Notes: generated by a model not told the origin, from the sequence alone. 62,976 bases of DNA, filler included, from Folioceros fuciformis (GCA_049999805.1; 4 parts of 4 records of this genome joined end to end with filler, not necessarily neighbours in it), one strand, 5' to 3'; counted from the whole stretch's first letter, positions 1-62,976 are shown. Numbers and translations: made by a program.

Positions 1-32
1 AAGAAACCCAGGACTGTCAAAGGTAGCTAGGG

Positions 33-2412
33 ATGATCAATAAAATCCAGAGGCGCCTGCGCCCAGGCAAGCATAATTCCAAGGCCGATAATAATGACAC
101 TGGATCTGGTGGGGGTACCATGGGAGGAATTCCTTCGTCGTCATCCCCATCGCCGGCAGTGGTAGGGACCCAGACATCAGGCGGGGGTACTAATTCTCGT
201 GGAGGTGGAACCCCCACAGCTCCCGTTTCCAGACAAGGATCCCAGGTTGCCCCTGTGCGCACTACTGCAGCTGCCTCAGCAAACACAGGTACCCGCCCGG
301 GGGTGAAGGACCCTAAGGTACCTGGCAACGTGGCTGTCAATGGTGCCCTTTTTGAGCCTCTTCCTCTCTTCAGAGATGTTCCCAGCTCCGACAGACAGAG
401 CCTGTTTATTAAGAAACTCAATCAGTGCTGTCATACGTTCGACTTCACGGACCCCACCAAAAATGTGAAGGAGAAAGAAATCAAGCGTCAGACTTTGTTG
501 GAGCTGGTGGATTATGTGCAATCTGGGACGGGCAAGTTTACGGAAGCTGTGTTTGAGGACATCACAAAGATGCTGGTGACGAACCTCTTCCGGACGCTGC
601 CACCATCATCCCATGAAAACTCTGGGTCGGACAACTTTGATCCTGAAGAAGAGGAGCCCACCATGGATCCTGCATGGCCACACCTTCAAGTTGTCTATGA
701 GTTTCTATTGCGATATGTCGTTTCAACTGAGACAGATGCCAAACTCGTCAAGAGATATATTGATCATTCATTTGTCCTCAGACTGCTGGATCTGTTTGAT
801 TCTGAGGACCCTCGGGAGAGAGAGTACCTGAAAACTATCCTGCACCGTATCTATGGGAAGTTCATGGTGCACCGACCTTTCATCCGGAAGGCCATCACCA
901 ATATTTTTTACCGTTTCATATTTGAAACAGAGAAGCACAATGGGATTGGAGAGCTGCTGGAAATATTGGGTAGCATCATCAACGGGTTTGCTCTACCTTT
1001 GAAGGAGGAGCACAAACTGTTCTTGGTGCGGGCTCTCATCCCCTTGCATAAGCCCAAATGTGTGTCCATATATCACCAACAGTTGTCCTACTGCATAACA
1101 CAGTTTGTGGAGAAAGACTTCAAGCTTGCAGACACAGTTGTCAGGGGTCTCTTGAAGTATTGGCCTGTCACGAATAGTCAAAAGGAGGTGCTCTTCCTTG
1201 GGGAGTTGGAGGAGGTCTTGGAGGCTACTCAGGTGGCTGAATTCCAGCGCTGCATGGTTCCCTTGTTTCGTCAGATTGGCCGGTGCCTCAACAGTTCCCA
1301 CTTTCAGGTTATGAGCCAGACATCATCTCTGCTGTCATGCCTTGCACACTTGGGGCTGCCTGTCGTGTTCCATGTCGATTTCCTTCCTAGTCGATTGCTT
1401 GCGAGAGTCATGCTCACTGCAGTTTTGGTTTTAGGATGTGGGTGTATGTACGGATTACAGTGGATTGCGTTCATTTGTTTCTGGAGCAGGGAGTTTTATG
1501 CAGCATGTCCTAACTCATCATCTCAAGAGTTGCTGATGTTGTCTTGATTGATAACATTTCAGGTGTGAAAGTGAGTTGATTTCTAACATGCGTGGGGAGA
1601 CTTTGAGTTTGCTTGCATGCTCAGTGTCAAGTGATAATGACCCCCATGTTAGCCTCCTGAAGGGGTGCTGACCACGTAGGTCCAATGTGGCTGCGTCAGG
1701 GATGGTGGTGTTGCGAAGATCACTGCTAAATGCCTGTGGTTTGGCATGGCTTCTTGGGTATATATTTGATGTCTCATCTTTGATTAAAACCAATGATGCT
1801 TCAGAATGATGTGTCCCTTTGTTGACGACAAAATGCCCCAGTTTTGCAATGTTGACTGAGTATTCTGTTGAAGTATATAGTGAGTTTCTTCGCATGGCTT
1901 TGACATTGTAAGCTTTGCAGTGTTTTGAGGAGGTTTGAAGATATCGAGAGCTCTGTCTGCTACGTGCAGCTAAAGTGGTTTTTTTTCCTCACTGGGATGC
2001 TCAAAGGCCTTCTTTAATGTGGCAGGTGGCGGAGCGGGCGCTGTTTTTGTGGAATAATGATCACATTGTTAGTCTGGTTGCTCAGAATCGGACGGTCGTT
2101 TTACCTCTAATTTTTAATGCACTAGAGAAGAATACAAGAAGTCATTGGAATCAGGCTGTGCACGGGCTGACGTTGAATGTAAGGAAGATGTTCGTGGATA
2201 TGGATCAGGATCTTTTTCAGGAATGTCTGCAAAAATTTCAGGAGGATGAAGAAAAGGCAAAGGGACTGGAGGAGAAACGAGAGATAACTTGGAAGCGCCT
2301 AGAAGTGGTGGCAGCGTCGAGGGCAGTGGGTGCAGATACACTGTCAACAACTCAGGGACTGAATAGTAATATGGGGATGGCTTATGGCCAGAGGGCAGTT
2401 GTAGGGGGCTAG
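33..2412 (+). CDS. Protein phosphatase 2A B' (B56) regulatory subunit, 2 exons (33-1307, 2026-2412)
   Basis: B56 motifs [42 protein letters not shown] and [17 protein letters not shown]. The GT..AG intron 1308-2025 falls at the conserved HFQ/VAER junction. Confidence 0.96.
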
Positions 2413-3848
2413 ATGATTTGTGTCTTCCAAGATTGAAAGTCAGTATTGCTTTTCGGAGCTAAAATCGGTTAGAGTCCTTCCTTATGGTGTCTAGTTTGTG
2501 AGATCTCTGTTGGCCTAGCTGAAAGCTGGGTGGAAGGTTGATCTAGATGGCTCCCAGTAATCGGTGTTGAGCTGATGCAGGTTCAAGGGTGAACAGGAAT
2601 TTGCAGAGGTATAAGATATTTTGCCATTCTGAGAGGTGAAATGGGGCTTGTAGCAAGCCTGTGACATTCTGTTGTTTATTACTGTCATGGAGAACTTCTT
2701 TTTTGGAAGTTTTCTGGAGGTTTGTGTCTTGTGGCTCCTGGATCACTGAGGGGATGCAGTAAATAGGGAGGTCTTGCCTGACTGAGGTATGTGGGCAGGC
2801 AGTGCAGGAGATGGTTGTGTTGGTGGAGCGGGGGCATTAGTCGTGGTGCAGTTGTGGGTGTCGATTGGGGTTGTTTCAATGCTGGGTGTAGCCCTGTCTG
2901 CCATCGACACGCGGTTGCATGCCGAATGGCAAGAGACACCATGATCTGCGTTGATGTCGTGTTCACCTTGAGTCTAGTGTGTCGGGCACCGAAGTGAACT
3001 GATGTTTTGCGGAGGAGGATGTATCCATCGAATCAATAAAGTCGATCTCGCGCCAAGTGGACGCAGTCGTATAGAGAGTCGGACGTACGTTCAACTGTAT
3101 GGTCTCAGATAGAGTTGTGGCCCGCTTGTGTTTTACTCGACGTAACATGTAAATTTTTAAAATGTTTGATGTGCTCGAAGATATTATGATTCACTTGCTG
3201 ACCATATTAGAGATGGTTGGTTACCACTAGGTCGGGTGTTAGTGGAATGCATCTCTGTCTGGTTTAGGTGCATCTTGATATAGTTTTGCTTTAGGTACAA
3301 CTTGACATTGATTTGCATCTTGATACTCGGTAGCCCTGTGCCTTGGTATGTAGGCAATGGGTGTAGTATAGGTCAGGACGGTCATTTATGAGTGTAATCT
3401 CGAATTATATCAAGGCAGGCACACTAGCACTTCTTGAAACTTATTAGGGCTATGTTCATTATCTCTAATTCATGTTGCATGTGGTATATAAGATTTGAAT
3501 ATAAATATTATTTTTTGTAATATTCTTTAATCACACAATAATAGTTTGTAGTAATGAAAGAAGCATCCTAAGTTTCTTAATTCTCCATGAGATGTAAGTC
3601 TCATTTGACAAAAAAAAGTATATAATAAGAAATTATGTTAATTTTGTATTACTAGATTGCAATCTAGGGTTTTGGGTTTTGGGTTCCTAGGCATAAGAGG
3701 AAAGGTCACCAGTATGCGAGTTGAGAAAGTATAGATTGAAGCAAGTTGCTATGGGCAGCACAACTAATCTTTATGGATGGCATGAATTATCTTTATCAAT
3801 GTGTGGACTCAGCTATCGCCAATGTGTGGACTAGGCTATCGAAAGCTT

Positions 3849-4047
3849 CCTCTTATATATTCAGTTGGATTGTTTGCTCGAAATCCTTGCAACCTCTTAT
3901 ATATTTAGTTGGATTGTTTGCTCGAAATCCTTGCAACCTCTTATATATTCAGTTGGATTGTTTGCTCGAAGTCTTTGCAACCTCTTATATCTTCAATTCT
4001 TTGCAACCTCTTATATCTTCAATTGGCTTTTGCTCGAAGTCCTTGCA
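3849..4047. repeat. Tandem repeat, 44-bp unit, about 3 full copies plus partial copies
   Basis: Unit cctcttatatattcagttggattgtttgctcgaaatccttgcaa starts at 3849, 3893, 3937 and 3981 (degenerate). Confidence 0.85.
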
Positions 4048-4881
4048 GACTATCAACCTCTTTGCATGATTCTCAATGTAGCAAACCTTGAGATTGCTCA
4101 TCCTATCTTGTGTGCCACAATCAAACCTCCAACAAGGCTGTAAACCCTANNNNNNNNNNCTATCTTGTGTGCCACAATCAAACCTCCAACAAGGCTGTAA
4201 ACCCTAGCTTGCTTGCCACAATGAACCTCGACGTACCAAACCTTGAAATTGCTCACCTGGTCTTGTCTAGTCTTGTCATTGTGTGCTACAATCAAACCTT
4301 GAAATTGCTAACATCATAAAGAAGCTAATAAGGCATCCATTACTGGCCTTGCCACTCTCACCCTATGATTTTCACCATTGATTAGGGTTTCAAGTGTAGC
4401 TAAGCTATTGCTCATGAGAAAAGTCTCTTACATAAATAATTTTAAAAAAACCTGCAAAAAAATTACTGGTAAGATCATTATTTTAATAAAAAAAGCTGGG
4501 TTCAATGACGCCATATGCCACGACGTACTGTAATCGCTGCTGACGCCGATTGGCATATGCGTGGTGTAAAGTGAAACGTAGTCGACTGGCGTCTACGTAG
4601 TGTATGTATTCCCGCGTACGTAGGTGGTACTTAAGTGAATTGTGAATGGGTAAATAATAAGCATCGGATCGGACAGTGCACTCTATTCACCCTCGTCTCC
4701 CCTCTTCGAGCCTTTGCCCTCGTTCTCAAGCATCTGGTACCATCACAGGCAGCAGAGGGAGAGGCAGTGGCAGGGGCAGGGGCAGAGGCAGAGGCAGAGG
4801 CAGCGAGCGCTAGAAGAAGTTCCCATCGCATTGCTGTTGCTGTTCGCCCGTTGCTTCCGAGGGCGACGGTGAGGGAGGGCC

Positions 4882-8088
<3,207 letters not shown>

Positions 8089-9162
8089 AGCACGAATTTG
8101 AGTCGCAAGAATATGAGCGCCCACCAGCATCAATTGCTGGTCTGTTTTTGTGCCTGAGGTCTGCCTTCTTCGAGACTGTTTTGAAATAAGGCCTACGATG
8201 CCCGGCATCGGGCTTCTTCACTTTTGATGTTGTGAGAAGCTAGATTCATCCCCGGATTTCGTCAATAGGTGTGCGAATTTTCAGGACTCAGCAATGCACA
8301 TCAGGTTAAATTACTTGTTTGTTGATCGGTGATTTGTCATCACAACAGATTTTGTAATGGAGTCTCGCGAATTCTTTTGCCTTGTCTTGAAATAAAAGAC
8401 AACTCGGAACGAACAAGCAAACGAAGACGCCCTGGTTATTGGACTTGTCTGCATCTGGAGTTAAACGGTATTCGAGGAACGTGCCTATCGTCGCCCTCTC
8501 CACCCAAGGCGGCTCGTCACTATTCCAGGTGCGACAGCCGCTTCCCATTAATAGTCGCCGTTACACTGTCTGTACAGTCCAGTCTTTGGCGTCTATTCAC
8601 TTGTCACAAAGTGCAGTACCCAAGCGCGGGTTTGGCTATACTGTCCATACGTACTTTTGGGCTCTGTTACACCGAATCATGTTGACCTAGTGCGCTCCGT
8701 CGTTCGCCAACCTCCATATGCCTTTCATTATCTTGGATACCTTCGGAGAGGCTAGTACCTTTCGGCCTTTGGCTATATGCAGGTTGTTCTCCACCGTTGG
8801 AGTAGATGGGATTGTCCATCTTATTTTAATAATAAAAATTAATCCCAATATCTTGGATTAGGGTTTATAATGTATATAGATATATTTAGTATGTAATATA
8901 GCAAAAGATGTGAGCTCCATATCATTAACCATGGGATAATTTGCCCCGACATTGAAAGTATGGCATGTACAAGGACCCATAATAATTTGTCCCTACATTG
9001 GAAGTATGGCACATATAAGACCCATAATCCTCTCAACATCTATTGTTTATGGAAAGGCATAGATAATGCTAACCTACTGAGATGTTGAAAGCACTAGTTC
9101 TCTTGCGTATCTGAAAGGAGGTATTAACAAAGAGGAGGTTTCTTTATTTTGTTCCTTTCGAT

Positions 9163-9450
9163 GCCTATTCCTGTGCTCTTCCTAGCTCTTTGGTCAAGGT
9201 GCTCTTTCCTATTCATGTACTCGTTCTGACTCTTTGATCAAGGTGCTCTTGCCTATTCTTGTACACTTCCTAGCTCTATGATCAAGATATGCTTGCCTCT
9301 TCTTGTGCACTTCCTAGCTCTATGGTCAAGATACGCTTGCCTCTTCTTGTGCACTTCCTAGCTCTATGGTCAAGATACCCTTGCCTCTTCTTGTGCACTT
9401 CCTAGCTCTTTGGTGAAGATGCTTTTGCCTATTCTTGTGCTCTTTGATAG
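9163..9450. repeat. Tandem repeat, 44-bp unit, about 6.5 copies
   Basis: Unit gcctcttcttgtgcacttcctagctctatggtcaagatacgctt at 9163, 9207, 9251, 9295, 9339, 9383 and 9427. Confidence 0.85.
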
Positions 9451-9832
9451 ACGTGCTCTTTGTCACTTGTCTTGTACAAAATAAAAAAACTATGTGAGAT
9501 AGAGACATACAACCTAACAAACAATTCTTGAATTGTGCATTTTATTATCACTCTTGTGGAAATTAATGTTTGCAAACATTTCTTTGATGGACAATTCTCT
9601 ATAACCTGGACATTAGGCTCAATCACATGCATGTCATTGGTTTGCCTTTGCAACCAACGAAGTAGCATTTGTTATCAACTCAAACACTTAGGTTCTATTC
9701 ACCACAAATTCAGGTAAATGTAGTAACATATGTTAGACATCTTTTACTAACTTTTGCCAAACTAATATTTTTAGTAACTCTACACAATGGAGTATCTTGC
9801 AGATTAAGGATAATATATTCATAACTACAAGT

Positions 9833-9868
9833 GCCTTGAAGTGCCTTCAGTTGAAGGCACTTCAAGGC
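9833..9868. repeat. Perfect inverted repeat, 17-bp arms, 2-nt spacer
   Basis: gccttgaagtgccttca-gt-tgaaggcacttcaaggc. Confidence 0.9.
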
Positions 9869-9942
9869 TAATCTATTTGTCCTTTATGCTCAATTGATCT
9901 TACTTCACAACTACACAATATAAAATAAGGAACACCTAGCTT

Positions 9943-9981
9943 AGGTGGAAATGAGGAACACCTTGTTCCTCATTTCCACCT
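9943..9981. repeat. Perfect inverted repeat, 18-bp arms, 3-nt loop
   Basis: aggtggaaatgaggaaca-cct-tgttcctcatttccacct, extendable by cctag...ctagg. Confidence 0.9.
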
Positions 9982-10002
9982 TTCTAGGATTTTGTATACT
10001 CG

Positions 10003-10522
10003 GTGAAGAATTGGAAAAGGATGGAAGAGGAGAACCAATCACTGGCAAAAGCAGATATGGACGTAGGCCTATCGGACTTAAGAGTATTGGCCAGAAACAC
10101 GAAGGTTAAATATCATGTTATTCAACGGAACGTTCTGGAAATGAAGGCATTTCTGGTAAAACGGCCATATACGCTGTTTGTTATTTGCAGACTTGCCTCA
10201 CAGACTTTAGCGACATGAGTTTGACAAGTAGATGAACATCTCCGGGTTGGATGAAATGATTCGAGGATTTAGCAAATGCACTTCCAATACCATTTTTAGG
10301 GCTGTATTGATGCATGGAGTTGATATCATATCACTAATCAAGAGAGGCGCTCTAACCATGGTGCAAAAAGGGAAGTATACATACTTTGATATGGGAGAAG
10401 ACAAATATACCCCATAACGCAGGTGCGGTTGAAATTGTAGAATATTGCACCACTATTTGCAAATCAAGGGTTTCTTCTGCCACGAGTTATAAGGCATGGA
10501 GCAATGGTGAAGAAGCACCTAT
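10003..10522 (+). pseudogene. 5' part of a degenerate beta-class N4C/N6A DNA methyltransferase (N6_N4_Mtase-like), cut by the copia insertion
   Basis: Read across frameshifts and stops: VIQRNVLEM (10117-10143, like IxGDxLE), ADLPH (10187-10201, DPPY-like motif IV), TLIWEKTN (10383-10406, IxWxK) and VEY (~10437-10445). The frame from 10441 runs through the TSD into the 3' part. Confidence 0.6.
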
Positions 10523-10779
10523 TAATAGAAGATAGTGTGTTGAATCATTGCTTAGGGTTTCGTGTTATTATTCAGCACATATATAGTGTGTATGTGCATG
10601 TAGTTTTTATACAGCTACTTACCGTTTCGCTAGGGTTGTGTCTCTAGTTAAAGGTCATGCCTTTACATTTTCTAGATTAAGTCTAGTTCTTTTTTTCATT
10701 AATATGTTTTTATGTTTATAAACAATATAATGTAATTACTCAACATGTAATTGATCTGCACCAATTCCATATTTCGTCA
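10523..10779 (+). repeat. 5' LTR of copia-A (TA...CA termini)
   Basis: Direct repeat of 17331-17588; preceded by the TSD and followed by the tRNA-iMet PBS. Confidence 0.95.
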
Positions 10780-11141
10780 TGGTATCAGAGCCGTGAATAG
10801 GTGCAGATTGCATTCATAGGAATGCACATTAAATTGTGCACATGTAGGTGTGCATAAATATGTTTTTTGTGTTTGTTTCTTTATTAGAAATTAAGTTTCT
10901 AATAAGAAATCAAGAAGATGTTTTAAAAAACTGCTTTTAATTTATTTTCTTGGTTTTTATATAGAAATTTCTGCATTTCTAGGAGTAAGATCTAACGCAT
11001 CTGTTGCCAGATTGCTGCAAAGCAATCTGACATCAGGCACGCTAGAACGATTGCTAGAAGTGGCAGGAATTCTCATATAAAATCATAAATAGATTATAAA
11101 ATGGTTCTTGAAATTCTCAAAAACACAAAACATATGGCCTA

Positions 11142-11903
11142 ATGAATGGCAATCCTCAAGATGGTGGGCAACAATGGCCAGGACGGCCAATTCCCTTCCA
11201 CGAGCTGATCAACCAGCCAAGGAATCGACGAAGGGGACAGGGTGCGCATACAAATGCAGCAAGACAGACAACTGCACAGCAGCTCCATCAACAGATTACA
11301 GAATGGACAGCACGCACTCCTAATCAACCTGTTCTAACACTTGAAGTGAGGGAATCCTTCAACACACTGATTGAAGCCCTCTTTCCTGAACAGCACCATT
11401 TGGCGTTCGTCCCACCACCGAGGAACCCTAACAATCTCCCAGAAATTCGGGTACAACGAGCCTTTGACGGCAATGGTAATCCAAGAGGGTTCCTAACCAC
11501 ACACGTTGCACCACACACCAATGTCACAGAATTAGCCTCTAGGTTAGAAGCACATCAGCGGTATGTTGATAGGCGTTTTCAGAACATAAGCCAACAACTT
11601 GCTGCTGTTTCTGTTGACTTACGTGTGCTGTTGGAGCAGATTGGGCATTTAGATTTCAAGTTGCTTGCTTTGCTGAAGCCTGCTCTTCTTGCTAACCCTG
11701 CCACTAGGGGGACAGCTTGTAAGTCAGCAGCTAAAACTAACAAGCACCATAAATTTGATTATCCTAATTCATGCCCATCGTGCTCAACCTACACTTTTAA
11801 TCGCTGGGAGATTAGAAACCAGAACATAAGGGAAATCACAGGTAGGCAGATGGTCAACCTGCGTAGGTCTGACCAGCAGATTGGTCCTATCTTACCCTTG
11901 TGA
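11142..11903 (+). CDS. Extra 253-aa ORF upstream of gag in copia-A, unknown function
   Basis: Uninterrupted ATG-to-TGA ORF between PBS and gag, with a heptad-like region (LASRLEAHQRYVDRRFQNISQQLAAVSVDLRVLLEQIGHLD) and a Cys/His cluster (C-x8-HH-x7-CPSC). Confidence 0.65.
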   Translation: MNGNPQDGGQQWPGRPIPFHELINQPRNRRRGQGAHTNAARQTTAQQLHQQITEWTARTPNQPVLTLEVRESFNTLIEALFPEQHHLAFVPPPRNPNNLPEIRVQRAFDGNGNPRGFLTTHVAPHTNVTELASRLEAHQRYVDRRFQNISQQLAAVSVDLRVLLEQIGHLDFKLLALLKPALLANPATRGTACKSAAKTNKHHKFDYPNSCPSCSTYTFNRWEIRNQNIREITGRQMVNLRRSDQQIGPILPL

Positions 11904-12063
11904 GTTGTAGGCTGCAGTAAGCAGCCTATCTCTGATGTGCTAATTGCATCAGAGTCTTCTCTGAATCCTCATTTGTTGAGCTGCACAGGTTAGGTCACAC
12001 AAGTACATTAGTAGCACACTCATAACATCCTCACTGTGAGGAGGGCTAACAGCAGTCTTAGAC

Positions 12064-15000
12064 ATGGGTGACACTGCTAATCTACCGAGAGATGGATTCA
12101 GGGAGAAGGATAGATTTGGGGGGGCAGACTATGACATTTGGGTCATTAGAATGCGTGGAGCACTACAAAACAAGCTGTTGTGGGCATGGGCCAGTGGAAA
12201 AGAAAAGTTTCTTGCAGTCATAGGTACTCCAACTGCTACTAAGCAGAAGGCAATAGATTCCTGGACAATCAAGGATGAAGCAGCATAGTACCTTATCCGG
12301 AGTGGTCTGACGACTGACATGTTGAGACACACCTCTGGTTGCAAAACCTCAGCTGAGATATGGACGCGGCTTCAGGACCTGTACGCTGGAACAGATGACA
12401 CAACTCAAATGGCAGCACTTCGCAATATACAGAACTTAAGGATGAAAGAAGGAGAGTCTATTGAAAAACATCTAGTAGTCTTCAGAACTCTTATCTCCAA
12501 GTTTGAAAGTGCAGCACAGGAAAGTGTGAAGGATTCAGCACTGATCCTTCACTTCATGATGAGCCTCCCAGAATCTTGGTTACATTTCGTGACCTCCTAC
12601 AACACTTCGCAGCTGCAAGGGCAGAAGATAGCTAAAGCTGTAAATGTTACTCTCCCCAAACCGACATTTGCAGAATTTGTGGGAGCTCTTCTTCAAGAGG
12701 AAGCTGCAAGAGGACAATTCAAACGACCTGGTAAACAGCAAGCTTTGTACACCAACAACAAAGGACAGGGCAAAAAGCCCAACTTCAGAGGTAAACAGAA
12801 TACCTCAGGTGCTAGCAGCTCGCAAGGAGCTTCTACACAGAAGAAACCCAAGAAGGCTGGAAAGTGCCACTGGTGCCAAATTCCAGGCCATTGGGAAAGT
12901 GAGTGTCGAAAGAAGCAGTCCGGAGTACCTCGCAAGGAGGCAAACTCCACTTCTCAGACACACGTTGTGGTGACGAAACAAGGCTCATCTGCAACCCTTA
13001 CAGTAGGGACCAGGGAGTTTACTCATCCTTTTACTAATCCCACATGTCTGTCAATGAACACTCAAGGCAAACCCATCCTAGAGTGGTTCCTTGATACAGG
13101 TGCAACAGCGCACATCTATTTCGACTAAAACGCCTTCGTCACATACAGGTTAGTACGAGACAGATTTGTTTACCTAGGTGACGATAGCAGGCTTGTGTGT
13201 CCAGGCATTGGCACAGTCAAGCTTCCTGTCCCTTCAGGCATCACACTTCTACTCACAGATGTGTTCCACATGCCTGAAATGACAAGGAATCTCATTTCTG
13301 TAAGGAAAATGAATTTAGATAACAGTACACATATATTGTTTACTCCAACAGAATGTAGGATCTTAGATGCCTTTGATCATCGTAAGATCCTAGCCTATGG
13401 GTCGTTAGACACTGACCTGTTTAGGTTGCACACTCACATTAGCACTGCCACTGCCCATTTGGCTTCTAAGTCTCCAGAGATTGCTGAAAAGCAAGAAACA
13501 AAGGCTATGTTATGGCATGTTAGACTAGGTCATCCTCACAGCTCCAAGTTGCAAAAACTAGTTGTAAGTGACTTATATTTTGACGGGACGATTGGCAGCT
13601 TGCCCCCCTTACCTTTATGTGAAGCTTGTGTGCTGTCAAAATGCCATCAGGCTGCCTTTAAAAACAAGGCTCCTCACAAGGCTTCTAAAGTCCTTGAACT
13701 TGTGCACACTGACATATGTGGGCCACTCTCACAGCCCTCCATCGGAGGAGGCAGATATTTCCTCACATTCACAGACGACAAGACCAGATTTGTCATTGCT
13801 TATATCTTGAAAGCTAAAAGTGAGTGCTTCTCTCTGTTTAAAGAGTGCATGAAGCTTGCAGAGAGATGGACAATCAAACAGCTGAAAACCCTACGTTCAG
13901 ACAATGGCGGAGAATTCACATCAAATGAATTTCAGGCTTTTTGCAAAGACGAGGGTATTGGGAGACAACTTACAGTTGTTTATACGCCGCAGCAGAACAA
14001 TGTTGCTGAGCGCTTGAACCTGATGTTGCAGGAGATGGTTTCCTCTATGCTTCATCAAGCCTCATTGCCTCTCTCCTATTGGGCTGAAGCCCTTATGACA
14101 GCTGTGTATCTACGCAACAGATTACCTACAACTGTTGTGCTCGGACAGACCCCTTTTGAAGTTTTTTATGGCCGGAAACCAGCTATCCTTCATCTTCGGA
14201 CCTTCGGGTGTGTGGCATACGCCTTCATACCTAAAGCCAAGAGACCAAAGTTCGCTGCTAAAGCCAAGAAATTCCTCATGATAGGATACACTGAAGGTAT
14301 CAAGGCTTATAAGCTATACGACGTACCTCAGAACAAGGTGGTCTATGCACGCAGTGTGACCTTTGGTGAAGGTCGAACTTGGCAACAAGTGGGAGCTGTC
14401 CCCACAGAGGAGGCACTCGATTTCCCTACCCTGCCCGACATCACTGTTTTTCTAGGTCTCGCACTTGAGGAGGTTGCTCCTGCAGGGGGGGAAGAACAGC
14501 CAAATGATGATGATGAGCGAACAGCAGAGCAGGAGCAGGACTTGGATGCCGAACACATTGCTGACTTGCAGCACCAACCTCCTCACGATGCTGCTGAACC
14601 AGATCATCCACCTGACCTTTTACCTGCTCCCCATCCAGATTCTGACGAGGATGCTGATCCTCTTGATAGTGATGCATGAGGTGAACCTGAACAACCTTTG
14701 CAACCTGTCCTGCCTCCACAACCTGAGCGCCGTTATCCTGCAAGAGAAAGACGGGCACCGGATTATTATCAGTCACAGGACTTTCGCAAGCCAACAGCTA
14801 ATGTAGCAACTTCTCTGGACTTGGCAATTGAACCTCAATCCTATGAAGAAGCTCTTAGTCGTCCTGATGCTGCTGAGTGGAAGAAGGCAATACAATCTGA
14901 GTATGATTCCTTGATAAAAAATGGAACATGGGAACTTGCTAAGTTGCCTCCTGGACAAAAGGTGGTATCATGCAAGTGGGTGTTTAAACTAAAGGTAAAG

Positions 15001-16431
15001 GCAGACGGCACTTTCGACAGATACAAGGCATGACTTGTAGCTCGTGGTTTCTCACAAGTGCCTGGTCTTGATTACTTCGAGACATATGCTCGTGTCATGA
15101 AGCTGGCCACGTTTCGCATAATCTGTGCCCTGGCAGCACATCAAGACTACGAGTTAGACATGTTTGATGTAAAGACAGCATTTTTACATGGCAAGCTCGA
15201 CACGGAAATCTATATGCAGCAGCCTACAGGATACGAAGTAAAGGGCAAAGAGGACCATGTCTTACGCCTGATAAAGACTCTGTACGAGCTGAAACAATCA
15301 GCTCTTGAGTGGAATGCCGTCCTGGACGAAGAGCTGCGAGCATTGGGCTTCATCAAGTGTGTTTCAGATAGCAGCCTGTATGTCTACAGATATGGTGATG
15401 TGGTGTGCTACTTGGTAGTTTACGTGGATGACCTGATCCTTTCCTGCAATAGCCCCACATTCATCACCATAATCAACAAGTTGTTAGCAACCAAGTTTGA
15501 GATGACAAATCTTGGAGCTCTACAAAGCTGCCTGGGAGTTCTAATTCAAAGAGATAGGAAGAACAGATCCATCTCTCTTACTCAGCCTCGCTACTTACTT
15601 GAATGTGCAGAACAGCTTGGCCTGAAGGATGTGAAACCAATTGCTACCCCACTACCTTGTGGACTGAAGTTTAGCAAGTCCATGAGTCCTGAAACACAAA
15701 GTGAAAAAGACGAGATGAGGTAAGTCCCTTACAGGAAGGGCGTTGGCAAATTAATCTATGCAGCCAACACAACACGGCCTAATGTGGCCTACACAACAAG
15801 CGTACTCTCTCAATATCTTGAAAACCCTGGACAAACACACTAGACAGGAGTTAAGAGAGTTGTTAGGTACTTGAAAGGCGCATCAGACATAGGAATTAAG
15901 TTCAGATACATTCCTGGCGCGCCATTGGAGCTGGATGTGTACACCGACTTAGATTATGCAAGAGATATCGATACACGTAAGTCAGTTTCAGGGTATGTTG
16001 TAATGGTTGCAGGAGGACGAATTTGCTGGTCCAGTAAGAAGCAGCCCACTGTGGCTACATCCAGCACCGAGGCCGAATACCGTGTGCTTACAGCTGCAGC
16101 CAAGGAGATAGCTTGGTGTAAGTTAATGTTTAAAGAACTAGGGCTGCCACTTCCAACCTGCACCACAATCAAAACTAACAACCAGGGATCAATGAACTTG
16201 GCACAAAATCCTGTATTCCACTCTCGCACAAAGCACGTAGAAGTGGAGTATCACTTCATTCAAGACCTCATCAAGTCAGGACAGATCATGCTCGAGTATA
16301 TTCCCACCACAGACAATCCAGCAAATATTTTTACTAAGTCCCTCAGTAGGGACACACACAACAGGCATATGAAAAGCCTGGGTATGGGTAGTTCTGAAAG
16401 CTGTTCAGATACCCTATCTATAGACGCCTAG
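12064..16431 (+). pseudogene. copia-A gag-pol (gag with CCHC knuckle, protease, integrase, RT, RNase H) with premature stops
   Basis: CHWCQIPGHWESEC, WFLDTGAT, LWHVRLGH, LVHTDICGP, RSDNGGEF, YVDDL, KHVEVEYHF. Stops at 12286, 13126, 14677, 15031, 15721 and 15841. Confidence 0.95.
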
Positions 16432-16606
16432 CCTAGCAAGTGGGAGCATAAACATCTCCAGGCCTTCTGATATTTATCTACTACTGGAGAAAGGTTTGTG
16501 CCCACATGGCATCACAGGGCTAGCTGAAACACACATTCAGAGGCGGTTCAGTGGATGAAGCCTATCGACAGACATAGCCGTGAACAATCTCTGCTATCCA
16601 GCTACT

Positions 16607-17260
16607 TCAACAAACGGCGGCAATTTCGAGATACTTACGGCTTCTCTCAAGCGGGAAGGGATCGTAGGTGCTGCCAACTCCAGGCTCGTCGCCAACAGTC
16701 CCAACAAAACCAATTTTTGCAAGCTTTTTCACCAACTGCTTGATCTCGTCGATCTCAAGTGGAAACATGCGAGGGCTTCTGGGAGGAACGTGGGTCAAAA
16801 AAAAAAGCAACTCCAGAACCTTGCTCCTGGTCATCTTCAGCAAGTCCTCGACCTCCTCACACTTCTTCTTCGTGTTGGCAAGATGGACAAGCAGGTTTCT
16901 GTCAGCTTGAGTGGGCCAGCCTTCTGGTCTCTTCGCCCGGTCAACAGCACACAGGGGAGAAGGGTCACACATTGCAGGACGCTCCTCCCGCGGCCTCTTG
17001 TTGTCCCTGCCGACACTGTTGCTCCGGGAAAACATGATGCTGAATACAGTCGCACCTGAAGTCACAGCGGCGCACAGAATTGCGGAAGCAAGAAGCCTGT
17101 TGAGCTCAGAGATGGTAAAGATGGCATAGTCCACTGGCGCCTGCACCCGGGCTTTGATAAGGCAACTCGAAACATCAGACTCCATTACGCCCCGATGTGC
17201 TCCAGCTACGCAAGCGTGTACATAGACAATGGGGAGCAATGCTGCAGATCGCGAGTCCAT
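16607..17260 (-). CDS. Antisense ORF (up to 217 aa) between pol and the 3' LTR of copia-A
   Basis: Open minus-strand frame with protein-like helical segments (ADRNLLVHLANTKKKCEEVEDLLKMTRSKVLELLFFL; LEIDEIKQLVKKLAKIGF). No recognised domain. Confidence 0.45.
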   Translation of the reverse strand: MDSRSAALLPIVYVHACVAGAHRGVMESDVSSCLIKARVQAPVDYAIFTISELNRLLASAILCAAVTSGATVFSIMFSRSNSVGRDNKRPREERPAMCDPSPLCAVDRAKRPEGWPTQADRNLLVHLANTKKKCEEVEDLLKMTRSKVLELLFFLTHVPPRSPRMFPLEIDEIKQLVKKLAKIGFVGTVGDEPGVGSTYDPFPLERSRKYLEIAAVC

Positions 17261-17330
17261 AGCTGAGACAATGGAACAAGTTCTCCGCTAAACTGAAGAC
17301 AACCCTTCCGCAATGATCAACAAGTGGGAG

Positions 17331-17588
17331 TAATAGAAGATAGTGTGTTGAATCATTGCTTAGGGTTTCGTGTTATTATTCAGCACATATATAGTGTGTA
17401 TGTGCATGTAGTTTTTTATATAGCTACTTACCGTTTCGCTAGGGTTGTGTCTCTAGTTAAAGGTCATGCCTTTACATTTTCTAGATTAAGTCTAATTCTT
17501 TTCTTCATTAATATGTTTTTATGTTTATGAACAATATAATGTAATTACTCAATATGTAATTGATCTGCACCAATTCCATATTTCGTCA
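17331..17588 (+). repeat. 3' LTR of copia-A
   Basis: Follows PPT aagtgggag; followed by TSD cctat. Confidence 0.95.
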
Positions 17589-17593
17589 CCTAT

Positions 17594-18090
17594 TTCATTC
17601 TGCAAATGCCCAAGTTGTCTCTCTGTACCAGAAACCCTTGGAGTTGATGAGCAGTCTTGTGAACATGTTTTCCTCGGAGGGCAAGTGTGTGGTTGATGCA
17701 TGCGCAGGATCTGGCATTCTTCTTCAAAGTGCAATTCATAATGGAAGGCATGCCGTTGCAATTGATGTCAAACTTAAGTGCACTACTTATATTACACAAC
17801 GAGTTATTGGTATAGGTTCCTTGCTTGACTTTGTTGAAGAGATAACCATTAAACCCTTCACATGTGGACCATCCAAGTTATGGGCAAAAGAAGTATTTGG
17901 GGATAGCAGCTTTGAACGGAAAATGCATGTTTACAGTCTCCTAGGGAAGAAAGATGAGGTCTTCTCCCAGAGTGATGACAGGCCAATGGAGGACCTGCAC
18001 GCCATCACGGTGTGGGATGAAAATGGAATTATACTCCCCCCAAACAGTGGAAGACCCTCACTTTTTCGTGCTCGAGGTGGAAGGCAATGA
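17594..18090 (+). pseudogene. 3' part of the beta-class DNA amino-methyltransferase (SAM-binding motifs X, I, II)
   Basis: YQKPLELMSSLVNMFSSEGKCVVDACAGSGILLQSAIHNGRHAVAIDVKLKCTTYITQRV follows the family pattern HPTQKPxxL..LI...S..GD.VLDPFxGSGT...A....GR..IGIE......RL. Confidence 0.75.
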
Positions 18091-19384
18091 CTGTGGCAAT
18101 GCGGATGCTCAACGACTGAGAGAGTTAGATGTTGTAGTTGATTCTGAGGCCAACCATGATAACCCTGTTTTTGTCTAAGTAGTTCATGATACACTTCGTT
18201 GTCATTTTGATATGCGCTTATTGACATTGACATAAACTTGCATTCGCATGTTTGGACTACGCGTTGTGTCAAAAACCCTTTAGGGTAAGTGACAAAAAGG
18301 TCTCTTGTATAAGAGAGTGCGCTGGTAGNNNNNNNNNNNNNNNNNNNNNNNNNNNNNNNNNNNNNNNNNNNNNNNNNNNNNNNNNNNNNNNNNNNNNNNN
18401 NNNNNNNNNNNNNNNNNNNNNNNNNNNNTGCCAAACGAGCTTTGTGGAATCCGACCGTTTCGATTAGACCTTGTTGCTTAGTAAGTCGGCAAACACAAAG
18501 AGCATTCATATCTTAAAAATAAAGAGATATCAGCTCTCAATCCCCCCCCTTTCACCAAGATACCTTCAGCTCTAAAAAAATTATCCATACTTTCAAGTCC
18601 ATGCTCCTTTCCCTCTCCCTCCCCAAGGATATTTTGTACAAGTTAGAATATGTTTTTATTTATCGTAAAAACTTCTAAACACACTCATAACGGTTTGCAA
18701 TGTAGCCAATGGTCATATTGCCCTCTAACCTCGCATATTAGCGGAAATAGTGTGTATCTTTTCATTTGCGTACATCATTGCACTTTACATTATTCCATGT
18801 CATTCACCTTCCTTAACCGAATATATCAACAAAGATTGCATGAATTTTCAAAAAGTTGGGAGCATAATATTATGCCCTCTCACCTTTTGAAAATTATGAG
18901 CTCGCACCAACATTTGGCATGTCATACCTTTTATTCATAACATGTCAAATGAAGTATCTCGTGGATCCACGCTTAGAAAGATTAAGATTGTCCATGCAAA
19001 TACTAAGCCTCATGTTCATGCATGTTAAAATTATCCACCCATAGCTACTCATGCCAAAGTATTACAATTATAAGTACGTAGAGTTTCTCACAATTGCTTC
19101 AATTTTATGCAAACCAAGTCATGTTTATTGGAGACACTAAGCATCTTAACATTCATGCTAAGTGAAATAGAGGAAGAAACAACAAGACTTATGGGGTACT
19201 TGCTGGTGGCTAATTTTGGGCTTAAGACGTAATGGTGGCTCAAAGCAATCCTCACACACTATGTTTGATGATGTCATTTGACAATCATGCATTATGTTCA
19301 ATGATGTTATTCGCCAATCATAAACTATGGCTGATGAAGCTATTCACAAACATAAATTGTAGTAATTTATACATGCCGAGGTGT

Positions 19385-19940
19385 GAACTTTCTTCTATTC
19401 TATTATAGTCGAAGCTTTTGAGCTTATAGAATATCACATTGAACATGTGTTCGGTCTAGTTCTCCTTGGTTGTAATATAGAAAACTCATGTTTGTAGTGT
19501 GCGCTATGATATTAGCAAGAATATGAGAAAGTATGGAAAGCCCTACTGTATCAGACTCCTTGATTCTATATTTTGGGCCTATGGGGTGTGAAAAGCTCCG
19601 ATGCCCAGGGCTCACGCTTCTGAGACATTGAGACCATATGACCTATAGGTTGTCATGCTTAAGTTTCTCCAACCACAATCGCAGCTGGACTTAAACAACA
19701 AAGGTGGATTTTCCAATGTGACAGTGAGTTTGATGAAAGCATTTTGGTCAAGTCAATTGATCCGCCAAGGGATAAGAAACAAATTATGTTTTGATCAAGC
19801 CCGTTATAAGCAAATCTACAAGTTGTTCTTTTACTTTGTAAGTTGGTAGGGACCTTAAATCCTACATGGGTGCATTGTTGTCACCGGGAAGCCCCCCAAA
19901 CCCAAAAATGTCTATTATTGCAGACATTATATGATGACGT
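19385..19940 (+). pseudogene. Possible highly degraded Ulp1/C48 cysteine protease remnant
   Basis: Motifs in the expected order across frameshifts: SH*TC (HW with TGG>TGA, ~19434-19448), KPYCIRLLDS (~19538-19567), PKPKNVYYCRHYMM (~19895-19936, like PQQxNxxDCG). Confidence 0.35.
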
Positions 19941-20629
19941 GACATTCATAAGGTGCATTTTCCTTAACATTTTGTGGACTATTCTATCAAGATCTTCTTT
20001 GATCTAAATCAGTGTCGAAAGAACCCTTAAAGTGCAACACACAAAGACTAAAGAAAATGAGGAGCAACCTTGCATTGTTCCCAGGGCTTTCCATGGAGTC
20101 TCTAATGTCCGGCATGCCTACATAATGTATTGATGCCATAGAAGTGTGTTGATGCTTTGTCGGCATCAACAAGCGAAGGAATACACTGAATCTCTTAATT
20201 TGAAATTCTACGAACTCACAACTTTGTCATAGGGAATGGGGTCCTTTCATGATAGAAGACCTTAGGTCTTTTTGTGGCTTGTTGTTGTGGGTGTTCTCAA
20301 TTGTGAATTAGTACAAAGGGACCTTCCAACTTGAATTCGCACCCACTAAAACAGCCAAGGTAGAACCATCCAAATGAACTGCAAATAGTAAGTAGATCAT
20401 GGAATTGTTAATGTGGTTGTGGCTTTTGTGTTAGTTTGGAGTGAAAGGGGTGCATGCATGGTGGTAAGAAGTTGTGTGTTTGGTAAGCATGGTTTGCATC
20501 GAAAACATCTTAGCGTACAATAACACTTGGCTTGTCATTGGGTGTGCTTTTTTTTTTTTTTTTTTTTTTTTCTCTTCCAATAAGGTGTCCCCTCTAGATA
20601 GGGGGCTTTGGTTTGTTTTAACACCAAAT

Positions 20630-20982
20630 AGACAGTAGTAGGGTGTGTCATGTGGCAAAAGAGGACAAATAGTAGTAGGGTATGTAGCGTGGCAAAAAAG
20701 GAGACAACTAGGGGGAAAAGAGGAGGGACAATAGTAGGGTGTGTAGTGGGGTAAAAGAGGAGAGAAAATAGTAGGGTGTGTAGTGTGGCAAAAGAGGAGG
20801 GACAACAGTAGGGTATGTAGTGTGTTAAAAAAGGACAGACAACAATAGAACGTGTAATGTGACAAAAGAGGATAGATAGTAGTAGGGTGTAGAGTGTGGC
20901 AAAAGAGGATAGATAGTAGTAGGGTATGTAGTATGGTAAAAGAGGATAGAAAGTAGTACGGTGTGTAGTGTGGCAAAGAGGA
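20630..20982. repeat. Degenerate tandem repeat, about 37-bp unit
   Basis: Recurrent agtagggtgtgtagtgtggcaaaagagga core, about 9 copies. Confidence 0.75.
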
Positions 20983-21615
20983 CACTCATTCTATCCTCTT
21001 TAATAGGTCATATCCTAGGCACTCCCAAATGCAGGCTGCTTAGCACCTTGTGACTCATACATGTTGTAGAGTGCCTTGTAACTCAAATTGAAATAAAATC
21101 CTAAAGAAAATAGTGAGAAAGAAGCCTTACAAGTGAAAATGAAACCAAATCCTAAAAGCTTGGAACGACACGACACTTCCACGACATTCTACTTATTACA
21201 TTAAAACATTAGATGATGTGCCAATTGGTTTTGACTAGTGTGTCACCCTGGTTTTGCATTTTGCATGCTTGGTATGTAACATACACCGCAGCCAAGGATA
21301 CTTTTGCATGTCTTATGGTGTGGTATTCCATGGTTTCCAAGTGGCGAATACTCTTTATTGAAAAGGGTGGGTAACCTGAACTGTTAATTGAGAGCACCCT
21401 AGGCATTATCCTTGGCATCATATTCCATATTTGGAATCAAATTAACGGAGTGAGAAATGCAGTGGAAGGAGGAACGAATGACTGACGTTGGGCTCCTCGT
21501 TCATCAAGCCAGCCAGCCAAGTCACCTGTCCTCGTTGCCTCCCAGCCTGCGTCCAGTTCGCGTCCTCGCCCGCTGAGATCCAGGTGCCGCACCTGCAAGT
21601 TCTCCCGCAGCAGAC

Positions 21616-23059
21616 ATGGCCGCTCGGCGTGCGGCATCTCTTGTGCTGAACCGGACGTTCGCCTCGGGTTCCACCCCGGAGCGCAAGGTTGCCGTTCTAG
21701 GAGCCGCCGGCGGCATTGGCCAGCCCTTGGGTCTGCTTCTCAAGCTCAACCCCCTGGTGACGCAACTTTCGCTTTATGATATTGCCGGCACACCCGGCGT
21801 GGCGGCTGACATCAGTCATGTCAACACCCGTGCTGAGGTGAGGTGCATTCCTTGTCCAATTAGCTCACCGCTTGTAGCTGGCTGGCAGATCCAGATCTGG
21901 ATCCGAATCCGGAGCCTGCCGTTTTTTTTGGCTTTCACTTCTGCATGAACCTTCAAAGCTCCTGTCCGAATTAGGTCTCCTACAAACAGCTCACAGGGTT
22001 GAGTTTGATGTTCAGACCGCAGGCTACGCTGGACCAGATGAGCTGGCCGGTGCTCTTGAAGGAGCAGACCTGGTTATTATTCCTGCTGGAGTGCCCCGCA
22101 AACCTGGAATGACCAGAGACGACCTGTTTAACATCAATGCTGGAATTGTCAAAACCCTCTGTGAAGCGATTGCCAAACATTGCCCTGAGGTAGGTCGAGC
22201 ACTCCCTGGCTTTGGAAGTTGTCCTCATGCGCGCGTTCAAGAGGAAAGGTACCCGGGCTGGTGATCTGAAATTTTTTAGTTTTTTCTTTCGTGCAGGCCC
22301 TGGTCAACATTATCAGCAACCCTGTCAACTCCACTGTTCCGATTGCAGCGGAGGTTTTCAAGAGAGCAGGCACTTACGACCCTAAACGATTGTTTGGAGT
22401 GACGACTTTGGATGTTGTGCGGGCAAGGACGTTCTATGCAGGGAAGAAGAATCTCAATGTAAAAGGTAGGTTCTTATTGGGCCGGCTATTCTTGAGTTAG
22501 CCCTCTTGCCATGTCCACATTTTTCAAGCGTTTTGAGGGCAACGTGCTCTCGTGATGTGCAGAAGTTGATGTTCCAGTCGTGGGTGGGCATGCGGGGATC
22601 ACGATTCTTCCTCTCTTCTCACAGGTGATCTTTCGTGCACGGGATGTTTGTCAGCGGCCTATTGCGCTTGTTTTCGATTTATGTGATCAACAACTGTGGG
22701 GATGACCACAGGCTACTCCGAAGGCATCCCTAAGTGCGGAGGAGCTGGATGCGCTGACTAAACGTACACAAGATGGTGGGACGGAGGTTGTGCAGGCCAA
22801 GGCAGGAAAAGGATCTGCCACTCTCTCAATGGCGTAAGGAGTGCAATACAGTCCTGAACAGTGTGGTGTCTTTGTGTTGTTTTTTCCCGCTGCCACGCAA
22901 ACTGCATGATCCGACGCCATTTTATCGTTTCATGTTTTCAGCTATGCTGGAGCGTTGTTCGGAGAAGCCTGCCTCAGGGGCCTGAACGGAGTCAAGGGTG
23001 TGGTTGAGTGTTCTTATGTGGCCTCTACCGTCACCGAGTTGCCGTTCTTCGCATCCAAG
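21616..23059 (+). CDS. mMDH: Mitochondrial NAD-malate dehydrogenase, exons 21616-21837, 22016-22189, 22297-22465, 22563-22624, 22712-22833, 22942-23059; last exon lost in gap
   Basis: [88 protein letters not shown] introns. Confidence 0.96.
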
Positions 23060-23101
23060 GTAAAGCAACTCATTCAGCCAACTCCAGTTGTCGATGTGTA
23101 G

Positions 23102-23201
23102 NNNNNNNNNNNNNNNNNNNNNNNNNNNNNNNNNNNNNNNNNNNNTTAATTAATTAANNNNNNNNNNNNNNNNNNNNNNNNNNNNNNNNNNNNNNNNNNN
23201 N
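23102..23201. other. Artificial scaffold linker N-TTAATTAATTAA-N (also at 45568-45667 and 59133-59231)
   Basis: The same palindromic all-frame-stop 12-mer is centred in an N run three times. Confidence 0.9.
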
Positions 23202-25283
23202 GGCTAGGACCTACCAACGGCTGCCCCAGAGGAGCTGCCCCCTATGGAGCCCGTGTTGGCTCGTGACGAGCCTGTGCCGGCTGTTCTGGCACCCAACCCT
23301 GGTCCTCGTCGCAGTACTCAGCATCGACCACCACCATCTCAGTGGGCCGAACCGCCTTACCAGTCCACCGACTTCAGGACCACCTTCAGCTCACTGTCGG
23401 CGACTTTATTCCCAGCGGCCCTCCCAGCGGAACCGACCACTCTTTCCCAAGCTCTTGCAGGACCTGAGTCCTCGCAGTGGCGGATCGCAGTGGAGGATGA
23501 GTACCAGAGTCTGCTCCAAAATAAGACCTGGGAACTCGTCGACCCGCCCCCTAGAAGGAAGACCATCTCCTGCAAGTGGACGTTCAAGCTTAAGCTCAAC
23601 ACCCAAGGACAGGTGGACCGCTTCAAGGCTCGGCTAGTGGCCCGCGGATTTTCCCAGGTTGAAGGCCTGGATTACCAGGAGACCTTCTCCCCCAGTGGTA
23701 CGCGCCCAATCCATACGGATCCTCCTTGCCCTCGCGGCCGAGCTAGATCTGGAGCTCCATCAGATGGACGTCAAGACTGCTTATCTCTATGGTGACCTGG
23801 ACGAAGAGCTCTACATGGACCAGCCGGAGGGCTACGTCAGCAAGGAGTTCCCTAACAAGGTGCTCAGGCTAAGGAAATGCACCTATGGCCTTAAGCAAAG
23901 CTGGCGAGTGTGGTATACCACTACGCACACCTACCTGCTTAGCATCTCCTTTACCCAGAGCGCAGCCGACGAGAATGTATACATGCTGACTCGAGGGCCG
24001 CACATTGTCATCCTTGCCCTGTACGTGGACGACCTCATCCTTGCTGCTAGCAAGTTGGACCTGCTGGCGGAAGTTAAACATCTCCTAAGCTCCCGCTTCG
24101 AGATGAAAGACATTGGAGAGCTTGATTTCTGCCTTGGGATTCAGATTCTAAGGAATCGAGCTGAAACGAAGCTGGTCATCCACCAGCACAAGTATATCAA
24201 CGAGATACTGCGGAAGTTCAAGCTGGATCAAGCCAGGCCCGTCACCACGCCCTATGCTGCGGGCACAAGACTCACTGCTGAGCAGTGCCCCCAGACAGAG
24301 GAAGAGACCAAGGACATGCATGGGATTCCTTATCGACATGCCGTCGGAAGCCTCCTCTTCGTCAGCGGCTGGACGAGGCCCGACATCCATTACTCCGTCT
24401 CCACAGCATCACAATTCCTGGAGAACCCCGGCAAGGAACATTGGGCTGCAGTCAAGAGAGTGTTCCGCTACTTGAGGGGCACCCCGACCTATGGGCTGAT
24501 GTACCAGAGTGGAGGGACCGGCAAGCTCCTCCTCAGCAGCTACACAGACGCAGATTGGGCATCTGACCCAGACTCAAGGAAGAGCCTGAGCGCCCACTGT
24601 TTTCTGCTATCCTCAGCTGCTGTGAACTGGAGCTGCAAGAAGCAGACTTCCATCGCGCTATCCTCCACGGAGGCCGAGTACAAGTCGCTTACAGATGCCT
24701 CCAAGGAAGCCGAGTGGGAGCGATCCTTCTTAGCTGACGTCGGCCAGAGACAAGACCAACCGACACCACTCTAATGCGACAACATGTCGGCTCTGGCTCT
24801 GATCTCAAACCCCAAGTTCCATGCCAGGACGAAGCACATAGAGATCCAGCACCACTACATCCGGGATGTGGTTGAGCGCAAGGTGGTAGATGCCAGCTAC
24901 GTGCCCACGGATGACAACTTGGCGGACATCCTGACGAAGGGACTGCCCAAGCTCCGGCACTACCAGCACATGAAGAGTATGGGGCTAATCGACTTTGCCC
25001 CCCACCTCACCGACAGAGGAAGACCGGGAGCCGTTCCCTCGACTGGGGGAGTCTCAGGCTAGGTTATGTCACCCTTAAGAGGGAGTGTAAAGTTCAGTAA
25101 GAGCTACATAACCCCAGCTAGTATTTAGGCGAGTTAGACTAACTCGAACTAGTTAAGCAAACTGTCGCACCCCTAGGAAGGGGTGCCCTCGGGTCCCCTA
25201 TATAAGGGCCCCCACCCTTGTACTTTGTAACACTTTTCTAATCTACGCTTCCGCTCTTTTGATTACCTTAGAAAAGTTCTCAG
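23202..25283 (+). mobile_element. 3' half of a Ty1/copia element (copia-B): RT-RNase H, PPT and 3' LTR
   Basis: KWTFKLK..RFKARLVARGFSQ, QMDVKTAYL, YVDDL, YTDADWA, KHIEIQHH; frameshift near 23690 and stop at 24772; PPT aagagggag 25077-25085; LTR starts TG at 25086 with TATA at ~25199. LTR 3' end is approximate. Confidence 0.9.
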
Positions 25284-25495
25284 TGCGTCCCTCTTAGTCG
25301 GTGTTGAAAATCTCCTTGCCAATTGTGAGACACGTTGCTCCTCAGATTTGCAATCAAGATAGAGAAAAGGAAACGAATTCCTTCGTTTGTTAATTGGTTT
25401 GAGTGACGGTGCTACAAATCTGCGCCTTGGCATTTTGTGAATCAAGTGCCAAAATTATCCGCGACCTGCACACTCGCTAATTCTAGCTTTGATGC

Positions 25496-25565
25496 CATAA
25501 GGCATAAGGCATAAGGCATAAGGCATAAGGCATAAGGCATAAGGCATAAGGCATAAGGCATAAGG
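25496..25565. repeat. Microsatellite (CATAAGG)10
   Basis: Ten perfect 7-bp copies. Confidence 0.95.
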
Positions 25566-25814
25566 ATCGAATAACTCAAGTGTAGTGGCAAGGCATTAGA
25601 GAATGTGGAGCACAAGTGCAAAGGAGAAGAAGTTATCTTAGCATAAGAGTGTGTGTATAGTATGTAAGTAGCAAGTGTTTTATAGCGTGAAATCAATGGT
25701 TATCCAACCACCATAACTAAAATGTGGAACTACCACTAAGTCTGCTTAGACTGCCCCTAGGCTAACAAGGCTTCCTACAAAATTCACATTTGGTCTGAAC
25801 TAAATCTTCTCGAA

Positions 25815-26115
25815 ACAACATTCCCTTGCTAGATGTGAACTTATTTTTTTGACTTCGCAAATGCGTTCCACATGGCAGTTGTGAGAGTCGTTGCTTTGGC
25901 TTCAACAATCCTTTCCTAACCCTGCAGTAGGCTACACAACTATTGCTCCATCACACTGGTGTGCTTCTCCAAGAAAACAATGTTCACATGTAGGTTCTGC
26001 ACTTTGGGCTGAGTTAACGTAGCTATTATGTGAGCAGTTCTAGACATGGTCTCTACTACAACCACACATTTCGTTTGGGTAGAGGATGCATCTTACTGCA
26101 CTTTTGTGGTCAAAA
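25815..26115. repeat. Dispersed repeat, diverged copy of 36293-36612
   Basis: Shared blocks gtaggctaca, tgctccatcacact, aatgttcacat, tgtgagcagttcta and agaggatgcat in the same order and orientation. Confidence 0.8.
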
Positions 26116-26256
26116 TGTATCCGATTCTCTGGTGGCTTGGAAGCAGTCTGGATCGGGGTAGAACATGCACGCCAGTGAGAAGAAAATGTCTGAAAATGGC
26201 CGAACAGAAATTTAAATTTTGTATGTATATATAAAGTATTCTGGATGTGGACAGAG

Positions 26257-26337
26257 GCAGCTTTGGCCGAGTGGTTAAGGCGTGTGCCTGCTAAGTACAT
26301 GGGTTCGCCCGCGAGAGTTCGAATCTCTCAGGCTGCG
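26257..26337 (+). tRNA. trnS-GCT: tRNA-Ser (anticodon GCT)
   Basis: Acceptor stem gcagctt/aggctgc; A box tggccgagtgg; anticodon arm gtgtgc-ctGCTaa-gtacat; long variable arm; B box gttcgaatc; T-run downstream. Confidence 0.97.
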
Positions 26338-26675
26338 CGGTGGTTTTCTAATTTTAATTTTCTTGTTGAACTGTAGGAGGACAATGTGGAACTAGATGTG
26401 ACAAACACGTGGCACGCGCACCACACTTGACCTTGATGTCCACAATGTGGGTTGTAGATCGGGTAGCACGCCCCTCGAATGAGGTGCATAGAATTTGGGG
26501 ACAAGAATATTTTAGAGCGGTGTCCCTTGCGTGGGTTTCGAGGAGGTGGAGACGTTCGAAGTTCTGCCGTGCAACCGTGTCCCACCATGCAAATGCAAGT
26601 GAAATGAGTACCCAAGGGGGCAGGGAGGTGGAGAGTTATGCTCCTGCTGTGGAACCATGTACCACCATGCACATG

Positions 26676-26837
26676 TAGGGGGCAGGGCACAATCTAGCGG
26701 GCTAAAGATATTAAGAAGAATTATTGTTCTAAGGGGCAGGGCACAATCTAGCGGGCTAAAGATATTAAGAAGAATTATTGTTCTAGGGGGCAGGGCACAA
26801 TCTAGCGGGCTAAAGATATTAAGAAGAATTATTGTTC
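26676..26837. repeat. Tandem repeat, 54-bp unit x3
   Basis: tagggggcagggcacaatctagcgggctaaagatattaagaagaattattgttc repeated three times. Confidence 0.9.
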
Positions 26838-27814
26838 CTTTGCAGCAATCTTGTAGGTGAGACTTCTATCCAGCAAGTGAACCATGCTAATGAGAATGGG
26901 TGGAAGTTGTGATGTTGTGCAAACTATGGGTTGATTGCTCCTAGGTCACCTTAGTTGCAAACTANNNNNNNNNNTGCAAACTATGGGTTGATTGCTCCTA
27001 GGTCACCTTAGTTGCAAACTATGGGTTGATTGCTCCTAGGTCACCTTAGTTGTCCAACTTTGTGTGTTTCGTGGCTTGTATGCCACTTTTTTTTTTCTTT
27101 TTTTTTTTGAATATAGACATGTTATGAATCCTTTCACTCTAGAGAAGGAAGTTGGGGCATCACCACCAAACACTACCATGTAACTCTTTGTGATTGATTT
27201 TGTGAAGGTCAAAGTGGCAATGAAATCCTTCTAAAACCCTGACAAAGAACGGTAAGACATTTTGCTTGCCATATCACACATACGGTTCAAACTATGTAGC
27301 GCGCAGGCGACACTGCCTCCATCAATATTATTTGAAAGTCCGGTATGCCCACGATAATAAGAATTCGTTGAACAAAACTCTGAATTAATAGAGGCATGGA
27401 TGAAACATTAGAGGACACCTGACGCCTCTCCCCCTATCCATGTCGGTCAACATGAAACAAATCAACCACCCATGCAGCTCCTGGATCCGTTCCCACGTGT
27501 GTGTATATTCGTCAATTTGAACCAGCGGTGCCTCCACATTTCGTGAAGAACCACAGGGGCGTGCCGATAGCCTACCGTGAGCCTGCGANNNNNNNNNNNN
27601 NNNNNNNNNNNNNNNNNNNNNNNNNNNNNNNNNNNNNNNNNNNNNNNNNNNNNNNNNNNNNNNNNNNNNNNNNNNNNNNNNNNNNNNNATCGATAGGTCA
27701 CAGGTTTCTCCTACGCACAACTCATTAGTTGCCTTTTTCTGCTGCGACAGGTTCAACAGAGCATGCGGGGAACGGATCGGCTGTGAACGTCTCCCTGCTC
27801 CGTAAAGTAATTGA

Positions 27815-30800
27815 TCAAACGGGCCCATCGGCACTAACACCATCCCACGGAGGCTTGTAAGTGGTCTGTCCCCGATTCAGACTGGTCACACTGAACGATG
27901 CTGAACAATGGCCCACTGTGACGCTGCCAGTTGGGTGATCATCTTCACAGACATCTGTCTCTTCTGACATAGCAGCTGACTGCATCTGCCATCGCTGCTG
28001 CCATTTGTGTTTGAGTCCCATGCAATTCCTCTCGCTTCTCATGTCACTTGCTTGCAAGTTCTGCTCAGCCTTCAAATCCACAAGTCTCTGCCGCTGAGCA
28101 TGGCCCAACGGAATTTCAGCTCCACACACTGGCTCATTCACACCCATATCACTTTGTTGTATAGTAGTTTGATTTCCAAGAGGGCTGTCTACATGTATCT
28201 CCGCATCGGCAGCATCTATTCCACAGACAACAGTTGCACTTGAGAATATCGAGCCTCCACAAATTGCTCCATCAGAAAACTGCTGTGTGGAAGGGGGTTG
28301 ATTTGATTGCTTCCATGCAACCTCACAGCTGCCACAATTCACCCAACACACAAGCTGTTCAATGGGCTGAAGATACTTACACCAGAGTAAGCACGCAAGA
28401 TGATGCTCACGTACCTTGTGTACCTTGTAAACCCATAATGTCCTGATTCAGTATGCATTCCAGTACAGGAATGCGTCATATGGCCTCCAAGTGACTCTCG
28501 GGTCCAAGATACTGTGACCTCGTTTCTCTTCTCACGTTCTTTCAAGCTGGTGCAACTTTGCTTGGACTTAGGTCGGACGACAGTAACATCAAGCACGGTG
28601 TCAGACAACTCTGCCCTGCTACTGTACCCTGAGACCAAACCCTGATATTCACCTTGGTCAACAATATCAGATCCCCAGAAAGCTGTAGAATCTGAACATT
28701 GTGGGTGTCTCCCTGGAGAAGCATGATCACCAAGCACTTTGCAACTTGACAACTGGACACCTTTCACTTGCTTATCCCTTTCTTCTGGAAATCCTTGCCC
28801 GCTTCTGATGCATATCAGCATAGCAGCTACCTCCTCCTCACTGCTGCTATCAATTCCGACAGGAGAAGCACTCTCCATGAGGAGTCCTAAAGGCTCCATG
28901 CTCATGCAAGTGCGTGGCCTTCGAGACGTCCTCTGCTTCTTGAACGGAACAGTCGGCAAGTCTACACTTCTGTGCATCTTCTGGGTGTGCTCTTTATGTC
29001 TTTTTGTTGAACTCATACCTTCCTTTGTACCACTATCAGTACAGTTGTAAAACTCGTCCTGGAAAAGGGCCTGCGGGAACTGGATCATTGATTTGCTCAT
29101 TCTGAACCCCACAAAATAGATGAGGCAGTATGAGAACTGATTTCAACATAAACCAGGTGACAACAGTACCAAACCAATGACGGTCCAACAAAAATCAAGG
29201 AGTGTGACACTTTGTTCTTCAAGGCCTGAGTACAAGTTAGCAGCAATGGCAATCCAGACTCACCTGATTCCTAGTTTAACATCATCTGCACTAGGTGAAC
29301 GTTGCTTCTGCTTCGCAATGTTGACTTCCTGTGATCAACGTACATCCTATAAAAATGCAAGGAATAGAACTTCTGATATTCAGTTTTCTAAGCGTGGTGA
29401 AGGTGTATCAGGAATCCGAGCTTACCTTGAACAATGCAGAGATGTGATCCTTAAGCTTCAATGCCATATGAAACATCTCAGAACCTTGTCTATTGTAGAC
29501 CTGCAACAGTCCAATGGCCACAATCAGCCTCCAGAACGCCCAGTAGGTTGTGAAAGGGAGGTTTCCCTGGCAAAGCCACACAGGTTTGCAAGCCCCACAA
29601 CTAGGTTCCCCCGTGACAAATGGAAAAAGGCCCCTCTAAGACTCAGCATTTTGAGCATGTTGACATGCCCACGGGTCCACACGGACCCTAAAAACAGGGA
29701 AAAAAAAGGGATAAGAAAAGGAAAGAAACCAGCAGCAAATGTGCCGTTCAACGATGCCCAATGGACAAAGAGGGCATTAGGACAGAAGTTGCTGTTTTCC
29801 ATGTCCATAGAAAGCACATGAAGCCGCTCAAGGGTATGCTGGGCAAACACAAAGCTGTCCAGAATCCCCAAAAGCACCAGGGGCACAGCAGATGCCACAA
29901 ACTATTGGTCAAGCCGGCAGGCAGAGCACTACCTCTGTAGTCCTGAAACATGTCAGGATTCAGATGCCTACTTGCGACCAGCAATGTGGTCAATGAAAGC
30001 CATGTTTGCTGGTACAAGAAGCAGATACAGACATCCAGCCTAGCGAAACAAAATAATCTCATTGTCTCCCTCCCTCTCACCTCTTTCTGCAATAAGAGAG
30101 GAAAAATCCATGCTTTCCTGCGTAGCATTACAACCACGATAGCTCAAGCTCCACAAGCTGGCGTCGATAGCAGAACAAGACTTCATCGTACTACCTTCGA
30201 GATAAATTTGCTTGTAAAAGTCAAAATTTACTTGACACAGAAGTGAGAACGGAAGTTGGCCAAAGACAGGAAAACAAAACACTTACTATAGCATTTGCCA
30301 GCATCAGCATCAGATCCCGATGCAGCTCTGTTATGCTGTACGCCAACCCATTCTGTAATGACACCCAAAAAAGAACAATCAAGATGCAGCCGTGATCGAT
30401 GTGGCTCCATCAAAATGCATATAGACATTGTGCTCCTGACCTCAAGACGGCGCCGGATGGTACTTAAATCCATTCTCTGGCGCACAATTCCATCATACTC
30501 CTCCAGGAGAGCTACTGGCCTGCAGACAGTACAACAAACAGTTGACGCTCATCCCAAGATGAAACAACTATGGCATCATAGCCGCAACTAAAATAGACTT
30601 TAGTCACAGATCACGACACTCTTGGGCATGTCGTTGCAGGCCACCAGGAATACAACAACCGCGATGAGAGCAGACCTTCTAAATGATGCAGCATACTTAG
30701 AGGCTGACACTGCTTTCCAAAGGTCTAGCAAGGGATCAGCTTGCGCCCACCTTCGCCTCCTAGCGTCTGGATGTCTGCAAATAAGATACCATGCAAAACG

Positions 30801-31878
30801 TTGCCAATTTTGTTAGAACGACATTCTGACTGACAGTCCACACCTACGTAGCCCAAGCGTACAGCTTCGAGGAGCATGCAGCCCTTTGAGAGCAGCATTT
30901 CTAGCGACCCCCAAGAAAAATCTGCCTCTAGTAGACTCCGGAGGAATGAGAGAGAATCAACGTGAACTACGTTCGCGTAAATGTCCTGGGGGGGCAATCG
31001 TCACCCTGCTCAGTAGATAGAAGAGCATGCAACGGAGATGAGGGGAGGAACATTGGAATGTGTGGGAAGGGAGCAGAGCCAGTAGTGTCCTGGAGAGATA
31101 CCAGAAGAATTTGTACCTCGTTTCGCTCTTCCACTTGTGCTTCTCCATCGAAGGAGGTTTGTCACAGAGACGAGTGCCGGCAGTTCCACCTGATTCCGGA
31201 ACGAAGGTGGCCGCTTCACAGGCGTCACACGTTTCAAGTGCAGACTGCTGACCATTGTCTCCTGACAGAGACTCGTCAAAATCAGCTGCCTTCACCCGTT
31301 TCCGTCGACCGATTCCGTACTGCGAGGTGCCGTCGTCAAGAGATGCTGTGTAACAATCCTGCGTCAGAATCTTAATGTTTACCCCTTGGACGTCAATGTC
31401 GTTGATTGGTTTGAGAGCAAGCTTAGAGTGGGTGTGGCCGAGGTCGGCGACAGCCTCAGCGACCATAAGGCCCTGTTCTCGGCGACGTGAAACAGGAAGC
31501 ACTGCAACAGATGGTACCCAGAGGACAATACCTGAGTTCCTACACGGCTGAAATCAAGAAGGAAAGCGACGGTGGCAAGGAGTGTGATCCAGAGGGTCTC
31601 AACATACATTGGTCGAAGGTGCTACGGTGAAACATACATTCCTTGAACTTGTTGGAATTGCCACTGTCTGGTGGCACAGGCGACTCCTCGTTTCCACTAC
31701 AATTGTGCTCGCCGTGGTTTCCACCGGCCTTGCACTTGGCAGAAGCAGTAGAAGCCATGTATACTAGAGAAAATTTATCTTGTGGCATTGGCTGCACGGA
31801 TCCTCCGGCGCGGTGAAGCGCAACTGCTACAGAAGGTCCCATGTCAATTTCGGTCATTGGCGTTGAAGCCACACACAA
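27815..31878 (-). CDS. Multi-exon bromodomain-containing protein; gene ends uncertain
   Basis: Spliced exons 30774-30676, 30519-30441, 30352-30287 and 29500-29426 give LLDLWKAVSASKYAASFRR-PVALLEEYDGIVRQRMDLSTIRRRLE-NGLAYSITELHRDLMLMLANAI-VYNRQGSEMFHMALKLKDHISALFK, a complete bromodomain with conserved Y and N. Long low-complexity exons flank it. Confidence 0.8.
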
Positions 31879-33310
31879 GGGAGAGACAAGTCCTGCGCGG
31901 CATGAGAAGAAAGCGTTGTTTTTGCAAGAGTGTATTATGGTCCAGGACGAGCAGAATTGGTAGAGCTAGCTGTGGCGGAGCACACTGTTGGTTCAACACA
32001 TGGCAGGGATGGTACAGGGCTACCTTAGCGGAAGGCGGTTTGAGCAGTGGTCATCCAAGGGCCACCAGCGTCTCCATGGGGCAGGCTGGTTCAGGACCCA
32101 AGGTATGACACAAGCAAGGGAGAGCATGGGAGAGGGACGCGCCGGTGGCCTCACTCACACATGCAAAGGCGGCCTAGGCAGGGCCTGGGCGTACGCACGG
32201 CAAGGCAAGGGCTTGACGCGAGTCAGAGAATGGTGACGTTACCCGCCTGGATTGCAAACACCTGTTCCAGAGAGGAGGCTGTGCAAGACTCCCGACCGGA
32301 AGGAGAAGCCATGGATTTCCCGCTGCGGCCGCCTGCAGGACGTTGGCGCAGGTAACCAAGATTCCAAGAGGGAGCGGGACAAGAAGGGCATCCGATGGTG
32401 TGGGAAAGGCGCGTGAGCTCCCGGAGCAGGGCCGCAGCGCCAGCGTACCGCAGAAGCAAGAAACACAGGAGGAGACGGGCTGCTGCAGCCCGAGGTCGAG
32501 GGCGAGGGCGAGGCTAGAGCGACCAAGGACAGGGCAAGGGCAAGGCCAGACGCGAGGCAAGGCAAGGCAAGGCAGAGAAGGGCAGGGCAAGGCAGGTAAA
32601 GCAGGCAGAGGGGAGGACGACATGGATCCTGTGCTACGGCCCTGTCTATGGGCAGGCCAACTTGAAGCAGGCAGACGGGCAACCGCGACGGGGAGGCCGT
32701 CGGAACGGGACGGCCCGGCGAAATCCAGGCCACACTTATCATCCACATATACATAAGTTGGTTACCTGTGTATATCGCTACATGGTATTTCACCCCCCAA
32801 GAATGGCCTTTTATTTTTTTCAAACATCGTATAATACCTTTTCCAATCTTTTACAATCTTTTGAATCTTAATTTTTTATATACGTTTTAATTAAAATTTC
32901 CTTTTATATTATATTATATAAATATATTATATATATGTATAGTTTATCCATGATATAGGTTAATATTTTAATTTATCATAATAAAATATTGCTTGTATGC
33001 ACAATAGCTTGATTGTACTAGATGGCTCATAGAAAGATAGGCATGTACTACGCCATGCCACAGTCATGGGAAACCCTGCAGGCGGGCTGCTTTGTTCATC
33101 GTCAGCGTTGATACCTTTGTCCCGAAGTGGGTTGATGTCGATCGTGCCACCTGAATATCGGCCCTTCTAGTCAGCATGGCTGTTTGGTTGCACAGCTTGG
33201 TTGCCTAAGTTCTCAAGACTGGCCCTTCGGTAAGATTTCGTTGAAGTTGCCACAGCTGCTGACATCCATCGCAAGAACTTGTATATCAGGGCCGGTCCAG
33301 CAGGTAGGTA

Positions 33311-35760
33311 ATGCAAACAAGCATGGTCTACGGGATCCATGGCTGCCTGGACCGTGGCAACTGGCTGGCAGCAGGACCAGTTGTGGGGACGGGTTTCTTG
33401 GACCCAACAACAAAGTGGTGGTCTTGGGCTGACAGGGGTTGTTGTTGGAAGAGCTCCTGCTCACCTGAGTTTCAGGAACCAACGAATGGCAAGCTTGCAA
33501 GCCGCTGCCACCAGATGCAGCAGTATCTTGCCAGCAAAGGCAGCCCGTCCTGGGAAGGATACTGTTTCACTGCTGCCTGTGAAAGAGGAAAGGGGTGCAA
33601 CTGCTGAAACCGTGAGGAAGCTATGCATGGAGGGTCATCCAAAGGGAGGCTGTTGAGAGTTTGGGGGTCTTGGTGGAGACGGACTGCTGTGTTTCCAGGT
33701 CTCTCTGTTATACGGTGCTCAGGCAATGTGTGGTGGAGAGGAATCTGGTATTGGGGCGGCGCGTACATGCTTTCAGTGTGAGAAACGGGTATCGGTCGGA
33801 TACTTTCCTGTGCAACCACATCCTGCGGATGTATGGTTCTCATGGCAGGTTGCAAGACGCGATGGATGTGTTCACCGATGTTGCCAGACCAGATGCCTTC
33901 ATGTGGTCTTCCCTGATATCTGCGCATGTCAAAGAGGGACCGGGCAAGGAGGCCCTGGAGCTGTATCATCGGATGCGCAGGTTAGGTGTTAAGCCGAATG
34001 GCCATGTGTTTGTGACAGCCCTACAGGCCTGCGCAAAGGGAGGAGACCTGGTGACTGGGCAGGAGCTGCATGCTCACTTGTTGGCTGCTGGCGTTGAGCC
34101 TGATTTGTTCGTTTGCAGCTCCTTGGTGGACATGTACGCGAAGTGTGGCAGCCTGGAAGATGCTCACAGAGTGTTTGACGGACTCCGTCACAAGAATGTG
34201 GTAACGTGGACTGCTTTGATTGCAGGATACTCCCAGCAGGGCATGGGGCAAGAAGCACTTTAGCTTTACAGAGATATGCAAGCAGAGGGTGTTGCCATAC
34301 CCAATTCCGTGACCTTCTTGTGCCTCTTGCAAGCCTGTGCAAGTGTGGGCGCTCCAGGTTTGGAGATGGGGAAGCAGCTTCACGCACAGATCAGAGAACA
34401 AGGACATCAAGCTGATGCCTTTGTAGCCAACAGTTTGGTGAACATGTACGCCAAGTGTGGCAGTTTGGAAAATGCTCAGAAAGTGTTTGACGGGCTTGCT
34501 CGAAAAGATGTGGCCACGTGGAATGCCATGGTTGCAGGATATTCTCAGCAGGACATGGGGCAGGAAGCCCTTCGAGTGTATGACACCATGCAACAAGAAG
34601 GCGCAGTTGCCCCAGACTCCGTGACCTTTGTGTGTCTCCTTCAGGCATGTGCAGGGCTGGGCACCACAGCTCTTGAGGCGGGGAAGCAGCTTCATGCGCA
34701 GATCAGAGATGGGGGACATGAGGCTGATATGTTTGTTACAAACAGTTTGGTGAAAATGTATGCCAAGTGTGGCAGTTTAGCCGACGCGGAGATAGTGTTT
34801 GATGGTCCTGGTCGGAAGGACTTGGTCACGTGGAATGCCATGATTGCAGCGTATTCTCAGCAGGGCATGGTAGTACCAGATTCCGTCACATTTGTTTGCC
34901 TCCTGCAGGCATGTGCAAGTGTGGGCCCCTTGGCTTTGGAGAAGGGGAAGCAGCTACATTTGCAGATTCGTGAAAGAGGACATGAAGCTGATGCGTTTGT
35001 AGCTAGCAGCTTGTTAAAGATGTATACCAAGTGTGGTTGCTTGGAATCTGCTCGGAAAGTGTTTGACGGGCTTAATCATAAAGATGTAGTGACTTGGACT
35101 GCCTTGATCGCAGGGTGTTCCCATCAGGGAATAGGCCAGGAAGCTCTCGGGCTGTATGGCGCGATGAAAGACCAAGGCATGGCTTTACCCGATTCTGTGA
35201 CGTTTGTGTGCCTTCTTCAAGCATGTGCCAGGGTGGGCAGCTCGGCTCTGGCACAGGGCAAAGAGCTTCATGCGGAAGTGAGAGAGCTGGGATATCAAGC
35301 CGATGTACTTGTAGCCAACAGTCTGGTGAACATGTATGCTAAGTGCGACAGTTTGGAAGATGCTCAGAGAGTGTTTGATGGACTAGGTGACAACTATGTG
35401 GTGACGTGGAATGCAATTTTAGCAGGATATTCCCAGCAAGGCATGGGCCTGGAAGTTCTTCGTCTCTACAGTGCTAGGCAAGAAGGCGGACGGGCTGTAC
35501 CCAATTCTGTAACATTTGTCTGCCTCCCTTTCTCCAAAGCTGGGGTACCTACGCTTGCACATCTCCTTTATCCTAGATAAAGGAGATCTTGCAGCACATG
35601 CTTTGATGTGGAATATATACAATGGTGCTCAAATGTGGGAGGAAGCACAGTTGCTTCTGGCAAGGAGGAGGAAAATGAAGATATTGAAGCAACCAGGTCA
35701 GAGCACGGTGGACAGACACGGATGGAGTGGTCCATAGTTTTACAGTCGGGGAAAGAACTG
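33311..35760 (+). pseudogene. Disrupted PLS-class PPR gene ending in an E domain with a WW-like PG box; no DYW domain
   Basis: Repeated SLVNMYAKCGSLEDA..VFD / VVTWNA..AGYSQQG / PDSVTFVCLLQACA motifs; frameshift at ~33645; in-frame TAG 34261-34263; internal deletion at ~34869; break at ~35526; KQPGQST-(frameshift)-WTDTDGVVHSFTVGE at 35687-35753. Confidence 0.88.
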
Positions 35761-36292
35761 TAGAACTGTCAAACATGGATGTCAGAAGCTGAGAAGGATG
35801 TACTATCGGCCTTGTGTATTAGCTGTCTTAAAGAATTTTGCAGACGAAATTTTACTCAGATCAGAGGTTGTTATCAGAGCAGCTCGACAGTCCAAATCAC
35901 ATATTTTGTTCGCTGTGCTGAGCTGCTTTGATAACAGCTGCTACACAGTGCTTCTTTCGACTCGAGGGTAGGAAAACCGGCAGGAGTGCTCACAGCTCGC
36001 ATCCAGCTGCCTCCGCTCCAAAAAGCTTCTTCGTTCTGCGTCTAGGGTTTTCTGCCTTAATTGCTGCTCTGGAAGAAGCTCAGTGACCACCCACTTACTG
36101 CTACGGGGACTCTTGAGAACTCGCGAAATCCACGTGAGAAACTCGCCAAATCCACTCATCAGTTCACCACAGCTACTTTGATCATACGCAGTCAACGCAT
36201 TCTGGCCCACAATAACATAGCACGAGGCTGGCTAGGACCTGAGTGACTCAGGTCCTGGCCTGTTTAGAAAGACTCGGGTCCTGCGTCTTTCT

Positions 36293-36612
36293 GAACACCA
36301 TTCCCCTGCCATATGCTGACGTAGTTTTTGACTTTGCAAATGCGTGGCAGTTTGGCAGTGGCTCCCCAGTGGGCGTTGTGGGACCCGTTGCCTTTCACTT
36401 CCCCAGGCTTTCCCTGACCCTGTAGTAGGCTACAAAGCTGCTGCTCCATCACACTAGTCTCCTTTTGCAAGAAAATAATGTTCACATATAGCTTCTACAC
36501 TTTGGTCTGAGTTTACATTGCTGTTGTGTGAGCAGTTCTAAACATGGTCTCTGCTAAGCCCACACGTGTTGTTTGGTCAGAGGATGCATTTGATTGCAGT
36601 TTTGTGACCAAG
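36293..36612. repeat. Dispersed repeat, diverged copy of 25815-26115
   Basis: Colinear similarity blocks as listed for 25815-26115. Confidence 0.8.
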
Positions 36613-37299
36613 TCCATCCCTTATTTAGAAATTGAAAATTTAAGAAACTTGAAGAAATATACAAATATTATTAAAAAAATAAACAATCTATACAAAGTAC
36701 CATCAAATGGGGCGATTATGGGCACTCACAATCACCTTAGGCAATGTCCTTTCAAGGGGCTATCAAATTGCATGGCTAGCTTTTGGAAGGGCTAGGCCAC
36801 TAGCCCCATATCTCCCATAAGTGATAGCAAGCGTACAAAGCAAGTGGTCTTAAGGAGTTGCTACATGATCAAGGAGGACACACAAGGTGAGAAAAATGAG
36901 GTAGCAAAGATAGATGCACTATCCTCACCAAGAAGATGTAGCAAGAGTAGATAATTAGAAGGACCTTTTGACTTGTGTCAATTGAAGGGCTCTTAGCACA
37001 TTTGCACTACCTCGACCCACTCACCCTTTTGCACATCCTTCATACATAAGGTAATGGGTTCATGCTAATAGTAAAGATTGATAGGAAGATGTGGTTGTGT
37101 TGACATATCAACTGGCATGGCATGAGGCTCAGCTCTCTTCACATTTGAATTGGAATTTCAGCTATTAAGGTGGTTTTGGAAACAATTTGTCACACATTGA
37201 CTCAATGCTCGTTGCTTAACCTTATCCCATGTGTTATGCACTATTTTTTGCAATATCAAATTCAGTCACTAGATGTGAAGAGAAGATGGAATTGCACCT

Positions 37300-37868
37300 C
37301 ACCGTCGTCTCTACTAACCTCTTGAAAGAACACTTTTGCATAGCATTCTACTAACAGCTTCAAAGAACGCTTTGCAGGTCCTTTCTGGGTGTTGAAACGC
37401 ATCAACAAGGTCACGTACCAGCTTGAACTGCCCGCCGACTGGCGCCTCTGCTGAACATTCCATGTGTCCCTGTTGAAACCAGTGATCCACCGCCGTGCTA
37501 AACTTCCCTCATTGCCGACACCAACTGAGTCTGTGCTAGCAACCAGCCAACCCTTAGTCACCCATTCTAGGACACAGACTCCCATTCCCTCTCCGGAGGC
37601 CAGCCACAGTCTTCCCTCTGAACCCCTCCCGACGGTATCACCAATTCCCCACCAACCGACCCGCATCCTCCAACGTCGAGACCGGCACCTCCGGCACCTC
37701 CGGCACCTCCGGCACCGACACATCCGTGACTTCCTGGTTGCGTGGGAGGGCGAGCCCGATTCAGCGGCAACATGGGAACCCGAGGATTTCTATCTACAAT
37801 TCCCCCGTCTGCGCGAGCAGATTCCAAATGGCCAGGAGGACCCGGCCCCAACAAGTGGGGGAGAATGA
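37300..37868 (+). mobile_element. Ty3/gypsy chromovirus remnant: integrase C-terminus with GPY/F motif and chromodomain, then PPT
   Basis: [30 protein letters not shown]; chromodomain RILQRR..FLVAWEGEPDSAATWEP; PPT aagtggggggagaa-like run followed by TG at 37866. Faint RNase H-like traces at ~36990-37200. Confidence 0.85.
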
Positions 37869-38205
37869 AACGTGACGACGAGCAGGCCACTCAAGTCATC
37901 CGCCGAGGAACCGAAGCTACCACGAAACAGGTAGCAGGAACCCTACGAAACACTCATGGTTTTAGCGAATACCCAGCTGATACAAAATAATTAAACAAAT
38001 ACTAATTAAATAGATAAATGCCAGTATATAGGATATCCGGATAACTAAAAATTGTTATACCAGTAGAATCCCAAGAAGTAGGGTAGTTAGGCGGGCAGGC
38101 ACAGCCTTCTTGGCACTGCTCGCACACATGTATTTGTAGCGAATCCAAACATGAAGAGAATGTCCATTTTCCCAAAGCCGGAATCCAGAGCTGCTCCGTA
38201 ACACA

Positions 38206-40161
38206 AGTCGTTGTTTTGTAAGGCTCCTATAGCAAGGAGTTCCCTTTGCGGGGTTTCAATGATGCAGTGACCATCCCCGAAGCATACGTAACAACCTGAT
38301 TCATCTACCTTTCTAACTAAGAAGAGGTTCTTTGTAAGCCCTGGTACATGAAGAACGCCTGATATGTGCAAGGTAGATGTTGTTTTAAGGTTAATTTTGA
38401 GGGACCCATGACCCTGTATTTTGTGTCTAGAGTCATCTCCTAGACTAACATACTGAGGTGGCTGTGTAGGGTTGATCTCTGTGAAGTATTCTAGGTTTTG
38501 TGTCATGTGTTGGGAGGCACCCAAGTCAATGTACCATGTGTGATGTCCCCGAGCTGCAAGGCAGGATGCCACATAAGCTGTTGGATTAGAGGAACTTGGT
38601 TGATCTAGCTAATCTTGGGAAAATTGAGGTGTGTGTGTTAAATATGCTCTTGTATGTCTTTCCATTGTGAGGGCGAGTTGTCCTATCTGCTCACGTCAAC
38701 GTTGTGGGTTGTTTGCAGCTTGTCATTTCCGACATTCCTCATAGGTATGTCCTGGAATTTTACAGTACCCGCAGACGGGTTTCCAAGGGGGATTTTAGTA
38801 ACCTCTTCCTCTACTATGGTAAGTACCCTGATAATTGCCTGGTCCACAGGGATGTGGTTGTCCTCGCATGCCACCGCCCCTACCCCTGAATCTTTTGCCT
38901 GTAAAATAGGCGTTGGAGGAAGATTCTCTAGCATAAAAAGTGTTGGATAATTTGCGTCTTGCTTCTTCTTTTAGCATAGAGCTAATAACTTTGTTGACTA
39001 TCAGGGGAGTTACTCCTTGAAGGGACTACACAACAGTAACCTAGGACTTGGGCAGCGCGGAAAGGAGTAGGGCTGCAGAAAGATCTTTGGTAAGGGCGAA
39101 TCCAGTGGCCTTGAATTTTGTTGACCAGCTACGGAAGTGCATAGTATGTTGGTCGACGAGATCTCCCTCTTGCGTGCGCAGGCCGAAGAAGTGTGTACGG
39201 TGTGCATAATATTATATCGTGCAATTGCTGCTAGGCAGCTGCTGCAGTGTTTGTGTTTTTGATTTGTTGGACATTCCCATGACGCATAGCCTGGATGATC
39301 ACGTTGTGTGCTTGTTGATTGGCGTCTTCCCAGTCCTCCTTTTCTTTTGCTGTTCCGTTGGTTGGGTAGGCTATGGGAACAGGGGGGTTGCCTATGCCTT
39401 CTACGTAGCCCCATAATTTTCTCTCCTTTAGGATATTTTTATCCTAAATTTCCATGTTGGAAAGTTTTGCTACTGACCATCGAACTTGTCTTCTTTGGAC
39501 AGGCTGGTGTGGGAGGACATGGTGTTGGTGGCGTTCTAAACGCTGAAGACAATGTTTCTAATTATACTAGATGCATCTAACTGCATGGTGAGGACAAATC
39601 TGTAAGTTTGTTGAGGGAATTTTATGTGGGAATGTGATTCGTCTAGACTGTTGATTTTCTGTATTATTGAGGTTTGTGTTTCTTGAATTTCCTTCGCAGA
39701 TGGGAGCATGAAGAGGTTGTGCTGTCTACATAGAGAACTGAGGTGAGAGATTACTTTCTCCTTGACATCTGTGAGTGAGATGGGAGCGATGATGTCTAGA
39801 CATGTGGTAAATTCCCTTTTCATTGTTGATGGAAGAGGTATTCTACTTGGATGTATGAGAAGTCATAATCATTATGTTCTAGGTGACCTCTGAGGAGTAG
39901 TTCTTTGCCAATTAAAAAGTAGGACACCGCAGGTCCTGAACCAGCCATAATGACAAAGGTTTTCCTGTGCCTCTTTGAGGTATCGAATCTCTCTGTTGGA
40001 CCTTTGCCATTGAAGGTATTTGGCTTTTTTTTTTCTGCCTTCTTTGCAAGGCGCCTTAGCCTCTGATCACCATGCACTAGGTCGCAATTGGCGGGGCATT
40101 ATGGTGTGGCTGGTATGGATGAGATCAATGACCAGAGGGAAGGGATCCTGCTATGATACCA
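38206..40161 (-). mobile_element. Truncated Ty1/copia element (copia-C): PBS, leader ORFs, decayed gag and protease
   Basis: PBS complement ctatgatacca 40151-40161 next to an LTR end; gag starts at ATG 39520 (MSSHTSLSKEDKFDG..WKFRI..LWGYVEG); knuckle CGYCKIPGHTYEEC; protease WYIDLGASQHM and VLHVPGLTKNL. Sequence stops matching at ~38206. Confidence 0.85.
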
Positions 40162-40289
40162 TGTAATTATCAGGATTAGATTTGCATTGAAACGTGATCG
40201 TTAAGTACAAAGGTGAAACGCTGCGAGCGTACTCGTAACTGTTCGTCAAGTTCGACTTTTGGTATCTAGTCTGTAGACCGAAACGTGCC

Positions 40290-40600
40290 CTAACCTAGGC
40301 AGTAGATATGCATTAATAACAGGCCCACCTTTGATACCCTACAATCCGTGTTTGGGCAATTGGCATGTGCACCTCCATGCTCTTCTGAAAGGCACCAGTG
40401 CTGTGCACCAGCCTTTTTCAAGCACAGCAAAGTAACATGGTCAGCGAAAATGAGGCCCTCCGACTCTAGTCGTCCACACACAACTAGCGCTTCCTGTTCG
40501 AGCAAGCCCATGCTTGGCATACCTAGTCTCACAGCATTCCAGATGGAATATTCCACTCGCACCTCAAATGGACACCGAGATCAATGTACTCGTCGCTTCA
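40290..40600 (-). pseudogene. Degenerate PPR motif remnant
   Basis: IWNAVRLG..EQEALVVCGRLESEGLIFADHVTLLCLKKAG resembles P/L PPR motifs. Confidence 0.55.
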
Positions 40601-40751
40601 CAAATAAATCCTTCTTACAGACGGACACTTTCGAAACTTTGCCTCTAATTACAAAATAGGTGTAGATGTGACAATAATGAGCATCTTGGCATTTATGTAT
40701 GTATTATTTGTTGTAGGTTTCAAAACATTCGCTCATGACCATGGTGGTGTA

Positions 40752-42129
40752 GGGTTATTAAAGCCCAATGTGTTTAGACTAATGTGTTTAGTCTAAGATT
40801 AGTGTCTAGTTAAGTATCATTAGTTTAGATTAGCTTAAGCTAGTATGTAAGAAGCTTCTTGCGCAGCTTCCTGTGCGCTTCTTGTGAAGCTTCCTAGGGA
40901 GCTCTTCTAGAGGGTATAAATACCCCCTTGAGCTCCCTTGCATATTAAGACTCATTGTGAGAGTGTGACCTCTCTTTCTCCTCTCCTCCTTGCCTCCTCC
41001 TCTCCTCCTTCACCATGTAGCTCCTGGAGCGATCCTTCAAGTGGAACAACGCACATGACATTGGAGCACCATGGATCACTGGATCACTAACAGTGTGGTT
41101 TAACTTCTTCCAAACATGGCATAAGGAAACCTTGTGGCCAAACTCCTTACACACCTAGCAAAAGGGAACGTGGTGGCTGAACTTTGTACACACTTAACAA
41201 AAGGTAACATACGTTATCTACCTTTTTGGCTAAGGGCAGTTGTAGGCTTAGTGCCTTGGCATGTTGCTATTAAAACAACATCCTACTGGGATTAACATCA
41301 ATTATTAGGACGAAGCAAACCTCCACTGCCCTAGTAAGGTTGGTCGTACACTATGGAATTAATAAATTGGGACTATTTGAAGTCTCTCTCTGTGTACAGT
41401 CGGCCGAAGTTGTTACAATTATTATTATTATTATTTAATGTTTGATTTGCTCTTTGATTTTAGATTGTAGAAGTGGCAAGGCCAAAGTCTATTGCGGTAG
41501 CCATTAACCAAGTCTTAGAGCTTGTGAAAGAAGCTAAACTGCTTATAGGTCTAAAAGGGAAGGATCATTATCGAAGAAAACTCTAAAGAGGACTTCAACT
41601 AGGGTGTGCATGACCAGAGGAGTTATGTCAGATTAACAACTAAGGCAACAACAAGCATAAGGAGGACACTTATTTTTTCTCCTTCTTTTGCTTCTTCCTC
41701 CTCCCACCAGCCCCTCCCTCTTCTTGTTTGTACACAGGTTGGCTGGTTCTTCATAGGAGAAATCACTCTAGCCTAACATTTTAGACTTTTCTCCATGCTC
41801 AAGCATTGTAACTCATGCACCCAGTGTGTCCCATGTTTTAGACTTTTCTCCATGGTCAAGCATGGTGGCCCATGTTTTGGACTTTTTACCGGGTTAATAA
41901 AGTCCAATGTGCTTCGACTAATGTGTTTAGTGTAAGATTAGTGTTTAGTTCAGTACCATTAGTTTAGATTAGCTTAAGCTAATCAGTTGGAAGCTTCTTG
42001 CGCAACTTCCGATGCGCTCCTTGCGCAGCTTCCGATGCGCTCGTTGCGCAGCTTTCAATGCGCTTCTTGCATAGTTTCCGATACGCTTCTTGCGCAGCTT
42101 CCGATGTGCTTCTTGTGAAGCTTCCTAGG
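40752..42129. repeat. Pair of diverged direct repeats (40752-40898 and 41891-42129), LTR-like; second copy has an expanded 22-bp tandem
   Basis: Shared gactaatgtgtttag, cattagtttagattagcttaagcta and ttcttgtgaagcttcctagg; first copy is followed by gggtataaataccc. Confidence 0.65.
41115..41190 (-). pseudogene. CCHC zinc-knuckle remnant, possibly LINE ORF1
   Basis: HHVPFC*VCKEFGHKVSLC. Confidence 0.35.
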
Positions 42130-42712
42130 TCCTAAGATTGGAAGCTTTCTATGACTTTAGTGGTAGTTAGACCCTTGCTCAATGCCAGGACCTAGGACTT
42201 TAGTGGTAGTGAAGACTTTCTCCTTACTAGCTTGGAGGACCTAGGACTCTAGTGATAGTGAAGACTCTTTCTCCTTACTAGCTTGGACGTTGATATTTTA
42301 GCTACTATTAGTAGCCATTAGGGTTAGGGGTAGCCCTATTGTCTAATCAAGATTTATCTCCCTCATTATTGGATAGATGGATTTTCATATTGGTTTTTTT
42401 ACATTGTCTTTTTAAAATAAATAGACCTAACCTTCTTGATGCATCGAAGATGTGCATGAGGTTCTTGAGCATAGGAAACAACTTAGCTATGAGGTTCTTG
42501 AGCTTAGGAAACACCTTAGCATGAGGTTTTTTTTGAAGAGTTGAGGATCTTTCAAAATAAAATTATAAGTACAGAGGGCCCGTAGGTCCTATCAGAACCC
42601 TGCGACGGAATAGACCGTGACGTGGACCCCATTTAGCGACCACAGAGGGTGCATGCGTGCCCGGGATCACTCCAGAATCCCTAGGCTTCAGGTGTTAAGT
42701 CGGCAAAATTAC

Positions 42713-44498
42713 CTGGGCATGATTTTCTGCATACACAAGAGCTCTGCCTCCGAACTGGGAATCGATTAAAGTCTCTACAATCTGAAATCGCCGTACCACA
42801 TGCCGTTCGTTAGTTCACAAAACGTGAACCACACTCACGAAGAATTCCATGGAGTACAGGACTCTCAAATCTCACCTGACTCATACTCCATTCACTGTCT
42901 GGAACATATTCAATGAGATACGACCACATCTCAGAGGGTGAGACGCTGGCAAAGTAGTCAAAGCCCAACCCGCCTTTACTGATGGGTTCAGTCAATCCTG
43001 GATACTGTGAGGCCTGTGGGAAGTAGCAATCGACTCAGCCAAGAGAGTGCTGGTGCTGTGCACACAAGCAATCCAGAATTTGTCAATTAAGAGAAGAGAG
43101 GCAGGATTGTGCATACATCCCCTGCAATTGTGACAATGTTCGAGTTGAGCTTGTGCAGCATCTCAATAGCCAGAATCACATACAGCAATGCATCTCTGTC
43201 CACGTATTGATTGCAGTAGCTGCACAACCAGAGAAATGTGAGAAAGAGCGAGGAAGCAGTCTATGTAATTCGACCAACATGGAGCTCCTGCGAGCAATTT
43301 CCTGAATGACAGCAGCCTTACTCATTCAAGCCATTTGTGAACTCTGCAAATCCATTGTGGTTGTAAAACATGGACTGCAGCAAATGGAAGTGGAAACCAT
43401 CTATTTGATACTGTTCCCCCCACCTGCCATGAGAAAGAAACGTGTGACTTCCAAGCTACCTTGCTCTAGATGCGAACTGCCTGAGAGCAAATTCAAACAC
43501 AGCATTCAGAAAGATCAGTCACACTAGAGATCATCGAGGCAGACTAAATCCAATAACCACTTCAACTTTGATAAGAGGTAGCAAAGCACTTCGTATTCAC
43601 CATAATTGCATATGCGGGTGCCTGTATGTTTGTGACGCCCTCGCCGTCCTGCAATGCAAGGGTGAACTCAGCTGCTACAGTGAACGGGATGGTGAACAGA
43701 CTAAAAAAATATCTCAGCATTCTGCACCACTCCTTGCAAGGCAGAGCACACTAACCATCATGGAAGTAACAATCATTAGCACCATCGAATGAAGAAAGGC
43801 CAACCATCTCATCTGCAGCCGCATGTGAGTGGACTATGTCCACGATGAAAAACAGGCCCATTCCTGTTTCATCATGAACTCAAAACATGAGAAACGAAAC
43901 GCTGACTTGATGTAAACTGGGCTTCAGTAGCAGGCTTGCAAGGAATGCCTAACGAACCATGGGCACTGTCAACCAGATGTTTGAAATCTTCTGGGGTTCC
44001 AAAGCGACTACTTACCGCAAACATATTCGTAACCTGCCCAGTTGGCAAATTCTGCACATTAAATGGGCGCAGAATAATCTCAACGAACCTTCAAACATGA
44101 GGCACATGAAGAGCACAACAGGGTTGTACCTTATAGCCAGCACTTGCATAGTCTACATGCTCCTGAATACCCATGAGCTGGACAGCGTTGTACCTAGACT
44201 TCTTGACATGAGGAAGAGCCCTATTTGTCATAAAACATGGTTTCTCAGACTGCAAACTACATACTACAGACATTCTGAGCAGGGCACAAAACAAAGGCAA
44301 CGAACCACCAGACTCAATCCATACTTGCCTTCGCAGTAAACTGTTGGAACGTTGTTACACCAAGTTCTTCTCCACTTATTCCGACATGACATTCATAAAT
44401 TCGTAATGGCTGTGGTCTCTGGGGACTCTTGTGCTGCCATTGGTGCCGCTGTTGAGGTGGATTCCACATACAGGCGCTAAATGTATTACTCCCAACAT
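42713..44498 (-). pseudogene. SBE3: Internal fragment of starch branching enzyme class III (GH13), 9 exons; both ends absent
   Basis: [65 protein letters not shown] (class III-type), GGLGFDY, YAENHAQ. No upstream or downstream exons are recognisable, and several usually conserved residues are altered (IAGD, LAIEML, WGEQY). Confidence 0.8.
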
Positions 44499-44923
44499 CT
44501 GAATAGATTGGTTAAGATCAACTTAGCATCATCGTCCATCCTGCAGAACACATTCACATCCTTTGTCTCAGCAGGTTCAACCTGTCGGATATACAGGTCA
44601 TTACATCTGCTGCTACGGGCATTAGAAGAATTTTCCTTACAGCACACACCAATGCCATCAACATTAGAAGAAACCATCAGTCACAGAGTACAGGGTGTGG
44701 TTGATATGCTCACGTGGTTGCAGCGCATTCGCTCAACGTCGAGAAAGCTGTTGAGAAGGCTTCAATGGCCAAAACGAGTATGCACCGCTTGCCGAAGCGG
44801 GAAACAAATGTAGGAGAACAAATACAGCAGACATTCTCTTTGTCCATAGTTCACAAGTTGTGAACATTCTTTGTCCATAGTTCACAGTTCACATCCTAAT
44901 AGTAAAAACGGTTGCATTGAAAT

Positions 44924-45567
44924 TTATGAGTCATCCGAATCTATCACTAAGTGATAGCCTAGAGAGTCAGCTATGCAAACTATTGCCGCAGCTTGAGCAA
45001 ATGTTAGTGGAAACCTGGATATCTTCCATGCTCCATTCTGCCTTTCAAGTAGCGAAAGGACACGAAATTTATCGTCGTGAACATGGGCAGAAAGAATTTT
45101 GTACACATCCACCATGGCTCTAACTTGATCATCAATGGATTGCCAACCTCCAGAGATCTTGATACACTGAAACAACTTCACATCTGAGGATAGAAAATAC
45201 CGCCACCAATCAGCTCTGGTTCTTCTATCCTTGGTGTCTCCATACTTCGCCTGCAAGTGTTCTTCAAAGAACTCGAAAAGGCCTCTCAAGTTGTTGGTGC
45301 TTTTTGCCGTTAAGAGATCGAATTCGAGATCCTGAATTCTTCGTTGACAGAAAGAAATGGCCACCTCCTTAGCCCTCGAAGTTTCTACGGCCCGCTGCCC
45401 GGCTTCTACGGCCCGCTGCCCGGCTACTATGGCCTGCTGCAAGGCTTGATCCTTAGCCCTCGAAGCTTCTATGGCCTGCTCAAAGGCTTGCTCCCTAGCC
45501 TGCTGCACGGCTTGCTCCTTAGCCTGCTGCAAGGCTTGCTCCCTAGCCCTCGAAGCTTCTATGGCCT
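44924..45567 (-). CDS. Intronless ORF with coiled-coil repeats and an unknown helical domain; 5' end lost in gap
   Basis: Open to the gap; Q/A/E-rich repeats (QAIEASRA[KR][DE]QA) followed by NLRGLFEFFE..RADWWRYF..VYKILSAHVHD..LT.AQAAAIVCIA. Confidence 0.65.
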
Positions 45568-46119
45568 NNNNNNNNNNNNNNNNNNNNNNNNNNNNNNNNN
45601 NNNNNNNNNNNTTAATTAATTAANNNNNNNNNNNNNNNNNNNNNNNNNNNNNNNNNNNNNNNNNNNNATGTCATTTTTTAAGGCAGGGCTTAAACACACA
45701 CGAAAAACAAATGAAAGAAACACATAATCGTGGGGACATCACCAAGGGAGAGGAGGAGCCGTGTAGAGTTCATGCTTGCCAGCCTCCTCCTCCTTCCCTC
45801 CAGCCCATAGCCAATTAAGGTGTGGAAGCTTAGGAGCTCAATTGGTCACCATGCCTTCTATAACATTGGCTGCACCTTTCCTGCCTAGGACTCGGGACTT
45901 CAAGGCAATAAATGACCATGCCTTCTATAACATTGGCTGCACCTTTCGTGCCTAGGACTCGGGACTTCAAGGCGATATATGCATGGTTAGAAGGCTGCTA
46001 AATGTACATCTAGCATGGAGGGGGGTGTATGGTAGGCGGTTGGTGGAGGAGGTGTGAAGGGTTATCACGACGCACCCTCCAATACAATGAGAGGTGTCGG
46101 TGGTAACCGCAATGTACAA

Positions 46120-46210
46120 CCACTGCGACGACATGGTATGAATGCGGGGATTTGATTTGTGCAATCTAAGCTACATTCGAATGGAATTGAGATATCAAGG
46201 AGGCAAGTAG
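46120..46210 (+). pseudogene. 5' piece of an IS3/IS481-like integrase remnant split by copia-D; continues at 52764-52885
   Basis: Joined across the TSD it reads NAGI*FVQSKLHSNGIEISRRQVVETLRFMQLEG...KTWHLQG(N)HK. Confidence 0.5.
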
Positions 46211-48065
46211 TTAAGGGATGCAGAGGTTGCCATCTAGAAGAACAAATACCAACGAGAAACCAAAGGCACGAGATAGAGAAGCAAGTAAACAGTTTCCAAA
46301 ATGATGATAACTTGATTATGAATATAAGTATCCGTATAGGAAACTGGAACTGTCATGGCATAACTGTGCGGCCTATAGTAGCAACTACTAAACTGTTCAA
46401 ACCGCCATGTAAATCGCAGTCTACCATTACTCCCACTTAGTTCTAGTGTAGTCCGCAGATGATGTCTTCCAAAACAAGATTGAAAACCTTCTAGTACTGA
46501 TTTGAGGAAGGAAATTGCACATGCAACTCAAGGAAACCACCACGATGAAACGAAACAGCTCCCTCCACTCGAACAAAAAACTGAACTCCAAGAGTGAATG
46601 ATCTCGAGCTTGTAGTCGTCAAGTCCTCTTCTCCTCCAAAGTTTTCAGCTTAGATCATCCTCTTGAGTCAAAATATAAACTCCTCTAGACTTGGGTGACT
46701 CATGACGGCAGCAAGTGAAAAGCTAGAGTCCCCAAAGGCAATATTGGTGATCAATTGCACCTACAACTATGAGGTTGAAAGGGTAGGGAGCATGAGGGAG
46801 TCAAGGACTCTAATGTCTTGAACACGAGTCTGTCTCTCAATAGATCTAGCAAACCTAACAAACCTCAGTGAGTAGTTCCAGCTTTTGCTCTTGTTGGGAT
46901 CTGCTGAACACCAGCAGCTAGAGTATGCTTCTCATGGACAAGCTTGGGAAGTGCTTTAGTAAGTAAATTAGCTACATTCTCACCAGTGGGGACATACTTG
47001 ACATATACCTCCTTGTTGTCAGCTGCTTGATGAATAAAATGGTGTGCAATCTTGATATGCTTGGTTCTCGCATGAAAAACAGGATTCCGAGAAAGAGCTA
47101 TAGTTGATTGATTGTCACATAGGAGTCGAGTAGGCCCAATTGGGAGTTGATGCAGGCCCTTCAAGAAAGTGCGGATCCATAAAATCTCCCTTGCAACTTG
47201 AGTCATGGCACCATACTCCGCCTTTGTACTTGATAAACATATGGTGGGCAGCTTTTTACTAGACCAAGAAACAACTGAGTGACCTAGGAAACAGCAGTAT
47301 GCAGCTACACTCCTCCTAGTGTCTAGGTCCCCAGCCCAGTCTGCATCACAATATGCAGAGAGTTCTAAACCACCATGTTGTCTAGAGTACCTGAAACCTC
47401 TCCTAGGTGTCCCCTTGAGGTGACGAAAAATCCTTTTTACAGCAGTCCAATGTTCTAAACATGGATTCTCTAGGAACTGGCTAACATTGTTGACAGCCCT
47501 GCCGATATCTAACCTTGTCCATCCAGCTAAATATAGCTGACAGCCCAATGCCTGCCTATATGGCTTCCTATCCATCTCTTCCTTCTCAGCCAAAGTAGTA
47601 GGTGAGTTTTCCTTGGAAAGCTTCTCCCCAACCACCATGGGAGTGGCCACAGGCTTGGCATCCCCCATCTGGAAACGTCGCAGAAGTTGCTGCACATAGT
47701 GCTCTTGATGAATGTCAATTGTGTGGTCACTATGATTGAAGTGAAATTGGACACCCAAGGAAAAAGAAAGCTCACCCAAATCACTCATTTCAAATCTGGT
47801 AAGAAGAACTCTTTTGATCTTGTCCATCAAGGTCATTGAGGTACTGAAAGGGAAATTATCATCGACATAGACAGACAGGATTATAAAGTCTTGGCCCTCA
47901 CACAAGATGTGAACACTGGAATCAACATCCAGACACACAAAGCCTAGCTCAATTAGCACTTAGTGAAACACTTTGTTCCAAGCTCCGGATGATTGTTTGA
48001 GACCATACAGGGTCTTAAGTAGCTTCAACACCTTGTCAGGGTTTTTTATGTAGCCTTCTGGTTGA

Positions 48066-48068
<3 letters not shown>

Positions 48069-48100
<32 letters not shown>
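48069..48100. repeat. (AT)16 microsatellite inside the RT coding region
   Basis: Sits within the codons for EEDIYMSQP. Confidence 0.9.
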
Positions 48101-48102
<2 letters not shown>

Positions 48103-48587
48103 TCCTCTAGAAGGCCATGCAAGAAGGCAGTTTTGACGTCTAGCTAGTGGACTATCAAGTTGAAGTGGGCAGCAATTGCTAGGAGTATTCTAACAGAGGT
48201 TGATTTCATAACAGGGGCGAAAGTCTCATCGTAATCTAGACCAGGGACTTGACTATACCCCTTGGCTACTAATCTGGCTTTATACCTCCCCACACTGCCA
48301 TCTTTGTTTAATTTTTTTTTGAACACCCATTTGCAAGCAATAGGCTTGCGACCAGTAGGTAGGTCAACTTCCTTCCATGCCTTGTTTTGAATAAGAGAGG
48401 AGTATTCAGACTCTATGGCCTTTTTCCATTGCTCTGCCTCAGGGCCTTCTATTGCTTCCTTATAGGTAGCAGGTTCATCAAAGAAGCAGCAATATTGAGG
48501 ACAAAATCCTGAGAAAGGGGAGTAGCAGTGACCATACCTACGACATAATTTGGTTTCCACTCTTCTATGGGACGACGAAGCCTTGTA

Positions 48588-49161
48588 TGTCGTGAAATTG
48601 TGGCAAAAATGGACTTATAGTAGAGCATCATGGTGAACGTCATAGTTTAGTGGAATTCAGTTGATTAGATAATAGGTGATTAAACTAACTCAACCTAAAT
48701 TAGGTAAATGGCTAAAATACTAGCCATGGCTACTTGCCCACTAGAAGCACGTGGGCTCATACAGCCCATGGAAAACTGCTTGGAGGGGCACCACACATAA
48801 AAACAAAACACAGCGAGGAAAAAGGTAGTTGTCGAAGTCGCTCATGAGAGGAACCACCGGACGACCTAAACCTTTTTTTGCTGTTCACTAGCCGTCTATG
48901 AAAGGAAGAGCTATGCAGATTGAGGGTGTAAGGGAGATGGTGGCATCCCGCTAGTGACTTACCAACTCTGGGCAGCCCGACGAGGGCAGTCCCTTTTTGC
49001 AGCTTTACAACACGGAGTGAGCTATGGCGCATGTGAGCAGCCTAACATCTTAAGGCATGGACAATCTTTTTGTTCTCTTTTTCTGAGTGCACAAGACATT
49101 AGCCTTGCAGCTGATGGACTGAATTGAAGTGCTCACAACAGCTGATACCGGGAGCACGACA
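48588..49161. mobile_element. 574-bp solo LTR nested in copia-D
   Basis: Termini TGTCGTG...CACGACA; 4-bp TSD tgta at 48584-48587 and 49162-49165; removal restores PLRRSTRLRRP. Confidence 0.85.
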
Positions 49162-52100
49162 TGTAGAACGACGTAGAGGAGGGGCTTCTTTGGGTTCATC
49201 TGCAGCTACAATCTGATCAAGAACTTCTTGTAAGTTTGCGACATCAGCAGGCAATTGTTCAGCAAAATCTGGTTGAACATCTAAGTCTGTAGCTACAGCA
49301 GGGGTGCTTGAAATGCTGGCTGGTGTTGAATTGTTGGCTGCTGTTGATGAGTGTTGTTGTCCCCCTCTAAACCCATAAGCTCCTCATCGTTGTCATAGAG
49401 AGTCACCATGGAAGTGTCCATGGGCTGGTCAACTTGAACACCAAAGATAGAAGAAGAGTCCTCAGTGTGTGCTTGTGTTTGTTGAAGGTGATGCTGAAGT
49501 AGAATATCCTCATGGAAAATCACACTTCGAGAAATGGTCAGCGATCAAGAGGCAGGGTCAAAAATTTTGTATCCCTTCACGTCATCAGAATAGCCAACAA
49601 AAATACGTCGATGTGCCTTGGGATCAAGCTTGGTCTGCAACTCAGAAGGTATGAAGGCATATGTAGGTGAGCCAAACACACGCAAATGAGAGATGCGAGG
49701 TTTCTTGCATGTCCAAAGCTCATAGGGGGTTGTGGATCCCAACTCCTTTGAAGGTAGTCGATTCTGAATATAGTTGGTGGTGACGAGAGCCTTTGCCCAA
49801 TAGCCTCATGTGAGGCCAACAAACAACAAACTGGCTAAAGTGGCCTCCTAAAGGGTTCTATTCTTCCTCTCGGCAAAGGAATTCTGTGCCGGAGTGTAAG
49901 GAACTGTGAGTTGGTGTTGATTTCCTTTAGCTTCACAGAAGTCCTTGAAGGCCCGACTCGTATACTCTCCACCATTGTTAGATCTTATGATCTTCACACG
50001 TGCACCAGTCCTCCTTTGAGCACGTCTCACAAATGACTGAAAACAATCTAAAACTTCACTCTTGTGTTTGATGGGATACACTGTACAATATCTTGACCAC
50101 TCGTCTATGAAAGTGACAAAGTAAGATGCCCCTCCAAAAGAGGTTGTGGAAATAGGCCCACACACGTCAGTATGAATGGTCTCCAAGATAGCAGTGGCTC
50201 TAGTGGGCAGTGTATCCTTAAAAGGCAAGGAATGAGCCTTGCTCATGGCACATGAGTCGCAAAAAGGCTTAGAATCATAAGTGAAAGCCAATGTATCTCT
50301 AAAACTCCCATTGTTTGCTAGCGTGGACAAATGCTGAAAGTTCACGTGCCCTAGGCGACAATGCCAAAGGCGCATACTACACTTAGACAAAGCAACATGT
50401 GTGGAGGGCATAGGGGCTGACAAAGTGTGAACATCCAGTAGGTAAAGATCATTGTAAGGCTGACCTGAGAAGAGTTGGAGACCAGTGTCTATATTGGATA
50501 TATAGCAACCAGTGTGGTCGAAACATGTTTGACAAGCATGCTCTTGGGAGAGCTTCATGACAGACATCAAATTCTTTGTCATGGCAAGTACATAAAGTAC
50601 TCCGGTGAGGTTGAGACTCCCACCACTGAGCAACTTGATAAGGATTGAACCCATGCCCTTGATTGACAAGCCACTATCATCCCCTAACAACACGAATTGT
50701 TTGTCGTCAGTGGATGGGACAAAAGAGGAGAAGGCATGTCTATCAAGGCAAATGTGGCTTGTTGCTCCAGAATCCAGAAACCAGCTATCTTGCCGGACAA
50801 CAACTGAATTGAGGCAAACAGCGAGGATAGAAGGTGTCTTAGCTTTAGCTACGGCCACATGGGACTCTTGGGTGGCTAACTCCCGCTTGGGCTTACCACC
50901 CTTCTTCTTCCTACAGTCCCTCTCGAAATGCCCTGGTATTTTACACCAATTACAGGTGAAAGCTTTCTTCTGTGTGCCTTGCTGGCTTGTAGGAGCTTGG
51001 TTGGACATGCCTCGTCCTCGACCACGTCCGCGATATCCACCTCTCCCCCTTGAAGCAAAAAGTACTCTATCGGCATTGTTGCTTGAAGAGCCTTTATTCT
51101 TGTGAAGAGTTCTTGAGCGCTCCTCTTCCAGCAGGGCTCCAAGTACTTCCTCCAAGGTCACAACAAGTTGATTGCCAACAGTTGTTGCTTGAATTGCAAC
51201 TCGTATGGTGGCATTCTGTGAGCTTACCAGTTGGCTATATGTGTCCGCAGAGAGGCAAGAAGGCTAACCGCAGCCTGAACCTCTGTTAAGACAGTACCAC
51301 AACAAGCAAAATCAGCCCTCAAGGTCCTAAATTTGTGAATGTAGGCCTCAACAGGCTCATTGTCCTTCATTCTCAGATTAAAAAATTCACGATATGCGTG
51401 CACTATCGAGGCTAAGCTTTTATCTTCATATATGAGTTGAAAAACCTTCCACATAGCATTGGAGGTTGCTGCTCCTATAGTGTGTGGCATCATGGTCCTA
51501 TCTAGGGCTGCGATCAGTATTGATCGAGCTCTTCTATCCTTATGTTGCCAAGCTAGGACGTCCTCGGGAGGAGCTGTGGGACTGGCTTCAATGCCATCCA
51601 CTATAGACATTAACTCATTTCCTTCGCAAATTTGCGTGAGCCTCATGGACCAAATTGCATAATCAGTCCCATTGAACCTATCTTTGTCCCTAAACTCAAT
51701 CTTAAGAGGAACAAGAGCAGGGGGTGCTACAAGAGGTGGAGGAGGATTAGCTGCCATGCTTGCAAGAACTTGGTTGCTAGTCAACCTGACAAGAAACTTG
51801 GTCTGACGTAACAACCTAGCCTGCACAGCTTGAAGGGAGAAGTCATGAGGCGAGTACTCATTAGACTTTGAATCCGAATCATAAAACAGGAAGGATAAAT
51901 CAAATGTGTTGTCCTCCCTGGATTGTATGCAGGAAGGCTCACTCAAAGGACTGAGGAAAGACAACGACAAGACATTGAAACCCCAGGTTCAAGACTCAAA
52001 GCTGAGAGGTGGTCTTGGCAAATCTCATGAAGCATCTGGATGGATTTGGCAAGGCAATCAATCAGCTCCTTTTGTGCAAGCATGCGTTGCAGATTGTCGA

Positions 52101-55100
52101 CTAGTGGACGAATGGAAGTCTTGAAGCGTTGCAGTTTGAAGACTCCACTCTACTTGTCCTCAGAAGCGGGTCAGCAAGTGGTCGGATGAGTTGTGGCAGA
52201 GCGTTTCTTGGAGTGCAAATCCTGGAAGCTTGTCGTTGGTGTCTCAGTTGTGATGAAGGCGAAGATCTTCCAACACGTTCCTCCTCTCTACACTCNNNNN
52301 NNNNNTGTGATGAAGGCGAAGATCTTCCAACACGTTCCTCCTCTCTACACTCTGGACAGAAAAACTCTGTGGAAATTGGTCGAGATTGGGTGCAGTTGAA
52401 ACAAGCTCTTTCGTGTCGCTTTGGCATGCTGAGAATCTCGCGTCAAGCGCTCGTCGGAGAGGAACCCGTTGTTCTGATACCATTAAGGGATGCAGAGGCT
52501 GCCATCTAGAAGAATGGATGGGCAAGCCATGACCGATGAGAAACGTAAGGCACGAGTCAAAGAAGCAAGCAGACATTTCCAAATTGATGATAACTTGATT
52601 ATGAACAGAAGTATTTGTACAGGAAATTGTAACTGTCATGGCATAACTGTGCGGCCTACAATGGCATAACTGTGCGGCCTACAATGGCATAACTGTGCGG
52701 CCTACAATAGCAACTACTAAACTGTTCAAACTACCAGGTAAATTGTAGTCTACCGTTAAGTAGTAGAGACATTGCGCTTCATGCAACTAGAGGGCCATGT
52801 GCGTATATTGAGAGAGGTATGCAAACAAGGCTGAACGTTGTGAAGTCCGCTAAAACTTGGCATCTCCAAGGTAAATCATAAAACCTAATAAAAAAGTGAT
52901 TGACCGGAACATGTTAGGGCAAGAATCTTATGACAGCTGCATGTTTGTCCCCATGAGCACACCTAGATGGAGCCCTATGACTAATGGGGGCAGGTACAAG
53001 AAAAGGTCCAAATTTTTGGACCATATACCACTGCACAAAACTTTATGTCAAAGAACGAGTGACTATATCAGTATTCCACATGGTGTCCAAGGAGATGGAA
53101 GAGAGAGTGAGAAGAGCATAATATATGGAATACTAATAGGGGATAGTGGCTGGATGCACTTTTTTTTTTTGTTAATACGTACTTCATAGAGGAATATACC
53201 TCAAAATCTAATATAGATGCCCGTCATATACACACCCATGTCACGGGGCCACCTGAGTATAATACACCAAATTATTTTTTTATCTCTCCATACATCTTGT
53301 GGACCAATGGGGACACATAAGGTTTTGTTAGGGTTCCTACACAATATGGGCATGTTTTTAAGTACGAATTACACACAGGAAAAAACCACTGCCATTCTTG
53401 TATCGCCAAGGGTTTAGGGTCCGGGCACATCACATCACATCAAAGAGTGATAAGTTAACAGTAGGACATCAAGAAGGAGGAGGAGTCCTACACGCGTGAC
53501 AAGCCTGCCATGTGGTCATGGGTTGGGTTGTGAAATAGCTTTGCATACAAGAGGTTTGTTAGGGTTGTGCATGNNNNNNNNNNGTTGTGAAATAGCTTTG
53601 CATACAAGAGGTTTGTTAGGGTTGTGCATGAACGCAAGAGAGATGTGCGCACACACAGAACAGTGAATGCATTGTGAAATAGCTTTGCATACAAGAGGTT
53701 GGTTAAGGCTGTGAACGCTGATCGACAAGGTCTGTTGTAAACCTTGTATCTGGAGGATGGATGCTCAATCAAAAACCCTAAAGTGAATGACTGTGAGAAT
53801 AAAAAAGAAAGTGAATGACTGTGAGAATAAAAAAGAAAGTGAATGATTGTAAGTGAGAGACGGATTCCACCGTGTGAGAAAGAAAATATTATCACACCTT
53901 AAGGTTTGTCCCCATCAGGATGCGTAGATGGCGCCCTACGACCGAAAGGGGGCAGATATGTTACGGCCAAAAGTTTGGACTGCTGCACAAAACTTTGTGT
54001 GAAAGAACTTTGTGTGAAAGCCAACATGACTGTATGGGTATTCCATAATAATAATAGAGCCTTGGGAAAGTTGGCATCGCATATGTGAGAATGAAATGAA
54101 TATTATTTATTATTGTTATTGATTAATATTATTTATAGATAATATTAATGAATAGCTTAATACTAATTAATCATATTAATTAAGATTATTTATAAATAAT
54201 ACTATTCTACGAAGGCTTGTGCAATATGGTAGTTGAGTACCTATGTTGGTTATCAAGCAAGATTGGCCCAGCAGTCTGTCTTACTAAGCTTGAAACCTAC
54301 ATAAAGTATAGCTGTACATTATTGTGCAAATAATTCAATCTACTTAACTATAATAAAAAATAGTTGAAGAAAAGGACAAAAAAAGAGGAACCTCACCGGA
54401 TGTGCGGTGCAATAAAACAGCCGTATGAGAGTATAGAAGACCTGGTCCGCGACGGGTCACATTTTGAGCACAAAGTCACAAAAGAAAATGAAACGAGTAG
54501 CCCAAGTGGGCGGAATGGCAGCAGCAGGCCTGGCCACAGTTTGAAAATGTGGAAATGGTGGCCAGGTTGGCGCCGGCTGGCCACGTCCCGCCGCCGCAGT
54601 GGGGCACCGGGTCAGGTGGGAAAATTGGTTACCTACTAATAAATACACCAAATGAATTGCCCATGTGGTAGCCTCCTCCATTCATTGTTACCCGTGGGCA
54701 GCTGCCGCTGGCGGGCGGGCAGGCACGGTCCGGGCAGCCAGGGCAGTCCGGGCGGGCCTCCCCCATCTACTCCACTGTAGTACTCTACATACGGCGCCGG
54801 GGTGGACAGAATCTACCGTGCCATGACATTGGATGGCCCCCGATTCGTAGAGATAGAGAGGAGATGGAGCATCCATAAATGAGGCGAGGATCGCGGAGGC
54901 CAAGCAAGGCAAACGGCGGCTCATCATCCATGTCATAGAACCTGGTGTCGCGTTCCGTCCTTCCGTCCCGTTGTGTGCTAGAGTCCCGTGGGCCCCGCCC
55001 ACCTCATTTGCCTGCCTGCCTGCCCGCACTAGGGAAGAATATTTAACTAAAACAAATCCTCCTCTGCCCTGCCGTTTCTCCAGTCCCGGATTTTATGACC

Positions 55101-58051
55101 CTCCCCTTTTCGCAATTCTCTCTGAGCCTTAGTGCCCTCTCGACATAGATATCTTTGGTAAAATTTCCAATCGAAAAGTATTCAAAACAGTCAGGCAATC
55201 ATGGAGACTTTTGGTTTGTAGCGTGGGAAGAAGCCCCCCAATTGGCGCTGTTGTGGGCTCTTCCCAACTAAGTATATATCTCGGTATGCATTATTTATGT
55301 TACATTAGTATTTGTTCAATATCTCGGTATGCATTATTTATGTTATATTAGTATTTGTTCAATGGACCACACAAAGTGATGAACTAGGCCGCAGGTCCGT
55401 ATGTGGATGGTGATTAATTATCCCAGCACTGCATTAAGCGTGCGGCATTGATGTGTGAAGGAGAGGAAGTTGAAGTTGACTAGGCCATAATGCAAAGGAA
55501 GGGAGGAAAGGTTGGTTGATTGATTGATGAAGAGAAGAGGGAAGAGGAATGGAGGATGCCGACCACCTTCCGACCGATTGGCTGGGTGAGTGGCGGGCCA
55601 TGGGCTGGGCTGGGCCGGATAGTTATCATGTGCACGACGCAGAGCATGATGGGATGCAAAGCTCGATGCAGCAGCAAGGGCCCAGGCAGGCAGGCAGGCC
55701 AGGCTGATCATCACCTTCCCGCCTCCCACATGTGCCTTTCATGCTGGGGCGACCGGCACGACCCCAGTAGCCGGGGCCCGGGCCCGGCACACGTCTCGCT
55801 CTCCGTGATTCATCTCTGTTCACACGGGCATACAGACGGGGAACCAGATCGTGGTGTTGCCAAACCTAAATCTTAAGCTAAAGCTAAAGCGGGGCAGAGG
55901 CGGGGCGGGCGGGGCGGACCTGGAGGCATTCCCATATGGCACCATGGGGTCCCGGACTGGTCACTCGGGGAGCGAAAAATAGAAGGGAGTAATAACTCGG
56001 TTCGGCGCACGCGCACGCGCGCGAGAAATTCCTCCCTTTTCTCCGCGCTTTGGATAAGCGTAGATTAAGCGAGTCGGCGACATAAATGGGCGCCAGTCGC
56101 CGTCTTGACGTCATGCAAGGCATTGCCATGCACGCAGGCAGGAATCTCGGTCTGTCTTGGCACGCCGGCTGCTGTTGCTGTTGGGGCCGCTCATCGCCAC
56201 CGCTGCTGGCTGGCAGGCCCTGCCAGGCCAGGCAAGGGCGGAGCAGTGGGGATCTCTCGTCGCCGCTCGTGTTGGATCCAGCCTACCTCTCGTTTGTGTG
56301 TGTTCCCGCTGCCAGGGCTGGTGTTGAGTTGTGCATTAGTCTCTCGCTCGGGGCAAGATTTGTTGACAGGAGCAGCGGAAGAGTACCTACCTGTGCCGGA
56401 TGTTGCTGCAACCGGATTCTGTTAGGGTTGGGTGAAATGTGGCCACCAAAAGCATGCCAGCGAGGGCGGGAATCAGATTCAGGAGGAAGCTGTACTTGCA
56501 GTGGATAACATGCCAATCACAACATTGGATAAAGCGCTGCAGGTCCGTTAGCAGATTCATCCCTTCTGCCCTGCCCGCTGTCCGCCTCTATCATATTCCA
56601 TTCAATGTGGCCTGCCGTTCCTTCTCCACCATCGTTGTGGGCAGGCCATCAACCGCCCGGGCGGGGGCGGTGCAGCAGGAACTGCAGAATGATGCATCCC
56701 GATGCTACCACCGAGCTTTTTCACGTCCGGTAAACTCGCGGGGAGCGGGAGCAGGGCCAGAAAGTTGGAGCCGTGTAAAAGGCAGATCGGGGTGAAAAGA
56801 CATCTCCAGGACCAGTACCAGTACCCGGACCCGGGAGACGCGACATCGGGATCATCGCTGGAGAGGGGAGCGGTACAAGACACTCATACACCGGGTGTGA
56901 TGTGGTGCGGTCCGTTTCTCAAGTCCCACGCTGGGTGCAGCAGTCAGAAGAAGAAAAAATAAGACTCCAAAAACACACGAGAGGAGGCATATGTGTGCAA
57001 GCACAGAAGAAAGAACGACACTTGAGCTTTGCAGTACACAGCCTATGGCAACGGCTGCACCAGTGTGTCTAAATTCAAAGCTAAGGAAACCACAACTGCT
57101 GGAGCATCCGGCACAAAGGTTGAATTCAACAAGTCCAAGCCTGGAATTTAACTGAGCTGTTCGTACCACATAAGTCTCTACGTGGAACGAACAAGAGTCA
57201 CTACAACATGTAAAAATGTGGACAGACAAGCAGATTCACAATACATGCAACGCAGTGCCATGATTCTCTGGAAGCCAGTAACATGCCAAACAGATCCTGC
57301 TAACACAACTACATAGCATGTGCTGCTGTCTCTGCACACTTTGGTTTCTTCTGCTACGTAACTGAGAGCCAGTCTGAGGTGGAACTTACAACAGGAGATC
57401 CACAACTCATCTAGTAATAATGGCAGATCCACTGCGAGTTCCTTCATGGCAGAGCTGACTGCACACATACTTGACCAAGCATCTTCCTTCCTCTCTATTT
57501 GATTGGAGCTATGCTAGAAGTAGATTCCAGATCGAAGATGTGAACATAAAGCACTTTTTCAGCTCATGTGAGATACAGTTGTTTGTTCACGCATCTGCCA
57601 ATACGACAGCCATTAGACCACCTCACATGATAGATTAATGCATAGATACATCACTTGCCCCATAACCTCTCAACTGCTGCTGCAACTCAAACCATTTCCA
57701 CGCCACGCCAGTGCCAATCACAAAACATGCAGAGCAGGCCAGACAGCGGACATCTCACCCACAACACAATGCAACGCAAGGCAAGGGAAATTACAACCAA
57801 GCTGAAATATCAGACACAAGAAAGGAGAAGGGAAAGGAAAAGGAAACCGCTAGGACAGTACAAATTTGTATTCGAAACCTTCCACTTGAATAGGATACAG
57901 TACAACAAATTTTTAAAAAAAATTAGAGAGAGAGAGAAGAGGGAAAAAAAAAATCATCAGATACAGGTTCAAACCAATTCTTGCAAATCTACAACACAAA
58001 GACTGCCTAAGAACTACCATCCGTGGCTGGCCTCGGAGCAGCTACTGTACA

Positions 58052-59132
58052 TCACATGGTCAATCCTACTTTGAACAAACTATCTGATTCAATATAACTG
58101 CCACTATCAGCATCCCGATTGCTTCCACCAGGTTGTTGTTCTAGCAACTCATCTGAATTCTCTTCGACCTTATTCAACAACTTGCTGTTTGGGGTGCCCA
58201 GAACTCCTTTACGATACAGGTTATCTAATTGGTGAAAGTATGGACAGGTCTTTGCATTCTCTGGACGCTTCTTATTGCTCTCCTTCGTCTTTCTAAAGTA
58301 CTTGTTAATGTTTTCCCACTTCTCTTTACACCTTTTGGGATTGCGACTAAAACCCAGGCATGCCATCCCTGTGGAAATCTCATCCCACAGGGGACCCTTT
58401 GGACCAGCCTCCTGAAACTTAGACTCCATATTACTACGAAGACGAATAAGAGCTTGTACCTCAAGTTTCGGCCACCTCTTGCTGTTGGGATCAAACGACT
58501 TGTCCTCCTGCGGCGCCTGCTGTTGCTGGACCTGCGCATGTTGCTGCTGTTGTTGGTCGTCTCCCAACGCCTCCGACACTGTACTCACACTCATGGGAAT
58601 GGGCGGGGCTAACTGGGGGAGCTGGGGAAGGCTGAACGTCTGGCCGGTGACCTTCTGAAGAAAGGCAACCAGAGCTGCATCCCTTGTGGCAGTCATGTTC
58701 TGCTCCTGCGTCCTCAGTTCGTATTCCTTCGTTTGGCGAGCTATTTCCTGCCGTCTCCAGTTCTCTTCCCGCGCAAGCCTGTCTTGCTCCCTCCGATCTA
58801 ACGCTTCCAGAAACCTCCTCTGCATTGCCTCCTGCTTCTCCATCAGCTTTCTCACCATGCTCTCAAACGAAGCCGTCCGTGGGCTGCCAGGTTTTCCATC
58901 CTTCCTTTTCCTTTTCTTTTTGTTCTCCTGGTCATCTCCGTCTCCTCCAGGCTCGTCATAATCATCTTCCGAATCATCCGTGAGATTCACACCGCTGTTA
59001 TTCTCGGTGGGCCTCTGAGCCACATGACCATCCCCCGTCACTCCTCCCAAGACCCCAGCACCTCCAACCACAACGCTCCCAGGCCCTTGAGTCAGCAAAA
59101 GAGTCTCTTGCTGCACACTGTGGTTCATGCCN
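58052..59132 (-). CDS. GT-2 family trihelix transcription factor, C-terminal part; 5' end lost in gap
   Basis: Central helix KLMEKQEAMQRRFLEALDRREQDRLAREENWRRQE and trihelix RWPKLEVQALIRLRS..KGPLWDEIS..KRCKEKWENINKYF..TCPYFHQLDNLY. Confidence 0.93.
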
Positions 59133-60705
59133 NNNNNNNNNNNNNNNNNNNNNNNNNNNNNNNNNNNNNNNNNNNTTAATTAATTAANNNNNNNNNNNNN
59201 NNNNNNNNNNNNNNNNNNNNNNNNNNNNNNNGCGCTACACCATAAAACAGACCGGACAAGGCACAAGATCGCCACAACATTCAGCGCCTTCGCACGCCAC
59301 CGCCGCCGCTCCCCCGAAGCGAGCAGCTCCGCGAGAACAAACCGCAAGAAAGGGATCCGAGGAGGCGGCAGGCAGGGCCCCAGAGGCGTGTCGAGCAAAG
59401 GCGAGTCGGGACGAGCAGAGAGCAGAGGAGAGGCGAGACGAGGCGGGCCGAGGCGCGAAGCAGAAAGGAAAGGAAGGTTGGGAGAAACGCGGTGGCGAAG
59501 GGGAGATAAAAAGGGAGGGGATGGTACCCGCAGCATTCAAGCATGCCATTAAAGGCGCCTTTAAGGGCCACTAGCCCATACGCGGCGTACCCGCTGCTAA
59601 TTCAGTCGTATTTTATGCTATCATGGAGCATGCCTTCCGTTCCTGGTCCCGTTCCGTTCCCTCCTCACGCCATAGCAATAATGGCGATGTGTAAGTTGAC
59701 CGTTCCGTTGCCGATGTCAGCGGGGCCGAAGGCGTGACTGACCACATCATGCGCGCCAGCGCATCATCATGCGCATGCTTATGCGCATGCGCATGAGGCC
59801 GATGGATGTGGATGCCCCGCCATGCGCGTATGTACATACAATTATACCTACCTCTCCACTCTATACGAGCACAGATACAAACACACATACGGCTGTTAAC
59901 CCGACCCTGACCGCAGTGAAGCCGACGGGGGCCTAATCATGCGCGTCCTTCACCCGATCCTTCACGCTACGTGAGTAAATCGGCCATTAAACTAGCGCAC
60001 TAACGAATCATTAGTCAACGGCGTCATTCAATATGGGAGTACGATTTCTCCTTAATCTGCTGTAACGCGCGTTTATTTTACTGATTTCACGTCTCGTCCA
60101 TATAACGGGTTTTGTACCTGCAGGGTCCCCCGGCTCTACGTTGTAAGTCAATAGTAAAGAATTGCAATTGTCTTGGGCTTGCAGGCTCTGAATCCGCCTG
60201 TGTACTTTTTGCTTTGCTGCCTCCCAGAGAAAGTTATTTGTGGTTGTGATCCTCTACACCACTGTTCTGATCTCCTCATTGAATGACTCGCTTTCCGCAT
60301 GGTCCCAAGTAGTTTCATGGCACTGTGTTACTTGAACCTTAAGATCTCACCTTCTCATGGGCGGATTTAAAATATGTGCTCAGACGAGGAGGGAGGGAGG
60401 GATTATTTCAAGTCTAAACCATGTTTGTATATGTGTGTGTCTGTATGTGTGTGGGTACAATGTGACTATATACATACATACTTTGCTCTACTCTTAGCTC
60501 TTTTGCTAAGAGAGTCTTTCATCTAGATTAGTACTCGAGCTAATCAGAATGGAAATCTTGTACTAGAGCCGCTCTGAGAAGGAGGTCACAGTCACAGAAC
60601 TCAAATATGAATCTTGTGCTTGCTAGCGTCATGAGAAGATGATGCTCACGTGATGATGAGTGATTGCATTGATGGTCACGTGAGTTCTTCACGAAGAAAG
60701 TATGT

Positions 60706-61349
60706 ACCTCACAAAATTGTGGGTCCCTAGGGCTGGCAAGTTGTGTAAGTTCCAAGCACGCGCCGGCCTTCAATCCTAACAGCAAGCATGCTAGAGTTGT
60801 GGAAGGAAGAAAATTGTACATGTGTACTAGCTCTGACAAAACTGTGGGTAGGGCTGGCAAGTTGTGTAAGTTCTCGGCACGCCGCCCCCNNNNNNNNNNC
60901 GGCACGCCGCCCCCTTCAATCTTGATAGCAAGCATGCTAGAGTTGTAGAAGGAAGAAAATTGTACATGTGTACTAGCTCTGACAAAATTGTGGGTAGGGT
61001 TGGCAAGTTGTGTAAGTTCTCGGCACGCCGCCCTTCAATCTTGACAGCAGGCATGCTAGAGTTGTGGAAGGAAGAAAATTGTACATGTGTACTAGCTCTC
61101 ACAAAATTGTGGGTAGGGCTGGCAAGTTGTGTAAGTTCCCAGCACGCCGGCCTTCAATCCTCATACCAGGCATGCTAGAGTTGTGGAAGGAAGAAAATTG
61201 TACATGTGTACTAGATCTGACAAAATTGTAGGTAGGGCTGGCAAGTTGTGTAAGTTCCCGGGACGCCGCCCTTCAATCCTGACAGCAAGCATGCTAGAGT
61301 TGTGAAAGGAAGAAAATTGTACATGTGTACTAGCTCTCACAAAATTGTG
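60706..61349. repeat. Tandem satellite, 119-bp unit, about 5 copies
   Basis: catgctagagttgtggaaggaagaaaattgtacatgtgtactag recurs at 61052, 61171 and 61290, with further copies near 60787 and 60933. Confidence 0.9.
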
Positions 61350-62976
61350 TGTACTTTGGTTCTAGTCGTAAAGATTCACACCCAATGCAAGAGTTTTAGT
61401 GGGTATGTACATATGTATGTATAGCAGTAGGAGCCATGACATAGATGGTTCCCTTGTATGAGTAAAGACCTTGGCTCATCTTCACCTTCATCGGAGGGTG
61501 ACATGATCCGTGTGAAGAGCTGGACGATTTGCAAGGAACCCACATTTAGTCATCAGAGAGGGCAACGTGTATGTGTCATTTCAATTGGTGACGATGTGCT
61601 CTCCTCCCATGTTGTGAACGAAGTTAGGAAATGAGATCTTCAATGTTAAAGTTTGGCAAAGTGGTAACACAACTTTACAGTACAAGATTGACTTCCTCCN
61701 NNNNNNNNNNNNNNNNNNNNNNNNNNNNNNNNNNNNNNNNNNNNNNNNNNNNNNNNNNNNNNNNNNNNNNNNNNNNNNNNNNNNNNNNNNNNNNNNNNNC
61801 TTCCTTCCCTCAGTGTCCAAGTTGTTAAATTGTATGTGAAGGAGTCAGCAAAGAGAAGAGGTTTCTTATTTTTAGGAGGTGTATAAAAAAGGATGTCACC
61901 ATGGAAAGTCTCTTCCAGGACCTGGTCAAGAGAGCATGAAGGAAGAAGGAAGGTGCAGAGAGAAGGGCTCACTAGGACATGTGAAGAATAATATACACTA
62001 TTTTAGAAAAAAAAAAACTTCAATATTCTAGTCCAAGTTGAGGGGTTTGAGGTGAAGTAAAACTCCCGGTGTCTTGGGCATAGAAGCAGCCCAACCCAGG
62101 TGCGATATAGTGCAGTTGGATTCCCTTCCTGGGAAAGCGAACCCAACCAAGAGAGCATGAGGGTGCACTTTGCTGGGAAAAGTGCAGCGTTTGACAAAGC
62201 GGATTTGGCAAGCATGGAGAAAGGGGAAGGGAAGGGGAAGGGAAAGGGGGAAGAGAAAGGGGAAGGGAAAGCAAGGCCAATAGAATAATCTTGGGGTGAT
62301 TGTATTGTCCGAAGGGAAAGTGTAGGGCTGGGATATTTCTGCAGCATTGAAAAGCCAATCATGGCGTAGGTGGGTAGGTAGGTAGGTAGGTAAGTAGGTC
62401 GGTAGCGCAAGGCTCCCGGGGTGCGCCGGGCCGGGCCGGGCCGGGCCTGGCCTGGCCTGGACTGGCCGGTCCGGGCCTGACCTGCCCTGGTCATGTCGGA
62501 TCATGCACAAGCGCGGGATCAAGAATGCGAGGAAAAAGGAAAGAGGGCACGGTTCCTCGGGCCGCGCGGCGCCACGAGACGGGACGAGATTGAGACGCGA
62601 CGAGACGGGGCGACGCGGAGTGCATAAAACGAAGCGGAACCGGAAGGGGAAGAGGAGAACGAGCAGAGCGGGACCCGGGCTGGGCACACTGGCAGGGAGG
62701 GTCAAACCTGATTCCCTTGGGTAGGGTCCCGGGCCCACCCGTTACTTTGCTAGGCATGGTCCCGACCGGGTGACAGTGGCGCCAGGTCCGTGCTTTCGTT
62801 GCAGTCACGAGAGGCGGGTTTCGGGTAGTATGTACGTACGTTGTGCACACATACATACAATGGGGATGGGGATGGGGATGGGGATGGTAGAGCTCCATCG
62901 GGTGCCCGATGCCATCATGATGGGACGTGAAATTCATTTGTGCTGGGTGGCCACATGGGTTGCGTACTCTCCCCAT

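Follow-up and report, generated by a model that had tools for sequence, protein, structure and literature searches.

Amino-methyltransferases of the PF01555 (N6_N4_Mtase) family have (D/N/S)-P-P-(Y/F/W) as the consensus of their motif IV. Eukaryotic members include N4CMT of the rotifer Adineta vaga, which bears a C-terminal chromodomain and is stated in its description to be without eukaryotic homologues (PMC8885841), and DN4MT1 of Marchantia, the motif IV of which is given as TSPPY (bioRxiv 10.1101/2021.02.12.428880). The Marchantia enzyme is the sole plant case of PF01555 type that turned up in our literature searches. Iyer et al. (PMC4738411) report few N6-adenine methyltransferases in land plants, and describe the active site of METTL14 as disrupted.

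The window—the whole stretch of DNA analysed here, 62,976 nucleotides, filler included, from Folioceros fuciformis (GCA_049999805.1)—holds a sequence of related kind, split in two by a retrotransposon. Positions 9988-10522 and 17594-18090 very probably form a single pseudogene: a dead copy from a short, intron-less branch of a plant-lineage family of PF01555-type amino-methyltransferase-like proteins. Full-length members of that family combine a ParB-like region with the methyltransferase domain. Literature searches found no published description of such a plant family, and it appears to be undescribed.

The copia element and its excision

The intervening element is a Ty1/copia LTR retrotransposon, with two LTRs, a 5-bp target-site duplication, a primer-binding site and the gag–integrase–reverse transcriptase order (Table 1). 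Direct repeats at 10523-10608 and 17331-17416 (86 nt) are 100% identical, and those at 10604-10779 and 17413-17588 (176 nt) are 97% identical; when aligned, the two LTRs (257 and 258 nt) differ by five substitutions and one one-base indel. A purine run lies directly 5' of the 3' LTR. Internal ORFs match the Pfam families Retrotran_gag_2, Pol_BBD, gag_pre-integrs, rve, SH3_retrovirus and RVT_2, and follow one another in the same frame (12289-13128, 13129-14679, 14680-15033, 15034-15723 and 15844-16431), with the integrase 5' of RVT_2 as is usual for copia. Rice LTRs accumulate about 1.3e-8 substitutions per site per year, and at this rate the observed divergence of 5/257 corresponds to roughly 0.7–0.8 million years. 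By this reckoning the insertion would be young.

The element proper is 10523-17588; the stretch given in the earlier note, 10523-17593, comprises the element plus one copy of CCTAT, and is the right one to excise. Its removal (7071 bases, i.e. 3 × 2357) joins the flanks as GAMVKKH-LFHSANAQVVSLYQKPLEL in one frame, by translation, just as the note had it. Joining lifts the score against a profile of the family from 87.2 to just 92.3 bits, by lengthening the C-terminal alignment 12 residues leftward, and since this gain is small, the join rests mainly on the anatomy of the LTRs and duplication, and on collinearity. Of the 71 joints in sequences aligned to the locus, the 15 listed include no empty site.

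The interrupted gene

Judged by its sequence, the interrupted gene is a beta-class amino-methyltransferase homologue of the PF01555 kind. The ORF at 17560-18090 matches PF01555 significantly (32.5 bits, E 1.1e-7; gathering score 26.7), the match being confined to positions 164-214 of 221, the C-terminal quarter of the profile, and M.RsrI is the best PDB sequence match of the C-terminal half (E 0.003). Neither a chromodomain nor any other Pfam match was found in the tail of this half, and six fragments of the left flank had no Pfam match on their own. The left flank is recognized, instead, by a family profile built from 11 relatives and searched against 2887 six-frame pieces of the window. The four best of the 2887 pieces overall lie in collinear order across the join, at profile positions 4-33, 56-96, 95-112 and then 151-248; the three left-flank pieces, adjacent and all on the + strand, are the top three for the N-terminal half of the profile. 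Searching by tblastn with a close relative, P0001, yields the same collinear chain. The left-flank matches are individually weak (E 6e-4 to 5e-3), and so the N-terminal case rests on order and adjacency. Residues 44-88 of P0001 match piece 1 by tblastn (E 0.007), and residues 6-47 of P0006 match piece 3 (E 0.005). The profile match of piece 3, which contains I-W-E-K-T-N at 10389-10406, spans 10356-10532; the piece itself ends in the insertion point.

Collinearity across the join upholds the permuted, beta-class order proposed in the earlier note, in which the strand-4 motif comes before motifs X, I and II. The note's 'DPPY-like' motif IV, D-L-P-H, fares less well. It occupies the expected position, 29-37 of the profile, yet its sequence is not DPPY and departs from the PF01555 consensus, and the piece that carries it scores -0.4 bits, which is non-significant alone. 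Stops lie 3' of it at 10208-10210 and 10229-10231. Besides the copia insertion, the copy has suffered three frameshifts and two in-frame stops and cannot, therefore, yield a full protein; it is dead, as had been supposed. It is also without clear introns, again as supposed, for it continues uninterrupted across both intron sites conserved in full-length relatives, the first in piece 3 and the second in the C-terminal half.

The pseudogene lies within N-free sequence that runs from 4160 to 18328, followed by an assembly gap at 18329; short of the gap, neither a poly(A) tract nor a flanking duplication was seen. The window also contains a PP2A B56 gene, a PPR gene and a trihelix gene.

Table 1. 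Features of the pseudogene and of the copia element that interrupts it
Feature	Position	Strand	Basis or remark
Pseudogene piece 1 (first frame), N-terminal region to strand 4, ..KYHVIQRNVLEMKAFLVKRPYTLFVI..	9988-10215	+	Family profile 4-33, E 6e-4
Motif IV position, D-L-P-H (second frame)	10190-10201	+	Profile 29-37; codons read from sequence
Pseudogene piece 2 (second frame), helix and strand after motif IV, ..FSKCTSNTIFRAVLMHG..	10232-10414	+	Profile 56-96, E 7e-4
Pseudogene piece 3 (third frame, first frame again from about 10441)	10356-10522	+	Profile 95-112, E 5e-3
Target-site duplication CCTAT, left copy	10518-10522	.	Read from sequence
5' LTR, copia element	10523-10779	+	257 nt; direct repeats, LTR alignment
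TGGTATCAGAG after 5' LTR	10780-10790	+	Adjoins 5' LTR
Copia gag-integrase-reverse transcriptase frame	12289-16431	+	At least 4 in-frame stops
3' LTR, copia element	17331-17588	+	258 nt
Target-site duplication CCTAT, right copy	17589-17593	.	Read from sequence
Pseudogene C-terminal half, one open frame	17594-18090	+	Stop 18088-18090; PF01555 match; family profile 87.2 bits, E 1.4e-25
Y-Q-K-P	17626-17637	+	C-terminal half, read from sequence
D-A-C-A-G-S-G (motif I)	17695-17715	+	C-terminal half, read from sequence
G-R-H-A-V-A-I-D (motif II)	17743-17766	+	C-terminal half, read from sequence

Relatives, gene structure and descent

That the copy points to a family was a sound guess: 46 proteins among 1.84 billion representatives match at E <= 1e-3, the best with 46% identity. 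PF01555 matches all seven of the relatives tested, six of them above the gathering score. Ginkgo Gb_37443 is among the 46, and three further Ginkgo paralogues were found. The clade takes in many plant-like contigs as well. As the four Ginkgo proteins are the only relatives from a named organism, the case for a 'plant family' is made by these four, by introns and by a few contigs in which neighbouring genes look plant-like (L011, with a short-chain dehydrogenase, and L057, with a retrotransposon gag).

Full-length plant members begin with a ParB-like region of about 490-555 aa and continue with a methyltransferase domain encoded by three exons, with two conserved introns; members carry acidic C-terminal tails. 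Ratios of dN/dS are 0.02-0.05 for the three pairs of full-length members in which dS was estimable, which signifies strong purifying selection. The N-terminal region resembles Noc, ParB, KorB and sulfiredoxin in fold (E 6e-5 to 0.1), although confidence in the model compared is low, with a mean pLDDT of 50.6; its matches to DUF6551 are sub-threshold, and a profile search of PDB sequences gave no match to it. P0001 and P0003, the nearest relatives of the window copy, are single ORFs without this ParB-like part, and tblastn with the Ginkgo proteins found no N-terminal (ParB-like) match within the window. On these grounds, and because both intron sites are continuous, we assign the copy to a short, intron-less sub-branch.

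In a tree of the C-terminal region, the family has an SH-aLRT of 94, and within it the window copy, whose branch is long (1.17), groups with P0001, P0003, P0006 and P0027 at 80; a mis-anchored row of that tree, P0033, falls within the family. A tree of the full domain, which left out the window copy, separates eight family members from 18 prokaryote-type sequences, again on a long branch (SH-aLRT 99). A fresh acquisition from bacteria is thus not borne out: the clade is distinct, its spliceosomal introns occupy conserved sites, and purifying selection on it is strong. The family would descend, instead, from a ParB–methyltransferase fusion that was acquired long ago from a prokaryote or phage, and the intron-less short branch would have arisen by retroposition or by partial duplication.

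Fold, motif IV and catalysis

Fold was assessed on P0001, the nearest full-length relative, rather than on the broken copy. The AlphaFold2 model (pLDDT 73, pTM 0.75) has the predicted fold of a beta-class DNA amino-methyltransferase: its top Foldseek matches, spanning E 1e-11 to 1e-9, are CcrM (6pbd, E 1e-11), M1.HpyAVI, M.MboIIA, rotifer N4CMT (8s9o), M.PvuII and M.RsrI. An alignment of 11 sequences shows no variation in the Q, K and P of Y-Q-K-P or in the glycines of motif I; with 27 sequences aligned, this still holds for one of the glycines, and very nearly for the other and for Q, K and P.

Motif IV is another matter. The window copy has D-L-P-H, its closest relatives have D-L-P-R-G and the others D-I-P-[Y/H]-G, the variants among relatives being D-L-P-R-G, D-I-P-H-G, D-I-P-Y-G, D-I-P-S-T and D-I-S-Q-G. 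Among 30 loci in which it can be read, several of them near-identical copies, D-I-P-Y-G occurs 18 times, D-I-P-H-G nine times, D-I-P-M-V twice and D-I-P-R-G once. The motif of the relatives is neither DPPY nor SPPY, but D-[I/L]-P-x-G. Nor, going by the published TSPPY, does D-L-P-H bear out a likeness to the Marchantia and rotifer N4C enzymes at this motif. D-I-P-Y-G need not be inactive, since it occurs as well in two prokaryote-type proteins of the set, P0054 and P0057. Catalysis by the branch to which the window copy belongs is doubtful, however, because this branch reads D-L-P-R-G, and with a motif IV that is neither DPPY nor TSPPY, the writing of 4mC or 6mA is speculation, here most of all.

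In working members, Y-Q-K-P, motif I (D-x-C-x-G-x-G) and the acid of motif II would hold AdoMet, and the flipped base would meet the D-[I/L]-P-x loop that follows strand 4. A change of the aromatic residue—to R in the closest relatives and to H in the window copy—would probably weaken or abolish methyl transfer. The substrate of the family may be DNA or RNA. It could be that land plants, at least Ginkgo and those behind the contigs found, keep a strongly constrained family in which a ParB-like DNA-binding or nucleotide-binding module is fused to a methyltransferase with a D-I-P-Y/H-G loop, that this family actively writes 6mA or 4mC on plant DNA and has an origin separate from that of the Marchantia and rotifer enzymes, and that intact paralogues survive in the genome of the window; we think this rather unlikely.

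The dead copy is unimportant in itself, the ordinary debris of genomes. What it leads to is a separate, intron-bearing and constrained plant clade of PF01555 type with a ParB-like module. Activity in any member would add a candidate for the enzyme behind the 6mA and 4mC signals of plant DNA, which are disputed. Should the members prove to be AdoMet-binding proteins without activity, instead, the family would join METTL14 as the second degenerate amino-methyltransferase that selection maintains.

Other origins

The methyltransferase-like sequence might be an amplifying repeat, either transposon cargo or a captured gene fragment, of which the window copy is one decayed, dispersed member. We consider this possible, if on the whole unlikely. 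Summed contig depth in runs X1/X2 is 88/127 and 53/64 in methyltransferase-only bins (10090-10384 and 17760-18054) and 7.7/11.4 in a unique bin (9500-9794), which hints at several paralogues in the genome, although summed contig depth is not copy number; three more contigs in X2 carry a different letter at 10069. The Ginkgo paralogues are almost the same sequence, differing by deletions, L011 holds a 5'-truncated, 3.16-kb copy of the L012 gene, 99.3% identical to it in different flanks, and a large number of the database members are short and fragmentary and come from singleton contigs. Two perfect hairpins of 17-18 bp stand just upstream of the pseudogene, at 9833-9868 and 9943-9981. A search around it revealed neither a transposase nor terminal inverted repeats nor the ends of an element. 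Similarity between diverged loci, moreover, ends within about 50 bp of start and stop codons, and the conserved introns and low dN/dS of full-length members are what host genes would show. A reading of this kind overlaps with the one that we prefer, and does not exclude it.

Other sources have less to recommend them. PF01555 is overwhelmingly a prokaryotic and phage-borne domain family, the best PDB sequence matches are bacterial, and a feature search with P0003 leads to phage and bacterial PF01555 clusters, all of which would suit either a recent bacterial or phage donor or an assembly contaminated with bacterial DNA. Seven viral contigs match, but only in the C-terminal AdoMet-binding region (residues 250-317). 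The sequence is most closely related to the intron-bearing eukaryotic clade rather than to the 18 prokaryote-type sequences, a plant copia inserted into it with target duplication, and it lies in N-free sequence of a window in which the PP2A B56, PPR and trihelix genes are found as well. Such an origin is largely refuted, and we give it almost no credence. Entry into plants by way of integrated giant-virus or polinton-like virus DNA, with the window copy a fragment of it, is very improbable too. Enzymes of PF01555 type are described as common in chloroviruses and polinton-like viruses (PMC7248222; bioRxiv 10.64898/2026.05.28.728513); the surroundings of the window copy, however, contain no viral hallmark genes, a search of IMG/VR gave no full-length viral relative but seven loci alike in the C-terminal region only, and family members have spliceosomal introns and are strongly constrained. 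Equally hard to credit is derivation from a eukaryotic RNA or protein methyltransferase of the Trm11, METTL or HemK type that merely resembles DNA methylases. Motif I is generic to class I methyltransferases, FtsJ and Methyltransf_23 match weakly (E 0.06-0.1), and the METTL3–METTL14 catalytic domain appears further down the fold list (E 3e-7 and weaker). PF01555, though, is the sole family above threshold for the window copy and matches every relative tested, the permuted order with Y-Q-K-P ahead of motif I is that of the beta class, and the top-ranked fold matches are all DNA N6A or N4C methyltransferases. The comparison with RNA methyltransferases for which the earlier note had called thus favors the DNA enzymes: other methyltransferase families reach no better than E 0.06, and P0001's fold ranks the DNA enzymes above METTL3.

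Comparison with known systems

A dead copy of a plant-lineage family, the reading that we prefer, invites comparison with several described groups. With CcrM, M.RsrI, M.MboIIA, M1.HpyAVI and M.PvuII, the window copy has its domain family in common, according to the PF01555 profile. The parts of these bacterial beta-class enzymes come in a like order—strand-4 motif, Y/T-Q-K-P, motif I, motif II—and the predicted fold of P0001 matches theirs (E 1e-11 to 1e-9). They have (D/N/S)-P-P-(Y/F/W) where the window copy has D-L-P-H and the family D-[I/L]-P-x-G. Unlike them, the window copy is broken, and its family is eukaryotic and nuclear, with introns, acidic C-terminal tails and a clade of its own.

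Prokaryotic and phage ParB–methyltransferase fusions (PF02195 + PF01555) have the same two-part layout as the full-length plant members, and ParB-fused bacterial proteins are among the nearest matches outside the family. In our tree they form no resolved sister group of the plant clade, and their N-terminal region is much shorter than the plant one; they differ again from the window copy and its closest relatives, which are without the ParB-like part.

Rotifer N4CMT (PMC8885841, PDB 8s9o) and Marchantia MpDN4MT1a/b are, like the plant family, eukaryotic, nuclear, permuted and of the same Pfam family, and the rotifer enzyme is among the top fold matches of P0001. Going by their published descriptions, they stand apart: the Marchantia motif is TSPPY, as against D-[I/L]-P-x-G in the plant ParB-like family, and the chromodomain reported for N4CMT was not found in the window copy by Pfam. 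METTL14-type partners offer a different parallel. In these, the permuted fold is kept while the strand-4 motif loses its aromatic residue, an analogy for the D-L-P-R-G branch. METTL14 belongs to the MT-A70 clade rather than to PF01555; the likeness is one of mechanism, not of membership.

Identity of the pseudogene

The locus split by the copia element is a pseudogene; it belongs to a plant clade of beta-class amino-methyltransferase-like genes that has apparently gone undescribed. The earlier note had assigned it to the N6_N4_Mtase family, and a PF01555 search upholds this for the right flank, the half 3' of the insertion, with 32.5 bits against a threshold of 26.7 (E 1.1e-7); all other Pfam families gave E >= 0.06. 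By sequence, its closest solved relatives are M.RsrI and TTHA0409. NCBIfam gave DNA-methyltransferase matches below threshold only (E 0.007-0.06), and word-based protein searches with the C-terminal ORF returned no longer or similar-length proteins at E <= 1e-3.

Six fragments of the left flank matched nothing in Pfam, and so closer relatives were sought. Searched exhaustively with HMMER, 1.84 billion representative proteins yielded 46 relatives at E <= 1e-3; not one of these reached 1e-10, and the top one was 46% identical. Many full-length relatives share one order of parts: G-D and then D-[I/L]-P-x-G in the strand-4 region, W-x-K-x-N, Y-Q-K-P, and D-x-C-x-G-x-G. A profile built from 11 relatives was searched against 2887 six-frame pieces of the window, and the four top matches were the right flank and three pieces of the left (see table). 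The left-flank pieces adjoin one another on one strand, in profile order, in three different frames, and tblastn with P0001, a relative discussed below, recovers the identical chain. Codons 10190-10201, D-L-P-H, align where the family has D-[I/L]-P-x-G, a match that is not significant alone. A second candidate fragment, near 6584-6661, is attributable to chance: tblastn gives E 0.09-0.36, and the profile does not match it.

Decay and copia insertion

The copy is dead, as proposed earlier. Its homology can be followed only through the first, second, third and again first frame, across three frameshifts and two in-frame TAG stops, and the copia insertion lies beyond these. It has no clear introns, also as proposed, and reads through both sites at which intron-bearing members of the family are interrupted.

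The Ty1/copia element looks complete. Its LTRs, of 257 and 258 nt, differ by five substitutions and one single-base indel; TGGTATCAGAG follows the 5' LTR immediately, and the 3' LTR is preceded by a run of purines. The frame encoding gag, integrase and RVT_2 contains at least four in-frame stops. LTRs in rice accumulate about 1.3e-8 substitutions per site per year, and at that rate a divergence of 5/257 would place the insertion roughly 0.7-0.8 million years ago.

CCTAT flanks the element at both ends. The element plus one CCTAT comes to 7071 bases, a multiple of three, and the flanks share a frame, so that excision joins them in frame just as the earlier note had read it. Joining extends the alignment by 12 residues over the junction and raises the profile score by 5 bits and the tblastn score by 0.7-5.4 bits. 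This support is modest, and the join rests chiefly on the anatomy of the retrotransposon. Contigs from the same sample, aligned to the locus, end at 10480 and resume at 17559; among the 15 joints listed, of 71, none is the empty site, 10522 to 17594. Two DNA runs from a single sample contain this stretch, and no RNA run is listed among those that do; of run X4, presumed to be RNA, just two short pieces aligned, both within copia.

The window is plant nuclear DNA and includes several copia fragments. The linkers, whose inner TTAATTAATTAA has stop codons in every frame, and the N gaps, some of 10 N and others of 100 N, mark it as a scaffold stitched from contigs.

Features of the window and of related loci on metagenome contigs
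Feature	Position	Detail
PP2A B56 gene, two exons	27-1547 and 1939-2412	
Tandem repeat, 46-bp unit	8936-9028	2 copies; 5' of pseudogene
Tandem array, 44-bp unit	9162-9444	6.4 copies, 86% matches; 5' of pseudogene
Perfect hairpins	9833-9868, 9943-9981	17- and 18-bp stems, 2-3-nt loops; 75 nt apart
Left-flank piece	9988-10215	profile 4-33, E about 1e-3
Left-flank piece	10232-10414	profile 56-96, E about 1e-3
Left-flank piece	10356-10532	profile 95-112, E 5e-3 to 1e-2
Frameshifts	near 10165-10190, 10356-10385, 10441-10490	
In-frame TAG stops	10208-10210, 10229-10231	
CCTAT	10518-10522, 17589-17593	
Ty1/copia element	10523-17588	
Right flank	17560-18090	open, 176 codons; profile 153-248, E 1.4e-25
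100-N gap	18329-18428	240 bp past pseudogene stop
Linkers, identical	23102-23201, 45568-45667, 59132-59231	44 N + TTAATTAATTAA + 44 N each
Copia-type fragment	23208-24774	+ strand; RVT_2
tRNA gene	26257-26337	sole Rfam match in window
PPR gene	34264-35580	
Copia-type fragment	46865-51988	- strand; gag + integrase + RT
Trihelix gene	58052-59179	
Large N-terminal exon	L004 1569-3035; L013 603-2270; L019 204-1769; L057 2826-3467	invariant core

The plant family

The window copy is of little interest in itself; what moderate interest there is lies in the family behind it. Organism names are attached to just four relatives, all from Ginkgo biloba (Gb_37443, Gb_17912, Gb_10123, Gb_03516); the other members examined, where annotated, bear the label 'hypothetical protein' or 'DNA modification methylase'. 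The Ginkgo proteins P0005, P0050, P0051 and P0052, 488-758 aa long, are near-identical apart from large internal deletions, some of which remove motif IV or the W-x-K-x-N region, and they look like recently amplified, partly decaying copies.

Among metagenome contigs, 145 stretches matched, 110 of which encode relatives; 80 were kept, about 45 of them of eukaryotic type, with the methyltransferase domain in three exons. Two intron sites are common to these members, one inside W|x-K-x-N and the other just past the G-x-G of motif I. Upstream lies an exon of 490-555 codons with an invariant Y-x-V-I-G-G-x-H-S-x-E-A-R-R core. This N-terminal region matched only DUF6551 in Pfam, below threshold, and nothing in a sequence-profile search of the PDB. 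Its AlphaFold model is of low confidence (pLDDT 50.6), and with Foldseek nearly all of the first 45 matches are to Noc, ParB, KorB and sulfiredoxin (E 6e-5 to 0.2). We read the exon, with that caveat, as putatively ParB-like; if so, its fusion to a methyltransferase would be unusual in a plant nuclear gene. Comparisons among three diverged loci, six in all, include three in which dS is unsaturated, and in these dN/dS is 0.02-0.05. Between diverged loci, nucleotide similarity stops no more than about 50 bp outside the coding region. These are genes under constraint.

A full-domain tree separates eight family members from 18 prokaryote-type sequences (SH-aLRT 99, stem 1.33) and resolves no specific prokaryotic sister. 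IMG/VR holds C-terminal look-alikes only, at seven loci, over residues 250-317. In a C-terminal tree, from which P0029 and P0046 were left out for want of an anchor and in which row P0033 is mis-anchored, the window copy, on a long branch (1.17), groups with P0001, P0003, P0006 and P0027 (SH-aLRT 80), within the family (94). The two full-length members of this group, P0001 (323 residues) and P0003 (446 residues), are each a single ORF with D-L-P-R-G at motif IV and no ParB-like part; P0006 and P0027 are fragments that begin downstream of that motif. Nor did tblastn with the Ginkgo proteins find a ParB-like region upstream of the window copy.

The predicted fold of P0001 (pLDDT 73, pTM 0.75) matches CcrM, M1.HpyAVI, M.MboIIA, rotifer N4CMT, M.PvuII and M.RsrI with E 1e-11 to 1e-9, and METTL3-METTL14 rank below these DNA methyltransferases. 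The window copy is inactive now. In working relatives, what is established for beta-class enzymes would apply by homology: AdoMet bound by the conserved Y-Q-K-P, by motif I and by the acid of motif II, and a flipped base received in the loop after strand 4. That loop reads D-I-P-Y-G in 18 and D-I-P-H-G in 9 of 30 readable intron-bearing loci, among which there is redundancy; D-I-P-Y-G is shared with two prokaryote-type proteins whose annotation is adenine methyltransferase. The D-L-P-R-G of the window copy's closest relatives is missing the aromatic residue, which suggests that catalysis on this branch may be weakened or lost.

Copy number and mobility

Contigs of the same sample were aligned to the locus at >= 80% likeness; their summed depth, which is not a copy number, is 53-127 in methyltransferase-only bins versus 8-11 in a neighbouring unique bin. 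At position 10069 a different letter stands in three extra contigs. These observations hint at several paralogues in the genome. Elsewhere, two metagenome contigs share, between different flanks, a 3.16-kb segment (L011 4739-7895 and L012 1743-4900) that bears a family member and is 99.3% identical; the L011 copy is 5'-truncated, with the initial portion of the large N-terminal exon missing. A family gene has here undergone recent duplication or mobilisation at the DNA level, and together with the Ginkgo deletion variants this shows that the family duplicates readily.

It might be, as the earlier note ventured, that the methyltransferase-like sequence is carried by a transposon, but we consider this rather doubtful: the search around the window copy turned up neither a transposase nor terminal repeats nor the boundaries of an element. 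The note's observation stands, and its interpretation is supported in part only. Two hairpins lie directly 5' of the start of methyltransferase homology, with TTCTAG after the second, and summed depth begins to rise in the bin that holds them (9795-10089). A Helitron end at hairpin plus CTAG (9943-9987) was considered and rejected: CTAG is followed by G where a Helitron calls for T, and the spacing is atypical for such an element.

Nearly all differences between contigs of run X3 and window positions 9500-18328 are C>T (626) or G>A (448) changes, as in a bisulfite- or enzyme-converted methylome library, and so methylation data may exist for this sample.

Comparison with known systems

In the literature searched we found no description of a plant family combining ParB-like and PF01555 parts, though the phyletic tables of PMC4738411 and PMC8885841 might include plant PF01555 genes. 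According to Iyer et al. (PMC4738411), the structural group was acquired six times by eukaryotes, none of them land plants, and N6A methyltransferases are few in land plants. Rotifer N4CMT is presented by Rodriguez et al. (PMC8885841) as being without eukaryotic homologues. Marchantia DN4MT1a/b, as described by Walker et al. (bioRxiv 10.1101/2021.02.12.428880), have TSPPY at the catalytic motif, whereas the family to which the window copy belongs has D-[I/L]-P-x-G, instead.
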